A stretch of 62,784 bases of DNA, counting the filler, from a bacterium (GTDB taxonomy: Bacteria > UBP15 > UBA6099 > JAJRTR01): NCBI GenBank assembly GCA_024278215.1. It is 5 parts of 5 records of this genome, joined end to end, with 100 filler letters (N's around TTAATTAATTAA, not from the genome) between each part and the next. Parts side by side here need not be neighbours in the genome. Positions count along the whole stretch, not along the records: positions 27,626 to 42,324 come from JAJRTR010000169.1; 4 more parts are not named here. One strand, given 5' to 3'. Below are positions 1 through 62,784 of this stretch, one piece after another; the first letter of the stretch is position 1, and each line of letters starts with the position of its first letter. The position numbers and the translations under genes were made by a program. A model generated the notes under the pieces. The model worked only from the letters and a program-made list of their open reading frames with translations, searched no databases and had not been told where the DNA came from.

Positions 1-2
1 GT

Positions 3-1457
3 AAGTGGCTGAACGATAATAGCATCCCGACCGTTCGCGGCAACAAATGGAGGGCTGCTTCGTTCTCGCGCATGCTCCGGAACGAAATCTATATCGGACA
101 TATCGTGTACAACAAAGAGGAAAGAAAAGGGATAAAGAACGGCAATCCGCGAAACCAGAAGGACAAAGATAAATTGATTCGAGTAGAAAACGCCGTGCCG
201 CCCATTGTGCCGACAGTCGTATTCGACCGCGTTCAGAAAAGACTGGGGGAAAAAGGCCGGGCAAACGCGCAATACAACAACTCGCAATACCTCCTGAGCG
301 GTCTGATAAAATGCAATGTCTGCGGTCTGGCCTATTTCGGACGTTCTCCAAAGCACAAATCCAATGGAAAAACATACGTGCTATCTCAATACATCTGCTC
401 TAAGCAGAACCGCTATAACGAAAAGCGCGACAACGTGAATCTGCGACGGGAGTGGTTTGAGGAGCTTATCGTCAACCGGCTCTTCAACAAAATTCTATCG
501 GAGACAAATATCAAAGAGAAGGTCAGGAATGTGAAGGCCTCAATGGAAAATGCAGTTGCGGAGCGAAAGGCGGCTATCGGTAAGCTGAACAAAAAGAAGA
601 AACAGATTGAAGATGGCATGGAGAAATATTACGAAGCGTTCGAACAAGGAACCCTGAATCCCGCCGACCTTGAGCGCCGCATAAAAGGCCAGCGTGAAAG
701 GCTCGAGGAAATCGACATCGAGTTAGTGAATCTGCATAACGAAATTCTTCTTTGTGAAGTCCGCCAAGACAGCAGGTCTGAAACGATTCTGGACATCGAT
801 ATAGACAGGTTGAAAGAACTCTTCGAACTGTTGCCAATAGAAAAAAGGAAGCAATTCATAAAAGCGTTCATCGAGAAGATCGTGGTTGATCCATCCTGGT
901 TTGAAATCCATTATTCGCTGCCAACCGGCTTTGAAATCGAGCGCATCATTCAAGGGAACAGTCCGGACGACGGAGGCGGAGGAAATGGCAATAATGGGGG
1001 CAGTGGAAACGGCGACGGGACGCATTACTTAAGTAGGTTGCAAAACGATTTTAGTACATGTAAGAGTCAGCATTTAAGTAAAATTTCAGGCGCGAAACCG
1101 GTATCCGACGCGCTTTTGCTCGACGGCGGAAAAGAAAGCGCGTTACATCCGAAAATCGACGGGGTCACAAAAAACCGCGCAAACAGCGGGCTTTTTTTGA
1201 TAGAGGGCGGAAACAGCAACGGAAAAAGCCGCTCACATTTTTGTGCATATGATACAAACGGAGAGGGTGGGATTCGAACCCACGTAGATGCAGAACACCT
1301 AAACGGTTTTCGAGACCGCCGCCTTCAACCGCTCGGCCACCTCTCCTTGTATAAATTACTCATTATAGGTTTTATGCTGTTTTTGTCAATGTGCTTCGAA
1401 CCGTGGGTGGGATATGATATAAAAGTGGGTATAAGGGGGGGGACTCTTTTTTTGTGA
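3..1457 (+). CDS. Large serine recombinase/integrase, C-terminal part (recombinase domain, zinc ribbon, coiled coil); 5' end lies outside the window
   Basis: The frame is open from base 3: KWLNDNSIPTVRGNKW...RMLRNEIYIG (recombinase DNA-binding motif), then YLLSGLIKCNVCG...YICS (zinc ribbon) and a long coiled coil. The C-terminal ~170 aa are low-complexity and run antisense through a tRNA. Confidence 0.9.
   Translation, partial: KWLNDNSIPTVRGNKWRAASFSRMLRNEIYIGHIVYNKEERKGIKNGNPRNQKDKDKLIRVENAVPPIVPTVVFDRVQKRLGEKGRANAQYNNSQYLLSGLIKCNVCGLAYFGRSPKHKSNGKTYVLSQYICSKQNRYNEKRDNVNLRREWFEELIVNRLFNKILSETNIKEKVRNVKASMENAVAERKAAIGKLNKKKKQIEDGMEKYYEAFEQGTLNPADLERRIKGQRERLEEIDIELVNLHNEILLCEVRQDSRSETILDIDIDRLKELFELLPIEKRKQFIKAFIEKIVVDPSWFEIHYSLPTGFEIERIIQGNSPDDGGGGNGNNGGSGNGDGTHYLSRLQNDFSTCKSQHLSKISGAKPVSDALLLDGGKESALHPKIDGVTKNRANSGLFLIEGGNSNGKSRSHFCAYDTNGEGGIRTHVDAEHLNGFRDRRLQPLGHLSLYKLLIIGFMLFLSMCFEPWVGYDIKVGIRGGTLFL
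1169..1198 (-). terminator. Terminator-like hairpin downstream of tRNA-Ser
   Basis: AAAAAACCGC-GCAAACA-GCGG(GC)TTTTTT: GC stem flanked by A and T tracts, about 60 nt 3' of the tRNA on the minus strand. Confidence 0.45.
1259..1346 (-). tRNA. tRNA-Ser (anticodon CGA), no encoded CCA
   Basis: Reverse complement GGAGAGGTGGCCGAGCGGTTGAAGGCGGCGGTCT-CGA-AAACCGTTTAGGTGTTCTGCATCTACGTGGGTTCGAATCCCACCCTCTCCG: acceptor stem, D-loop GG, long variable arm, GGTTCGAATCC T-arm, discriminator G. Confidence 0.95.
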
Positions 1458-1573
1458 GATTTTCCCCCCGACAAAACAGGGGGAAATGGAATTATGTTGA
1501 TAAACAAAGCTGAGTTTTCAATTTCATCACAACGACGAGCAAACAGTTCAGTAACGGTAAGGAAGTAACAAAG

Positions 1574-1751
1574 GAGCCAATTGCACAATTATGATTCGGC
1601 TGCGCTCAGTTGCTATTGTCCATAGTTGCGTTGTCGGCATATAATTGTCCTCGACTTACTCGGCGAGTACGCCTGCGAGGATTTTACACCTCCGCCTTGC
1701 TCTGAACAATTTCGCTCGACCTCGCTTTGAACATAATTTTGCAATTGGCTC
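1574..1751. mobile_element. MITE-like repeat family A, full copy (178 bp)
   Basis: Termini GAGCCAATTGCA...TGCAATTGGCTC. Homologous in inverted orientation to 22076-22253 and to contig-edge copies. Non-coding, with a central TACTCGGCGAGTA hairpin. Confidence 0.85.
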
Positions 1752-1779
1752 TTGAAAATATTGTTGTTACACACGAATC
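1752..1779. repeat. Remnant right end of MITE-like family B
   Basis: TTGAAAATATTGTTGTTACACACGAATC matches the family B end TTGAAAATGACTTATTACACACGAATC at 5040-5066. Confidence 0.6.
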
Positions 1780-1875
1780 GAAATATATATCATGTTTTCT
1801 TGAATAATGTAAAATATTTTATCATTATTAAGTTAAGAATCCCTGTGTCGGAGTCGCATCCGTCAGAACTGGACA

Positions 1876-3657
1876 ATGGCGACAGAACAAGAAAAAGAAT
1901 TGATTCGTGAGAGGGTCAGCCTCGTTGAACTGGTATCTACGTATACCAGCCTGAAAAAGAACGGTAACCGTTATTCCGGTCTCTGCCCGTTCCCAAGCCA
2001 CAACGACAAGGACCCGTCTTTCACTGTGGACGATGAGCGCAAGCTTTTTCACTGCTTTGGATGTGGACAGGGCGGCGACATGTTCACTTTTGTGATGCAG
2101 ATGGAAAATATTGATTTCGGCACAGCGCTCGAGTTGCTTGCGAGGCGTGCGGGGGTCACCCTGACGAAAAAGGGGCGTTCGGACGGCGGGAAGCGAAAAA
2201 AGGTTAAAGAACGTGTCGCGGCAATAAACGAGATTGCCACGAAATATTTCTTCAAAGTACTTATTTCAACCGATCATGGCGCTAAATTTCTTGAGTATCT
2301 GATGGATCGGGGAGTCACTAAAGACCAGATAAGGGAGTATAAACTCGGTGCCGCGCCGGACTCCTGGGACAGCCTGATAAACACGCTGCGGAAAAAAGGT
2401 TTTTCACCGACCGAAGTTGCTACAGCCGGACTCGCTGTTCACAAACAGGATAGAAACTCGCATTATGACAGGTTCCGCAACAGGCTTATGTTTCCGCTGT
2501 TCAACATATTCGGAGAAGTCACCGGATTTGCGGGTCGTGCTTGGGGCGACGATATGCCCAAATATCTTAATACGCCCGTGACACCGCTCTTTATCAAGAG
2601 CAAGATGCTGTACGGGCTGCATATAGCACGCAAAAATATTGTTAAAAATGTGATTTATCTCACAGAAGGCTATATGGATGTTATAGCGCTGCACAGAGTG
2701 GGTATAAAGAATAGTGTGGCATCCATGGGAACGGCCCTGACCGAAGAACAGGTGAACATGTTGAGCAAGTATTGCGAGCGCGTAGTGCTGGCCTACGATT
2801 CCGACTTCGCGGGCGACAGGGCGTCGATGCGTGGGATTGAGATGCTTGTCGAAAAAGGTATGGGAGTGAGAGTTGTCAGCCTGCCGGAGGGAGAAGACCC
2901 CGACAGTATCGTTAAGACGGGCGGCAGGGAGGCGTTCGAGGAATATGCTGCAAAATCTTTGGACTATTTCGATTATTTTATTGAAAAATCAATAGAAAGC
3001 GTCGGCGGCGACACGCCGGACCAGAAATGGAACGTGATAAAAATGATGGCGCCGTTGATGGAGAAAACTCCAAACGCCAGCCTGAGAGACTACCAGCGTA
3101 AGATAGTTGCCGAACGGCTCGATGTGCGTGAGGAACACGTCGAGACCGCGCTCGAACAGGGAAAGAAAAGATCATACGGATCGAAGGTGGTGTCCGAAGA
3201 GGAAAAAGCTGTGAAAAAAGCGATCTCCGGTGTTCAGAACCTGGAAAAGAATATACTCGAGGATATTCTGACAACTCGAGAAAACGCCGATAAAATCCTT
3301 CGTGAACTCGAACCTGCGGACTTCTCGGGCCGCGCGGGCAGGACTTTTTTCCAGTACTGTCTGGATTATGCCGCCCGTAACGAGGGTTTCGAGCCCGACG
3401 AATTTCTGAATGCGTCGCATCCACAGGAAATTGTCATGATCCTGAGTAAGTTGTCTCTTGTCGGCAAAGAAGAGGAAGCTCTTGTCGGCACGATGATCGA
3501 CACGAAACTGGCACGCTTCCGCCAGGAGCAGTCCAAACGTGAAATAAGGATGCTCAAAAGCGAACTGCTGGACGCCGAGAAGAGCGGCGACACTGAAAAG
3601 GTAAGGGGGCTGATGTCGCGGATAAACGAATTGATGAGAATGAGACATGCCAGGTAG
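1876..3657 (+). CDS. dnaG: DNA primase
   Basis: CHC2 zinc finger (CPFPSH...FHCFGC), DRFRNRLMFP, PKYLNTP, TOPRIM EGYMDV and YDSDFAG; directly upstream of rpoD. Confidence 0.97.
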   Translation: MATEQEKELIRERVSLVELVSTYTSLKKNGNRYSGLCPFPSHNDKDPSFTVDDERKLFHCFGCGQGGDMFTFVMQMENIDFGTALELLARRAGVTLTKKGRSDGGKRKKVKERVAAINEIATKYFFKVLISTDHGAKFLEYLMDRGVTKDQIREYKLGAAPDSWDSLINTLRKKGFSPTEVATAGLAVHKQDRNSHYDRFRNRLMFPLFNIFGEVTGFAGRAWGDDMPKYLNTPVTPLFIKSKMLYGLHIARKNIVKNVIYLTEGYMDVIALHRVGIKNSVASMGTALTEEQVNMLSKYCERVVLAYDSDFAGDRASMRGIEMLVEKGMGVRVVSLPEGEDPDSIVKTGGREAFEEYAAKSLDYFDYFIEKSIESVGGDTPDQKWNVIKMMAPLMEKTPNASLRDYQRKIVAERLDVREEHVETALEQGKKRSYGSKVVSEEEKAVKKAISGVQNLEKNILEDILTTRENADKILRELEPADFSGRAGRTFFQYCLDYAARNEGFEPDEFLNASHPQEIVMILSKLSLVGKEEEALVGTMIDTKLARFRQEQSKREIRMLKSELLDAEKSGDTEKVRGLMSRINELMRMRHAR

Positions 3658-3757
3658 ATTATTGTAACATTCAACAATTTCGATTATTGCTTTCGCAGAC
3701 GGCGCCGGGCTGGTTTGCGGATGACGACTATGTATAAGGGAAGCAGGGGGGATTAAC

Positions 3758-4882
3758 TTGGCATCAATTGCTACAAGAAATGTCCGTCCGATTTACGAAC
3801 TATACAAAAAATCCAAAAAGGACGGAAGTGTTCTATACAAAGAAATCGACGATCTGCTGTGCGATGAAGAACTTGAGCCGGATGACATCGAAGCTGTCTT
3901 CGACGACTTCATCGACTTGGGTATAGATATACTCGATAGGGACGGCGTGAATCTCCTGGAAAGAGATATTATCGAGCTCAATGAGGAAGACGACGAGATT
4001 CGGAAAGTAAGCAAACCGGAGTTGGACATCCTCATGAAAATGCCGGGAGAAATCCGGATCGACGACTCTGTCAGGCTATACCTGAAAGATATCGGCAAAG
4101 TGCCGCTCATCTCGGCTGAAGAAGAAGTCATGTTCGCCAAGAGGATCGAAATGGGCAGCGCCGAGGCCAAGCAGATGCTCACTGAAGCCAACCTGCGGCT
4201 CGTTGTGAGTATTGCCAAAAAGCATATCGGTCACGGAATGAATTTTCTCGACCTCATCCAGGAAGGCAACCTCGGCCTGATACGCGCCGTCGAGAAATTT
4301 GATTACACAAAAGGCTACAAGTTCAGCACTTATGCTACCTGGTGGATTCGACAGGCCATAACACGCGCGCTTGCCGACCAGGGCGACATCATCCGCAAAC
4401 CTGTCCACATGGTGGAAACAATCAATAAACTCATAAAAGTATCGCGCCACCTGATGCAGGAACTGGGCCGCGAACCCACGGAACAGGAAATAGCAAAGGA
4501 AATGGGTGTCTCGCGTGAAAAGGTACGTGAAATTATAAAAATATCACAGAAACCTATTTCTCTCGAAACCCCGATAGGCGAAGAAGAAGACAGCCATCTG
4601 CGCGACTTCCTCGAAGACCAGGGCTGCGAGTTGCCCCTTGATGCCGCATCCGACATGATGCTCAAGGAACAACTCAAGTCTGTCCTGCACACGCTGTCCG
4701 AGAGAGAAAGAAAAGTGCTCGAATTGCGCTTCGGACTCGCCGACGGACACCCGCGCACACTTGAAGAGGTCGGCAGGCAGTTCAAGGTCACACGCGAGCG
4801 CATCCGGCAGATAGAAGCAAAGGCGTTGCGCAAACTCCGCCACCCAAGCAGAAGCAGATGCCTGAAAGGATACCTGGAATAG
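3758..4882 (+). CDS. rpoD: Primary RNA polymerase sigma factor (SigA/RpoD, short type), TTG start
   Basis: [55 protein letters not shown]...[18 protein letters not shown]. Confidence 0.97.
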
Positions 4883-4926
4883 GGCCGTTTTATACTGGCT
4901 CAATATACTATTGTCGTGACAACGAT

Positions 4927-5066
4927 GATTCGTGTGTAATAAGTCGGAGATGACAAATGTCAACCAACAATGCTCGACTATAACGAACGTTCGTTCAGCA
5001 TTTTAAAGCATCCTGACCGACTTTGACAAAAACATTGTTTTGAAAATGACTTATTACACACGAATC
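4927..5066. mobile_element. MITE-like repeat family B (140 bp) with target-site duplication
   Basis: Perfect 19-bp terminal inverted repeats GATTCGTGTGTAATAAGTC, flanked by direct repeat AACGAT (4921-4926 and 5067-5072). A second copy lies inverted at 53478-53618. Confidence 0.9.
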
Positions 5067-5082
5067 AACGATAAGACGGAGT

Positions 5083-5844
5083 CTACTTGTCTGCGCAACT
5101 ATCACGGCAAACGACAGCGGCGAAATAGCCTGCGCCGAAGCCGTTGTCGATGTTCATCACGGCAACGCCCGGAGCGCACGTGTTCAGCATTCCCAGAAGC
5201 GCGGCGAGTCCGCCGAATGCCGAACCGTAGCCGACGCTTGTAGGCACCGCGATCACCGGTCTTGACGTGAGTCCTCCTACCACACTCGCCAGCGCTCCTT
5301 CCATACCGGCGACGACGACGATCGCTCCAGCTTTTTCAAATATCTCGGAAACCCCCAGCAGCCGGTGGATTCCTGCAATCCCAATATCATACTGTTTCTC
5401 GACCCGGCATCCCATCGTACCGGCTGTGACGCATGCTTCCTCCGCAACGCCTATGTCCGATGTGCCCGCCGCCACTACTACCACCGGTCGCTCGCACTCG
5501 GGCAGCGGGTCGTATGTCTTCCAGATGCAGCGTGCTTCACTGTTATATTCCGCGCCGGGTTCGATCTGACGCACGATCCTGAATACTTCGTCACCGGCGC
5601 GGGTCAGCAACATATTAACGCGGCGCTCGACATATACTTTTGCAATACTCCCGATTTGTTCGATACTCTTTCCCTCACAGTATACAACCTCGGGATAGCC
5701 TGTTCGCAGCGAACGGTGATGGTCGAGCTTTGCGACGCCGATATCCTCGAATGGGAGATTGCGGAGACGCTCCAGCGCCCTGTCAACGGATACTTTACCA
5801 TCTCTTATATTTTCAAGCAGTTCTTTTATTCGTTCCTGATTCAT
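5083..5844 (-). CDS. larB: Nickel-pincer cofactor biosynthesis protein LarB (PurE-like)
   Basis: AKLDHHRSLRTGYPEVVYCEGK, AGTSDIGVAEEA, GIAGIHRL, VAGMEGAL, PTSVGYG, NIDNGFGA. Confidence 0.93.
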   Translation of the reverse strand: MNQERIKELLENIRDGKVSVDRALERLRNLPFEDIGVAKLDHHRSLRTGYPEVVYCEGKSIEQIGSIAKVYVERRVNMLLTRAGDEVFRIVRQIEPGAEYNSEARCIWKTYDPLPECERPVVVVAAGTSDIGVAEEACVTAGTMGCRVEKQYDIGIAGIHRLLGVSEIFEKAGAIVVVAGMEGALASVVGGLTSRPVIAVPTSVGYGSAFGGLAALLGMLNTCAPGVAVMNIDNGFGAGYFAAVVCRDSCADK

Positions 5845-5851
5845 TATTACG

Positions 5852-6679
5852 TTATTCTTTCCCGTTGTTTTCCGTGATACTTCTGTTCATGCTGCCGGTG
5901 CTGTATCCTTCGAGGTCGAGAGCGATATAATGGTATCCAAGTTCTTTCAGCGCGCCGATGATTCGAGATCTGATACTGGTGGACACAAGGCATTCGATAT
6001 GTGAGGTATCGACTTCAATTCGGGCGACATCGCCGTGGTGGCGCACTCTTACGACATCACATCCCGCGATTTCCCTGACGGCCTGTTCCGCCTTTTCGAT
6101 TCTTTCGAGAAGGTCGGCGGTTATCCCGGTTCCATAAGGAATGCGAGAAGCGAGGCACGCATCAGAGGGCAGGTCCCATGTCGGAAGTTTCAGCGAATGT
6201 GAAGCTTCGCGAACTTCGGATTTGTTGAAACCCGCTTCGGCCAGGGGGCTGACAATACCAAGTTCTTTTGCCGCCTTAGCGCCGGGCCTGAAATCACCTG
6301 CGTCATCGGTGTTCGAGCCATCGACAACACCACCGTACCCGAGGCTCCCGCACTTTTCTACAAGCGTGCCGAGCCGCTCGAGTTTGCAGTGGTAGCACCT
6401 GTCTTTCGGGTTCGCCGCGAAAAGCGGATTGTCGAGTTCGCAGGTTCTTACAACCTGATAATCCGCGCCCAGCAACTCTGCAATCTTTCGAGACCTTTCG
6501 AGTTCGCGCCGTGTGAAAGTTTCTGAAACAAGCGTTACCAGCAATACATTAGCACCGAGTGTATCGACGGCTAGTTTCGCGACGAGGGTGCTGTCCACAC
6601 CGGCCGAGAACGCGACAACAACGCTGCCGAGACTTCTTATTATCGACACTGCTTTTTCGATTTTTTTATCTGTACCCAT
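5852..6679 (-). CDS. larE: ATP-dependent sulfur transferase LarE (ORF could extend to 6715)
   Basis: PP-loop AFSAGVDS, RCYHCK, DGSNTDD..DFRPG, CLASRIPYG, VRVRHHG, GYSTGSMN; adjacent to larB. Confidence 0.93.
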   Translation of the reverse strand: MGTDKKIEKAVSIIRSLGSVVVAFSAGVDSTLVAKLAVDTLGANVLLVTLVSETFTRRELERSRKIAELLGADYQVVRTCELDNPLFAANPKDRCYHCKLERLGTLVEKCGSLGYGGVVDGSNTDDAGDFRPGAKAAKELGIVSPLAEAGFNKSEVREASHSLKLPTWDLPSDACLASRIPYGTGITADLLERIEKAEQAVREIAGCDVVRVRHHGDVARIEVDTSHIECLVSTSIRSRIIGALKELGYHYIALDLEGYSTGSMNRSITENNGKE

Positions 6680-6741
6680 AATAACCTGTGCCGGAAAATT
6701 CGGTTGATGAATCATATAAAACGATAAGCGGGAATGCGCGT

Positions 6742-7263
6742 TCAGAATTTCTTTTCAAAACTGTCGAGAGCGGGCAGGTCTTCAAGGGAATCGACGCCCA
6801 GGTATCTGAGGAAATCGTCGGTAGTCGAGAAAAGGAAAGGCCTGCCGATGGCTTCGCTCTTGCCCGTGATGTTGATCAGGCCCCTGTCGAGCAGCGACTT
6901 GAGGACACCCGATGAATTAACACCCCGGACCGACTCGATCTCGTTGCGCGTCACAGGTTGCTTATAAGTAATGATCGAGAGAGTCTCAAGCGCGGCGCGT
7001 GAAAGGCGTGTACTGTCGAGCTTGCCGAAGAAAGCGCGCAGATGTTCGCTGTATTCAGACCTTGTGACAAGTTCGAAGCCTCCGGCAACCTTCATAAGTT
7101 CCAGCCCGCCGCCCTCGAGCTTTTTCTCCAGTGCGATTATCGCATGTTCGACAAGCGCCGCATCTATCTTAAGATGTTCGGCAATATCTTTTGTCGACAC
7201 AGGGAGCGGCGAAAGGAATAGAATACCCTGTATCACATTAACTGTCTCATTCAGGTTCAGCAT
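6742..7263 (-). CDS. scpB: SMC-Scp condensin subunit ScpB
   Basis: LSRAALETLSIITYKQPVTRNEIESVRGVNS and GRPFLFSTTDDFL. Confidence 0.95.
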   Translation of the reverse strand: MLNLNETVNVIQGILFLSPLPVSTKDIAEHLKIDAALVEHAIIALEKKLEGGGLELMKVAGGFELVTRSEYSEHLRAFFGKLDSTRLSRAALETLSIITYKQPVTRNEIESVRGVNSSGVLKSLLDRGLINITGKSEAIGRPFLFSTTDDFLRYLGVDSLEDLPALDSFEKKF

Positions 7264-8080
7264 TCAACGAAGCCCTCCTTTCGGACCGTCTGATTGTGAG
7301 GTAAATATCTCCATAAGGCGTCTGCTGCCTCGCGACGACTTTACCCTGTGTAACGAGAAACACTACCGCGAGAAAAGACAACACGACTTCCGGTTTTTCC
7401 TGTTTCTGTTCCTCTATCACATCGTCGAAAGAAACTGTTGTTCCGCGCCGCTGAAAAACGAAATCGAATACTCTTGATATTCTGTCCGAAAGGAGTTGTG
7501 CTTCGTCCACTTTCACCCTGTATACCGGTTGATCCATGTTGCGCTTCAGTATCTTGTTCATCGTGATCATCAGGTCGAAAGGCGTGATCTGCTCGATGTA
7601 AGCGATCTCATCTATGAACTCGGGCAACTCGCCCCTGCGTGTCTGGAAAGAGCGCAGCCTCTTGTTGTTCTCGGCGGCAATTGCCTTGAAATATTCTCCG
7701 GCGGCTTTTACGGTTTTGTACACTTCCTCGAGTCGTTCGCGCACTCTTGTGGGTTCTTCTTCATCCTCCGGGACATCTTCATCTTCGAGGTCGCCTTCAT
7801 CGAGTACCTCTTCTCCGGGAAGCAGTGTGCGCGATTTGATGAACATGAGTTTTGAAAGTGTGAGGAACGGTGAAAAGCGCAGCAGGTCGACATCTTCCAA
7901 CAGTTCTCCGGCCACCTGTCTGGCGACATCCGAAAGTCTGACATCCACAATATCTATCTCGTAGCGTCTGACCCACTGCACAAGCAGATCGAGAGTGCCC
8001 TCGAAGCCCGGAATCTCTATGTTTATCTCGTAATACATTATATTGTCTCGATGTTTATCCTCTGTCTGAACTGTCGGCAA
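7247..8080 (-). CDS. scpA: Segregation/condensation protein ScpA (kleisin); may start at ATG 8038
   Basis: FEGTLDLLVQWV...IDIVDV, KSRTLLP, C-terminal VVLSFLAVVFL...QQTPYGDI; overlaps scpB. Confidence 0.85.
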   Translation of the reverse strand: MPTVQTEDKHRDNIMYYEINIEIPGFEGTLDLLVQWVRRYEIDIVDVRLSDVARQVAGELLEDVDLLRFSPFLTLSKLMFIKSRTLLPGEEVLDEGDLEDEDVPEDEEEPTRVRERLEEVYKTVKAAGEYFKAIAAENNKRLRSFQTRRGELPEFIDEIAYIEQITPFDLMITMNKILKRNMDQPVYRVKVDEAQLLSDRISRVFDFVFQRRGTTVSFDDVIEEQKQEKPEVVLSFLAVVFLVTQGKVVARQQTPYGDIYLTIRRSERRASLNAEPE

Positions 8081-8113
8081 TCATGTTGCATATTGATATT
8101 GCGCGGGCACGAT

Positions 8114-8791
8114 CTACAACATGAAAACAAAAAATGCGAGGCTGTTAACAACACTTATCGCTGCATAGAAAATGTAATCTAAAACATGAAAAAAGAGTAG
8201 ACCAAAAATAATGATAAGTCCATATCTCTCGATACTCGCGAAGGCAACAGCCTGTTCGCGCGGAAGCAATGTCATGAGAACCTTCGAGCCGTCCAGGGGT
8301 GGAATCGGTATGAGATTGAACACCAGCAGCACACCGTTCAGCATCATGAACCACATCATGTGGCGTAAAACGACTCTCATGGCATAGCCCGATATGAAGC
8401 CACCTGCCGGCAGGAATTCTATGAGCCCGAAAATGCTGAGGGCTTTAATGAGAAAAATAGTGAAAAGGATCAGCGCGAGGTTCGCGGCCACTCCCGCGAG
8501 TGAAACAACGATCATGCCCTGGCGCCTGTCGCTGAAACGTGACGGATTTATGGGCACGGGTTTTGCCCATCCGAACCCGACGCCCGCTATTGATGATATT
8601 ACAAAAACCATCAACCCGACAGGGTCGATGTGCATTACAGGGTTGAGTGTGAGGCGGCCCATGTCGCGTGCCGTCGTGTCTCCATATCTGAGCGCGGCAT
8701 ATCCGTGTCCCACCTCATGGAGCATGATTGCGATAAGGAACAGTGGAAACCTTACTATTAAATCTATTGCTGTCTGAAGTATATGGTCCAT
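8114..8791 (-). CDS. Site-2 protease (M50 family membrane metalloprotease); ORF could extend to 8833
   Basis: HEVGH zinc motif, GRLTLNP..HIDP.G, GWAKPVP, FNLIPIPPLDG; multiple TM segments. Confidence 0.93.
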   Translation of the reverse strand: MDHILQTAIDLIVRFPLFLIAIMLHEVGHGYAALRYGDTTARDMGRLTLNPVMHIDPVGLMVFVISSIAGVGFGWAKPVPINPSRFSDRRQGMIVVSLAGVAANLALILFTIFLIKALSIFGLIEFLPAGGFISGYAMRVVLRHMMWFMMLNGVLLVFNLIPIPPLDGSKVLMTLLPREQAVAFASIERYGLIIIFGLLFFHVLDYIFYAAISVVNSLAFFVFML

Positions 8792-8908
8792 AAACACTAT
8801 GTCGTTTCTGTCGGGTTGGCGCCAGCACTCCATATTGTGCTGCGTCCAATAGACAATTGTATTATTATAATGGATTGGTTCCCTTTTTTCTTCGCAATGC
8901 GGTGATTA

Positions 8909-10204
8909 TTATTCAGGGCCGGAGATTTCGGCTATCAACTCTTTGGCTTTTGCGAGTTCGTCGGCGCGGGTCGGGAGTTTGCCTTCCTTTTTCAGGTCCA
9001 GTAATTCCCTAAGAATTCTGCCGATATCTTCTGACGGTTGCAATCCCATTTCTATAAGTTCGCGTCCGCCGATCTCGAGTCGCACATTACTGATGCCGTT
9101 GCAATAATCCTCGATAATCCCTTTGACGGCATCGCTGCCCGATGCGTGTGCAATGACCAGTAAAGGGAATGGCATATTATACAGAATATCAGTTATTTCA
9201 GATGGTTCGGCGTCAGGCTCGTGAAGAGTCTTAATTGTTTTATTGTCTATTCCCGGACATTCGGACAGAATATGCCTCTCTTTAGAATTCATATCGAGCC
9301 TGTCTGCAAAGATGGCTGCACTACCAATGGAATCGGGAAGCAGAGCGGCGGCGAGGTAGACCGTCCAGTATTCATCGGAGTCCACGACATCGCTGCCCGA
9401 GCATCGTGCCAGACGCGATGCGGCGTATGATACCATGTCGTTGGGTTCGAGCAGCCGACCGGTGAAAGAAATTCCGGGTGCAAGAGCGGCGTCGAGTTTC
9501 AATCTCGAGCATTCGTCCATCATGCCGCCGCGATGTTTTTCTTTCATTATCAAGCGGATTTCTTTATAAATTCTTCTTCCGGAAACCGTGCCTACCGCGC
9601 CGCGGGCCACAGCATCCTTCATCAACAATTCTGTGTCGGCGTCATAGTTGAAACCGAATCTGCATTTGAACCGCACAGCGCGAAATATTCTTGTCGGGTC
9701 GTCAATAAAGCTGTTGCGGTGCAGGATTCTAATGGTTCCGGCGTGCAGGTCGTCGAGTCCGCCGAACGGGTCGAAAAGGGTACCGAATGAGCCTGAGTTC
9801 AAAGAAAAGCACATTGCGTTTATGGTGAAGTCGCGTCGTTTCAGATCGTCTTCCATTGAAGCCGGGCCAACTTCGGGCAAAGCGCCCGGGCGGCTGTATG
9901 TTTCGGTGCGTGCCGTGACGAGATCGACCGTGGCGTGTTCGGTGAACAGCGTTGCCGTACCGAATTCCGCGTATGTTTTGATTTTGTAATTGAAAGATTC
10001 AGATAAGTGTTTACCTAAAGTGATCGCGTCGCCTTCGACAAGAACGTCGAGGTCGGGGCTTGCGGTACCGGCGATAATATCCCTGACGGCACCACCGACA
10101 AGAAAGACTCTCACACCTGCCGGGTCCGCGGCAGCCCCTATCCGGTCCAGCAGCGCCATGTCGGCGGCAGACAGCCCGCGCTGAATCAAATCCGCGTAAT
10201 TCAC
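8909..10204 (-). CDS. cca: Class II tRNA nucleotidyltransferase (CCA- or A-adding)
   Basis: VGGAVRD...DLDV, ARTETYSRPGALPEV, DDLKRRDFTINAM, SFIDDPTRIFRAVRF. Confidence 0.85.
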   Translation of the reverse strand: MNYADLIQRGLSAADMALLDRIGAAADPAGVRVFLVGGAVRDIIAGTASPDLDVLVEGDAITLGKHLSESFNYKIKTYAEFGTATLFTEHATVDLVTARTETYSRPGALPEVGPASMEDDLKRRDFTINAMCFSLNSGSFGTLFDPFGGLDDLHAGTIRILHRNSFIDDPTRIFRAVRFKCRFGFNYDADTELLMKDAVARGAVGTVSGRRIYKEIRLIMKEKHRGGMMDECSRLKLDAALAPGISFTGRLLEPNDMVSYAASRLARCSGSDVVDSDEYWTVYLAAALLPDSIGSAAIFADRLDMNSKERHILSECPGIDNKTIKTLHEPDAEPSEITDILYNMPFPLLVIAHASGSDAVKGIIEDYCNGISNVRLEIGGRELIEMGLQPSEDIGRILRELLDLKKEGKLPTRADELAKAKELIAEISGPE

Positions 10205-11034
10205 TCGATCCTCACAAGTTCTGATACTGTTCGCCGCGTGTCGACTATCTCTCTTGATTTGCCGGTGTATGTGTCCGTGAAACGCCTGAGCCGTGTATCG
10301 GTCGTCACCATTTTCAGGAGATAGCCGCGTGCGCTGTCGAAATAAATATCTTCTTTATAGTGTAGTTCAAGGTAAAGGTTAAGGTACATGTCCCTGTCGG
10401 GGTTGTTGATATGATCTTTTACATTGTATTCGGCCGTGCCGTGAATATGCGCGCAGTTGCGTTTCAGCACTCTTGCGTTCCCGACATATTCCATCGTGAG
10501 GTCCAGATCGACAGATTTCTGCATGTAATCATTTGAAATAACGCGTTTCCATTTATCCCCTTTTGACAATCTGCCGGACGGCAATTCGGGAATTACAAGC
10601 CGCAGTTCCACAGGAATGCCCATGCCGTATATTTCCTCGATGTTTCCTTTGTTGTCGATACGGATATCGTTTTCGCCGAGGTTTTTGTAAAGAGACCGCG
10701 CGGCGCGTTCACGTGATGGCGCCGCAACGACTTTTATGCTGTAGCGACCGCCGATATTCTGCTTGATGAGCAGTTTTACATCGAGATTTATCTTTCGCGG
10801 GTTATACTCTGTTTTGCCGTCTTTGACAAGCCCGTACTGCCGTGTGACAGCATAGAAAAGAGTTTTATGAACTGGGAAATCGTACTCCAGCGACCTTCCG
10901 CAACCGCCGCCGAACACAAGCAGAAGAAAGGCTGCCGCGAAAAGTAGTCTTCTAAGACTTCTTTTTCGGTACACATGTGGCTGGAATAGAAAAATGGAAG
11001 ACACCGCCGGTTCCCGCTTTTGTGGGAATGACAT
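10201..11034 (-). CDS. Hypothetical lipoprotein (start uncertain)
   Basis: Basic N-region plus hydrophobic stretch ending GGGC, followed by a beta-rich body; co-oriented in the operon. Confidence 0.7.
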   Translation of the reverse strand: MSFPQKREPAVSSIFLFQPHVYRKRSLRRLLFAAAFLLLVFGGGCGRSLEYDFPVHKTLFYAVTRQYGLVKDGKTEYNPRKINLDVKLLIKQNIGGRYSIKVVAAPSRERAARSLYKNLGENDIRIDNKGNIEEIYGMGIPVELRLVIPELPSGRLSKGDKWKRVISNDYMQKSVDLDLTMEYVGNARVLKRNCAHIHGTAEYNVKDHINNPDRDMYLNLYLELHYKEDIYFDSARGYLLKMVTTDTRLRRFTDTYTGKSREIVDTRRTVSELVRIE

Positions 11035-11095
11035 TCATAAGGCAGATGAAATTAATAATTTGAATGTCATGCAAAATTATATACTATCGTTATCT

Positions 11096-11731
11096 TTACT
11101 TTTTCTTTACGTTCTTTTTCTTCGCAGACTTTTCAGCCGCTTTCCTAGAGGTTTTCTTTTTCTTCTTTTTCTTTGCGGCGGCCTTCTTCTTCTCATCCAT
11201 TACGAATTTATATCCAGCTTTAATGGCCTTCTCGTTAAGGACGGCGAAAGCCTTGTTCTTCTTTGCCGTAACACTCGCGACAGTGTCCTGGAGAACGCTC
11301 AGGGGCACAATGTCGGTGGCGGCGGCCAGCGCGCCGAGTATGACCATATTCGCCGAACGCGCCGATCCGATCTTCTCTGCTATGCTGCCTGCGGGAACAC
11401 GGTATTCCGTGACATCATTACGGGGAATCTTTTTCGAGATAAGCGTCGCGTTCGAGATGCAGACACCGCCGGATTTTATTACGTTCTGAAATTTCACGAG
11501 AGAAGGTTCATTCATTGCCACGAGCACTTCGGGTTGTGAGGCGATAGGCGATGCTATCTCATCGGTGGATACGCAGATAGTGCAATTGCACGTGCCGCCC
11601 CTGACTTCCGCGCCGTAGGCCGGAAGATAAGTTACGTGCTTATCCTGCGACATGCCGGCTGTCGCCAGGCAGTAGCCCATCATCAGCACACCCTGTCCAC
11701 CGAATCCGGCGAATATTGTTTTTGCAGACAT
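11096..11731 (-). CDS. 2-oxoacid:ferredoxin oxidoreductase gamma subunit with Lys/Ala-rich tail
   Basis: IFAGFGGQGVL, PAYGAEVRGGT, ANMVILGA; C-terminus KKKAAAKKKKKKKTSRKAAEKSAKKKNVKKK. Confidence 0.92.
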   Translation of the reverse strand: MSAKTIFAGFGGQGVLMMGYCLATAGMSQDKHVTYLPAYGAEVRGGTCNCTICVSTDEIASPIASQPEVLVAMNEPSLVKFQNVIKSGGVCISNATLISKKIPRNDVTEYRVPAGSIAEKIGSARSANMVILGALAAATDIVPLSVLQDTVASVTAKKNKAFAVLNEKAIKAGYKFVMDEKKKAAAKKKKKKKTSRKAAEKSAKKKNVKKK

Positions 11732-11732
11732 G

Positions 11733-12497
<765 letters not shown>

Positions 12498-12583
12498 AAT
12501 GCCTGTCCTTATCGTTTTTAAGTACTTGTCGCGTCGCGGTGCCCCGGCGAGAGCATCGTCCGCGGGGGCGTCACCATTAACAG

Positions 12584-13669
12584 CTACTCATAATCTTTCA
12601 TTATCTTATTATAAGTGCGTGTGATCACCCTTGAGAGTTCCGCTGGGGTGGGCACAACGCGGCCGGGCCTGCCGTATAGCGAAACGCCCGCGCGGCCTTC
12701 TACAGCTAGCTTTACATCGTCTATCATCTGCCCGGCGCTCATCTCGAACGTCAGGAAATGCTTCACCGTGCCGGCGGCTTCGTAGATATGTTTCATTGGG
12801 AACGGCCACAGCGTAATCGGCCTGATGAGGCCGACATGCATGTTCTTATCCACGCAACGTTTCACCGCGGCTTTGGCTATGCGAGCCGCGGTGCCGTAAG
12901 CGACCACAGCAATGTTCGCTCCGGTCATGTTGTATTCCTCGAAGCGCACTTCGCGTTCCTCGATGCGCTGGTGCTTGCGGTAGAGGCGCCAGTTGTGTTC
13001 TTCCTCGAGGTCCGGGTTGAGAATGAGCGACCTGATGAACCTGCTGGACCTGCCCTTCGAGCCGCCGAGAGCCCATTTCTTAGAGGGCAATTTCTTCGGG
13101 TCTTTCGGTTTCGTCTTGAATGTTACCGGTTCCATCATCTGGCCCATCATGCCATCCGCGAGAATCATTACCGGAATGCGATAGGCGTCGGCCTTATCGA
13201 AAGCCTCGTAGGTGAGGTCCGCGAGTTCCTGGACGGAAGCGGGCGCATAGACAAGCGTGCGGTAGTCGCCGTGTCCGCCGCCGCGTGTCGCCTGGTAGTA
13301 GTCGCTCTGCGACGGCGCGATGTTGCCCAGTCCCGGACCGCCGCGCATGACATTGACAATGACCGACGGCAGTTCCATTGCCGCGATGAACGAGATGCCT
13401 TCCTGCTTGAGGCTGATGCCCGGCGAGGACGACGACGTCATCACGCGCTTGCCTGTGGCGCTCGCGCCAAGCACCATGTTTATCGCCGCCAGTTCACTCT
13501 CGGATTGCAGAAAAACCCTATTTTCTTCGAGCATGCGGCGCGCCATGTATTCCGTTAGTTCGTTCTGTGGTGTGATGGGGTATCCGAAGTAGCACTGGCA
13601 ACCTGCCCTGACGGCGGATTCGCCTATCGCCTCGGTGCCCCTCAGCAACTGTTTCGTTTCACTCTTCAT
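12584..13669 (-). CDS. vorB: 2-oxoacid:ferredoxin oxidoreductase alpha subunit (VorB-like)
   Basis: YFGYPITPQNE, QSESELAAINM, TSSSSPGISLKQE, RGGPGLGNI, GGGHGDY, EMSAGQM. Confidence 0.9.
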   Translation of the reverse strand: MKSETKQLLRGTEAIGESAVRAGCQCYFGYPITPQNELTEYMARRMLEENRVFLQSESELAAINMVLGASATGKRVMTSSSSPGISLKQEGISFIAAMELPSVIVNVMRGGPGLGNIAPSQSDYYQATRGGGHGDYRTLVYAPASVQELADLTYEAFDKADAYRIPVMILADGMMGQMMEPVTFKTKPKDPKKLPSKKWALGGSKGRSSRFIRSLILNPDLEEEHNWRLYRKHQRIEEREVRFEEYNMTGANIAVVAYGTAARIAKAAVKRCVDKNMHVGLIRPITLWPFPMKHIYEAAGTVKHFLTFEMSAGQMIDDVKLAVEGRAGVSLYGRPGRVVPTPAELSRVITRTYNKIMKDYE

Positions 13670-13901
13670 CATAAACCTCGATAGCAAGATCCGGACACAC
13701 GAGCATGCACGCTGCACATCCGGTACATTTTGGAGCTTTGCCGAATTCCGCGGGGTGGTAACCCTTCGCGTTCAGCTTCTTAGAAATCGTTATGTTATCG
13801 TTGGGACATACATAGATGCACAGATAGCATCCTTTGCAAAGTTCCCGGTCGATAACGATCTTGTGTTGTTTTTTCTTCTTTTTCGCAGCTGTTTTCGCCA
13901 T
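13659..13901 (-). CDS. 2x[4Fe-4S] ferredoxin-type delta subunit
   Basis: CKGCYLCIYVCP and CTGCAACMLVCPD; first gene of the oxidoreductase operon. Confidence 0.92.
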   Translation of the reverse strand: MAKTAAKKKKKQHKIVIDRELCKGCYLCIYVCPNDNITISKKLNAKGYHPAEFGKAPKCTGCAACMLVCPDLAIEVYDEE

Positions 13902-14113
13902 AACGGCCCGCCTGTTCTTCTGTTGATGTGTACTTGTGTGCTTCAATTACAATAAATGTTAATGATTCCTTATAAAAACGTCCAGTTAAACGTTCCGGGC
14001 GGCGGCAAGTCTTCACAGTCCCGGTGCATAGCGGTGTATTGTAAACCTGATGCGTTTTTTTTTCAAGAGAGCACACTGCGGCGGAGTTGCAGATAAATCA
14101 AAAAGCAATCGTA

Positions 14114-16000
14114 TCACAGATTTTTCCGGCACCAATGCTCGAAAAGTATCAGACTCCATATCTGCCATGTATAATCAGCGCGGCCGGAAAGGTGCGCCCG
14201 CGCCATCTTAGCCGCGCCGTCCGCTCGTATAAACTCTCCGCTCTTCATTTCGCCACCTGCGAGGCATTCCTCGACGAACGGTCTCAACTCGCCCCTGAAC
14301 CATATCCCGAGCGGCAGGAAGAAAGGCTGCTTTTTCCTGTATATTATCTCATCGGGCAGCAGTCCGCGCATCGCCTGTTTCAACGGATATTTCGCCTCTC
14401 CGTTTTTTAGCTTCATCGCTGCCGGGAGAGACGCGGCGAACTCCACAAGTTCGTGATCCAGAAAAGGCGTTCTCGCTTCGAGCGACCATGCCATGCTCAT
14501 CCGGTCAGTATAATTAAGGAAGTCGTCCGGAAGCGTCGTTTTGAGTTCGAGAAAACTTATTAGATCGTCGAATTCTTCGGGTATTTCACTTTCCGAAAAA
14601 CTATCAAAAACATAGTCATGAACCGGGTTGTCCCGCGATTCATTAAAGAAACCATAAGTATATATATCTTTTTTCATACCTTCGTTGAAAACAGAAATCC
14701 AATCGAAATAGACACTGCGTTCAGAGGCCGAGGCAAGGCGGTCGAGTTTATCCAGTTTGTCCGCGAACTGTCTGCCTCCGGGCAATCCGGCGATAGCCGC
14801 CGAGCCTTTTCTCAGCACGGTTTTAGCACTGCTCGGAAGTCCTGAATACAGTTCGACGAATTTAGCCTTCTTCTGTCGTTCGTAGCCGAACAGCAATTCG
14901 TCGGCACCTATTCCCGAAAGCGCTACCTTCACTTCCTTTATCGCCAGTTCTGACACAAGATAAGTGTGCAGCCCGCCTCCGAACGGTTCGTCGAAGTGCT
15001 CCAGCACGTGCTCGAGGCGCGACTTCACATCACCCGGTTTTATCACCCACGTGTGAGCATCGGCGGCGCAGTGGCGGGCAGTCTCCTCGGCATAGCCCAG
15101 TTCGTTGTAGCCCCTGGCTTCCGCACCGAAACCGATGGAAAACGTCCTGACCGGCGCATCCGTAAGTGACGTCATCACTGCGACAACAGCGCTCGAGTCT
15201 ATGCCGCCGCTCAGGAACGCGCCCAGCGGCACATCGGCGATCATCCGCCTCCGCACCGCATCGGTGAAAAGCCGCCTGAAACGTTCGACAACATCTTTGT
15301 CGGACATACGCGACTTCTGCGACGGGAATTTCACCTGCCAGTATCGCCTTGTTTTGAAGCCCGCGCTGCCGACACGCATCAAATGTCCGGGGAGCAGCTT
15401 TTTTACTCCTTTAAGGTGTGTCCTGTCAAGCGGGAAATACTGTGTGGTCAGATACCAGTCGAGCGCGCGCGAATCTACGCCGGACCTGAGTCGCGGCGCG
15501 GCAGCCGTAATACACTTTATCTCCGAACCGAAAAGAAACTCGTTTTCAAGGTCGGCATAGTACAGCGGCTTGATCCCGAGTCTGTCCCTTACAAGCAACA
15601 GGCCGTTCGCGTGGCTGTCCCACAGCGCGATTGCAAACATTCCGTTTAATTCACAAACGAAGTTCTCACCGTAGTCTTCATAGAGATGAACGATAACTTC
15701 GGTGTCAGAGTTTGTTCGAAAAATATGCCCACCGGCTTCGAGATTCCTTTTCAGTTCGCGGTAGTTGTATATCTCGCCGTTGAAGACGACGGCAATGGAC
15801 TTGTCCTCATTGAACATGGGCTGCCTGCCGCCGTCGAGGTCGATGATGCTCAGGCGTCTCATGCCCATGCCGAGTGGGCCGTCGAAGAAAAAACCCGAGT
15901 CGTCGGGGCCGCGATGAACGATTGTTTCCGTCATCAGCTCGACGCGGTCGCGCTCCGGCTGCCTGCCGTTATAGCTGAAGATTCCCGCTATTCCGCACAT
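14114..16000 (-). CDS. asnB: Asparagine synthase (glutamine-hydrolysing) family amidotransferase
   Basis: N-terminal MCGIAG, HRGPDD, RRLSIIDL, FNGEIYN, LSGGIDSS. Glycosyltransferase neighbours suggest glycan amidation. Confidence 0.93.
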   Translation of the reverse strand: MCGIAGIFSYNGRQPERDRVELMTETIVHRGPDDSGFFFDGPLGMGMRRLSIIDLDGGRQPMFNEDKSIAVVFNGEIYNYRELKRNLEAGGHIFRTNSDTEVIVHLYEDYGENFVCELNGMFAIALWDSHANGLLLVRDRLGIKPLYYADLENEFLFGSEIKCITAAAPRLRSGVDSRALDWYLTTQYFPLDRTHLKGVKKLLPGHLMRVGSAGFKTRRYWQVKFPSQKSRMSDKDVVERFRRLFTDAVRRRMIADVPLGAFLSGGIDSSAVVAVMTSLTDAPVRTFSIGFGAEARGYNELGYAEETARHCAADAHTWVIKPGDVKSRLEHVLEHFDEPFGGGLHTYLVSELAIKEVKVALSGIGADELLFGYERQKKAKFVELYSGLPSSAKTVLRKGSAAIAGLPGGRQFADKLDKLDRLASASERSVYFDWISVFNEGMKKDIYTYGFFNESRDNPVHDYVFDSFSESEIPEEFDDLISFLELKTTLPDDFLNYTDRMSMAWSLEARTPFLDHELVEFAASLPAAMKLKNGEAKYPLKQAMRGLLPDEIIYRKKQPFFLPLGIWFRGELRPFVEECLAGGEMKSGEFIRADGAAKMARAHLSGRADYTWQIWSLILFEHWCRKNL

Positions 16001-16180
16001 GAATATCTATTTCTTTCGGTCGTGATATGGTTTTTGTCCGGCACTTGTCCGAATCCCCGATTCGTAAATCATTGAGAAATCGCTGTGCCCATTATAGAAT
16101 AGAGAACAGGTTTTTCCAACGACGACACAGACGATATGGTATTCCGGGTAAAAGATGTAAAGTAACGGAGAGTAAAAAAG

Positions 16181-17359
16181 ATCGCGGCGATAAAAACATT
16201 ATTTCTCACACATGCGGCGCAGTTCGGGGGCGCAGAACTCAGCCTGCTCGAACTGCTCGGCGCGTTCGAGCGCAATTATATCGAGCCGTATTTTATCAGT
16301 TTTTCGGATGGGCCGCTGGTCGGCAAAATCGAGAAACTGGGCATACGATGTGATGTTGTGGAATCTGCTGTGGAACTTGCACAGGCGCGGCGCGGCGAGT
16401 TCGACGTCGCATCCGGTGCGCTGCTTCAGGCGCCGCGCAGGATTGCGAAAATGATACCGGCGATAAAAGAACTCGCCGCAAAGATCGAGAGTCTCGGCGT
16501 CTCGCTCGTATATTCGAACTCGTCGAAAGCGCATGTGCTCGGCGGTTTCGCGGGACGCCGGGCAGGTGTAAAAACATTGTGGCATTTCCGTGATTATTAC
16601 GTGAATAAAGTCACACGTAACTTCTTCTCCGCAATGGCATACTACAATGCCGACACAGTTATATGCAACTCCGATTTTACCGCCGGTCAATTCGTCACAC
16701 ACAACAACTGCCGTGTCGTACGAAACGGACTTGCGCAGGGAAGAATCAAGGCGTGCAGGGCGCGTGGCGAGGTTATGACCGAACTCGGGTTCCCGGCCGA
16801 TGCGCCTCTTGCGGGCACTGCCGGAAGGCTCGAACGCTGGAAGGGAATACATATATTTATAGAAGCGGCGGCAATGGTTTCGGAAAAATATCCTGATGCG
16901 CGTTTCGTCGTTGTCGGCGATGCCATATATGGAGACGATGCCTATCTCGATGAGTTAAGGGCAATGGCGAAGGAAAAGAATATTGAAGATAAAATCGCTT
17001 TCACGGGTTTCAGAGAAGACGTATTCGACATTATGGGTGCGATGACGATTTATGTTCATCCGTCGGTCGAGCCGGAACCGTTCGGGCGCGGGATAGTCGA
17101 GGCGATGTTCCTTGAGAAGCCGGTGATTGTGCCGGGCGCGGGCGGCCCGCTGGAGATTGTGGTGAATGAAAAGACCGGTCTGTTTTTCGAACCTGGCAGC
17201 GCAAAAGCAATGTCGAAAAACATATCCGCCCTGCTGGATGATCCGGTGAAAGCAGGCGATATGGGCAGGGCGGGCCGTGTGCGGGCGGAAAAAGAATTCA
17301 CTTTCGAGCGTGCGCTGCGGGGAATAACCGCGCTGATAAGAAAGACCGCGGCTGTCTGA
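16181..17359 (+). CDS. GT4 glycosyltransferase; the N-terminus extends upstream of the GTG at 16358 and probably starts at ATC or ATA
   Basis: In-frame IKTLFLTHAAQFGGAELSLLEL from 16190, then GRLERWKG and EPFGRGIVEAM. In-frame TAA at 16163 and no ATG/GTG/TTG before the GGAE motif. Confidence 0.85.
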   Translation: MAAIKTLFLTHAAQFGGAELSLLELLGAFERNYIEPYFISFSDGPLVGKIEKLGIRCDVVESAVELAQARRGEFDVASGALLQAPRRIAKMIPAIKELAAKIESLGVSLVYSNSSKAHVLGGFAGRRAGVKTLWHFRDYYVNKVTRNFFSAMAYYNADTVICNSDFTAGQFVTHNNCRVVRNGLAQGRIKACRARGEVMTELGFPADAPLAGTAGRLERWKGIHIFIEAAAMVSEKYPDARFVVVGDAIYGDDAYLDELRAMAKEKNIEDKIAFTGFREDVFDIMGAMTIYVHPSVEPEPFGRGIVEAMFLEKPVIVPGAGGPLEIVVNEKTGLFFEPGSAKAMSKNISALLDDPVKAGDMGRAGRVRAEKEFTFERALRGITALIRKTAAV

Positions 17360-17372
17360 TTTTCTGAATGGG

Positions 17373-18497
17373 TTATCCTTCTTCCATAACACTTATAAAA
17401 AGATCACGGTTCAACTTCGCGAGTGTTTCAAAGGTATAATGTTCTTCTACCCTGCGGCGGCCCTTTTCGGACAGTGCGGGGAGAAGTTCCGGATTGTCGA
17501 TAAATCGTTGCAGGTGCGCCGCAAGCTGTTCATGATTTTTTTCTTCAAAAATCATACCGGCATCGCCGACAACTTCAGGCACCGAACCGGAATCCGAGCC
17601 GATCACAGGCACGCCCACGCTGAAAGCCTCGGTTATCACACGCCCGAACTGCTCTTTCCATGTCGGCGTGGTTTCCGAGGGTACGACAAGCACATCGAAT
17701 GTGTCCATCACTACGTGTACTTCGCTATGGGGGACAGGCTCGATAAATAATAGATGGTTAGCGACTCCTGCTTTTTTCGCTTCGTCAAGTATGCCGTCGA
17801 CAGCAGGTCCGCAGCCCAGCAGGTGCAGCCTTACGTCGCCTTTCAATCCTGAAAACGCGCGCAAAAGCGTAAATAGGCCCTTTTCCTCGACCAACTGCCC
17901 TGCATAGCCGACGATAAAAGGCTGTCCGGACTTATCCGCATCACGCGGCCTGTAGCTGAAAAGGTCGGGGTCTATGCCCAGAGGGAATATCTCGAACCTT
18001 TTTTCATAACCCTTCCTCCGCGCCACCTCGCGCACTCCCTCGCAGCATCCGTATCCGGCAACTGCCGACCGATACATCCACTTTTCTATCTGTCCGAACG
18101 GAGGCGGATAATTTTTATAAATGTTCTGCGCCGAACAGAATACAATTTTTGATTTCGGTGAGTACATCTTAGCGGAGGCAAGCACCTGTCCGGCTGTCAG
18201 AGAGCAAGGCTCTTCGTGGCAACTGACGATGTCGGGCTTCAAGCGCCTGATGATCTCGCCTAGCTTCTGAATATAAAATGTGGTGACATAATGCTTTGTC
18301 AGGACAGTCTTTGCGATGTTAAGATTGTCTCTCGTGGTTTCTCGCAGCACCCGCATATTGCCGCTTTCGATGCCCCATCGAGGACAAATAGCGTGAACTT
18401 CCAATTCGGGGAAATTACTGAGTTCATCCAGCAACTTTTGATTCGTGGGTTCAACGAAATTATGCTGAATACGCAGTACTCTGACGGGTTTTTTCAT
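17373..18497 (-). CDS. GT4 glycosyltransferase
   Basis: HEEPCS, GYAGQLVEEKG, WKEQFGRVITEAFSVGVPVIGSDSG. Confidence 0.92.
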   Translation of the reverse strand: MKKPVRVLRIQHNFVEPTNQKLLDELSNFPELEVHAICPRWGIESGNMRVLRETTRDNLNIAKTVLTKHYVTTFYIQKLGEIIRRLKPDIVSCHEEPCSLTAGQVLASAKMYSPKSKIVFCSAQNIYKNYPPPFGQIEKWMYRSAVAGYGCCEGVREVARRKGYEKRFEIFPLGIDPDLFSYRPRDADKSGQPFIVGYAGQLVEEKGLFTLLRAFSGLKGDVRLHLLGCGPAVDGILDEAKKAGVANHLLFIEPVPHSEVHVVMDTFDVLVVPSETTPTWKEQFGRVITEAFSVGVPVIGSDSGSVPEVVGDAGMIFEEKNHEQLAAHLQRFIDNPELLPALSEKGRRRVEEHYTFETLAKLNRDLFISVMEEG

Positions 18498-18580
18498 GTT
18501 AAAACGATTCTACGCGCAACTTCGGATTATGTCAAAAATGATTTGGGGCACAAGATGGAAAATCAGTTCAGTTATTTCAA

Positions 18581-19507
18581 TCATGCGTTGCGGACAGTGA
18601 GTCCCTGGACAACGACGTTTTTAACACCGCACGATTCCGCCAGCGATTTCAACTCATCCATGCTTTCCTGCGCGGGCAGTTCTGTTTTCCTGAATCTGAA
18701 AGGCATGTCGAGACGTTCATACTTGGAAATACAAAGATTGCTGAAAGGCAACAGGTCGTATCGCTCGCAATTCGGCAGATTCGCTACGATGAATCTGCTT
18801 ACTGCTTCAATGTTGTCCGGCGAATCCGTCGCGCCGGGCACGACCGGAGTGCGCACCCAGACCGGCTTGCCGGATTGCCCCAGCCGCCTCGCGTTTTCGA
18901 GAATAAGATCGAGAGAAACTCCTGTGAATTCGCGGCTTGCAGCATCGTCCATCGTTTTAAGATCGAGGAGAACGAGGTCGGCGGGACCGGTGACGTTGTC
19001 GAATATCCCGGGCGAAGCAAAGCCTGTTGTGTCCACTGCGACATGAAGTTTATTCTGTTTGCATTTATGTATCAGCGCCGAAGCGAAGTCGTGCTGCAAC
19101 AGCACCTCGCCGCCGGAAAGTGTTATTCCGCCCCCGGAGTTTTCATAGAAAGAAACGTCGCGTACAATCTCGTCGAAAAGTTTATCGAGCGTCCATGTTA
19201 CGCCGATGATGTCGAGAGCCGCGGCGGGGCATTCTTCGGCGCATGTGCCGCAGGCGGTGCATTTATCGCGATCAATATTCATGCCGTCGGCAGTGAGTTC
19301 GAGCGCGCTTTCGGGACACGCGGCGAGGCAGTCGCGCGCGGCGATGCAGTGGGTGTCGTACCACATCAGTTCGGGTCGTGGGGAAATGCCTTCGGGGTTG
19401 TGGCACCACGCGCATCTGAGCGGACAGCCTTTAAAAAAAACAGTTGTTCTTATGCCGGGCCCGTCCTCGGTGCTGAACCTCTGGACATTGAATATTGTTG
19501 CTTCCAT
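18581..19507 (-). CDS. Glycyl-radical enzyme activating enzyme (radical SAM with ferredoxin-like insert)
   Basis: QRFSTEDGPGIRTTVFFKGCPLRCAWCHNPE, CTACGTCAEECP, TLSGGE. Confidence 0.95.
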   Translation of the reverse strand: MEATIFNVQRFSTEDGPGIRTTVFFKGCPLRCAWCHNPEGISPRPELMWYDTHCIAARDCLAACPESALELTADGMNIDRDKCTACGTCAEECPAAALDIIGVTWTLDKLFDEIVRDVSFYENSGGGITLSGGEVLLQHDFASALIHKCKQNKLHVAVDTTGFASPGIFDNVTGPADLVLLDLKTMDDAASREFTGVSLDLILENARRLGQSGKPVWVRTPVVPGATDSPDNIEAVSRFIVANLPNCERYDLLPFSNLCISKYERLDMPFRFRKTELPAQESMDELKSLAESCGVKNVVVQGLTVRNA

Positions 19508-19542
19508 AACATTTATGTATTATCCGCGTTGAATTTCTGCAA

Positions 19543-21942
19543 TTACAGCACACCGCTTTCACGGGCGATAATCTCTTCCTGTATCTCGCGGCCGAGATTG
19601 ACAAAATATGCGTTATAGCCGGTAACCCGCACCAGCAGGTTACTGTATTCCTGCGGATTGTCGCGAGCTTTTTTCAGTGTGTCCACATCAAGCATATTTA
19701 TCTGGAGCGCGGTGCCGCCCTGCTCACCGTAAGCGCGGATGAGCGCGGCAAGTTTTTCTTTATGCTCGGGGTCGCGCAGCAGCGACGGGCTGATGCTCAT
19801 AGTGTGCGAAGCACCGTTGGGAGCGGTCTCGAGCCCGACTTTGCCTACGGAACGTATATTCGCCGTCGGCCCTTTTTTATCCATACCGTTTACCGGGCCG
19901 ATGCCGTTGGAAAGAAATTGGCCGCGCAGGCGACCGTCGGGAGTGGCGGCGGTGAGGGGCCCGTAACTTATCCAGTAATTCCAGGAAAGGTAGCCGCCGC
20001 GGAACCTGCGTCCTGTTTTTTTGCTGACTCTGCCGAATGTTCTCTTCGTCCAGTGTTCACTCAGTTCGCGGGCCAGTTTGTCGGCCTCGTCGCTGTCTGT
20101 CCCATACTTCGGAGCACGGTTCATCAGCAACATGCGTGTCTTTTCGTGGCCCTCGAAATTATCTTTTAGAGCGAGCGCAAGTTCGTGCATAGATATTTTT
20201 TTCTGATCGAAAACAAGCGATTTAACGGCGACGACAGAATCGACGAGGGTTGCGAAACCGATACCTTCGACAGTAATGAAGTTGTACTCCGCGCCGCCGG
20301 ATGTTATGTCGACTCCGTTTTTAATGCAACCGTCGACCAGTGTCGAAAGGTACGGGGTCGGCTCGAAAGCAGCGCGCATTCCATCCGCCTCACCGGCGGC
20401 TTCGATGATCCTGTCAACGATAGCGTCGAGCTGTTTATTCAAGGCGGAATAAAAGGCCTCGAATGTCTTGAATGATTCCGGCTCGCCGGTTCGCGGTCCG
20501 AGACGCCGGCCGGTCAGTTCGTCGCGACCGTTGTTGAAGACAAGTTCCACAGCCTTGGCGACATTAAGATTCACATCGACAGTGCCGGAACGGTCATTGC
20601 CCTGAAGCGTGTTTTCGAGACAACCGACCGGCGCGTAATCCCATAGTTGATCTTCGGGCAGCCCCTGCCATTTCAGGCCGCGGATCGAAGCCTCGTCGAA
20701 ATTCAGCAGGAAAGGCGCACCCTGTGCCCGCGCGAGCATCTCACAAATACGTTCGAGCAACTCGGGGGGCGTGTTCTTGTGGATGCGGATGTTGGGTTTC
20801 GGTTCGAGCAGGTTCATCTCTTCGATGACCTCGAGTATCAGCCATGTGAGATCGTTTGTCAGGTCTTCGCCGTCGGGGCCGCAGCCGCTGAGCGTGACAA
20901 GCTGGCCGAAGCCGGAGTTGATGCCCTGGTTGCTGCCGATGCGGCCCTGGAAGTCGTAAGCGTAGTTGTGCCTGATCCAGTAGCACATGAGAAGTTCCTT
21001 CGCCTGATCGCGGGTTATGCGGCCTTCCCGGATGTCCTTTGCATAAAGATGTTCGAGGTACTGGTCGATGCGACCGTGAGACAGGCCGGGGCCGGGATAT
21101 GACTCGGCGGCCATTACCAGCATGTGAGTGAACCAGAGCGCCTGGAGCGCCTCGTGGAAAGTCTCCGGCGCGTCCCACGGAACCTTGCGGCATATACGCG
21201 CTATATCGAGCAGTTCGGCGCGCCGGTTCGCGTCGTCGGTTGCGGAAGCGAGACGTTCTGCCTCGACTGCATAACGCTCCGTCAGGCCCGGAACAGCTTC
21301 GAGACATATCCGCATCGCGTGCAGGTTGTCTCTTTTCGACTTCGGGGGTCTGACGGCGAGTTCCTCCTCGATCTCATCGACAATGCCTGTGAGGCCTCTC
21401 TGCACAACCTTCTTATAATTTGGGATCAGGTGGCCCGGCACAGCGCCGCAATTGCCGATTCCCGTTTCGTGGATCATGCGCGCTTCATCCAGCCAGCGCG
21501 TTACACAGCGTTTCAAAATACGGCCTTCACGCTTCGTATGATTTTTCGAGAGCGCGGTGTTGAAATATGAGCCGACAATGAGTTCGCCGTCGAGTATCTT
21601 CACAGGCAAACGCTCTGAAATCACCTGTCCGAAAAACTCCGCGCGACGCACCGCAAGCGGTTTGCTCCAGTAGTCCTTCGGCTGTTCGACAATCTCGGCC
21701 GATGCGAGCAGCGAGTCCGAAAACGCCGTAAAAAACGGGAACAACTCCGGCAGTATCGTCCAGACATAAATACTGTATACGCTGTCCCACTCGGTGCCTG
21801 TCGAGTAAGCACGCACCTCGTTGCGAAAGTAGTCTCGGTCATAGAATGAGAAATATTCATCTCGAAGCTTCTTCACTCGCGGCGGCAGGTTCTCCGAAGG
21901 ATTCCATATTCCTGTTACTCCACATGCGGCCTGTTCGGTCAT
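19543..21942 (-). CDS. Glycyl-radical enzyme (PFL superfamily) of unknown specificity
   Basis: GRIDQY, single-Cys loop VGCLEN, ATPDGR, C-terminal LLVRVTGYNAYF glycyl motif; cognate activase follows. Confidence 0.92.
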   Translation of the reverse strand: MTEQAACGVTGIWNPSENLPPRVKKLRDEYFSFYDRDYFRNEVRAYSTGTEWDSVYSIYVWTILPELFPFFTAFSDSLLASAEIVEQPKDYWSKPLAVRRAEFFGQVISERLPVKILDGELIVGSYFNTALSKNHTKREGRILKRCVTRWLDEARMIHETGIGNCGAVPGHLIPNYKKVVQRGLTGIVDEIEEELAVRPPKSKRDNLHAMRICLEAVPGLTERYAVEAERLASATDDANRRAELLDIARICRKVPWDAPETFHEALQALWFTHMLVMAAESYPGPGLSHGRIDQYLEHLYAKDIREGRITRDQAKELLMCYWIRHNYAYDFQGRIGSNQGINSGFGQLVTLSGCGPDGEDLTNDLTWLILEVIEEMNLLEPKPNIRIHKNTPPELLERICEMLARAQGAPFLLNFDEASIRGLKWQGLPEDQLWDYAPVGCLENTLQGNDRSGTVDVNLNVAKAVELVFNNGRDELTGRRLGPRTGEPESFKTFEAFYSALNKQLDAIVDRIIEAAGEADGMRAAFEPTPYLSTLVDGCIKNGVDITSGGAEYNFITVEGIGFATLVDSVVAVKSLVFDQKKISMHELALALKDNFEGHEKTRMLLMNRAPKYGTDSDEADKLARELSEHWTKRTFGRVSKKTGRRFRGGYLSWNYWISYGPLTAATPDGRLRGQFLSNGIGPVNGMDKKGPTANIRSVGKVGLETAPNGASHTMSISPSLLRDPEHKEKLAALIRAYGEQGGTALQINMLDVDTLKKARDNPQEYSNLLVRVTGYNAYFVNLGREIQEEIIARESGVL

Positions 21943-22075
21943 CGGGGACTCCTTGAATATATTACGTTACAGAGCATTTTAACCATTATAACCAAGCAGG
22001 CGGTGAGTGTCGATGTTGCGGTGGCCGGTTTCTTGATGGAAGTGAGCTGAAGTCCTTATCGCACCGTAAGCGACA

Positions 22076-22253
22076 GAGCCAATTGCAAAATGATGTTCGA
22101 AGCGAGGTCGAACGAAATTATTCAGAAGCAAGGCGGAGGTGCAAAATCCCCGCAGGCGTACTTGCAGAGTAGTTGAGGAAGATTTTGTGCCGACAACGCT
22201 GCTGTTGACAAATGCAGCCGACCGCAGCCGAATCAGAATTTTGCAATTGGCTC
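22076..22253. mobile_element. MITE-like repeat family A, full copy (178 bp) with apparent target-site duplication
   Basis: Perfect 16-bp TIR GAGCCAATTGCAAAAT; GACA directly repeated on both flanks (22072-22075, 22254-22257). Confidence 0.88.
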
Positions 22254-22290
22254 GACAGTGGTGTTGTCAATAAAGGAAAACACCATATTG

Positions 22291-22319
22291 CTGACAAAAA
22301 ATCAATTATAGGGTAGAAT
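22291..22319 (+). promoter_or_regulatory. Sigma70-type promoter of the atp operon
   Basis: CTGACA-N17-TAGAAT, 7 nt before the GTG at 22327. Confidence 0.6.
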
Positions 22320-22326
22320 AACCTCC

Positions 22327-22611
22327 GTGACCGATGAAAACCAAAAAGATGCAGATGAAAAAAGTTCTACGGAGCATGAACCGGAGAATGAGAGCCGATT
22401 ATATAAGAAGCTCACGCCCTTCAGGTCTGCTGCTGTATTCGTCAATATACCGATAACTCTTCTGGCATGTACTATAGTAGGTTACCTTATAGGAGATTTT
22501 ATAGAGAAACGGATACCCGCTGGTGGTGCTTTTGTAGCGGTTTTTTCGATGCTGGGCGTTGCCGCAGGCTTTCGCGAGATACTGATGCTGGTAAAAAAAC
22601 GCAATAAATAA
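22327..22611 (+). CDS. AtpZ/AtpI-family small membrane protein
   Basis: Two TM helices (VGYLIGDFIE...LGVAAGFREI); first gene of the atp operon. Confidence 0.75.
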   Translation: MTDENQKDADEKSSTEHEPENESRLYKKLTPFRSAAVFVNIPITLLACTIVGYLIGDFIEKRIPAGGAFVAVFSMLGVAAGFREILMLVKKRNK

Positions 22612-22633
22612 AGGTTTTTTTGAAGATTGTTTT

Positions 22634-23020
22634 ATGGAAGAAAATAATAATTCGCACACTCTTGACAAAAGCCTACTTACCAATATAATTGGAAACTCAT
22701 GTTGGACTGCTCCATTTATTGGACTTGTCCTGTACCTTGTCAGGTCATATCTACCGGGAAGATTCGCAGAGGGCTTCCTTTACGGGGCCGTATGCGGGAC
22801 TGCCAACCTCTATTTTCTGAGAGTACTCCTCACGGAAACAACGAATCCACAGGGGGCAAAGATAATCAGAGTGGCATGGAGCGCAGTGGGGTTGATCGGA
22901 ATAATCGTCGCCTACTTCTACATCTTCTCGACACACTGGTTGAACGATGCGGCGATGGTGATAGGATTTTCATACTTCATCGTCATGACGGTAATTGCAG
23001 GAATATTTCGGAAAAGCTAA
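22634..23020 (+). CDS. atpI: ATP synthase protein I-like membrane protein
   Basis: Four TM segments with GFLYGAVCGTANLYFL; position just before atpB. Confidence 0.7.
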   Translation: MEENNNSHTLDKSLLTNIIGNSCWTAPFIGLVLYLVRSYLPGRFAEGFLYGAVCGTANLYFLRVLLTETTNPQGAKIIRVAWSAVGLIGIIVAYFYIFSTHWLNDAAMVIGFSYFIVMTVIAGIFRKS

Positions 23021-23035
23021 GAAAGGCTCTACGGA

Positions 23036-24013
23036 ATGAGCGCACAAGAACAGGCAGTGCACAGCGGCGGGCAAATGGAGATGGAACACGCTCCCGCTTA
23101 CAACACAAATGCAGCTACGGCTCACAGCGAAGCAGCGGTGCAGGGCAATGCACATACCGGAGCAGAAGCCGGCGGACATGGCGAGCAGCAGGAAGAAGGC
23201 ATTCCGGAGCTTGAGAATTTCCTCGACTACTATCTGATGGCAAAAACTGGTGAAGACCTGCATACTATTCACAATACTGTGCTGGTCGGAAAACAGCCCG
23301 CGCCCGGCGAAGAACCCAGTTCGATGACGCTCACATGGCTTGATCTCATAAATGTATCTTACGCTTTTCTCACCATAATTATACTCACGGTCATATCACT
23401 TCGTGTAAAAAGCAAACTCACAAAGATACCGTCAGGTTTCCAGGTACTTGTGGAAGCATTTGTACAATGGATGGACGGATTCGTCAAAGCGATAATTGGC
23501 CACGACGGCAGGAAATTCACTCCTTTCATCGGAACAATATTCATTTACATACTCTTTATGAACTATCTTGGGCTCATCCCCTTTATGAAAGCGCCTATCG
23601 CGCTTAATATCAATGTGCCGTTATCAATGGCAATCTGTGTTTTCTTCCTCGTGCAGTACAGAGGCATCACCCAGAACGGATTGGTGAAATACATCAAGCA
23701 CTTCACAGGCGATTCGTCCGGTATGGTCGTGCTCGACGTTTTATTGATGCCACTTAATCTGGTATTGCATACAATAGGGGAAATCGCAAAACCGCTCACG
23801 CTCTCACTCAGGCTTTTTGGAAACATTACGGGTGAGGATGTTGTCATCGCCGCGCTGGTAGGCCTGACGGTGGGAGTAACATTTTTCCCGATACCGCTCC
23901 AGGCGCTGTTCTATCCGCTGGCGCTGCTGTTCGGATTCATTCAGGCATTAGTGTTTGCCACCCTCAGCGCTGTCTACATTCTTCTGATGTCGGCGCATGA
24001 GGAGCATCATTAA
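23036..24013 (+). CDS. atpB: F0 subunit a with His/Glu-rich N-terminal extension
   Basis: PSGFQVLVE, NYLGLIP, KPLTLSLRLFGNI, IQALVFATLS. Confidence 0.95.
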   Translation: MSAQEQAVHSGGQMEMEHAPAYNTNAATAHSEAAVQGNAHTGAEAGGHGEQQEEGIPELENFLDYYLMAKTGEDLHTIHNTVLVGKQPAPGEEPSSMTLTWLDLINVSYAFLTIIILTVISLRVKSKLTKIPSGFQVLVEAFVQWMDGFVKAIIGHDGRKFTPFIGTIFIYILFMNYLGLIPFMKAPIALNINVPLSMAICVFFLVQYRGITQNGLVKYIKHFTGDSSGMVVLDVLLMPLNLVLHTIGEIAKPLTLSLRLFGNITGEDVVIAALVGLTVGVTFFPIPLQALFYPLALLFGFIQALVFATLSAVYILLMSAHEEHH

Positions 24014-24055
24014 GCATAAATCAGACTGTTAGAAAGTGGAAGGAGGACACACTTC

Positions 24056-24295
24056 ATGGACGCCAAAGAAGCAGTTGATCTGATGAGGTTAGGACTACCG
24101 ATGGGAGTCGGGCTCGCCGCATTCGGATGTGCGCTCGGACTGGGTAACGCAGTCAGCAGTGCGATGAACGCGATCTCCAGACAACCGGAAGCCGCAGACA
24201 AAATCCAGACGGCAATGATCATCGGTTGTGCTCTGATCGAAGCTCTCACGATTTACGCTCTAGTCGTAGTGTTCGTACTTTCGGGCAAGCTGTGA
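24056..24295 (+). CDS. atpE: F0 subunit c (H+-type motif)
   Basis: RQPEA loop and ALIEALTIY; lacks the Gln and the E-S/T pair of Na+-binding c subunits. Confidence 0.95.
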
Positions 24296-24369
24296 TCCCG
24301 AAGAAACCGCGTTTTCGCCCATAAAGCGGAGACGGCAATTTTCCTTGCTGTAGTTCTGGAGGTGCTGGA

Positions 24370-24876
24370 ATGGAAGAGATATTTGGTTCGCTGGGTATTA
24401 AACCTATGCAAATTGCTATACAGATGCTGGGATTTTTTCTGGTATTCGGGCTGCTGGCCAAGCTTCTGTGGAAGCCTGTACTCGACCTCATGGACGCGCG
24501 GGAAAATGAAGTAAAAGATCTCTTCGACAAGGCTGAAAACGCCAAGAAGGAGAGCGAGCAGTTGATGGCGGAGTACAAGGACCATCTCGAAAAAATCAAG
24601 GAAGAGGCCCAGGAGAAAATCGCCGAGGGCATCGCCAGAGGCAACGAGATGGGTGATAAGATCGTAAACGATGCCAGAAAGATGGCGGAGCAGGAAAAAC
24701 AGCGAGCAATAAACGCCATTGAGGACGAGGCTACAAAAGCCAGGATGGAACTGCGGGATTTCGCCGTCACTCTCTCCATGGATATAGCCGAAAAGGTTCT
24801 CCAGGCTGAGGTTGACAGGTCAAAGCACGAGAATCTCGTCAAAAAGCTTGTATCCGATCTGGAATCTATGAACTGA
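24370..24876 (+). CDS. atpF: F0 subunit b
   Basis: N-terminal TM, WKPVLDLMDARE, long charged helix, IAEKVL. Confidence 0.93.
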   Translation: MEEIFGSLGIKPMQIAIQMLGFFLVFGLLAKLLWKPVLDLMDARENEVKDLFDKAENAKKESEQLMAEYKDHLEKIKEEAQEKIAEGIARGNEMGDKIVNDARKMAEQEKQRAINAIEDEATKARMELRDFAVTLSMDIAEKVLQAEVDRSKHENLVKKLVSDLESMN

Positions 24877-24892
24877 GGAGCTGTAAGGGAAC

Positions 24893-25438
24893 ATGCTGAA
24901 ACGCGCCATAGCTACAAGATACGCAACGGCTCTTTTCCTGCTTGCTGAAGAAAAGGGTATACTCGAGGACATCGAAAGAGACTTCCCCGGTGTAGCCGAT
25001 GTATACAGCAGCAGTGAGGAACTAACACGTTTCCTGACACACCCGGCAATAGGTCCCGGAGAGAAGAAGGAAGTGCTCGAAAAACTTTTCGAGGGGAAGA
25101 TTCACGAGACTCTCTATGATCTAGTGATGATGACTGTCGACAAGAACCGCGAGGAGTACATCCCCCTGATATGGGAAGACTTCAGGCGGTTGCTGATGGA
25201 GCATCGCGGACAGATGAGGGCGACGATATTTTCGCCATTTGAGCTGTCCACAGAATTGAAGCAGGAAGTTGAGATCGGTCTTGAGAAAGTGACCGGCAAG
25301 ACAATTCTGCTTGAAGAGAAAGTCGACAACAGTTTAATAGGTGGTATCAGAATTCTGATTGGCGACCGCGTTTATGACGGCAGCGTGGTCAGCACACTGG
25401 AGCAGTTGCGTGAAACGCTGATGACTGCGCCGGTATGA
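24893..25438 (+). CDS. atpH: F1 subunit delta
   Basis: IATRYATALF, VDNSLIGGIRILIGDRVYDGSV. Confidence 0.95.
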   Translation: MLKRAIATRYATALFLLAEEKGILEDIERDFPGVADVYSSSEELTRFLTHPAIGPGEKKEVLEKLFEGKIHETLYDLVMMTVDKNREEYIPLIWEDFRRLLMEHRGQMRATIFSPFELSTELKQEVEIGLEKVTGKTILLEEKVDNSLIGGIRILIGDRVYDGSVVSTLEQLRETLMTAPV

Positions 25439-25452
25439 TTAGTTAGAGGTGA

Positions 25453-26979
25453 ATGATGAGCCTGAAACCGGAAGAAGTAAGCTCAGTACTGAAAGACCAA
25501 CTGGAAAAGTACCAGTCCAAGGTCGAAATGACCGATGTGGGCACCATACTCCAGGTTGGTGACGGTATCGCACGAATATACGGCCTCAGCAGCGCGATGG
25601 CCGGGGAGATGCTCGAATTTCCCGGCGGTGTCAAAGGCATGGTTCTCAACCTTGAAGAGGACAATGTCGGCGCAGTTCTGTTCGGTTCCGATGTAGGAAT
25701 CAAAGAGGGCGACACGGTACGCTGCACGGGTAAAATCGCCTCCGTTCCTGTTGGTGAAGCCATACTCGGCAGAGTTCTCAACGCTGTCGGCGAGCCGATC
25801 GACAACAAGGGGCCCATCGCTTCAGATGAAAACCGTGTTATCGAAATAAAGGCGGTCGGCATCACGGAACGCCAGCCGGTAAAGCAGCCTGTCCAGACAG
25901 GTGTCAAGGCCATCGACGCCATGATCCCCATCGGACGCGGCCAGCGCGAACTAATCATCGGTGACCGCGGCACAGGCAAAACAGCTGTCGCCGTCGACGC
26001 TATTATTAATCAGAAGAGCTCAGACATGCTCTGCATCTATGTCGCTATCGGACAGAAGGCTTCAACGGTTGTCGGCATCCACGATGTTCTTTAAAAACAC
26101 GGCGCGATGGAATATACCACCATCGTTACCGCCAGTGCCATGGAACCAGCACCGCTCCAGTATGTAGCGCCATACGCGGGATGCACTATGGCTGAGTACT
26201 TCATGCTGAAAGGCAAGGACGTCCTTATAGTATACGACGATCTCTCGAAACAGGCTGTCGCGTACCGGCAGCTTTCACTACTGCTGCGCCGCCCACCCGG
26301 ACGAGAAGCATACCCCGGAGACGTTTTCTATCTGCACAGCAGGTTGCTCGAGCGAGCTGTCAAGCTCAGCGATGAAAACGGTGCCGGCTCGATCACCGCA
26401 CTGCCGATAATCGAGACACAGGCAGGTGACGTATCGGCATACATACCGACGAATGTTATTTCCATTACGGACGGACAGATGTTCCTTGAAACCGACCTGT
26501 TCTACGCCGGCGTAAGACCGGCCATCAATGTTGGTATATCCGTTTCCCGCGTAGGCGGCAACGCGCAGACGAAAGCTATGAAGAAGGTGGCCGGCAAGCT
26601 GCGGCTCGACCTTGCACAGTATCGCGAGCTCGAGGCATTCGCGCAGTTCGGTTCCGACCTCGACAAAGCCACACAGATGCAACTCACACGCGGTGCGCGC
26701 ATGGTCGAGATTCTCAAGCAGGATCAGTATGTACCGCTGACACTCGGTAAGCAGATATTGATTATTTTCGCAGGCAGTAATGGCTATATCGATGATGTGC
26801 CAATCGAAGCGGTAGCGCAATTTGAAAAAGAGTATTATCTATTTATGGATAGTAAATATCCTGATATTGCTAAGGAAATAGAAGAGTCAAAAGATATTTC
26901 CGAGAGCCTGGATAAAAAGATGAGAAAAGCGATAGAAGAATTCAAGTCACAGTTTAAACCGGCGGAAGCGAAAATTTGA
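25453..26979 (+). CDS. atpA: F1 subunit alpha, interrupted by one in-frame TAA at 26092-26094
   Basis: [28 protein letters not shown], ...[12 protein letters not shown]..., [15 protein letters not shown]. Both halves are in the same frame. Confidence 0.93.
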
Positions 26980-27016
26980 CGGCGCGTGAGAGACCTTAAG
27001 AGAGGGGTGATCGGCT

Positions 27017-27525
27017 ATTCCTGAAAATCCGAGACAAATACGCAGAAGAATAGGAAGCGTCAAGAGTACGCAGAAGATCACGAGCGCCATGAAGATGGTT
27101 GCAGCCGCAAAACTCAGACGCGCTGAAGAACGCGCGAAAACTGCAAAGCCCTATTCAGATAAACTCCAGTCTTTTTTTGAAAGATTGGATGTCGGGCAGG
27201 ACAATATCCCCCATCCTCTTGCGGCCACAAGGCCTCATGTCAACAATACCGGTTTAATTATCATCACATCCGATAAGGGGCTTTGCGGCAGTTTCAACAG
27301 CAATATCATACGGAAAGCACATGTGTGGATTACCGAAAAGGATGAATCAAAAGTAAAACTATATGTAGTAGGGCGTAAGGGTGTGGGCACGTTAAAAAAG
27401 CAGCACGGGATGAATATAGAGGAAACTTATGTTGGTATCAACCAGGCTCTTGATTACAAGGAAATCAAAAGAATAGCAGACAAAGTTTCCAAAGATTTTA
27501 TCGAAGAGAAAATTGATGAATGCTA
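27017..27525 (+). CDS. atpG: F1 subunit gamma, apparent ATT start, truncated by contig end
   Basis: (M)PENPRQIRRRIGSVKSTQKITSAMKMVAAAKLRR, TSDKGLCGSFN; SD GAGGGGTGA 6 nt before ATT. Confidence 0.93.
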
Positions 27526-27625
27526 NNNNNNNNNNNNNNNNNNNNNNNNNNNNNNNNNNNNNNNNNNNNTTAATTAATTAANNNNNNNNNNNNNNNNNNN
27601 NNNNNNNNNNNNNNNNNNNNNNNNN
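27526..27625. other. Artificial contig linker
   Basis: 44 N + TTAATTAATTAA (stops in all six frames) + 44 N. Confidence 0.99.
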
Positions 27626-28359
27626 CTTTGCACGGCAATTCCGTCGACAACGGCCTGTGCGTTCTGTGCGTTCTGAATTATGTCCAGAACACCGGTGTTC
27701 AAGCCTGTCTCGCCTGCGCCAAGGACATCGAATCCGGTGGAATTGCCGATGTCGAGCAATTCTTTCTGGTCGCCGGTGTTTGCGTCCTTGATCACGAGAG
27801 TCTGGTCGCCGGACAACGGATCTTCAATGATGTATGCTTCGCCCCAGTCGCTGAAATCCTCGCCGGTACCACTCGTCGAGTTGTTGATCAATCCGGCAAG
27901 CTGCCCGAGCGTTTCGCCGCCTGTATACGTGATTGTGAAGACTTCGTCGGGGTTTGTGCCGTTGTCGTAGGTTATGTCGAATGTGCCGGCACCGCCCAGT
28001 GTGTATGCAGAGCCTTTTGTGCCGGACTGCATTATCTGTTCCTGCGCCAGTTGCAGTATCTCGACATCATGAGTCCCGGCGCTTGCCGCCGCGTTTGCCG
28101 TGCCTGTAACGACCGCTTCATTCGCCGAAGTCACCTTGTTGTCGAAGGCTACTCCGTTGACAAATGTTTTTAATGTGCCTTTTAGAGAAAGAAGGCTGCT
28201 GTTTACTTTCTGAATCTCATCTTTTTCATAGCCCAGTTTTGTCTGCTGCGTCTCGATCAGCCTTACCGGCGCACGTTCGATATACATCAACTGCTTAATG
28301 ATTGATTCTGTGTCCAGCCCTGAAAAAAGGCCTCCAAAACTGATTGCACTTGTGTCCAT
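27626..28359 (-). CDS. fliD: Flagellar filament cap protein FliD, N-terminal part (truncated by contig end)
   Basis: ISFGGLFSGLDTESIIKQLM.IERAP, VEILQLAQ, AQNAQAVVDGI; SD AGGAG and sigma-28 promoter upstream. Confidence 0.92.
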
Positions 28360-28417
28360 GACCACCACTCCTGTAATTTTTAGTAGTACACACGATTTCT
28401 CGGGTGTCTATTCTACA

Positions 28418-28444
28418 TTATCGGCTATTTCCGCTTTTACTTTA
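28418..28444 (-). promoter_or_regulatory. Sigma-28 (FliA/SigD) promoter of fliD
   Basis: Minus strand TAAA-gtaaaagcggaaata(15 nt)-GCCGATAA, an exact match to the consensus. Confidence 0.9.
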
Positions 28445-28585
28445 GGCATTCCCAGATATATTTACTACAATTATTTATTTATTTTATTGTATGTATGTAA
28501 GACGACTGATACAAATCACATTCGATGAAAATCCTTCAAAAGCTGATCAGCCCTCTTTTCAATATGGAAAATACAGTAATTGTTG

Positions 28586-29368
28586 TCAGTCATCAATCAC
28601 ATCGTCGAGCCTGAACAGGCGGTAGAGCGAAGTAACGCCTGAATATATGTGGTTCCAGTTTATTTTCTTTCCTTTAGGGACAAAAACAATGTCGCCGTCT
28701 CCGAGAGAGCAATTCTTTGGGAATTCCGCTTTCCCCAGCAGATCGGCGAAGTCGATTATTATCAGGTCGCCGCTCTCGGTGGGCGAAACTGTTATGTTGC
28801 CGCCGGACGCGGCAATGTTTTCTTCTGTGTCGGAAGCCTGATTGAAATCATAAGGGAACTCGACATCTTTCACGGGCGCTTTTATCAGTCCGACCTGGCT
28901 CTTTTTAGCGTTTTGTGCAAATCCGCCGGCGCGGCTGATTACATCGAATATTGTATCACTCCTGCGGATGTCGAAGATACCGGGTTTCTTCACGGCACCG
29001 AGCACGAAAACCCTTTCGAGCTTGAAATTCTTGATATTTACTGCAACTCTGGGGCCCTTCATATACGCTTCCAGCGATTTTGTGACGATCTCGCCCACCT
29101 GGCCGGCACTCATTCCGGACACGCGTATCTCTCCGAGCATCGGGTACGAAATACGTCCGTCCGGCCTGACCTGTGCACTCATCGACAGTTCGTCATAGGG
29201 CCAGACTTTTATCGTTAAAATGTCCAGCGGCTGTATAATGTATGATCTTCCACTGTCCGCAATCGCGGATGCCGGTTCCTTAGCCACAGCCTGGATATTG
29301 CCACATGGAAATAATGCGTACATGGCTGCACAAATAAATAAAGCAATTATTTTGTGTGAAATTTTCAT
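28586..29368 (-). CDS. Polysaccharide biosynthesis/export protein (Wza-like; Poly_export plus SLBB)
   Basis: Signal peptide, YIIQPLDILTIKVW, VRPDGRISYPMLGEI, VFVLGAVKKPG, AGGF, GDGDIVFVP. Confidence 0.88.
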   Translation of the reverse strand: MKISHKIIALFICAAMYALFPCGNIQAVAKEPASAIADSGRSYIIQPLDILTIKVWPYDELSMSAQVRPDGRISYPMLGEIRVSGMSAGQVGEIVTKSLEAYMKGPRVAVNIKNFKLERVFVLGAVKKPGIFDIRRSDTIFDVISRAGGFAQNAKKSQVGLIKAPVKDVEFPYDFNQASDTEENIAASGGNITVSPTESGDLIIIDFADLLGKAEFPKNCSLGDGDIVFVPKGKKINWNHIYSGVTSLYRLFRLDDVIDD

Positions 29369-29783
29369 TCTTTCAAGTTCGCTAAATACTGCGCGATCTC
29401 TGCTTCCCTTTACCTGTGTCTTAGAAATATGCGGGTTATATCCGTTTCTTCCACCAAATTATTTTCTTGCGTCTTTTCATCGTTGACACGAAACTTGTGT
29501 TATTATCACACAGCGCTAATGTTGCTTTTTGTATTTGTATATACTAATCCGAACTTGCCCGGAATGCAATATCCGGGCTGTTAACTCCGGCACTGCTGTG
29601 TAAATATTAACTGCCGCCATTGCGTTAAAACCGCAGTCATGAAATAATATCATAAGCCGATAGCAAGCGGCTCTCATAAAAGAAATCACTGAAATCAACA
29701 TAGTCGGGATATCTGCGAGATAGTTTATTACAGAAGATTTGCAACACTATTAGTCAATAATAGATGGCAAGGTGACGTGAAAA

Positions 29784-32700
29784 ATGAAGACATTTTTTAA
29801 ACTACCGAAAAAAGCGGAACAGAGGAACCCCATAATAGGCGTGATGATAGGTTTTGTTGTCGCGCTGTCGATAGGGTTGTGTTATCACGAGAAGGCCGCC
29901 GACATACCTGTTGCAGGTTGGGTATTTAATTTCCTCAACAGCCTTGAGTACAAGACATATGATTTGAGATTCAGGATCAGGGGCGCTTTGCCGGAGCAGG
30001 CTATCAGCAAAGACATTGTACTGCTTGATTATGACGATGAGACAGAGGAGTGGGCGCCTTTTCCGCCTGACAGGACGTATTACGCTGAAATAATCAAAGC
30101 GCTCGCCGACGAAGACTCGCGAACAAAGGCAACATTTTTCGACATATTTTTCTTCGATCCGTTCGGCCAGCAGGTCAATGAGGAAATGGCGGAGGTCTTC
30201 TATAAAAAATTTACGGAACTTCCGTCGCAGATCGAGAAGGACTCCGAGGTCACAGGAAGATTCAAGCAGGACATGTACGATGTTTACGAGATACTGTCCG
30301 GCGATAAGCCGGGCGGAGTGTCGCTTGCCAGGAAGAAGTTACAGGAAATCATCGACGACAAAGAGATCAAGGAAATGATCTCGTATTTCAACAATACCGC
30401 CGCATTTTTTCAGGAGCAGTCCGATATGTCGGAACTTGCGCCCAACCGAGACATCGTCCTGAACGACGCTATCACAAAAGCTCGAAATGTTTATCTCGCG
30501 CAGATCGTCAACAACGCTGAAAAGACTCCCATAAGCGTAGCAGACATTCTTTTCGATCCCCTGCTCCACAAGTCTTTCTCGAAACTGATAAAAATGCAGG
30601 ACCGCACGAAGACTGAAAACAGGAAAGAAGTCGAGACCAATTATGCGCTGCGGAACATGACCGAGGCGGACTTCAGGTATCTGCTCGAGGAGAGTGACAA
30701 GCCGGACATCGACGGTCGGAAACCTCTGCCGTTCACTGACGAGGTCAAGTCGGCCATTGTCGCCGAGATGGCAAAAGTAAAAAAAGATGTGGACAATGCG
30801 ATGGTGATAAACGACCATTTCGCCGTCTATATCACACCTCCCGATGTCGAGGACGTGCTCCAGAATCCGGTAATAAACGACCTGTTTAAAAAGCTCCTTA
30901 TGATGAAAGACCGCACGAAGACCCGGCGCAGAACCGAAGTTCTTGTCAACTATGCTCTCAATACTTTTACACCTGCTGATTTCGATAAAATTCTCGAAAA
31001 GGGAAAGGTCGAGTGCAAAGCGCTGGGAAAACAAACTTGTGAGAACAACATGCGCGGCGACTGTCAGGAGACTGTTCTTGGGGAATGTGCGGACCCGACA
31101 TCCGACGAGTGCAACAGGATGATCAAGGAAAAATGTGACGCGGCTGTTGACGAAGAGTGCGCGGATAAGACGACATCGGAATATCTTGATATCGCCCGGC
31201 AGGCCTGCGGTGTGCCTGCTGAAAATGAGGGAGTTACAGATGGAGACTGCGGCGGCGAGTGCTATAATTCGTGCGCCTCGGATTGCAGCGCGGTATGCGA
31301 GAGCAAGAGTACGGAAATCTGTAAAGATATTGCCGAGAATAAACGTAAAGAATGTATAGAAACATATTCGCAGGAATGTGAAAGACCGTGCAACAGAAGA
31401 TGCAAAATCGCTTTCACCTTCGACGAATATAACGCAGTGCAGGCCGAAAAAGATATGCTGGAGAAGGAAGGCGAAAGAAAAATATCGCCGGAGCTCGCCA
31501 GGGCCATCGACATAGGAAACGTAATGCCTGTGCCGGCGGAAAAACTGCTTGACAAATACCGGAAACTGATAAATATGCAGTCGCCGGCAACTTTTATTGC
31601 AAAAGGTACTGCGGGTCCGGGATATGTTAAACCTGAATTCCAGAAATACGATGGCACTATTCGTACTGCTGCGCCTGCTTCGGGGTTCAGGGGCAAACTC
31701 TTCCTTCACATCGACATGTTGCTCGCCATGCGCTATTTCGGTATCGGCCCCGACGACCTGATGTTCTATCCCAACAAGATCATCATGAACAATTGCCGCC
31801 GACCCGGCAGCGATGATACTTTTTCTGTCACGATTCCTCTGTACAGGCGTGGCACAGTCCTTGTCAACTGGGCCGGTACTTACTATGAACCGAATCAATA
31901 TGATCACCGCAGTTTCAGGAAGATATATGAGAATGCCGTTAAGTACAACATAATCAGAAAGACTGAGCGTGGCGAAGAGTTGACCACACTTGAAAAACAG
32001 AGAATGGCGGGAATCAAAAAAGAAGAAATTGCGAAGATAAAAAAAGAAATCGAGTTTTTTAAAGGAAAAATAAGCATGACGGGGCTTACCGCTGTCGGCA
32101 CTCACGACCTCAACCCCGTTCCGTTCCATCCGAGATACCCCCTTGTCGGTATGCACGCTAATTTCGTCAATATGGTGATCACACAGAACTTCATCCACAC
32201 CGCGCCGTTCATTCTGTTTATATTCGTCATTGTATTTCTGGGCGTTTTCGCAGGATATATAGGCGGTTCGAGGGAACAATTGTCCGGCGCTTTGATAACC
32301 GGTGGTTCGAGTCTTGGGTTCGCCGTTATTTCGATTCTGGTTTTCAACTATGCAAATATGTGGATGCCGGTCGTCCCGGTTTTTGTGGCTCTTATCGCCA
32401 TATACCTGCTGGTTGTTCTATACCGGTTCATGACTGAAGGGCAGGAAGCGAAACGAATGAAGAGCATGTTCGGCACTTATGTTAATCCCGAGGTTGTTGA
32501 TGTTCTTATCGAGAATCCTGAAATGCTGCAACTCGGCGGAAAGAGAATGGACCTCTCATGCACGTTCATCATGGCGTCCGGCCCCGGCCTCCAGACCGAG
32601 GACGCCGAGATTCTGGTCGACCGTCTCAACGAATTTTTTACCGAAATGACCGATGCGATTTTTGAGTATGACGGCACACTCGACAAGTACGAAGGACACA

Positions 32701-33329
32701 TCATCATGGCGGTTTACGGGGCACCTGTCCATTATGACGACCATCCGCAAAAGATATGTATGTCGTGCGCCGCGATGAAAAAGAAGATGAGCGCTTTGCG
32801 CGTGAAATGGAAAGAAGAAGGCAAGGAAACGATTAACATAACAGCAGGGGTAAACACGGGACCGATGATCGCCGGAAACATGGGGTCCGCTTCGAGATTC
32901 AATTACACGATCATGGGTGACTCGGTCAACCTCTCCGCGCGTATCCTCGGTGCAAGCATACAGTACGGCATCGAGTTTATGATCAGCGAATATACTTATG
33001 AACGCGCCAGGGATGCTATTGTCGGCAGGCTCGTGGACGACATTGTTGTTGTCGGTAAGGAAGAGCCTGTAAAGGTCTATGAGATCATCGCTATGGCTGG
33101 CGAAGAGCTCGAGCCAGGAATGCGGGAATTCATCGACGCCTACGAAAACGGCTTCAATCTTTATACAGAACGAAAATGGGACGAAGCCGTTGCGTCGTTC
33201 GAGAAGGCGCTCGAACACAGAGACGACAAACCGACAAAGATGCTTATAGAAAGGTGTGAAAAATATAAAGAGGAACCGCCGGAGGATGGTTGGAAGGGCG
33301 AGTTCGTGCTTACGTCGAAGGGACTGTAA
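29784..33329 (+). CDS. CHASE2-type membrane class III nucleotide cyclase, subunit A (C2-like; both metal-binding Asp lost), with Cys-rich insertion and C-terminal TPR-like region
   Basis: LEYKTYDLRFRIRG, DIFFFDP, LVNWAG, DLNPVP...GMHAN, 3 TMs, MFGTYVNPEVV, DKYEGH, GVNTG..AGNMGS..RFNYTIMGDSVNLSARI. Confidence 0.92.
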   Translation: MKTFFKLPKKAEQRNPIIGVMIGFVVALSIGLCYHEKAADIPVAGWVFNFLNSLEYKTYDLRFRIRGALPEQAISKDIVLLDYDDETEEWAPFPPDRTYYAEIIKALADEDSRTKATFFDIFFFDPFGQQVNEEMAEVFYKKFTELPSQIEKDSEVTGRFKQDMYDVYEILSGDKPGGVSLARKKLQEIIDDKEIKEMISYFNNTAAFFQEQSDMSELAPNRDIVLNDAITKARNVYLAQIVNNAEKTPISVADILFDPLLHKSFSKLIKMQDRTKTENRKEVETNYALRNMTEADFRYLLEESDKPDIDGRKPLPFTDEVKSAIVAEMAKVKKDVDNAMVINDHFAVYITPPDVEDVLQNPVINDLFKKLLMMKDRTKTRRRTEVLVNYALNTFTPADFDKILEKGKVECKALGKQTCENNMRGDCQETVLGECADPTSDECNRMIKEKCDAAVDEECADKTTSEYLDIARQACGVPAENEGVTDGDCGGECYNSCASDCSAVCESKSTEICKDIAENKRKECIETYSQECERPCNRRCKIAFTFDEYNAVQAEKDMLEKEGERKISPELARAIDIGNVMPVPAEKLLDKYRKLINMQSPATFIAKGTAGPGYVKPEFQKYDGTIRTAAPASGFRGKLFLHIDMLLAMRYFGIGPDDLMFYPNKIIMNNCRRPGSDDTFSVTIPLYRRGTVLVNWAGTYYEPNQYDHRSFRKIYENAVKYNIIRKTERGEELTTLEKQRMAGIKKEEIAKIKKEIEFFKGKISMTGLTAVGTHDLNPVPFHPRYPLVGMHANFVNMVITQNFIHTAPFILFIFVIVFLGVFAGYIGGSREQLSGALITGGSSLGFAVISILVFNYANMWMPVVPVFVALIAIYLLVVLYRFMTEGQEAKRMKSMFGTYVNPEVVDVLIENPEMLQLGGKRMDLSCTFIMASGPGLQTEDAEILVDRLNEFFTEMTDAIFEYDGTLDKYEGHIIMAVYGAPVHYDDHPQKICMSCAAMKKKMSALRVKWKEEGKETINITAGVNTGPMIAGNMGSASRFNYTIMGDSVNLSARILGASIQYGIEFMISEYTYERARDAIVGRLVDDIVVVGKEEPVKVYEIIAMAGEELEPGMREFIDAYENGFNLYTERKWDEAVASFEKALEHRDDKPTKMLIERCEKYKEEPPEDGWKGEFVLTSKGL

Positions 33330-33472
33330 CCTGCATTGCATAATATGGAAATGTGTGATTTATATGGTAGTAGATAATAGTAGCTTACAGGTATATTAAT
33401 AGCTATAAATGAAAAGATAAATAATCTCATGATAAGTATTGACGGGCAAGTTGATTCTTTTGGAGGAAACAG

Positions 33473-36361
33473 ATGAAGTTACCGTTCAAACTTCCGCATA
33501 AAATCGAGGAACGCAACAGACTGGTAGGATTCATGATAGGTATGGGGATGGCTGTTGTCTTCAGCATTCTATACATTGCAGGCCCGCTGAAGGTTTTCAC
33601 AGACTGGGACCTCGACGCAAAGTTCAATATTCGAAACAACTGGCTCAACAGCATTCACGATGCTGAAAAGAAGTTTGAAATATTACCTGTCAATGAAGAC
33701 ATGGTGTTCATCGAAATCGACGACTCGACCCTCGACTGGGAGGGCACTTTCCCGGACGATCCGGTTTATTATATCGACTTGATAGACAAGATGGGACGGG
33801 AGCAATTCAATGCGCTCGCAATGATGTTCAGCATTGATTACTCTCACGAATTCGGGCGAAAAGTCGACCCGGACAACAGTATGTATTTTCAGGATGTTTT
33901 TGGGAAGATTGCATGGATGCTGGGCTACAATGCAAGCAAGAAAAGCGACATGGTCGACCAACTGAGTTATTTGCGTGAATTCCTTGACGACCCGGGCGCC
34001 GGCGCGTCGAAATCTGAAATCGCGGCGAGAATCGAAGAGCTCGTGTTCAGTGATACATTCCAGGAAATAGATTCCTACATGAACATGGTAAGTGCGTTTT
34101 CACAGCAGAATGCCGAGTTGAACGAACTGGCGCCCGACAGAGAAAAGATGCTGGCGAATCACATGGAAGGTGCCGGAAATGTTTTTTTTATGTATAAGTC
34201 GGAAAATATGGCCGTTGTCCCTTACGATGTCGATGACCTGAGAAACAACGCCGGCATCAGGGAGATGCTTCTGAATGTGCTCAGACGCCCAACCCTCAAC
34301 AGACCGGAAAATGAAAAACTCGCGCAGGTTTATGAGGCATATTTCAACCTTCTGCCGGACGAACTCAAGTTGCTGATAGAAGAAAAAAACAATCCTTTCC
34401 CGAAAGATGTAATTGAAAGATTGAAAAGTGATTACAAGAAAAGGCAGGCTGAACTCGAAGAGTTCCGGCTGCAAAACAAATATGTCGAGGTAGATATTCC
34501 ACCGGGGGTCGAAGATAATTATCTGCACCTCCGAAAAGCTGTGCCTGTTAATCCCACAATAGGAAGAAAAACAGTAGGGCAGGGCATGTTTAAAGCTGAG
34601 ATTTCATCAGACGGAAAACTCCGCAGAATAGCGCCGGTGGCGATATATGCAGGTAAGATGTATCCACATGTCGACTTCCTGCTGGCCCTTCAGTATCTCA
34701 ATGTTCCTCTCTCGAATATAACATTTGAAAAACGACGGATCATTCTCAAAGATGCCGTTAATCCTCGCACCGGCGAAAAGAAGGACATCGTGATCCCACT
34801 GCTCGAGGACGGCACCATGATTGTAAACTGGGCCGGGCTCTGGGCCGACACCTCGATCCCTTTCGGACATAAAAGCCTGAAAAATATATATATGAATATC
34901 GGCAGACTCAACAACTACAAAGCTCACCAGGACATATTGAGTTTGCCGAAAGAAGAAAGAGAAGCAAAACTCGCCGAGCTGCCCGCAGAAGTTATCGAGC
35001 TAAGGGAATCCATCACCGCCGATGAGGCTCAGACAAGGAAAGCGGAACTCGAGAACCTGACCGGTAAGATATTGATAGTCGGCCGCACCGCTGTCGGCAC
35101 TGAAGACCTGAACCCGACACCGCTCGAACCCAGGTATCCGCTGCTCGGTCTTCACGCGAACGTCATAAACACTATTGTCCAGGACATATTCATAAAATAT
35201 GTAAAGTGGTATGTAGTGATTGTTATTTTCTTTGTTTTGTCTCTGTCGGTCGGCATGGTCGGTGGCGTTGTGCAGAATAAATCGACCGTCGTCACAGGTC
35301 TCATCAACTTCCTTTTCATGGGATTTGTGATCTCTGTTTACGGTGCGTTTGCCTTCTACATGTTTGTTTTTCGTTATACGAGCCTGCCTATTCTCGCGGC
35401 TGTTCTGCTGGTCGTGCTAACCTTTCTCCTTGTCTTCATATACAGGTTTGTGACCGAAGAGCAGGAGAAGAAAAAGATGAAAAACATGTTCGGCACTTAT
35501 GTCAACAAGGAAGTTGTCGAATCTCTTATCGAAGACCCGGACAAATTGAAACTCGGCGGCGAGTGGATGGAATGTACAGTGTTTTTCTCCGACGTAGCGG
35601 GTTTCACGTCGATATCCGAAAGCATGCCGCCTGAAGACCTTGACGAACTTCTTAACGAATACCTCACGGCAATGACCGACATAATTTTCGAATATGGCGG
35701 AACGCTTGACAAGTATATCGGCGATGCCGTAGTCGCAATATTCGGCGCTCCGATACCGTTCCCCGAGAACGATCACGCCATCCGCGCATGTCTTGCCACA
35801 ATCGACATGCAGGAAAAACTCGAGCAAATGCGCCAGGTCTGGCGCGAACAGGGCAAAACGGAACTTACCGCGCGCTGCGGCGTCAACACAGGTATGATGA
35901 TCGCCGGGAACATGGGGTCGGTAAAGCGTTTCAATTACACCGTTGTCGGCGAGAATGTCGAATATGGCGAACACCTCGAGAGCGGCGGCAAGAAATGGGG
36001 CACGGTGATGACCATAAGCGAACCCACTTACAATTATGCGAAAGATGTCATTCATACGCGGTTGCTTGATGTCGACTGGCTCGAGAGCAAACCTGTTCGC
36101 ATCCTTGAAATAATGGGTAGAAAAGAAGAACCCCTTGCCGACAATATTAAAAAGGGAATTGCGGTATATGAAGAAGGTGTTCAACTTTATTTCGCTCGTG
36201 AATTCGACAAAGCAATAGCAAAATTCAAAGAAGTTTTTGAACATATCCCTGAAGACCTGCCTTCCCAAAGAGCTATAGGCAGATGCGAAGACGCAAAAGA
36301 GAATCCCCCTGATGAAGAATTCGACAAACGCGCCGCACACATCGGCGCAATTAAGGTCTGA
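33473..36361 (+). CDS. CHASE2-type membrane class III nucleotide cyclase, subunit B (C1-like; catalytic Asn and Arg lost)
   Basis: Paralogue of the upstream gene: VFIEIDD, IVNWAG, DLNPTP..YPLLGLHAN, TVFFSDVAGFTSISE, DKYIGDAV, ARCGVNTG, NYTVVGENVEYGEHLE. Confidence 0.93.
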   Translation: MKLPFKLPHKIEERNRLVGFMIGMGMAVVFSILYIAGPLKVFTDWDLDAKFNIRNNWLNSIHDAEKKFEILPVNEDMVFIEIDDSTLDWEGTFPDDPVYYIDLIDKMGREQFNALAMMFSIDYSHEFGRKVDPDNSMYFQDVFGKIAWMLGYNASKKSDMVDQLSYLREFLDDPGAGASKSEIAARIEELVFSDTFQEIDSYMNMVSAFSQQNAELNELAPDREKMLANHMEGAGNVFFMYKSENMAVVPYDVDDLRNNAGIREMLLNVLRRPTLNRPENEKLAQVYEAYFNLLPDELKLLIEEKNNPFPKDVIERLKSDYKKRQAELEEFRLQNKYVEVDIPPGVEDNYLHLRKAVPVNPTIGRKTVGQGMFKAEISSDGKLRRIAPVAIYAGKMYPHVDFLLALQYLNVPLSNITFEKRRIILKDAVNPRTGEKKDIVIPLLEDGTMIVNWAGLWADTSIPFGHKSLKNIYMNIGRLNNYKAHQDILSLPKEEREAKLAELPAEVIELRESITADEAQTRKAELENLTGKILIVGRTAVGTEDLNPTPLEPRYPLLGLHANVINTIVQDIFIKYVKWYVVIVIFFVLSLSVGMVGGVVQNKSTVVTGLINFLFMGFVISVYGAFAFYMFVFRYTSLPILAAVLLVVLTFLLVFIYRFVTEEQEKKKMKNMFGTYVNKEVVESLIEDPDKLKLGGEWMECTVFFSDVAGFTSISESMPPEDLDELLNEYLTAMTDIIFEYGGTLDKYIGDAVVAIFGAPIPFPENDHAIRACLATIDMQEKLEQMRQVWREQGKTELTARCGVNTGMMIAGNMGSVKRFNYTVVGENVEYGEHLESGGKKWGTVMTISEPTYNYAKDVIHTRLLDVDWLESKPVRILEIMGRKEEPLADNIKKGIAVYEEGVQLYFAREFDKAIAKFKEVFEHIPEDLPSQRAIGRCEDAKENPPDEEFDKRAAHIGAIKV

Positions 36362-36710
36362 TTCGTATGTGAAAGTTCAGTATATGCCCTGGATACTGAG
36401 CGCAACGACCATTCTACAGGCTCACATCGAAAAGCGGAGCAGAAATATAATAACGGCTCTTCGCTGAATTGTATGGGTAAAGCGGCGATGAATCGCCGCA
36501 CACCAAAGCGCTTCGCGCCTCTACTATCGCATGTCGCCCAATGATAATCAGTCTTTCTGCAATGAGTCTTGATCGACTTTTGGGGATTGCACCCGGTTCA
36601 GTTAGCCCGCATTGGTGAAATATGCGGGTTAGAAGATAGCGATGGCTTTGTTGAAAAGTGATTTTTGTTACCTTAGAATTAACACAAAAGCAATTGAAGA
36701 CAGCATCGTG

Positions 36711-39700
36711 ATGAGAACAAAACATAATAGAGTGTTCAGTACAGTCGCCGCCAGGGCGCTTGCCGCATTTATTATCGTATCGGTCTGCTTTGCGTTGATC
36801 CTGTATGTTTCAGGATGTGCAGGGTTCGAGTCATGGAAAAGCGAAAGGCTGAGCGAGTTGTATCGGTCTGATGAGGCAGGTGATAAGAGCGGGGTTGTGT
36901 TTACGCTCGTCGGCGAGCATTCGGTAATCGGAGTCGGAGCGAATACTGTCCGCGAGGATCGCGAAAAGTGGAAAGCGACATTCAGCATGAGTTCGCTGGA
37001 GATGCAGCGCGGGGCCGATTTTCACCTTGACGCGAAAGTGAAGATAGTTGATAAGGAGATACTGAGACTGATCGAGAAGTCCGGGTCGGATGAATTATAT
37101 ATGCTGGCGGTGATCGCGCCGATCTACAACAGGGAAGGACATTTCAGGCAATTTACCAATATTCAGATGTCGTGTATGCTCACGCCGACCGGCATGCCGA
37201 TTGAAACATTGCAGGAAAACCTGCCTGCGAAATTTAAAAGCAATCATTACCGTACACCGTGGGAGATGGTGGACACAAGGACGCCGGCTGAAGCGATTGA
37301 TGGTGATGTGATCAGATTTTCCATAGACTCGCGTGTACCCGGCGACATCGATGACGGCCACTATCGAATAGCGATCGAGATGGGCGCGAGAATCGACGGT
37401 CGTTTGATCAAGCTTGAACTCATTCCGTATCTCGGCTCGATTCTGCTTGACGAGGAGAAGAGCAGGGATGTTTTTCTTACCGCGAATGCCACTGAAAGAA
37501 GCAGGATCAACATAAATTATTCGCCTGTGTTCACCGTCGGCGCTCCCGCGCCTCCGAGGATGCCCTGGACGCTGCTCGGGACGGTCGACACGCACGGCAC
37601 AAGGGGCATTGTCGCCCGCGAGGACAAAGCTTATTTCGCCATCAGCTATTCCGGCCTGCGCCAGGATAAGATGATTATCCCGATGAACAACCGCTACGGC
37701 GCTCCGATCACATATCGACTCGAACCCGATTTCCCAACGCAGAATAAGGAACAGGAATCATTTGAAAAAACATATTATTACAAAGGGCCTACCGTTCTTT
37801 CTCACATTCAGCTTTCACCGGTGGAACTCGATTATTCGTCAGGTGAAATGAGTGTGGTGGTCCACACGCCGTCGGGCGGAACAGATGATCTGGGCCGCGC
37901 TCCGTTCATCGGAAACACAAAAACGGGAGCGACGACCGGTGGGAATTATTTCGATTACCGTTTCAGCGAATACGGCCATTATGTGATCGAGATGAAAGGC
38001 TACATAAATGATGTGTTTGGAAGGACATATTTCGGCGGCGGCACTTATGACGTCTGGGTCGCGCTTCCGCTCAGCATGAGCACAAGCTGCAAGCCGGGTA
38101 TGCCCTACTCGGTGGGCATGAGCTATTCGCCGAGAGTGACTGTGCATCCGGGTGTGCCCGCGGACATGAGTTACGAAGTGAAGCTGTACAGGAACTCGTC
38201 GAAAGAAGACGTGAAAGTGTGGAAGCACACAGGCCGCGCGAATAATTACGGCTACTACTTTCCGCGTGAAAATTTCGAGCCGATGGTTTTCGACGCGCCG
38301 GGCGAATACCGTGCGGAAGTTACCGCGACCTATTGGGACAAAGACGGCAGGCTCTGGATGGGCGGCCAGACCAGCGCGAGCGTAGTCGCCACGCGCGACA
38401 GCGACGTGACGGTGCACGGCGATATCATGTTCTTCCAGTCGCGGCCCTTCGATGTTAATGTGCCGCTGGATTTCAGGCCGAGGTTCGAGCTCAGGGCGAG
38501 CGGACTTGCAGGCACACAGGAAATCAACGACATGACGATGACCCAGATCAGAATGGGAATGCCGTACAACAGCAACGACGTCCTGTTTTTCTCACCGGCG
38601 CTGTTGTGGAACGTCGGCGAAATGTATCCTCTATTATCTTTTTCCACAACCGACAGGTCCGTCACAGGCGAGGTGCTGAATAACTTTCCGCCGCTCGATA
38701 GGTTTCTCAATGAACATTTCGGTGAAACGATCGACGACTTGAATGATTGCTGGGGAAAGGTCTATGCGGTCGACACCTGCGATTCCATGCTGCTCGATAT
38801 GGTCGAGACTTCGCTGCACAAGGCCGCCGACAATCTCACTGTGATGTCCATGGGCGCGAACAGGTACCAGCCCCATGCCTTCCAGGAAGACCAGGAGATC
38901 GTCAGTTACTATTATTCATCTTCGATCAAGCCCGGCCTGCTGAGCCGGAATGTTGTCTCCGATTCCACCAACTCGACATCCTACTGGATAATTACGCCGA
39001 ACTTTTTCGGGCACCAGTTCGGCTCGGGCGAAAACGGCGATGTGCGTGGAGATTTGTATCACCTGATGGGCGGGGTTGTATACAGGAACTTGAAGACCGG
39101 CGTGAATAAATACGGCATATATCATTCATCGGCGCTGGTGGCAGACGGCAGGGACGAGAACAACAGGGTAGAAGCGCCCCTGAAATCGCCGCTGGTGACG
39201 GTGGGCGGGCGTGATTACTACATGTTTCCGGGCATGTCGCCGGAGCAGGGCGCTATCTACGAGACGGGAGATAAGATAGTCAGCGGCGGATTCCTCTTCC
39301 CTTCAATCTCCGCCGATTATGAGTTCAGGCTCGTGCCGCCTTCCGGCAAACCTCTGATATACAAAGGTAAATCGAACGACTTCGGATTATTCAAGCCGAT
39401 GCCCGGCTACATCGCGCGGGAACCGGGACTGTACAGGGTATACATGAAATTCTTTGCCGGGGGCAGGGAGGGCGCGACGCTCGGCAAACCCGACGGCTGG
39501 TACCACCTCTATGTTGTGGAAGAAAACTCGCCATACAAGATCACATTCGACATGCCGCTGGTCTCCGAGTTCGACCCGAAAGATGTACTCGAATTGCATG
39601 GGAGTCTGCCCGAGGGCTGGAAAGACGGGAAACTGTATTACACGGTAGTCAGCCCCGGCGTCGTCTATTCCGACGGCGAGTTGCCGATAGAAGACGGCAG

Positions 39701-40673
39701 GTTCACATACAGGTATGCGCCGCTTCACGCGAATGTCTATTACAAGAGCCTGGAACTGTTCGACAAAGTGAATAACAGGCCGGATTTCTGGGACACGGTA
39801 GTCTTTTCGTTTTTTGTAGACGGTGTATCGCGAGACGGAAAAAGAATCACTGCCGCCGCCGAAATACTTGCGCGCGGAAACAAAGTATATTACTTTGAAG
39901 GCGAATGGCCCAAGGGACCGCCGCCGAAACTTCGCGCGAAAAAAATGTACGGTCGCTTTTCAATCGACAGATCGGCATTCCCTTACTCGAAAGACGACAT
40001 AAAAGTACCCGGCGATACCGGTAACCTTATTAAAAAGAAATGCGGCTCGTGCCATGCGTTGCCGTCTGCCGGGCGCACATTCAGCGCGTGGAGCGGAATC
40101 GTCAACTGGCATATCGAGAAGAATTGGCTATGGCTGCGTCCCGCGAATCGCAGGGCAATAGTCGATGCGCTCTACGAAAAGTTTCCGCCGTCGACGTCCG
40201 ATGATGCAGCCATGCGCGAAAAAATGCTTATGCAAAAAGGCGATAAGCTATTTAAAAAACGGTGCCTGTCGTGTCACCCGTCCGAACCTGCAAGGGACAG
40301 ACCCAGGTCACGGCTCGGCTGGAAAAATATAATCGAGAGACACGAATACTGGGGCGAAAAAATGCGCGGCGACCCGATGTACGCGAATGATGAAGAAAAG
40401 AAAACACTCTTTGAATATCTTCACCTTGTTTCAGGTTCGGAACCGGAGTTGCCGGCCGGTGATCCTCGTTCGCCAAAAAAGAAATTTCAGAAATTGTGCT
40501 TCGACTGCCATGCGACAACTCTCGAAACATACAACTGGAGTAAGGCCGACAGGCGTTTCCTCGACATGCACATAAAGAATAAATTCGATGCCGGCAAGCA
40601 ACATGACGCAGAGGCTGTTCTCAAGTATCTTCTGGGCGATGATAACAGGAAAAAGAGCGGGAACGAAGAATAG
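36711..40673 (+). CDS. Large lipoprotein with three C-terminal c-type heme motifs
   Basis: Lipobox-like VSG-C after a hydrophobic stretch; CGSCH (40041), CLSCH (40263), CFDCH (40497). Confidence 0.85.
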   Translation: MRTKHNRVFSTVAARALAAFIIVSVCFALILYVSGCAGFESWKSERLSELYRSDEAGDKSGVVFTLVGEHSVIGVGANTVREDREKWKATFSMSSLEMQRGADFHLDAKVKIVDKEILRLIEKSGSDELYMLAVIAPIYNREGHFRQFTNIQMSCMLTPTGMPIETLQENLPAKFKSNHYRTPWEMVDTRTPAEAIDGDVIRFSIDSRVPGDIDDGHYRIAIEMGARIDGRLIKLELIPYLGSILLDEEKSRDVFLTANATERSRININYSPVFTVGAPAPPRMPWTLLGTVDTHGTRGIVAREDKAYFAISYSGLRQDKMIIPMNNRYGAPITYRLEPDFPTQNKEQESFEKTYYYKGPTVLSHIQLSPVELDYSSGEMSVVVHTPSGGTDDLGRAPFIGNTKTGATTGGNYFDYRFSEYGHYVIEMKGYINDVFGRTYFGGGTYDVWVALPLSMSTSCKPGMPYSVGMSYSPRVTVHPGVPADMSYEVKLYRNSSKEDVKVWKHTGRANNYGYYFPRENFEPMVFDAPGEYRAEVTATYWDKDGRLWMGGQTSASVVATRDSDVTVHGDIMFFQSRPFDVNVPLDFRPRFELRASGLAGTQEINDMTMTQIRMGMPYNSNDVLFFSPALLWNVGEMYPLLSFSTTDRSVTGEVLNNFPPLDRFLNEHFGETIDDLNDCWGKVYAVDTCDSMLLDMVETSLHKAADNLTVMSMGANRYQPHAFQEDQEIVSYYYSSSIKPGLLSRNVVSDSTNSTSYWIITPNFFGHQFGSGENGDVRGDLYHLMGGVVYRNLKTGVNKYGIYHSSALVADGRDENNRVEAPLKSPLVTVGGRDYYMFPGMSPEQGAIYETGDKIVSGGFLFPSISADYEFRLVPPSGKPLIYKGKSNDFGLFKPMPGYIAREPGLYRVYMKFFAGGREGATLGKPDGWYHLYVVEENSPYKITFDMPLVSEFDPKDVLELHGSLPEGWKDGKLYYTVVSPGVVYSDGELPIEDGRFTYRYAPLHANVYYKSLELFDKVNNRPDFWDTVVFSFFVDGVSRDGKRITAAAEILARGNKVYYFEGEWPKGPPPKLRAKKMYGRFSIDRSAFPYSKDDIKVPGDTGNLIKKKCGSCHALPSAGRTFSAWSGIVNWHIEKNWLWLRPANRRAIVDALYEKFPPSTSDDAAMREKMLMQKGDKLFKKRCLSCHPSEPARDRPRSRLGWKNIIERHEYWGEKMRGDPMYANDEEKKTLFEYLHLVSGSEPELPAGDPRSPKKKFQKLCFDCHATTLETYNWSKADRRFLDMHIKNKFDAGKQHDAEAVLKYLLGDDNRKKSGNEE

Positions 40674-40777
40674 TCAACGACCGACCATAAGTTGTTATAG
40701 AGCTTTGGTGAAATGTGCGGATTACGGTAAGATATCACGGTAGTATTGTTCTCAATGAAAAATGACAGGACCATATT

Positions 40778-41407
40778 ATGAAAGAAAAAATCACGAATAT
40801 ACCATCAAAAATTGTGGCGCTTGGCCTGAATTATCGTGACCATGCCAAAGAATTCAAACTGCCTGTTCCTGAAGAACCGATAATTTTCATGAAGCCGCCC
40901 ACGGCTGTGATTTTCGATGGTGACGACATCGTCTATCCCGCGCAGGCGACCCGTGTGGATTACGAAGCGGAACTCGCGATAGTTATAGGCAAAAAAGCTA
41001 AAAATATAAATGCCGCAGACGTTCCTGATTACATTCGCGGCTATACCTGCCTCAACGACATCACGGAACGGCATATCCAGGGCCGCGACGGGCAGTGGAC
41101 ACGCGCGAAGAGTTTCGACACTTTCTGTTCGATCGGACCTGTTGTCACCGACGAGATAGACCCGGCAAATGTGGCAGTGAGGTCGTACCTTAACGGAGAA
41201 CTCAAGCAGGATTCGAACACGAGGAACCTGATATTTACGATTGGAAAGATCGTGGAGTTCGTATCCGGCGTTATGACGCTTCTGCCCGGCGACGTCATTG
41301 CGACCGGCACACCTTCGGGCATCGGGCCTATGTTGCCGGGAGACGAGATAGTCATTGAAGTTGAAGGCATAGGCAAATTGACAAACCGTGTTGTCAAAGC
41401 AGATTGA
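40778..41407 (+). CDS. Fumarylacetoacetate hydrolase family protein
   Basis: GLNYRDH, FMKPPT, DYEAEL, NDITER, WTRAKSFDTF, GDVIATGTPSG. Confidence 0.95.
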   Translation: MKEKITNIPSKIVALGLNYRDHAKEFKLPVPEEPIIFMKPPTAVIFDGDDIVYPAQATRVDYEAELAIVIGKKAKNINAADVPDYIRGYTCLNDITERHIQGRDGQWTRAKSFDTFCSIGPVVTDEIDPANVAVRSYLNGELKQDSNTRNLIFTIGKIVEFVSGVMTLLPGDVIATGTPSGIGPMLPGDEIVIEVEGIGKLTNRVVKAD

Positions 41408-41449
41408 TATAAGAGCCTCCGCAGCAATATTCCGGCGCTTGCGTGGCTC

Positions 41450-42324
41450 TTACATCGCTTTTTTAATTATTTCCACCGCTTCATCAAACGTCATTTCTTC
41501 AGGGTTATATATAAGAGAACCGTCGTTAATAGCGAGTTTTGCGATTTCCTCTATTTTATCTGCTGTCACACCGGCTTCTTTCAATGTCGTGGGCAAGCCG
41601 CAAATCTGCTTGAGATGTTTGCTGAGATTTCGCACGGCGTCGATAGCGGCGCGGGCCTTCACAAGAGAATTGCCCGGCACATTCGAACCGCACAGGTACG
41701 GCGCGAGTTCGGCGATAATGTCGGCACGTTTCGTGAGGTTGTGTTCCATGCCGAAGGGAAGGAAAATGTTGTTGGCTGTTCCGTGCGGAACGTGGCACGC
41801 GCCCCCTGCGGCGTGAGCCAGCGAATGGACCATGCCGACCATCGAGTTGGAAAACGCCATTCCGGCGATCAGTGCCCCGTTCGCCATGTTCATCCTTGCG
41901 TCGACATCGCCGCCATCTTTCACGCATTTAACAAGATTTGCCGTAATCAGCTTGATCGCTGTAAGCGCCAGAGAATCCGAAACGGGGTTTTTGCCGAGGC
42001 AATAATATGCTTCGCAGGCGTGTGTGAGTGCATCCATGCCGGTAGCGGCGGTGATCTGGGGCGGCAGAGTCTGTGTCATGCGCGGGTCGATTATCGCAAC
42101 TTTTGGATATAGTTTATCTGAAGTGAAAGCCATTTTTTCTTTTGCATCGACATTATAGACGACAGCGACAAGCGTGACTTCCGAGCCGGTGCCGGCGGTA
42201 GTGGGCACAGCGATGAAGGGCTGAAGGTCTTTGTTCACGCGGTCCGCGCCCTGGAATTGCATCAGGTCGGTTGTGCCTTCCGTGACGACAATATTAGCGC
42301 ACTTCGCCGTGTCCATACTGCTGC
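41450..42324 (-). CDS. Iron-containing alcohol dehydrogenase, C-terminal part (5' end lost at contig end)
   Basis: SSMDTAK, VPTTAGTGSEVT, GMDALTHA, HSLAH...HGTAN. Confidence 0.92.
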
Positions 42325-42424
42325 NNNNNNNNNNNNNNNNNNNNNNNNNNNNNNNNNNNNNNNNNNNNTTAATTAATTAANNNNNNNNNNNNNNNNNNNN
42401 NNNNNNNNNNNNNNNNNNNNNNNN
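42325..42424. other. Artificial contig linker
   Basis: N-TTAATTAATTAA-N spacer. Confidence 0.99.
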
Positions 42425-42563
42425 AAATTGTTCAGAGCAAGGCAGAGGTGTAAAATCCTCGCAGGCGTACTTGCAGAGTACGTCGAGGACGATTTTGCGC
42501 CGACAACGCAGCTATGGACAATAGCAGCCGACCGCAGCAGAATCAGAATTTTGCAATTGGCTC
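42425..42563. mobile_element. MITE-like family A, partial copy at contig start
   Basis: Ends in ATTTTGCAATTGGCTC; identical to 47687-47825. Confidence 0.85.
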
Positions 42564-42659
42564 GTGTATGCTTAATCGGGATATTGCCCGGTTTATTCCC
42601 TTTCAATACTTAATGTTGTTAACAACAGAAATACGGACCGTGGAAGGAAAGCGGCAGGG

Positions 42660-45578
42660 ATGGATAAAATTATCAGGATATTCGCAGCGGCTCTTATCTT
42701 CGTTGTGTTTGCTGGTGCCGAATCTCATGCGCTCGATGTGAAAATATTCCTTCAGTCCGATGCGAAAAAATGCACCCGGCACGGTGCGCAGGTACTGAAA
42801 TCAAATCTCGAAAAACTCGGCTTCACACCGACGATTGTAAATGAATTGAGTTATTCCGGAACCGGTGCGGAAATTGTTATCGCCGACATTTCACTCGAAG
42901 GAAAAGCAAAACAACTGGCTGCGGAACTCGAGTTGAGAATTCCGACATCCGCCGAATCTTATGTCGTTACGGGCGAGGGTGATTTCCTCACCGGCATCGG
43001 CAGCGACTCCGTCGGTGCGATGTATGCCGCTTATGATATTGCCGAACAACTTGAGTCCGCCATGACCTCGGGCCGCGAACTCGAAGGACTCCAGACCAGA
43101 ACCAGAATACCTTTTATGGAGATCAGGGCGGTCAATCCTTTCTTCCATGTGGAGGCTTTCCAGGATCGTAATTCGTGGTATTATGACGAAGAATACTGGA
43201 AGTCATACCTTGACGAGCTCAGCCGCGACCGCTACAACCTGCTCGACATTCACGCCATGTACGGGCTCTACTCGACATTCTTTCCCAACTGTTTTCTGTA
43301 CCTGCTTACATCGGATAAATACCCGGATGTCGGAGTGCCGCGCGAGCAGGCGGAGAAAAATCTTGCGATGTTCAACCGCATAATCGAGCTTGCAAAAGAG
43401 CGGGGCATCAGGGTGTCGCTTATGAGCTATCACGCGAGTTGGGACCTGACGGCCGCTGCACGTAACGAGGCAAACAGACGCAACCCGACTGACGCCGAAC
43501 TCGCCGAATACACACGTGATGTCGTCAAGCAGATAATAAAAAAATGCCCCGACCTGTGGATGATAGGGTTCAGGATCGGCGAATCGGGCCGCGACGAAAA
43601 CTTTTTCGAGAAAAGCTACCTCGCCGGTATTAGCGACGCCGGCAGAGACATCATGCTCTTCACGCGCACCTGGCTGGCGAAGCCCCGGCAGGTGCGGCAG
43701 ATCGCCGACGCTTATCCCGGCAGAACTTTTATCGAGATAAAATATAACGGCGAACATCTCGGGCTGCCCTATCAGTCGATGACTGTGAACAGGCGCAGCG
43801 ATGCCCCCAGCTACACTTATGAAAACTACACGGACTGGCCCCGCAACTATAAAATCATCTGGCAGATACGCGCCAACGGCACTCACAGGCTATTCCGCTG
43901 GGGAGACCCCGAGTTCGCCGAACGCACTATGCGCTCCGTCCGTTTCGGCTCCGGCGCAGGCTTCTCGATGGAGCCTATGACTTCTTATTACCCGTTGACC
44001 GATTACTTCTTCAAACCCGAACTCGGATACGATTATTTCACCTGGGACCACCAGCGCAACTGGTTCTGGTACATGCTCTGGGGGCGCATGGCATATAACC
44101 CGGACACTAACAGGGAAGTCTGGCTCAACAGGTTCAGGCAGAAGTTCGGCCCGGAAGCAGCAGAAGACACTTATGAAACTGTTGTGCAGATGAGCCGAAT
44201 CGTGCCTTTGATATATTCGTGGCGCTGCCTCGGCCCGGACCACCGGGACATGGCACCCGAATATGAAACCGGCGGATCACTCGATGAATTCACCGCAAAC
44301 TATCCTCTCGACCCAGACAACATTTATTCTATTAAAGAATATGTCGACCACTTCCTGTTCAAGGACCCGCTGCTCGGTGTCAAGCTCAATCCGTTCGAGG
44401 CGGCGGACATACTCGACGACTACGCAAACACCGCGGAAGCGGCTGCCGCGCGCGCGGCGGATAAGATCGAACCCGGCAACAGGGAGTTCAAAAGCCTACA
44501 GGCTGAACTCACCATGCTCGTCAATCTCGCGCGCTACTACAGCAGCAAGATACGCGCTGCCACATATTTCGAGTTCTTCAAGCAGAAATATACTTATCCC
44601 GAATACAGATGGGCACAGGAGTACACCGCGATGTCGCAGCAATACTGGGATCGGCTTTCCACCGCCGGCGAGAAATATTTCCGTCCGATTCTCGACACGC
44701 TGCGCATGCGAAAACAGGTGAACAAGCCCACATTTACCTGGCGGGAACTACAGCCGCAACTCGACGAGGATACCGCGCAGCTTGTGGCGGCAGCGCAGGC
44801 CGTGCAGAAAAAGATTTACGAGCCGGGCAAATTTGTCGTGTATCATCTGCCTGCCTATGTTGCACTCGAAGGCGAACCTCTGAAGGTGTCGGCGACGATT
44901 TATACTCCCGATGAAAACACAAGTGTGCAGCTTCGCTACAGAACGAAAGGGGCGGAAGATTTCACCGTCGTCGCCATGAAGCCCGAAGAGGGGTCGCCCA
45001 CATTCGTCGCGCAGATTCCCGGAGAGGCCGCCACCGGGCAAGTCGAATACTACATCACTGCGGCGCAGGGTAAAAAGAAAGCGCGTTATCCCGGCAAAGC
45101 CTCTTTCTTGGAACTCGAACCGAGAGATTACAATATCGAAGACTATGCTTCAGGTTACGCCGGTGTAGCAGAGCGAGAGAGAAAAAAACGGATCAGATTC
45201 GAGAAGCAGAAATATGTCACGGTAGATTTCATAATGGAAAATGAGCCGCCGGTTATTTCCGCCGAAGCGATAAATGTTCTGGACGAAGGCGAGCGGGTCG
45301 AGATTGTCGCACGGGTCGAAGACGAAAGTCCGTTGCTGGCAGTCAATCTTTTTTATAAGCCGATGCCTACTAATTACCTCTGGAAACATACGGAAATGGA
45401 GTCCGCCGGTAATGGATTATTTAAGACAACTCTTGAACTTACCCCCAGCGGACTGCTTTACTATTTCAATGCGGTCGACACGCAGTATAATGCCGCCACG
45501 TACCCGGATTTCCTGAATGAAACGCCCTATCTGGTGCTCGATTCATGGGACCCGGAAATGAATCCTTATGAGAAGTGA
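42660..45578 (+). CDS. Large secreted protein resembling a glycoside hydrolase (GH20/GH67-like N-terminal domain, putative barrel, C-terminal Ig-like domains)
   Basis: Signal peptide ending ESHA; ESYVV...IGSDSVGAMYAAYDIAEQL; W..YLDELSRDRYN; two C-terminal beta modules (V.L.Y..., ...YY..A). Confidence 0.65.
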   Translation: MDKIIRIFAAALIFVVFAGAESHALDVKIFLQSDAKKCTRHGAQVLKSNLEKLGFTPTIVNELSYSGTGAEIVIADISLEGKAKQLAAELELRIPTSAESYVVTGEGDFLTGIGSDSVGAMYAAYDIAEQLESAMTSGRELEGLQTRTRIPFMEIRAVNPFFHVEAFQDRNSWYYDEEYWKSYLDELSRDRYNLLDIHAMYGLYSTFFPNCFLYLLTSDKYPDVGVPREQAEKNLAMFNRIIELAKERGIRVSLMSYHASWDLTAAARNEANRRNPTDAELAEYTRDVVKQIIKKCPDLWMIGFRIGESGRDENFFEKSYLAGISDAGRDIMLFTRTWLAKPRQVRQIADAYPGRTFIEIKYNGEHLGLPYQSMTVNRRSDAPSYTYENYTDWPRNYKIIWQIRANGTHRLFRWGDPEFAERTMRSVRFGSGAGFSMEPMTSYYPLTDYFFKPELGYDYFTWDHQRNWFWYMLWGRMAYNPDTNREVWLNRFRQKFGPEAAEDTYETVVQMSRIVPLIYSWRCLGPDHRDMAPEYETGGSLDEFTANYPLDPDNIYSIKEYVDHFLFKDPLLGVKLNPFEAADILDDYANTAEAAAARAADKIEPGNREFKSLQAELTMLVNLARYYSSKIRAATYFEFFKQKYTYPEYRWAQEYTAMSQQYWDRLSTAGEKYFRPILDTLRMRKQVNKPTFTWRELQPQLDEDTAQLVAAAQAVQKKIYEPGKFVVYHLPAYVALEGEPLKVSATIYTPDENTSVQLRYRTKGAEDFTVVAMKPEEGSPTFVAQIPGEAATGQVEYYITAAQGKKKARYPGKASFLELEPRDYNIEDYASGYAGVAERERKKRIRFEKQKYVTVDFIMENEPPVISAEAINVLDEGERVEIVARVEDESPLLAVNLFYKPMPTNYLWKHTEMESAGNGLFKTTLELTPSGLLYYFNAVDTQYNAATYPDFLNETPYLVLDSWDPEMNPYEK

Positions 45579-45626
45579 TCAATCTACCGCTGCCCGACAC
45601 CTGCGGCACAAAGGAAGGGACACGTA

Positions 45627-46274
45627 ATGCTCTTCGGTAAAAAAGCAAACTCTCTGAAAGATGAATTCAATGCGTATGTTGAAGAATTCAGGAAGTGCAT
45701 GAAAGGATTCGAAGATTTCTTTTATGCGTGGTCGCAGGGGATATGCGGCCCGGACCTCGAGGACCTCGAGCGCTACGTGCGACACCAGGAATCAAAATGC
45801 GACACTCACAGGCGTGAGATACAGAAGATGCTGACGACCGGCGCGTTCATGCCCGATTTCCGAAGCGATATATTCAATCTCATCGAGAATGTCGACAAGG
45901 TTGCCAACAAGGCCGAGGAAATTGTCGTTTTCGTCTCCATCGCCTGCTTCCCGATACCCGAAGACATCAAGGAAAGTTTCAGAGAGGTTCTTGTACTTAC
46001 CATACAATGCACAAAACACCTTGCCGACGCGCTGGACCTGCTTTTGAGCGACTTGAAGGCGTCGATGGATGAGGCGAATATCGTGGAAGATGTCGAGAGC
46101 GAAATAGACACGCTTGAGAGAAGAATATTCAGGCTGATATTCCATAGCCAGGATATAAACGCAGGCGACAAAATGTTGCTGAAACATTTCGTCGAAGGTG
46201 TTTGTGATATTTCCGATAAGGCGGAAAACGCATCGGACAAAATAGAACTGATGGCGATTAAAAGAAAAGCGTGA
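45627..46274 (+). CDS. DUF47/PhoU-like phosphate transport regulator
   Basis: ESKCDTHRREI, DKVANKAE, ESEIDTLER, ISDKAENASD; upstream of a Pit transporter. Confidence 0.88.
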   Translation: MLFGKKANSLKDEFNAYVEEFRKCMKGFEDFFYAWSQGICGPDLEDLERYVRHQESKCDTHRREIQKMLTTGAFMPDFRSDIFNLIENVDKVANKAEEIVVFVSIACFPIPEDIKESFREVLVLTIQCTKHLADALDLLLSDLKASMDEANIVEDVESEIDTLERRIFRLIFHSQDINAGDKMLLKHFVEGVCDISDKAENASDKIELMAIKRKA

Positions 46275-46323
46275 ATGACAGAACCGCACTTGAAGTGCGC
46301 GAATACACGGGAGTCCTGATTAT

Positions 46324-47277
46324 TTGATCTGGGGTTGGTTGTCAGGCAGTGTTTTCCTGGGCTGGTCGCTCGGGTCCAACGACGCGTCGAATGTGTTCGG
46401 CACAGCGGTAGGCACAAAAACCATCAATTTCAGAACCGCCGTGATTTGTATATGTATTTTTTGCATACTCGGCGCTGTGCTCGAAGGCACACACTGTATA
46501 GAGACAATCAGCAAACTCACCACGCAGAGCATACAGACTGCATTCATCGTTTCCACCGCTGCCGCGCTGACGGTAACCGTGATGACAATCCTGAAACTGC
46601 CTGTTTCGACAAGCCAGGCTGTTGTCGGCGCTATCATCGGCATAAGTTTTGTGCTTCGTCAGCCGATCGACACGCACGGCCTGAAAAAAGTCGTCGCCTG
46701 CTGGGTCGGCACACCTGTAGGCAGCATGTTCATTTCTGTGATACTTTACTACTTTTTCGGTTTCTTCTGGAACAGATTCGCACACAGAAATATCCAGTTT
46801 ATGGACAACCTTCTGAAATTCGGGCTCATTGTCGCCGGCTCCTATGGAGCCTATGCGCTCGGCGCTAACAATGTGGCCAACGTAACCGGAGTCTTCGCCG
46901 GCACCGGTATGGGCAATTTCTCTGCTGTCACATGGGCACTTATCGGCGCGTTATCTATCTGTTTTGGTGTTGTCACTTACAGCAGGAATGTTATGATGAC
47001 GGTTGGGGCCAATCTCGTACCACTGAATCCGTTCACCGCATTCATCGCGGTGATGTCTGAAGCGGTGACAGTGCATATATACGCGCAGGTAGGCGTACCC
47101 GTCTCGACCAGCCAGGCGATTGTAGGCGCGGTGCTGGGCATAGGGCTGGTTAAGGGAATGAGATCGGTGAACAACAAAGTGCTGTTCGGCATTGCCGTGG
47201 GCTGGATATCTACCCCGATTATCGCCGGGCTCACAGCCTTTTTCGCGTACAAGTTCTACTTGTCGTTCATCGCATAG
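46324..47277 (+). CDS. pit: PiT-family inorganic phosphate transporter
   Basis: GSNDASNVFGTAVG, LPVSTSQAVVG, GANNVAN, VPVSTSQAIVGA. Confidence 0.93.
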   Translation: MIWGWLSGSVFLGWSLGSNDASNVFGTAVGTKTINFRTAVICICIFCILGAVLEGTHCIETISKLTTQSIQTAFIVSTAAALTVTVMTILKLPVSTSQAVVGAIIGISFVLRQPIDTHGLKKVVACWVGTPVGSMFISVILYYFFGFFWNRFAHRNIQFMDNLLKFGLIVAGSYGAYALGANNVANVTGVFAGTGMGNFSAVTWALIGALSICFGVVTYSRNVMMTVGANLVPLNPFTAFIAVMSEAVTVHIYAQVGVPVSTSQAIVGAVLGIGLVKGMRSVNNKVLFGIAVGWISTPIIAGLTAFFAYKFYLSFIA

Positions 47278-47586
47278 GCGTAATACCCCGAAAGCTTAAT
47301 TGAACGCCAGCTTTAACAAGCATATTTCACCAATGTGGGCTCAAAACCGGGAGAATGCCTTGTAATCAAGGCGCGGCAAGTGAGTGGTGAGGGACGGCCA
47401 GCCGGCCTCTTGCGCAAAATGTCGGTATGTGACCGATACCGAATCGCCGCCGCAACGCAGTAGGGTCTTACGACTGAGATGCTACACAGGATGGTAAAGA
47501 AATACTGAAAAGAGATCGGTGAAAGCTGGAGTTTCCAGTTACAGACATTTCCAGGGTAGACCTTTGGAACGATGAAACTCTGTGTG

Positions 47587-47686
47587 NNNNNNNNNNNNNN
47601 NNNNNNNNNNNNNNNNNNNNNNNNNNNNNNTTAATTAATTAANNNNNNNNNNNNNNNNNNNNNNNNNNNNNNNNNNNNNNNNNNNN
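47587..47686. other. Artificial contig linker
   Basis: N-TTAATTAATTAA-N spacer. Confidence 0.99.
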
Positions 47687-47825
47687 AAATTGTTCAGAGC
47701 AAGGCAGAGGTGTAAAATCCTCGCAGGCGTACTTGCAGAGTACGTCGAGGACGATTTTGCGCCGACAACGCAGCTATGGACAATAGCAGCCGACCGCAGC
47801 AGAATCAGAATTTTGCAATTGGCTC
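47687..47825. mobile_element. MITE-like family A, partial copy at contig start
   Basis: Identical to 42425-42563; ends in the family A TIR. Confidence 0.85.
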
Positions 47826-47891
47826 GTATATATAATATCACGAATCCGAGCAGAATTTGAAGTAAAGCGGCCAGACAATGTGCATAACGTC

Positions 47892-48042
47892 GCTTCAGAA
47901 CCTGTGTATGCGACACAAAAGTGGGTTTTTGCGAAAAGCGGGACAGGTACCGCAAAAAACAGCGTTACCAGTCCCTGTTTTTCGCACATTAAAAATGTGG
48001 TTGTTTTTAACCCACTTTTATGTCGCACAGCTTCAGAACCTG
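47892..48042. repeat. Palindromic MITE-like element (family C) bounded by a 13-bp direct repeat
   Basis: GCTTCAGAACCTG at 47892-47904 and 48030-48042. Inside, inverted repeats TGCGACAYAAAAGTGGGTT and an inner imperfect hairpin TGCGAAAA..GGGACWGGTA. Confidence 0.65.
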
Positions 48043-48175
48043 CTGTAACTGAAAAAATGTATGAATTATGGTAGTATTGAAGTTGAATGATACCCCGCAT
48101 TCGAGTGAGTGAAAAAAAAGAGCGGGAATGACACGTCTTTGATACCGCTGAAGTATGCGGCGGGGAACTTCATAA

Positions 48176-49120
48176 ATGACGAGTATGATGGAACATGTAA
48201 CATGTGATCTCTGCGGCAGTGACGACTGCTCGCGCGAGCTTGAAAAGAACGGCTGCACGATCGTAAAGTGCGGCGACTGCGGCCTCGTGTATGTGAACCC
48301 GAGGCCGACAGAAGCATATCTTTCCGCAGAAGTATACACAGAAGCATATTTCAATGCGGAAAAAGGTTATGGAATAGCCGACCTTTTCGGGGCGGGCCAC
48401 AGGGAAGCACGTGCCAGGGCGGACAGGATACTCGACGATGTCGAAAAAAGGATCAGCCCGGGTAATGTCTTCGATGTGGGCTGCTCAGCCGGTTTTGTTC
48501 TCGAAAAAGCTCGTGAGCGTGGATGGAATACCCGCGGAATAGAGCTATCGGATTTCGCCGCCTCTTATGCGAGGGAAGAACTCGGACTGGATGTCGCCAC
48601 CGGTAGTCTCACAGACACTACCGTCGAGCTTCCCGAGAATGCCTTTGATCTTGTGTTGATGCTTGACGTAATCGAGCATTTCACGTCTCCTTCTACTGCC
48701 CTGGCTCGCACTGCGGACATGATGAAAAGCAATGGCCTGCTATATATGAATACGCCGAACTATGACAGTCCACCCGTGCGCGCGCTTGGCGCGGGATGGG
48801 GCAATATCACACCTGAACACCATCTGTTTTATTTCACGCCTGACACACTTGAGCGTATGCTGGATAAAAATGGATTCAAAATTGTAGATATGCAGTTCCC
48901 GCTATGGGGACTTGCGGACGTACTGCTGTCTGCCGGATCGTTCAGAAAGGCAGGAATTCCGGCCGGCGATGAGCAGAAGAAGTTTGTCCGGAAATATCTC
49001 AGGGGACCGCGCGACCTTGCGCGTGGTATCGTATCCGGCATCGACCGTATCCTGATCACACCATTCACAAAACGCAGGACCGGCGTCTCGATAAATGTCA
49101 TAGCAGAAAAAAAATTCTGA
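48176..49120 (+). CDS. Class I SAM-dependent methyltransferase with N-terminal zinc ribbon
   Basis: CDLCG...CGDCGLVYVNPRP, VFDVGCSAG, DVIEH, TPN, PEHHLFYFT. Confidence 0.9.
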   Translation: MTSMMEHVTCDLCGSDDCSRELEKNGCTIVKCGDCGLVYVNPRPTEAYLSAEVYTEAYFNAEKGYGIADLFGAGHREARARADRILDDVEKRISPGNVFDVGCSAGFVLEKARERGWNTRGIELSDFAASYAREELGLDVATGSLTDTTVELPENAFDLVLMLDVIEHFTSPSTALARTADMMKSNGLLYMNTPNYDSPPVRALGAGWGNITPEHHLFYFTPDTLERMLDKNGFKIVDMQFPLWGLADVLLSAGSFRKAGIPAGDEQKKFVRKYLRGPRDLARGIVSGIDRILITPFTKRRTGVSINVIAEKKF

Positions 49121-49254
49121 TTCTGCTACGCTCGACTGCAATTGTCCGGAGCTAACCCGGATTTCTCACAAAGAACTCCGGGGCCTGTCTGGTACCGGCT
49201 ATGGCGGGTCAGGTTGAATGAGCAGTTACAGAAGAGAGATAGAAAGCACGTCCA

Positions 49255-49908
49255 TCATTCTTTTTCCCTGAGATCGAGGTAGAAGTGGTCGCCTTTACCC
49301 TGCTGTTGAGTATCCTGCGGGACCGGGCCGCCGGTGTTTATTTTATCTATTTTACGCTGCTGATTCTCTTCGATATTTTCATCGGATTTTCTATCATCTT
49401 TCCGTACTGTTTGTGTTTGTGCGGTCTTTTCGGCTTCCAGCTTGGCCATCTGTTTTTTCAGGCTTTCAAGTTCCGCCTGCTTTTCCTTCAGTTTCTTTTC
49501 GAGTTCGATAACCAGTTGCGGTTCGTCGCCCCTGCCGAGTTGTCTTCCGCCGCCGGGTCCGGCGACTGTGCTTTCTCCGCCTTCGCCTTTGCCGGTTTTT
49601 TTCTGTGGCGCCACAAGTGCACGAATCTGGCCGCTGCCTTCGAGAGGACGCAGCTCCGATGACATTTTCTGCTGTCCCACTCCGATATTCTGCTTTTGTA
49701 TCCCTGAGGGTTTAATGATGAATTCACCTTCGAGATTGTCTATTTTCTTTGTTTCCTGTGTTTCGATATCAGTTGTTCCCAGCGGTTCGAAATATGCGAT
49801 TGAAAGCATGCCGATGAATATGATTATCAACATGAAACAGAAGTCGATGTAGGGCATCAGGAACGATACCCGTTTCTTTGGTCTGCCTGAGGTTGGAGCT
49901 TCATTCAT
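49255..49908 (-). CDS. ExbD/TolR/MotB-like single-pass membrane protein with coiled-coil, low-complexity C-terminus
   Basis: N-terminal TM LMPYIDFCFMLIIIF with the P-x-I-D motif; no recognisable ExbD or OmpA domain follows. Confidence 0.6.
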   Translation of the reverse strand: MNEAPTSGRPKKRVSFLMPYIDFCFMLIIIFIGMLSIAYFEPLGTTDIETQETKKIDNLEGEFIIKPSGIQKQNIGVGQQKMSSELRPLEGSGQIRALVAPQKKTGKGEGGESTVAGPGGGRQLGRGDEPQLVIELEKKLKEKQAELESLKKQMAKLEAEKTAQTQTVRKDDRKSDENIEENQQRKIDKINTGGPVPQDTQQQGKGDHFYLDLREKE

Positions 49909-50017
49909 TTAATAATGTTCTTTCAATTTTATTATAGTAACTATCTGGCAATTAAACTTTATAAAATGGAAGACCGCACTTCCGGGTTCCCTGCGTTCCT
50001 GTGTTGATTCGTTTTCT

Positions 50018-51148
50018 TTATCCCGTTGCCCTCTCGCGGTTTGAGACCCGCCGCGATTCGTAGCTGGCGAGCATGCTCAACATTATAGACAGGCTGAGAC
50101 CGGTTATGGTGGGCTCGATCTTGACATAGATTCCGTAGCCGATGGCGGCTATGTCCCTGCTTGCGATGGCGGGGCCGATGAGAAGTCCGAGTCCGAACAG
50201 TGTACATATCAGGCCGAAACCCTGCGCGGCGGATGCCATGGTCACGAGTTTTTCTTCATAAGGTTCTGTCGAAACAAGGCCGACGATACACGTCCCTACA
50301 GCGACTATCGCCGCCCAGTATGTACTCAGCAATATACCGCCATAAAGAATAAACCAGACTCCGACCGAAAGCACCAGCGCGATGAAGATCATGTCCTTCC
50401 AGCCATCGGGTTTCCCTTTGACAATGCCGAGCACGAGATAGACGACCCACAGGGCCCAGGCCAGTCCCCACGCTGTTTTCACATAAGGCGCAAGGCTCTG
50501 CGTGATGGGGTCATTATGTGCCTTTTTTCTTATTTCCGCCAGCGGATCCTTTTCCCTCTCACCGCCTTTGTCTATTACTTTCACTCCCGGATTGGTGAAA
50601 CCCTCGATTTTTTTCTTGTCGGTTGTGAGTATCGCCGCGTTGGGGCGTTCCTGCACCCGGAAGTAGCCGCACTCGGCTGTGGACCTGAGCGGTATCATCA
50701 TGCGATTTTCAAATATGAACGGCGCGACAGGCAGCATTCTCACACTTCCGCCCATGTCGATGTTGGGGTCGTCAACCTTCATCTTTATTGTTCTTTTACC
50801 CGGGAATACTAACTCCGCTACCTTATCATCCTTATACCATGTAACTTTCGCGCGAAGCGACTCGGCGGCGAAACGAAGCGGAATGAATACGATGCCGCCG
50901 CGCTCGACCGGCGGCACGTCCGGCGAGATCGTGGCGCCGTCTACAACTATCGCGAAATCCGGTCTGACCCTGACCGTAGCATCAAGGATATCCTCCGCCA
51001 TTTCCATCGCCCTCGCACTTTGCGCGACAACAAAACACATCACCAGCACAGATGTCAGGACGAAAAGAATCGTTCCGGGTTCCGAGCAGTTTATCTTCTT
51101 CAAAAGAGTAGCCCCTAATTTAGTTTTCTGCTTATTTATTACTTTCAT
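50018..51148 (-). CDS. Copper-amine-oxidase-N (stalk) domain fused to a MotA/TolQ/ExbB-like membrane module
   Basis: VFIPLRFAAESLRAKVTW and APFIFENRMMIPLR; C-terminal LVTMASAAQGFGLICTLFG...DIAAIGYGIYVKIEPTITGL. Confidence 0.65.
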   Translation of the reverse strand: MKVINKQKTKLGATLLKKINCSEPGTILFVLTSVLVMCFVVAQSARAMEMAEDILDATVRVRPDFAIVVDGATISPDVPPVERGGIVFIPLRFAAESLRAKVTWYKDDKVAELVFPGKRTIKMKVDDPNIDMGGSVRMLPVAPFIFENRMMIPLRSTAECGYFRVQERPNAAILTTDKKKIEGFTNPGVKVIDKGGEREKDPLAEIRKKAHNDPITQSLAPYVKTAWGLAWALWVVYLVLGIVKGKPDGWKDMIFIALVLSVGVWFILYGGILLSTYWAAIVAVGTCIVGLVSTEPYEEKLVTMASAAQGFGLICTLFGLGLLIGPAIASRDIAAIGYGIYVKIEPTITGLSLSIMLSMLASYESRRVSNRERATG

Positions 51149-51233
51149 TTTTTACTTTATTCATTAATATTCTATTTTATACAAACCGGTAAAACCGTAT
51201 ATTGCCGTGTCGGCCTTATCGCTTAAAACCTTT

Positions 51234-51488
51234 TCAGTTTCCGTTCATGACTTCGGGCTCGGCACTTTCCCTGACGAGTTCACCGGCGTCGCGCGCATCC
51301 TGCGCCATGACTTTCACCCTCACCTCGCCCATGCCGTCGACATTGAAAACATGCACTGAAGGCGCTGCCGCGGATTCGAGAACGCATTTTATTCCGTTCG
51401 ACTCGAGCAGACCCCTGACAATATGCGCTTCCGGGAACCCCCAGGCTTTGTAGACGGTAACCCATTTGGCGGTTTTTTCGTTACTCAT
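51234..51488 (-). CDS. DUF2007 family putative signal-transducing protein
   Basis: WVTVY....EAHIVRGLLESNGI...GEVRVKV...DARDA. Confidence 0.85.
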   Translation of the reverse strand: MSNEKTAKWVTVYKAWGFPEAHIVRGLLESNGIKCVLESAAAPSVHVFNVDGMGEVRVKVMAQDARDAGELVRESAEPEVMNGN

Positions 51489-52020
51489 ACAAGATTATAC
51501 ACTGTTCCTCGAGTTCTGTGTGTTTTTTGCAGCCTATTCCAAAATCAGTGGAACTGTCGCAACCTTACACCGGATCGGATTTTGCATGCGAAGACCGGTA
51601 AAGCTATCCGAATGCTTCGGATGTAATAATCTCCATATCGAACGTACTGTTTTGACCGGGTGCGCGACATATTTGCGTAAGTTTCCGCCCTGTCGTCTCA
51701 TTCTTTGACCTCTGTGCAATTTCACGAAAATGATTTTGGAATGCTATAATTCGTGGGCAAATTGTGAAAAAAAACGTTTTTGGGAGGACATTATTGCAGC
51801 AGGCAGCGAGAACAAATCACGGACGAAGTGCAAATGTAGCAGAGCGCGGGAATAGTTTCCGAAAACAAGCAACCCGACTACTTCGATCAATTGCGGAAAA
51901 AACTTGCAATATATAAATATATAAATTAGAATAAGCGGGAAATCACCCGAAAGGGAAATTAGATATGTGCGCAAAAAAGAATGAAGTTTGCGCTATCTCG
52001 TATGGGCAGGAGGTGAGAAA

Positions 52021-52812
52021 TTGGACAGAGGTCTCTACACAGCCACAACAGGGATGCTCGTGCAGGAACTGCGACTTGATTATGCCGCGAACAACCTTGC
52101 GAACGTCAATACAATCGGGTTCAAGAGCAATGTCGGCGCGATAAAGTCTTTTCCGCAGATGCTGGTGCACAGGATAAACGACACATATCTGAAGACGAGC
52201 GGAGTCGAAGGGAATATGGATCTGCGGCCGCTTATAGGCATGAGCTCGATGGGGGCTGTTGTGGATGAGATCGCCACGAATTTCACCAGGGGAGACATCC
52301 AGATTACGGGCAACAAGTTTGACCTGTCGATCGACGGCAACGGATTTTTCGTAGTGGAAACGCCATACGGTGAACGAATGACCCGTGCGGGCAATTTCGC
52401 GATAAATGCCAACAGGCAACTGGTCACAAAGGACGGGTACCGTGTGATGGGAGAGAACGGCCCGATAATACTGGACGGGCACAGTTTCCAGGTGGATGAA
52501 CAGGGCGTTGTCTACGTCGGCCTTAAATCCGACGAATATGTGGACAAGCTGAAAATCGTAACCGTGGACGATTACAAAACGATCAAGAAGGTTGGCAACA
52601 ATCTCTACATGGTCCCAAAGGAACACCCGCAACCGTACACCACCACAGCGGTGACGGTAAGGCAGGGTACGTTGGAGATTTCAAATGTCAATCCTGTAAT
52701 CGAGTTGAGGCAGATGATCGATGTTATGCGAATGTACGAAGCAAACTCGAAAGTCATCCAGACCAAAGACTCGCTTATCGGCAAGGCGGCCGTCGAGATC
52801 GGCAAGAAGTAG
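52021..52812 (+). CDS. flgF: Flagellar basal-body rod protein FlgF, TTG start
   Basis: SD AGGAGGTGA; (M)DRGLYTATTGM, ANNLANVNTIGFK, DLSIDGNGFF, TRAGNF, LEISNVNPV; upstream of flgG. Confidence 0.88.
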   Translation: MDRGLYTATTGMLVQELRLDYAANNLANVNTIGFKSNVGAIKSFPQMLVHRINDTYLKTSGVEGNMDLRPLIGMSSMGAVVDEIATNFTRGDIQITGNKFDLSIDGNGFFVVETPYGERMTRAGNFAINANRQLVTKDGYRVMGENGPIILDGHSFQVDEQGVVYVGLKSDEYVDKLKIVTVDDYKTIKKVGNNLYMVPKEHPQPYTTTAVTVRQGTLEISNVNPVIELRQMIDVMRMYEANSKVIQTKDSLIGKAAVEIGKK

Positions 52813-53115
52813 AAACAGGCAGAGCGGCGATAGGAACGCCGACGCCGATGTGACAGAGTGGTTATAGACCGGAAAAACGGAATCCGGGCAGAGAGAGTGG
52901 ATAGGCCGGACTGCATGCAGAGGCTTAAGAACCGCCTACCGACCGACGCGGTTCAAGACACACACACACCAGCACCCCGGAAGCCTGAACACCAACAGGC
53001 TGACGCCGAATTTCCCCGGCGGAACATCCCAGGAACCACCCTGGCGCAATTATCAAAATCTATTACAAAGGCCGCGCGACGACGCGGCAAAAGCTATCGG
53101 AGGTCAGTAGCAACC

Positions 53116-53261
53116 ATGATGCGATCACTTTACACTGCTGCGAGCGGAATGCTCACGCAGCAGATGAGAACCGACAACATCGCTCACAATCTCGCAAATG
53201 TCAACACGACGGGATTCAAGAAATCACGAGTAGAGTTTCAAGACCTCTTTTATCAGACACT
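53116..53261 (+). CDS. flgG: Flagellar basal-body rod protein FlgG, N-terminus (truncated by contig end)
   Basis: [14 protein letters not shown]...[37 protein letters not shown]. Confidence 0.93.
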
Positions 53262-53361
53262 NNNNNNNNNNNNNNNNNNNNNNNNNNNNNNNNNNNNNNN
53301 NNNNNTTAATTAATTAANNNNNNNNNNNNNNNNNNNNNNNNNNNNNNNNNNNNNNNNNNNN
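53262..53361. other. Artificial contig linker
   Basis: N-TTAATTAATTAA-N spacer. Confidence 0.99.
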
Positions 53362-53635
53362 CTGCGTTGTCGGCACAAAATCATCCTCAACGTACTCGGC
53401 GAGTACGCCTGCGGGGATTTTGCACCTCCGCCTTGCTTCTGAAAAATTTCGTTCGACCTCGCTACGAACATAATTTTGATTCGTGTGTAATAAATCATTT
53501 TCCAAAACAATGTTTTTGTCAAAGTCGGTCAAGATGCTTTAAAATACTGAATGCACGTTCGTTATAGTCGATCATTGTTGGTTGACAATTGTCATCTTTG
53601 ACTTATTGCACACGAATCAATTTTGCAATTGGCTC
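53362..53635. mobile_element. MITE-like family A (partial) interrupted by a family B insertion
   Basis: Family A body 53362-53477, family B insert, then AATTTTGCAATTGGCTC. Confidence 0.85.
53478..53618. mobile_element. MITE-like family B copy nested at the family A terminus
   Basis: Reverse-complement homologue of 4927-5066, flanked by duplicated AATTTT (53472-53477, 53619-53624). Confidence 0.88.
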
Positions 53636-53736
53636 AATATATAGTGAGAATTTTGGGGACATGACTGAAATTTGACAGTTAGTTCCGGATCGTGTCACGT
53701 CGGGCTTGTAATGTCGCAAGAAGGGGTAGGGCGGAG

Positions 53737-53766
53737 GTAGGGCGGGGTACGGTGACCCCGCCTTAC
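53737..53766 (+). repeat. GTAG-type REP-like palindrome
   Basis: GTAG-GGCGGGGT-acggtg-ACCCCGCC-TTAC, preceded by a partial copy GTAGGGCGGAG at 53726. Confidence 0.55.
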
Positions 53767-53865
53767 ACTTTTATAGTTTTTACGCTACTCCTCTTACATC
53801 TTTTCTTTGTTGACAAGACACTACCTATAATAAAAACGCACAACTTAAGTTATAATATTTATCCT

Positions 53866-55392
53866 GTGGCTGACTATGCAAAAAAATTTTGCACATCCTG
53901 CGGGCGCCGGCTCAGGGCCGGCAGCGGTTTCTGCACGGGTTGCGGCAAAGCCTTCCTGCGGGAGAAAACGGCTGATGATGCGCCGCCGATTTCATTTCGT
54001 TCCGGAGTACCGGCTCCGCCGACCGATAAAAAACCGGTTCAGCCTGTGCCGCCCCCACGGGTACTGCCGGTTGTCCGTGTAACCGATCCTTCAACAAGAA
54101 TCTCCGGGCCGCTGCCTGTGCCGCCCCCACTGCCTCCGGAGGCAATGCCGCCCGCGCCTGCCATGCCGACCCCGGTTGTTATAATCGCTCCGCTTCCATC
54201 TCCGTTTTCCACGCCGTCTGCTCCTCTCGCCCCGCGTGAACCTCCCCCCGGCCCGCAGCGGGATATTGCTGTGTATGATACGTTCTCTATCGAGGAACCG
54301 GAAGCCGTGTGGAAGACAGTAGCTCCGGCGGACAATACGGACGATACGATCTGCGGCACCGTGCCGGAAAAAGTAAAACAGGAATTGTTTCAGGAAGAAC
54401 ATGCGGATTCTGCGGTGCCGGAAGAAGAATCTGTATGCCGGGTTGAAGCAGCGAGAGAAAAAGAACAGGCCGAACCTGAATCCCCCGAAAAAGAAAAACC
54501 ACTCAAGAAGGAAAAAGAAGTCCGGGATAAAGAACATCGAAGAAGAGGCGGATCAAAAACAGCAATAGTACTGACAGGGATATTGGTGGTAGCGGCGGTC
54601 GTCGGTTTTGTAGTAGCCGGACTCATGGCGCCGGACAGAAGGGTTGTCGACATCCCGGCCCTGGATGTGCCTCCGAATGTGCGGATAATGGAGAAACTTT
54701 TCGAAAGTGACGTACCTGCGCCCGAGCTCACAATTCGAGCCGAGATCGGCATGGATGCACAGAAAGAAGATGTCCGCAAATTGCTCGATGACATCTTCGA
54801 ACGCTATACCGCTTTTTATCGGAAAGCTGCGGGACGCGACCTCGGCGCAGTGACGATTTACCTGTATGCGTCTGAAGAAATATGGCGCGAAAGTCCCGGT
54901 TGGTGGGTTGGTCGCCTGAAGTGGGAGCGCGGCGGAAAACCGGTGTCGGATTTCAGGATGGACGCTGTTCTGCCCCGCTCCTCTGTTCCCGGCTATGGAT
55001 ACACGACCCCCGGGGAATACCTCGATGATGTCGACTCGATAGCAAGAGAAACCGTTCTCGCCGTCGACGGCATTCGTGAGCTCGTCAGGAAATACGATGC
55101 GATGGACATAGACGAAAAGCAACTCCGGGAACGTGCCGAACTCCGCGCCACCATCATGTCCGGCTTCACCCGCGACCTGCCCGAGCCACCCGGAAAAGAA
55201 TATGAGAAACTCCATAAAGCACTCGAAAAACTCGTCGAAGAAGCCCGCTTTTTTCAATCACTGTTCCCGGCTGACGGCGCGCCCGGCGACCAGCCCGACA
55301 TAGACCTGAAAACGATCTACAAGCGCTTCAAATCCTTCGATGCAGCTCATGCCGCGCTGTCAAAGGAACGAAAAGCCTTTGCTCTGAATTAA
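53866..55392 (+). CDS. Zinc-ribbon, Pro-rich single-pass membrane protein (probable GTG start at 53866)
   Basis: FCTSCG...FCTGCG, Pro-rich linker, TM AIVLTGILVVAAVVGFVVAGL, helical C-terminal domain. Confidence 0.75.
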   Translation: MADYAKKFCTSCGRRLRAGSGFCTGCGKAFLREKTADDAPPISFRSGVPAPPTDKKPVQPVPPPRVLPVVRVTDPSTRISGPLPVPPPLPPEAMPPAPAMPTPVVIIAPLPSPFSTPSAPLAPREPPPGPQRDIAVYDTFSIEEPEAVWKTVAPADNTDDTICGTVPEKVKQELFQEEHADSAVPEEESVCRVEAAREKEQAEPESPEKEKPLKKEKEVRDKEHRRRGGSKTAIVLTGILVVAAVVGFVVAGLMAPDRRVVDIPALDVPPNVRIMEKLFESDVPAPELTIRAEIGMDAQKEDVRKLLDDIFERYTAFYRKAAGRDLGAVTIYLYASEEIWRESPGWWVGRLKWERGGKPVSDFRMDAVLPRSSVPGYGYTTPGEYLDDVDSIARETVLAVDGIRELVRKYDAMDIDEKQLRERAELRATIMSGFTRDLPEPPGKEYEKLHKALEKLVEEARFFQSLFPADGAPGDQPDIDLKTIYKRFKSFDAAHAALSKERKAFALN

Positions 55393-55439
55393 TAGTCCTT
55401 ACTCGCACCTGGGGAAATATGAGGGTCAGTTGTTTCCGG

Positions 55440-56531
55440 TTAGAAGTATTGCCTGGCGCGACAGTATATTTCGTATGGGTGCAGGCAGATGTATGGAAGG
55501 TGGAAGCCTATCGCCGGCTCTGCGCTTCCGACATCCAGGCATGGTGCGACACACGTTTTTACTCTTTCTTTCGACGCTTTGAATCCCGGCGAATTTATGA
55601 TCGAAACAAGTTCGTTTTTCCTGATATTTCCACCTGAGGCGTATTCGTAGCAGGGCATCACGTTGCCGAAACTGTCGATTATTACAAAAAGGAAACCCGC
55701 GACGCAGGGTACTGTTCTCACGGGTCGATAGGCGTTTTGCAGATGTTCAAGGAAATAATGCGAGTTGGTTCTTATGTTGCGTTTCTTTAATTGCAGTTCC
55801 ATGTCGAGCAGCGTTTTCATGAGTTTCGTCATATCGACCGGCTTGAGCTTATCAAAGACTTTTCCGCTGATTCCCCTGTGCTGCATGTGCGCGTGCACGG
55901 GAGTGAACTGAATCCTGGAAACATCCAGCGGCACACACATTTCTACAATGTCACGGAGAGAATTCTCATTAAGGCTCGTCAGGGTTACGTTTATCCCGAC
56001 CGGGACAGGCGGTACGCAACTACGGAAATACTTTATTGTATTCAATACTGCTTCCAGGCCGTCGACGCCCCGAATTATTTCATATTCCGCTCTGTCCGCA
56101 CTGTCCAGCGATATGTGGACTACAGACAGTCCCGCACGGGCCAGTTCTTTCGCTCGCGAAGCCGTGACAGCCAGGCCGTTTGTGTTCATGTGCGTGCGGA
56201 TGCCACAGTTTCTGAATGCGGCGATACAATCAACGAGGTCATCCCTCATGGTGGGTTCCCCGCCGCCGATGGAAACGAGTTTCACGCCGAGCTGCTTCAT
56301 GCCGGGAATGAGGGATGTTATTTCATCGGTGGTCAATTCGTCCGCACCGCCGCGAGTGCTCTTTCCGACATTGCAAGTCACACATGCTGAATTGCACTTG
56401 CTGGTTATGTCGAGGTAGACAACAGGAATACGGACAGGGGCGGTATTCGTATGCCGCGACAGCCACACAGCAATGTAGTCCGACACCATCGGCATGATAC
56501 CCGTATTTTTTCCGTCTGCCGCACTGCTCAT
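55440..56531 (-). CDS. Radical SAM protein with SPASM/twitch domain
   Basis: CNSACVTC, SIGGGEP, NTNG, ISLDS, CVAG....IDSFGNVMPC. Confidence 0.9.
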   Translation of the reverse strand: MSSAADGKNTGIMPMVSDYIAVWLSRHTNTAPVRIPVVYLDITSKCNSACVTCNVGKSTRGGADELTTDEITSLIPGMKQLGVKLVSIGGGEPTMRDDLVDCIAAFRNCGIRTHMNTNGLAVTASRAKELARAGLSVVHISLDSADRAEYEIIRGVDGLEAVLNTIKYFRSCVPPVPVGINVTLTSLNENSLRDIVEMCVPLDVSRIQFTPVHAHMQHRGISGKVFDKLKPVDMTKLMKTLLDMELQLKKRNIRTNSHYFLEHLQNAYRPVRTVPCVAGFLFVIIDSFGNVMPCYEYASGGNIRKNELVSIINSPGFKASKERVKTCVAPCLDVGSAEPAIGFHLPYICLHPYEIYCRARQYF

Positions 56532-56552
56532 CTCATTCCACCTGTTGCATTA

Positions 56553-57812
56553 TCATCCCGTCGCGGTTCCGGCGTGACCGCGCAGTCCGTGTCTTTCTCC
56601 GACCGCTTCCACACCGGCCCGGACAATAGTACATACCCGTTCCACATCTTCGCAGGACAGCCCATGATAGACCGGGAACGAAACAGCCTCACGCGAAACT
56701 CTCGATACAACAGAATTGCCGTCTCCCGAACAATCGTCGGCAATCTCCGCGCCGATGCCGATGTCTGTTCCTCTCGCGGCAAGGTAGCGCCTGAGCCGAA
56801 ACGTGTCGCAGGGAACTCTGCCGACGATCATGTGGCAGGTGCCCTCATCACCGGCGGCAGTATGCTGAAAAGCAACAATATCGCCAAGCGACTCGTGATA
56901 CAGCGCCCTCAACTGTCTTCTGGCAGACAGTCTTTCCCGGTAATTATGAAGGTTGCTTTTCAGAATTTCCGCGAATCCGCCCGGCATTGCCGCCGACCTG
57001 ATTTTCGTCACTTCGCCGGGGGTCTTATTGCCGCTTTCTCTCGAACGATACAGTTTCACAAACAAGCTCTGCGCCCAGTGGTAGCTGAAAAGAGTCATCG
57101 GAATCCGCCACAGAACACTGCCGAGAAGCAGCTTTTCCAGAAGTGCTTTCAAGACATCGGGCAGAATGTTTTCAGGCTCGCCGTCCAGTTCGCAAAGTCT
57201 TTCGCGCACCCTGCGCAACCACTGCGTGTCGCTGCCCCATACGAGGCCGCCTTTTATACATTGGAGCGGTTTGGAAACATCAAAGCTGGTGATCGCCGCG
57301 TGTCCGAAACTCCCCACGGGTTTCCCTTCGGTCAGAGCGCCAAGCGCCTGTGCGCAATCTTCGATCAGCAACAGGCCCCTGCTGTCGGCTATTTCCGCAT
57401 AAGCGCCGATGTCGCACGGCTCGCCGAACAGGTGTGTCGCGACGATCGCTCCTGTCCGGCCTGTGACGGCGTCCGCCGAGCGCGCCGGGTCCATCTGGAA
57501 CGTGTGCGGGTCGATGTCCACGGCTACCGGCGCGAAACCGGACGCCCGAACCGCCGGATACAACAAACCGAATGTATATGCGGGCAGCAATATTTCCGCG
57601 CCCCTGTCCAGTCCCGACGTTTCCAGCAGCAGTTGCAGGGCTACGCGCCCGCTGGCGACGGGCAACGGAGAGCGAGACGCGACAATCTCTCCGAGTGCTT
57701 CATCGAGTTCAGCGCGGAGCGTGTCCGAGATCGGCTCGCCGGACATCGCGTATTTCAAAACAGCCGACATTCCATCTTTGAAGTACGGTTTTCTGCGTGG
57801 AATCGTTTTCAA
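56553..57812 (-). CDS. DegT/DnrJ/EryC1/StrS family PLP-dependent aminotransferase
   Basis: SGRVAL, LPAYTF, VDID, THLFG, IEDCAQALG, SFDVSKPL (PLP Lys). Confidence 0.9.
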   Translation of the reverse strand: MKTIPRRKPYFKDGMSAVLKYAMSGEPISDTLRAELDEALGEIVASRSPLPVASGRVALQLLLETSGLDRGAEILLPAYTFGLLYPAVRASGFAPVAVDIDPHTFQMDPARSADAVTGRTGAIVATHLFGEPCDIGAYAEIADSRGLLLIEDCAQALGALTEGKPVGSFGHAAITSFDVSKPLQCIKGGLVWGSDTQWLRRVRERLCELDGEPENILPDVLKALLEKLLLGSVLWRIPMTLFSYHWAQSLFVKLYRSRESGNKTPGEVTKIRSAAMPGGFAEILKSNLHNYRERLSARRQLRALYHESLGDIVAFQHTAAGDEGTCHMIVGRVPCDTFRLRRYLAARGTDIGIGAEIADDCSGDGNSVVSRVSREAVSFPVYHGLSCEDVERVCTIVRAGVEAVGERHGLRGHAGTATG

Positions 57813-57940
57813 TGCATTCTATCCCCGGCGAGATGCTGTCTGCGGCCCTCAATTACAAAATTAAAACCACTTCACCGATAATCCGTTTCCAGTGATATTA
57901 TTGTATTATATCAGATACGCGCATCTTTACAGACACCATA

Positions 57941-59557
57941 TTGAACCGACACGCGCAGGAAAACATAAAATCGCAACTGAACGGTCGAATATTGAAAAAG
58001 CTCTTTAGTAAAAAATGGCTGATAAGCATCTCCGCCGTTATCGCCGCGCTGGTGATCGTGATCATGCTGGATTTACGACTCGCCTTTTATTCACTCCCGG
58101 TCGTCATCGTCATTGGAAGTATATTCCTGGTGCTCCACGAACTCGGAAAGCGCAGACCGGCGCTGCCGGACTACAGCCGCCTGCACCTGTGGCTGGGGTT
58201 GATATTCTGGCTGTTGCCCGCCGTGCTGGCGGTGATTTTTCAGGTGATGTTTTTCCGGCTGTTCGGATATTACGGACTGGCGATAATGCTCGCGGGCGGA
58301 GCGGCGGGAATATTCGTCCTCGAGAGCGGTCATGTCGCAGTTCCTATCATCTGCGCCGCCCCGCTGATCTACGCGCTGAAGTTCGCTGTAAGATGCGGCG
58401 ACACGCTCGTGCCTGTTTTGTTCGGTGCTGTGGCCGTGGTTCTGTTTCTTGTCAGAAACATAAAATGGAAACTTCCGGTCGCTGTCAGATTCGCATTATT
58501 CTCACTGATATGCAGTTTTATTTTCTCGGCATACTGGTACATACTGCCGGGAATGCGGGGCTACGGCGATATGGCATCGTCCGGTGCAGATACGCCGGTA
58601 AGGCATATCCGTGAGTTCGAGGATGCCGCACGCAAAACCGGTTTCCCGAGGGAATACTACTCGGTGGTCGAGAATTGCGCGGGCGACACCTTATATCTCA
58701 CCAATCTTTTCAACAGTCCCGGAATAATCGAACTGAATCCCGTCGGCAAACACGTCAAAATGCACAGCCGTCTCCACGGAGCAACAGAGAAGTTGATCTT
58801 CGACTGCCGGGCAGGCCGCGTTTTCACCGCCGAATACACGACCGGATATTTTTACATACTCGACGCGGCTGATCCCGATAAAATAATCACTGCGAAAAAA
58901 ACTTCGATCATCAAACCCAGCAGGATTTACATGTATCCCGATTCGGAGCTCATCTACCTAAACGGCGATCAGCCTTCTTTCCCGTGGTACATCCTGAACA
59001 CGGCCGGAGAAGTCCTCTTTGAATTCGAGTTGGGCCGCATCGAGGAGATTGTCCCCCTGTCCGACGGCTCGTTCCTGACATCGTTCGGCAATGCGATTCA
59101 CCATTTTCGATACGACGACAAAAACAAAAAACTCGAGGAGATAAAAACCGTTGGATTCCCCGAAAAGGGACTCTCCGCTTTCAGGCCCGGCCCCCTGTAC
59201 CAGCATCTGGCGTATGATGAACAGAATGAAACATTGTACATATCCGACTTCAACACAGGCAGGATATACAGCGCGAAAATGCCCGGACTCGAGATACGTG
59301 TCCTGGCAGAACCCGGCAGGAGTATAAGGCACATAGCATATTCAGCGGCATATCATGTCGTCGCGGCGGGCAACTTTGTCACGGGTGATATCTTCATAAT
59401 AGACACACAAACCGGCGACACTGTTTTTAAACAAAACGTCGGCTCCCGCTTAAGAGGCGTCACTGTCTCACGAGACGGCGAAAAAGTTTATGCCGTCAGC
59501 AGGGACGGTGTGTTCGAGATATCACTCGAGAGTGTCTTCAAACACGGTGAACGATAG
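57941..59557 (+). CDS. Multi-TM membrane protein with C-terminal YncE-like beta-propeller
   Basis: Several hydrophobic segments, then blade-like repeats (LYLTN, VFTAE, LYISDFNTGRI, VSRDGEKVYA). Confidence 0.7.
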   Translation: MNRHAQENIKSQLNGRILKKLFSKKWLISISAVIAALVIVIMLDLRLAFYSLPVVIVIGSIFLVLHELGKRRPALPDYSRLHLWLGLIFWLLPAVLAVIFQVMFFRLFGYYGLAIMLAGGAAGIFVLESGHVAVPIICAAPLIYALKFAVRCGDTLVPVLFGAVAVVLFLVRNIKWKLPVAVRFALFSLICSFIFSAYWYILPGMRGYGDMASSGADTPVRHIREFEDAARKTGFPREYYSVVENCAGDTLYLTNLFNSPGIIELNPVGKHVKMHSRLHGATEKLIFDCRAGRVFTAEYTTGYFYILDAADPDKIITAKKTSIIKPSRIYMYPDSELIYLNGDQPSFPWYILNTAGEVLFEFELGRIEEIVPLSDGSFLTSFGNAIHHFRYDDKNKKLEEIKTVGFPEKGLSAFRPGPLYQHLAYDEQNETLYISDFNTGRIYSAKMPGLEIRVLAEPGRSIRHIAYSAAYHVVAAGNFVTGDIFIIDTQTGDTVFKQNVGSRLRGVTVSRDGEKVYAVSRDGVFEISLESVFKHGER

Positions 59558-59688
59558 AAACCGGCGGGCAATAATTTATCTCCCGTATTTGATGGAAAAG
59601 CAGGCGGGCGTTGACTACAATAGTTGAAACTCATCCTGCGACGGTGAAAGGCAGCGTGGTCCGGGATAAAATAACAAAGGGAGGCAGC

Positions 59689-60717
59689 ATGGCAAAAAAA
59701 AGAAAAACCGCGAAAAAAACTGCGCCGAAAAAAATGGCGAAACCCACGAAACATAAATGGCAGATACCGCCCGAAGGCGGACACATGGAATCCGCTTCAG
59801 GACTCTACTACCAGAACATGACATGGGCGGCCATCGAAGAACGACTGAAAACAAACGACACGATAATCCTTCCCATCGGCAGCACCGAGGCGCACGGCCC
59901 CAACGCCTGCACCGGCGAAGACACGTTCCTCGTCACGCGCATGGCCGAGCAGGTGGCGCAGAAAACAGGCTGCACCATCGCGCAGCCCCTGTGGTACGGC
60001 TCACACCCCTACCATCACATGGGCATGCCCGGCACAGTGCTCGTGCCCGAAGATTATTTCATCGGCATGCTCAAGTCCATGATGGCCGGCTTCTGGAACG
60101 CCGGTTTCCGAAAACAAATACTTCTCAATGGACACGGTCAGGAATATGTCATCCCGACGGCTATTCACCAGTTCGCGAAGCATTTCCAGGTGCCCGGCAT
60201 CTTCATCAATCTCAACTGGTACCACGCTGTGCAGGACTACTTCAAAGTGAAGGAAGAGGGCGGAACGTACGACACACATTTCATACACGCCGACGAAGTC
60301 GAGACATCCTGGTCGATGGCACTGTTCCCCGAGTTCATGGATCAGAGCAAAGCCGTAGACACAGTGCCCAGGGGCTACCTGCCCGACGGACACATCGACA
60401 AGGCAGGCAATCTGCTGCACCGGCCCATCGCATGGTACGGACAGGTAGGGTGCGGCCCCGTCGAAATATCCGCCTATCCCGAAGGCTGCGTCGGCAAGTC
60501 CACTCTCGCCGACCCGGAGAAGGCCAAAGAAGGCATCAGCGCCCTGCTCGACTATATGGTCAGGCTCCACGACGACATCATGGCGGCATTCCCGGTCGGC
60601 AAACTCCCGCCCGCGAACGAGCTCACCGAGCGGCCCAAAGAGGAGATCGCGGCAATAACAAAAAAACCGCTCTCCAAAGGCTGGAAAAGCATCTATTCTC
60701 TCGGATACCCGTTCTAA
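59689..60717 (+). CDS. iolN: Creatininase-family hydrolase, IolN-like (3-dehydro-scyllo-inosose hydrolase)
   Basis: PIGSTEAHG, GEDTF, LNGHGQE, FIHADEVETS. KWQIPPEGGHM and GHIDKAGNLLHRPIAWYG recall Thermotoga IolN (from memory). SD AGGGAGG before ATG 59689. Confidence 0.8.
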   Translation: MAKKRKTAKKTAPKKMAKPTKHKWQIPPEGGHMESASGLYYQNMTWAAIEERLKTNDTIILPIGSTEAHGPNACTGEDTFLVTRMAEQVAQKTGCTIAQPLWYGSHPYHHMGMPGTVLVPEDYFIGMLKSMMAGFWNAGFRKQILLNGHGQEYVIPTAIHQFAKHFQVPGIFINLNWYHAVQDYFKVKEEGGTYDTHFIHADEVETSWSMALFPEFMDQSKAVDTVPRGYLPDGHIDKAGNLLHRPIAWYGQVGCGPVEISAYPEGCVGKSTLADPEKAKEGISALLDYMVRLHDDIMAAFPVGKLPPANELTERPKEEIAAITKKPLSKGWKSIYSLGYPF

Positions 60718-60872
60718 GACAGGGCGCTTGGAGTTTACTCCGGGGGTGAGATAAACTATGTGTGCCGTGCTCAAACCGCATTTGTTTGGGCACGAAAAGG
60801 CGACTTGTTTGATTCCGGCTTTGCCAGGTTAGGATATTATCGGTTAAATAGCAAGCGGTAAAAAGGAGAGTT

Positions 60873-62432
60873 ATGTTCGCGAAGGTTCTTTCGGCGGCAA
60901 CACTCGGCATCGACGCTTATGTGGTGGAAGTCGAGATAGACATCTCGAAGTCCGGTCTGCCACGGTTCGACATTGTCGGACTGCCAGACACTGCCGTTAA
61001 AGAAAGCCGCGAGCGTGTGCGCACCGCTATCGAAAACAGCGACCTCGAGTTCTCCTACGACCGCGTTACGGCAAATCTCGCGCCCGCAGACACAAAAAAA
61101 GAAGGGCCTTCCTTCGACCTTCCCATGGCCCTCGGGATGCTCGCCGCACAGGGACTGCTTTTCAACGAAACCGAACACATCGACACGCCCGGACACAAAG
61201 ACCTGGTCTTCATCGGCGAATTGTCGCTCGACGGCAAACTGCGCCCGGTGAGCGGCGTGCTGCCCATAGCTATCATGGTCGGCGAAAACCCCAGCCTGCG
61301 CGGGATCGTGTTGCCGAAAGACAACGCGCCCGAGGCGTCGCTCGTCAGCAACATCGAGATATATCCCGCGGAATCGCTCCACGAACTCGTGCGCTTTTTC
61401 TGGGGTGAGACAAAGATCGAACCATACCCGAACACCGGCTTCGAGGAACTCAAGGAAGCGCACCGCTTCGACGTATGTTTCTCGGAAGTCAAGGGGCAGG
61501 AACACGCCAAGCGCGCACTTGAAATAGCGGCGGCGGGCAATCATAACTGCATCATGGTGGGACCGCCGGGAAGTGGCAAAACGATGCTGGCAAAGCGGCT
61601 GCCGGGTATACTGCCGAGGCTGTCGCGCGAGGAAGCACTCGAGGTGACAAAACTTTACAGCATCGCCGGCCACCTGAAAGCGGGCGAGGCAGTGATCCGG
61701 CGCAGGCCGTTCCGCAACCCGCACCACACTATATCAAATGTGGCGCTCGTGGGCGGCGGTTCCGTGCCGAAACCGGGAGAAGTAAGCCTGGCGCATCACG
61801 GTGTGCTTTTTCTCGACGAAATGACGGAGTTCAAACGCGACGTGCTCGAGGTCCTGCGCCAGCCGCTCGAGGAAGGTTCGGTGACAATATCGCGCGCGTC
61901 GATGTCGCTGACTTTCCCCGCGAGTTTCATCCTCATAGCGGCCATGAACCCCTGCCCATGCGGCTGGTACGGCGACTACTCGCGTGAATGTATATGTTCA
62001 CCGCGCCAGATACAAAGCTATCTTAAAAAAGTGTCCGGCCCGCTGCTCGACCGGATCGACATACACATAGAAACGCCGCGCGTGGAAACCGAGAAACTCA
62101 CTTCGCTGCCCACCGGCGAGCCCAGCGCGAAGATTATCGGACGCACGAACGAGGCCCGCGACCGGCAGCTCAAACGCTACGCCGACGAGCCGATATACTC
62201 GAATTCCGAGCTCAACTCGCGACTTATGAAACAGTACTGCGGGATGCCGCCCGAAGCGGAGGACCTGCTCAAACAGGCGATAAAGACCTACGGCTACACC
62301 GCACGCGCTTATGACCGCATACGCAAACTCGCCCTCACCATCGCCGATCTCGCGGGCCGCGACGGCATTAAAACTGAAGACATCGCGGAAGCCGTCACGC
62401 TTCGAACACTCGACAGAAAATACTGGGGTTGA
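60873..62432 (+). CDS. comM: YifB/ComM Mg-chelatase-like AAA ATPase
   Basis: IVGLPDTAVKESRERV, NLAPAD, GPPGSGKTML, PFRNPHHT, GEVSLAHHGVLFLDE, AMNPCPCG, SGPLLDRID. Confidence 0.95.
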   Translation: MFAKVLSAATLGIDAYVVEVEIDISKSGLPRFDIVGLPDTAVKESRERVRTAIENSDLEFSYDRVTANLAPADTKKEGPSFDLPMALGMLAAQGLLFNETEHIDTPGHKDLVFIGELSLDGKLRPVSGVLPIAIMVGENPSLRGIVLPKDNAPEASLVSNIEIYPAESLHELVRFFWGETKIEPYPNTGFEELKEAHRFDVCFSEVKGQEHAKRALEIAAAGNHNCIMVGPPGSGKTMLAKRLPGILPRLSREEALEVTKLYSIAGHLKAGEAVIRRRPFRNPHHTISNVALVGGGSVPKPGEVSLAHHGVLFLDEMTEFKRDVLEVLRQPLEEGSVTISRASMSLTFPASFILIAAMNPCPCGWYGDYSRECICSPRQIQSYLKKVSGPLLDRIDIHIETPRVETEKLTSLPTGEPSAKIIGRTNEARDRQLKRYADEPIYSNSELNSRLMKQYCGMPPEAEDLLKQAIKTYGYTARAYDRIRKLALTIADLAGRDGIKTEDIAEAVTLRTLDRKYWG

Positions 62433-62647
62433 TTCCATTATGTCGTCCAGTGAATGGACAGACAAATATCAGGATAAAAAGATGGCCACAGCTTGCAAAA
62501 GTAAGTTGCGTATCCGAAAACACATATCTATTTTGATGAAGTTGTGTTAAAAATATAGGGGCATCCGGGAATCAAGTGGGTGACCACAACATGTAGTGTA
62601 GAAAGGAGAGAAAGGCGAGTTTATCGCATTCAGGACGATAACAGGAG

Positions 62648-62684
62648 AGAAAAAGAAAGAGAGGCCCCATTGAGAGGGCCTCTC
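62648..62684 (-). terminator. Terminator-like hairpin
   Basis: 9-bp stem GAGAGGCCC/GGGCCTCTC followed on the minus strand by a T-rich tract. Confidence 0.5.
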
Positions 62685-62784
62685 CAGTTACCGTCACCAG
62701 TCGCGGCGCTCGGGTCGCTCTCCAGCGTTGCCCTATCCTCCGAACTGGCGGGATCATGATAACATAAAGGAGGCTGGATTGAGA

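What the first reader, a model, noticed from the sequence alone, without database searches (positions are those of the whole stretch)
29784..36361. Two tandem CHASE2 cyclases with exactly complementary catalytic losses: a predicted obligate heterodimeric bacterial adenylate cyclase
Seen in gene A (29784-33329): the first metal Asp is Met (CTFIMASG, codon 32571, with the GFT loop eroded), the second Asp is His (DKYEGH, codon 32697), and the phosphate-binding Arg is Thr (ITAGVNTG). A keeps the substrate Lys, the Thr, the catalytic Asn and Arg (GDSVNLSARI, 32928/32940) and the VGK Lys. Seen in gene B (33473-36361): the mirror image. B keeps both Asp (FSDVAGFT 35591, DKYIGD 35723) and the Arg (ARCGVNTG), but Asn and Arg are Glu and His (GENVEYGEHLE) and the VKGK loop is gone (VDWLESKP). 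Established: class III cyclase sites form at the dimer interface. In mammalian adenylyl cyclase C1 gives two Asp plus an Arg, and C2 gives Lys, Asp/Thr, Asn, Arg and Lys; characterised bacterial enzymes are mostly homodimers. Inference: neither homodimer is active and A+B forms one ATP-specific (Lys/Thr) site. This would be an independently evolved C1/C2-style split after gene duplication, possibly integrating two different sensor inputs. Both ORFs are long and intact, which argues against decay.
Basis: partly seen in the sequence, partly recalled or inferred. Interest (0 to 1): 0.92.

Follow-up and report, generated by a model that had tools for sequence, protein, structure and literature searches.

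The report
Split-active-site bacterial adenylate cyclase pair
Two neighbouring genes of an uncultured bacterium encode sister membrane-sensor cyclases that have each lost the opposite half of the catalytic site, so they most likely make cAMP only as a mixed pair, as animal cyclases do and described bacterial ones do not.

Summary
Gene A (29784-33329) and gene B (33473-36361) are intact CHASE2 plus class III cyclase genes. A lacks both metal-binding Asp (M930, H972). B lacks the transition-state Asn and Arg (E830, H834) and the late 'GK' Lys.

Both patterns are conserved. All 22 A-type and all 18 B-type proteins keep their own pattern, while the other 189 of 229 relatives are canonical. Among strongly conserved columns, A-types lost 11 and B-types lost 9, with none shared.

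In 8 of 8 metagenome loci with upstream DNA, an A-type gene sits directly before the B-type gene, while flanking genes differ. A and B are each monophyletic and lie together on one side of a branch against canonical enzymes.

A complex model puts A's Lys/Thr/Asn/Arg against B's metal loop. The score was 0.79 against a best control of 0.00, and likeness to solved dimers may explain that pass.

Best reading: an obligate heterodimeric adenylate cyclase with one active site. Activity and binding are untested. Seven searches of the held paper library found no natural bacterial case. This scan noted the same idea before on other genomes.

The parts
29784..33329 (+). Gene A, 1181 aa. It is a CHASE2 receptor with a C2-like half cyclase that keeps Lys, Thr, Asn, Arg and the GK Lys and lacks both metal Asp.
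29823..29891 (+). A: N-terminal hydrophobic segment (residues 14-36), a predicted membrane helix before the CHASE2 region.
   Evidence: hydropathy scan, (simple Kyte-Doolittle window, not a dedicated predictor)
30954..31403 (+). A: Cys-rich insert inside the CHASE2 region, about residues 391-540, with 18 Cys in 150 aa. Among the 11 proteins checked it is shared only with the nearest relative, P0122.
32175..32441 (+). A: cluster of three hydrophobic segments (residues 798-886) between CHASE2 and the cyclase domain.
32571..32573 (+). A M930, at the position of the first metal Asp. It is Leu or Met in 22 of 22 A-types.
32685..32699 (+). A K968 (substrate Lys, kept in 22 of 22) through H972. H972 is at the position of the second metal Asp, which is H/S/R/A/K among A-types.
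32907..32942 (+). A T1042, N1049 and R1053: the adenine-side Thr and the transition-state Asn and Arg. All three are invariant in 22 of 22 A-types.
33057..33059 (+). A K1092, the 'GK' Lys. It is K or R in 22 of 22 A-types and in 187 of 189 canonical enzymes.
33330..33472 (+). A-B spacer of 143 nt. It has GGAGGA before B's ATG and no terminator-like site. Relatives have gaps of 3-24 nt or a 14-nt overlap (stop-to-stop ORFs).
33473..36361 (+). Gene B, 962 aa. It is a CHASE2 receptor with a C1-like half cyclase that keeps both metal Asp and the Arg and lacks Asn, Arg and the GK Lys.
35591..35593 (+). B D707, the first metal Asp, within an intact FSDVAGFT loop. It is invariant in 18 of 18 B-types.
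35711..35725 (+). B K747 through D751 (second metal Asp). Both are invariant in 18 of 18 B-types.
35873..35875 (+). B R801, the phosphate-side Arg, invariant in 18 of 18 B-types.
35939..35974 (+). B T823, E830 and H834. E830 is at the Asn position (Glu 11, Asp 7 of 18). H834 is at the Arg position (His in 18 of 18). The G-E-H motif is invariant.

Best explanation
A and B are the two subunits of one membrane receptor adenylate cyclase that works only as an A/B heterodimer.

Each subunit has one membrane helix, a large external CHASE2 sensor region, three more membrane helices, a class III cyclase domain and a short TPR-like tail.

Class III cyclase sites form across the dimer interface. B supplies the two metal-binding Asp (D707, D751), the intact phosphate loop and R801. 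A supplies the adenine-specifying Lys and Thr (K968, T1042), the transition-state Asn and Arg (N1049, R1053) and the late Lys (K1092). Together these make one complete ATP site.

The symmetry-related pocket is degenerate. It is formed by A's M930, H972 and T1020 and B's K747, T823, E830 and H834, and it cannot bind the metals.

An A/A dimer would have no metal ligands and a B/B dimer would have no Asn or Arg, so neither should be a good enzyme.

Shown here: the residue patterns, their conservation, the conserved gene adjacency and the sister relationship. Inferred: physical heterodimerisation, cAMP as the product, co-transcription, and any integration of two signals by the two different CHASE2 regions.
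For: 1. Residue assignment against solved cyclases gives the patterns MKHTTNR for A and DKDRTEH for B.

2. The patterns are conserved.
- All 22 A-types (52-83% identical to A in the cyclase part) have Leu or Met at the first Asp, a variable residue at the second Asp, and invariant K, T, N and R.
- All 18 B-types (55-74% identical) have invariant D, K, D, R and T, with Glu or Asp for Asn and His for Arg.
- The other 189 of 229 proteins are canonical.
- The GK Lys is K or R in 22 of 22 A-types, 0 of 18 B-types and 187 of 189 canonical enzymes.

3. Among columns at least 90% conserved in canonical enzymes, A-types lost 11 and B-types lost 9. None was lost in both.

4. Adjacency.
- 9 metagenome loci carry a B-type gene. 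In all 8 with upstream DNA, an A-type gene lies directly upstream on the same strand.
- These 8 loci represent about 5 distinct lineages, because L086, L087, L088 and L090 are near copies.
- The flanking genes are not shared with the window.
- Eight further A/B pairs report the same longest-contig length. That they share a contig is an inference.

5. Tree of 22 A, 18 B and 36 of the 189 canonical sequences: A 100/100, B 100/100, and the branch separating A+B from canonical 97/93. The quick tree shows matching subclades in A and B.

6. Complex model of the two cytosolic parts with ATP and 2 Mg.
- Score 0.79 (runs 0.73, 0.79, 0.79) against a best control of 0.00.
- That mark was reached by 58 of 80 solved complexes and 2 of 110 mismatched pairs in the tool's calibration.
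- The runs agree in at least 95% of contacts, and the partner's pLDDT is at least 89.
- A's K968, T1042 and N1049 are named in contact pairs with B's residues 711-712 and 747-750; R1053 and B's 710-713 are in the interface lists.
- Solved class III dimers exist, so the pass may reflect likeness to them.

7. B's cyclase part hits the C1 domain of AC5 and the sGC alpha chains. A's hits sGC beta chains and neither of the other two.
Against: - There is no biochemical or expression evidence of any kind.
- The complex model would probably also accept A/A or B/B. Only one job was allowed, so preference for the heterodimer was not tested.
- B keeps the substrate Lys and Thr, and its replacement residues (Glu/Asp and His) are themselves conserved. 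B/B activity with altered chemistry is therefore not excluded.
- The R1 Arg that A lacks is Gly in 81 of 189 canonical enzymes, so it is not a true catalytic loss.
- In this window the spacer is 143 nt and contains a weak promoter-like match, so co-transcription is not shown.
- Whether any genome carries A or B alone could not be tested genome-wide. No whole genome is held, and the genome-collection scan returned only canonical enzymes.
Confidence: 0.75

Rival explanations
1. B is the enzyme on its own. It acts as a B/B homodimer using Glu/Asp and His in place of Asn and Arg. A is a catalytically dead receptor that only modulates B, for example as a dominant-negative or scaffolding partner.
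For: B keeps all metal, phosphate and base-contacting residues (D707, K747, D751, R801, T823). Its Glu/Asp and His replacements are conserved in 18 of 18 B-types, which suggests they have a function.
Against: This does not explain why A keeps exactly the residues B lacks. N1049 and R1053 are invariant in 22 of 22 A-types and the GK Lys is K or R in 22 of 22, while A's metal positions drift freely among H, S, R, A and K. Asn and Arg at these two columns are invariant in all 189 canonical relatives.
Confidence: 0.12
2. Neither the pair nor either protein makes a cyclic nucleotide. The cyclase domains serve only as dimerisation or nucleotide-binding modules of a heteromeric CHASE2 receptor whose output is something else.
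For: Both chains are individually incomplete. No cAMP receptor or phosphodiesterase gene is conserved next to the pair.
Against: Taken together the two chains conserve a full catalytic set with no overlap in losses. That is hard to explain without catalysis. One relative (L082) has a GAF-GAF-HD protein directly downstream.
Confidence: 0.08
3. The two genes are decaying duplicates on their way to becoming pseudogenes.
For: Catalytic residues are missing in both.
Against: Both frames are intact over 1181 and 962 codons. Each pattern is kept across relatives down to about 50% identity. The pair is kept together in different genomic contexts.
Confidence: 0.02

Closest known systems
Mammalian membrane adenylyl cyclases (TM1-C1-TM2-C2 pseudo-heterodimer)
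   Same: There is one composite active site. One half gives the two metal Asp and an Arg, as B does. The other half gives Lys, Asp/Thr, Asn, Arg and Lys, as A does. The symmetry-related pocket is degenerate. The description of tmAC comes from passages of PMC8815786 section 10 and the PMC5699072 discussion. B's cyclase part hits AC5 C1 chains.
   Different: Here the halves are two separate genes, each with a CHASE2 sensor and 1+3 membrane helices. They are not one chain with two six-helix anchors. No fused form was found among longer proteins, which is weak evidence. A and B are each other's nearest relatives among CHASE2 cyclases, so the split arose independently.
Soluble guanylyl cyclase alpha/beta
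   Same: Two homologous subunits from separate genes form one active site. The beta/beta homodimer is inactive (abstract of PMC3591389, from the search listing). A hits beta chains and B hits alpha chains.
   Different: sGC carries H-NOX, PAS and coiled-coil domains, is soluble and makes cGMP, with a Glu-Cys/Ser specificity pair according to passages of PMC6005667. A and B are membrane CHASE2 receptors with a Lys/Thr pair.
Homodimeric bacterial class III cyclases: P. aeruginosa CyaB (3R5G), Synechocystis Cya2 (2W01, a CHASE2 protein), Spirulina CyaC (1WC0)
   Same: These are the best sequence matches to both cyclase domains, with E-values from 2.9e-26 to 4.5e-16 for A and from 4.6e-36 to 1.9e-27 for B. 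Cya2 shares the CHASE2-membrane-cyclase layout (PMC6005667 section 3.2).
   Different: Those enzymes carry a full catalytic set in each chain and form two sites per homodimer (PMC6005667 section 3.2; PMC5699072 discussion). A and B each carry half.
Chytrid rhodopsin-guanylyl cyclase heterodimers (NeoR with RGC1 or RGC2)
   Same: They are a microbial obligate heterodimer of two receptor cyclases encoded by clustered genes, with two different sensor domains (PMC8815786 sections 5 and 10).
   Different: According to that paper, RGC1 and RGC2 keep all residues known to matter for cyclisation and the cause of obligate pairing is thought to lie elsewhere. In A/B the pairing is implied by missing catalytic residues. 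Those proteins are eukaryotic and make cGMP.

Membership tests
Class III nucleotidyl cyclase (Pfam PF00211) | Match to the family profile above the curated cut-off | tested here: met
   A scores 44.4 bits and B scores 66 bits against a cut-off of 21.9. There are 38 and 48 solved cyclase sequences matched respectively.
Class III nucleotidyl cyclase (self-sufficient homodimeric type) | Each chain carries both metal Asp and the transition-state Asn and Arg | tested here: not met
   A has Met and His at the two Asp positions. B has Glu and His at the Asn and Arg positions. The full set is present only in A plus B together.
CHASE2 sensor proteins (Pfam PF05226) | Match to the family profile above the curated cut-off, placed between membrane segments | tested here: met
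   A scores 87.4 bits and B scores 70.6 bits against a cut-off of 26.3. Hydrophobic segments lie before and after the region.
Adenylate (not guanylate) cyclase | Lys plus Asp/Thr specificity pair, a rule stated in PMC6005667 section 3.2 | tested here: met
   K968 and T1042 in A are invariant in 22 of 22 A-types. The product itself was not measured.
Mammalian-type tmAC | One polypeptide with the layout TM1-C1-TM2-C2 | tested here: not met
   There are two ORFs separated by 143 nt. No long fused relative was found; the 2 hits among longer proteins had different domain architectures.
C1/C2-type heterodimeric cyclase (functional class) | Reciprocal, non-overlapping loss of half-site residues in two paralogous domains | tested here: met
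   A-types lost 11 conserved columns and B-types lost 9, with 0 shared. The patterns are fixed in 22 of 22 A-types and 18 of 18 B-types.
C1/C2-type heterodimeric cyclase (functional class) | The two domains bind each other head to tail | tested here: inconclusive
   The model scored 0.79 against a best control of 0.00, and the contacts fit a composite site. The pass may come from likeness to solved dimers, and A/A and B/B were not modelled.
C1/C2-type heterodimeric cyclase (functional class) | Activity requires both subunits | not testable with these tools
   This needs expression or purified protein assays.

The most novel reading that the evidence does not exclude
The degenerate second pocket is not dead space. 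I propose it is a conserved allosteric ligand site, a bacterial counterpart of the forskolin pocket. On the B side it is lined by invariant K747, T823, E/D830 and H834, and A contributes a fixed hydrophobic Leu or Met.

In this reading the two very different CHASE2 ectodomains make the enzyme a two-input receptor. They are 26% identical in the first 369 aligned positions, and A carries an 18-Cys insert.

The pair would then be a living example of the duplicated, subfunctionalised but not yet fused stage that has been proposed for the origin of animal adenylyl cyclases.
Probability: 0.25. Interest if true: 0.78.

Novelty: new variant of a known kind. Interest (0 to 1): 0.62.

Why it matters
Bacterial class III cyclases are described as homodimers with two equal sites. 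The one-site heterodimer with an allosteric second pocket is treated as a feature of animal enzymes that arose from bacterial monomers (PMC5699072 discussion; PMC11606603 introduction).

A conserved two-gene bacterial pair with the same division of labour shows that this split can evolve and persist in bacteria. It offers a simple system of two separable subunits for studying how one-site cyclases and their pseudo-sites work. It also predicts a heteromeric CHASE2 receptor. The prediction can be tested directly with standard co-expression assays.

Seven searches of the held paper library found no natural bacterial case. Older reviews in subscription journals are not in that library, so priority cannot be excluded.

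Tried and rejected
- Whole-genome search of the window's own assembly: no genome is held.
- Scan of genome contigs with the full B-family alignment. This says nothing about how many species have the pair.
- Fused A-B forms among proteins of 1685-4810 aa: 2 hits, both with different domain architectures. This is weak evidence of absence.
- Sequencing runs for the 6.6-kb stretch: none was listed and no RNA holder was listed.
- Look-up of earlier scan notes by sequence with A and with B: nothing found.
- PMC2447327 was searched for 'heterodimer'. The part of the text that is held gave 0 occurrences.
- Promoter and terminator scan of the locus. There are only weak consensus matches and no terminator-like site in the spacer, so it is not informative about the operon.
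- Conserved neighbours that might name the downstream pathway: none is shared between the window and the related loci at E 1e-8. A GAF-GAF-HD protein follows the pair in L082 and a type I phosphodiesterase-family protein follows it in L087.
- The decay reading was rejected on the conservation data.
- The idea that A's loss of the R1 Arg is a catalytic loss was dropped, because 81 of 189 canonical enzymes have Gly there.
Full report
**What is in the sequence**

Two same-strand ORFs lie 143 nt apart: A at 29784-33329 (1181 aa) and B at 33473-36361 (962 aa). Both match CHASE2 and the class III cyclase catalytic domain above Pfam's curated cut-offs. A simple hydropathy scan shows the same layout in both. 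There is one N-terminal hydrophobic segment, a long CHASE2 region, a cluster of hydrophobic segments, and then the cyclase domain with a tail of about 90 residues.

A and B are 37% identical over their last 594 aligned positions and 26% identical over the first 369. Their N-termini match the consensus of their relatives, so the start codons look right. B's ATG is preceded by GGAGGA, and no terminator-like site lies in the spacer.

The window is made of contigs joined by runs of N. Both genes lie on one piece, 27626-42324. Its length of 14,699 bases equals the contig length on record for both proteins.

**The catalytic residues**

Alignment to solved cyclases fixes the catalytic positions: P. 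aeruginosa CyaB (3R5G), the Cya2-derived chains (2W01, 6FHT) and CyaC (1WC0).

For the positions first metal Asp, substrate Lys, second metal Asp, phosphate Arg, Thr, Asn and Arg, A reads M-K-H-T-T-N-R and B reads D-K-D-R-T-E-H. In A the loop after the first Asp is also rebuilt, reading LASGPGL where canonical enzymes have SDVAGFT.

The late basic residue of the V-x-G-K motif is K or R in 187 of 189 canonical relatives and in 22 of 22 A-types. It is absent in all 18 B-types.

- The 'phosphate Arg' is Gly in 81 of 189 canonical CHASE2 cyclases, so its absence in A carries little weight. The Cya2-derived chains also align with Gly there.
- B keeps the substrate Lys and Thr. The losses are therefore complementary, but the two proteins are not exact mirrors.

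**Is it more than chance or decay?**

Searches with each cyclase part returned the 120 best proteins each. I aligned the last 330 residues of all 227 distinct hits together with A and B.
- 189 of the 229 sequences are canonical, reading DKD[R/G]TNR.
- 22 are A-types, including A, at 52-83% identity to A. All have Leu or Met at the first Asp. The second Asp position is variable (H, S, R, A, K), as is the Arg position (T, N, S, M). K, T, N and R are invariant.
- 18 are B-types, including B, at 55-74% identity to B. All have D, K, D, R and T invariant, Glu (11) or Asp (7) for Asn, and His (18 of 18) for Arg.

A blind scan of all columns that are at least 90% conserved in the canonical set found 11 columns lost in A-types and 9 lost in B-types. 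None was lost in both. A's losses lie on the metal and phosphate-loop side of the domain. B's lie on the Asn/Arg/Lys side and in the C-terminal tail.

A profile search of 1.84 billion cluster representatives shows the family is small. Among the best 150, 4 are B-type (two of them fragments) and 3 are A-type. Of the rest, all but five carry the canonical seven residues. Those five are four single-residue deviants (P0280 also lacks the GK Lys) and one incomplete alignment.

**Are the two genes kept together?**

A metagenome scan seeded with a B-specific 38-residue segment gave 9 loci with a B-type gene. Fourteen of the 18 B-type sequences were used for the seed. In all 8 loci that contain upstream DNA, an A-type gene lies directly upstream on the same strand. 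The gaps are 3-24 nt, or a 14-nt overlap, when measured on stop-to-stop ORFs. The ninth locus, L081, is a 2.9-kb contig with too little upstream sequence.

L086, L087, L088 and L090 are near copies, so the 8 loci stand for about five lineages. Their full-length identities to the window's proteins are 47-62%. Apart from A and B, no ORF in these loci matches a window ORF at E 1e-8, and the neighbours differ from locus to locus. Eight more A/B pairs report identical longest-contig lengths, which suggests but does not prove that each pair shares a contig.

I saw no case of A or B alone where the DNA allowed a check. I could not survey whole genomes.

**History**

The tree used 22 A-types, 18 B-types and 36 of the 189 canonical sequences. 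Fourteen of the 36 were picked by hand, including the nearest canonical relatives, and 22 were drawn at random. The model was LG+C20+F+G4 with a careful search.

A-types form one group (100/100) and B-types form another (100/100). A single branch with support 97/93 separates A+B from all canonical sequences. Quick trees gave 95 and 91 for that branch. The root is not inferred. If it lies among the far more diverse canonical enzymes, A and B are sisters from one duplication.

That fits inheritance as a pair.

**Mechanism**

It is established that class III cyclase sites form across the dimer interface. In tmAC the adenine binds to C2 and the phosphates to C1, leaving a degenerate pocket that binds forskolin (passages of PMC8815786 section 10 and the PMC5699072 discussion).

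By that rule B is the C1-like half and A is the C2-like half. Only A/B gives a complete site, and the Lys/Thr pair points to ATP (rule from PMC6005667 section 3.2).

A model of the two cytosolic parts with ATP and two Mg scored 0.79 in its best runs (0.73, 0.79, 0.79) against 0.00 for the best of three controls.
- In the tool's calibration that mark was reached by 58 of 80 solved complexes and 2 of 110 mismatched pairs. These counts hold only roughly here, because I supplied my own alignments and a ligand rode along.
- The runs agree in at least 95% of contacts, and the partner's pLDDT is at least 89.
- The most confident contacts join A's T1042, K968 and N1049 to B's residues 747-750 and 711-712. 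R1053 is in the interface list. This is the geometry of the proposed composite site.
- Many class III dimers are solved, so this pass shows likeness to them. It does not show that these two proteins bind or that they prefer each other over themselves.

Consistent with the assignment, B's domain matches AC5 C1 and sGC alpha chains, whereas A's matches sGC beta chains.

**What remains open**

Nothing here measures binding, product or expression. No sequencing run was listed for the stretch.

B's replacement residues are conserved while A's lost positions drift. The second pocket may therefore have a function of its own, or B may retain some activity alone.

The two CHASE2 regions differ strongly. 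A carries a 150-residue insert with 18 Cys that, among the 11 proteins checked, is shared only with its nearest relative. Sensing of two different inputs is plausible but is pure inference.

**Comparison with what is known**

The working principle is that of animal tmAC and sGC. The proteins are not members of those families: the domain layout and gene structure differ and the split arose separately.

Papers I read in passages describe bacterial enzymes as homodimers with two sites, and describe the mammalian enzyme as two concatenated bacterial-type monomers (PMC5699072, PMC11606603, PMC9433096). Seven library searches found no natural bacterial pair with reciprocal catalytic losses. The library lacks most subscription-journal reviews, and I recall, but could not check, that older surveys speculated about heterodimers among incomplete bacterial cyclases.

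Earlier notes of this scan report the same idea in four other genomes. One describes a tandem of 950-aa CHASE2 cyclases (e1-1227850), and one describes a family with fused relatives (e1-4795345). I did not test those notes. Look-ups by sequence found no stretch in them resembling A or B.

**Verdict**

This is a new variant of a known kind. It is of clear interest to cyclase specialists and can be tested directly.

Noticed in passing
window 27526-27625, 42325-42424, 47587-47686, 53262-53361: There are paired runs of 44 N with 12 bases between them, so the window is several contigs joined end to end. Genes on different pieces, such as the ATP synthase genes and the cyclase pair, need not be neighbours in the genome.
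   Followed up: partly
window 25453-26979 (+): The ATP synthase alpha subunit is read as two ORFs in the same frame, separated by an in-frame TAA at 26092-26094 within a conserved stretch (...[13 protein letters not shown]...). This could be a sequencing error, a pseudogene or recoding.
   Followed up: partly
window 30954-31403 (+), inside gene A: A Cys-rich insert (18 Cys in 150 aa) sits in the external CHASE2 region of A. Of the 11 proteins checked, only the closest relative (P0122, 1187 aa) also has it. Other long A-types (P0129, P0130, P0138) have different, Cys-poor inserts.
   Followed up: partly
window about 30525-30692 and 30834-31001 (+), inside gene A: There is an internal 56-residue repeat in A's CHASE2 region (residues 248-303 and 351-406). 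The copies are 50% identical, with E 5e-18 in a two-segment comparison.
   Followed up: partly
window 36642-40673 (+): A 1343-aa ORF lies directly downstream of B. It has weak cytochrome c / CXXCH matches only near its C-terminus and no family match for the first 1190 residues or so. It is not conserved next to the pair in related loci.
   Followed up: partly
window 42660-45578 (+): A 972-aa ORF has no Pfam match at E 0.001. It lies on a different contig piece from the cyclase pair.
   Followed up: no
L082 10544-12142 (+): In one related locus the A/B pair is followed on the same strand by a GAF-GAF-HD(HD_5) protein. This could be a cyclic-nucleotide-responsive phosphohydrolase. It is not seen in the window.
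   Followed up: no
alignment of B-types (A1), C-terminal tail, window about 36320-36330: The tail motif W-x-G is conserved in canonical CHASE2 cyclases (W in 189 of 189) and in A-types (W in 22 of 22). In B-types it is F-x-variable (F in 18 of 18). The function of this tail is unknown.
   Followed up: no
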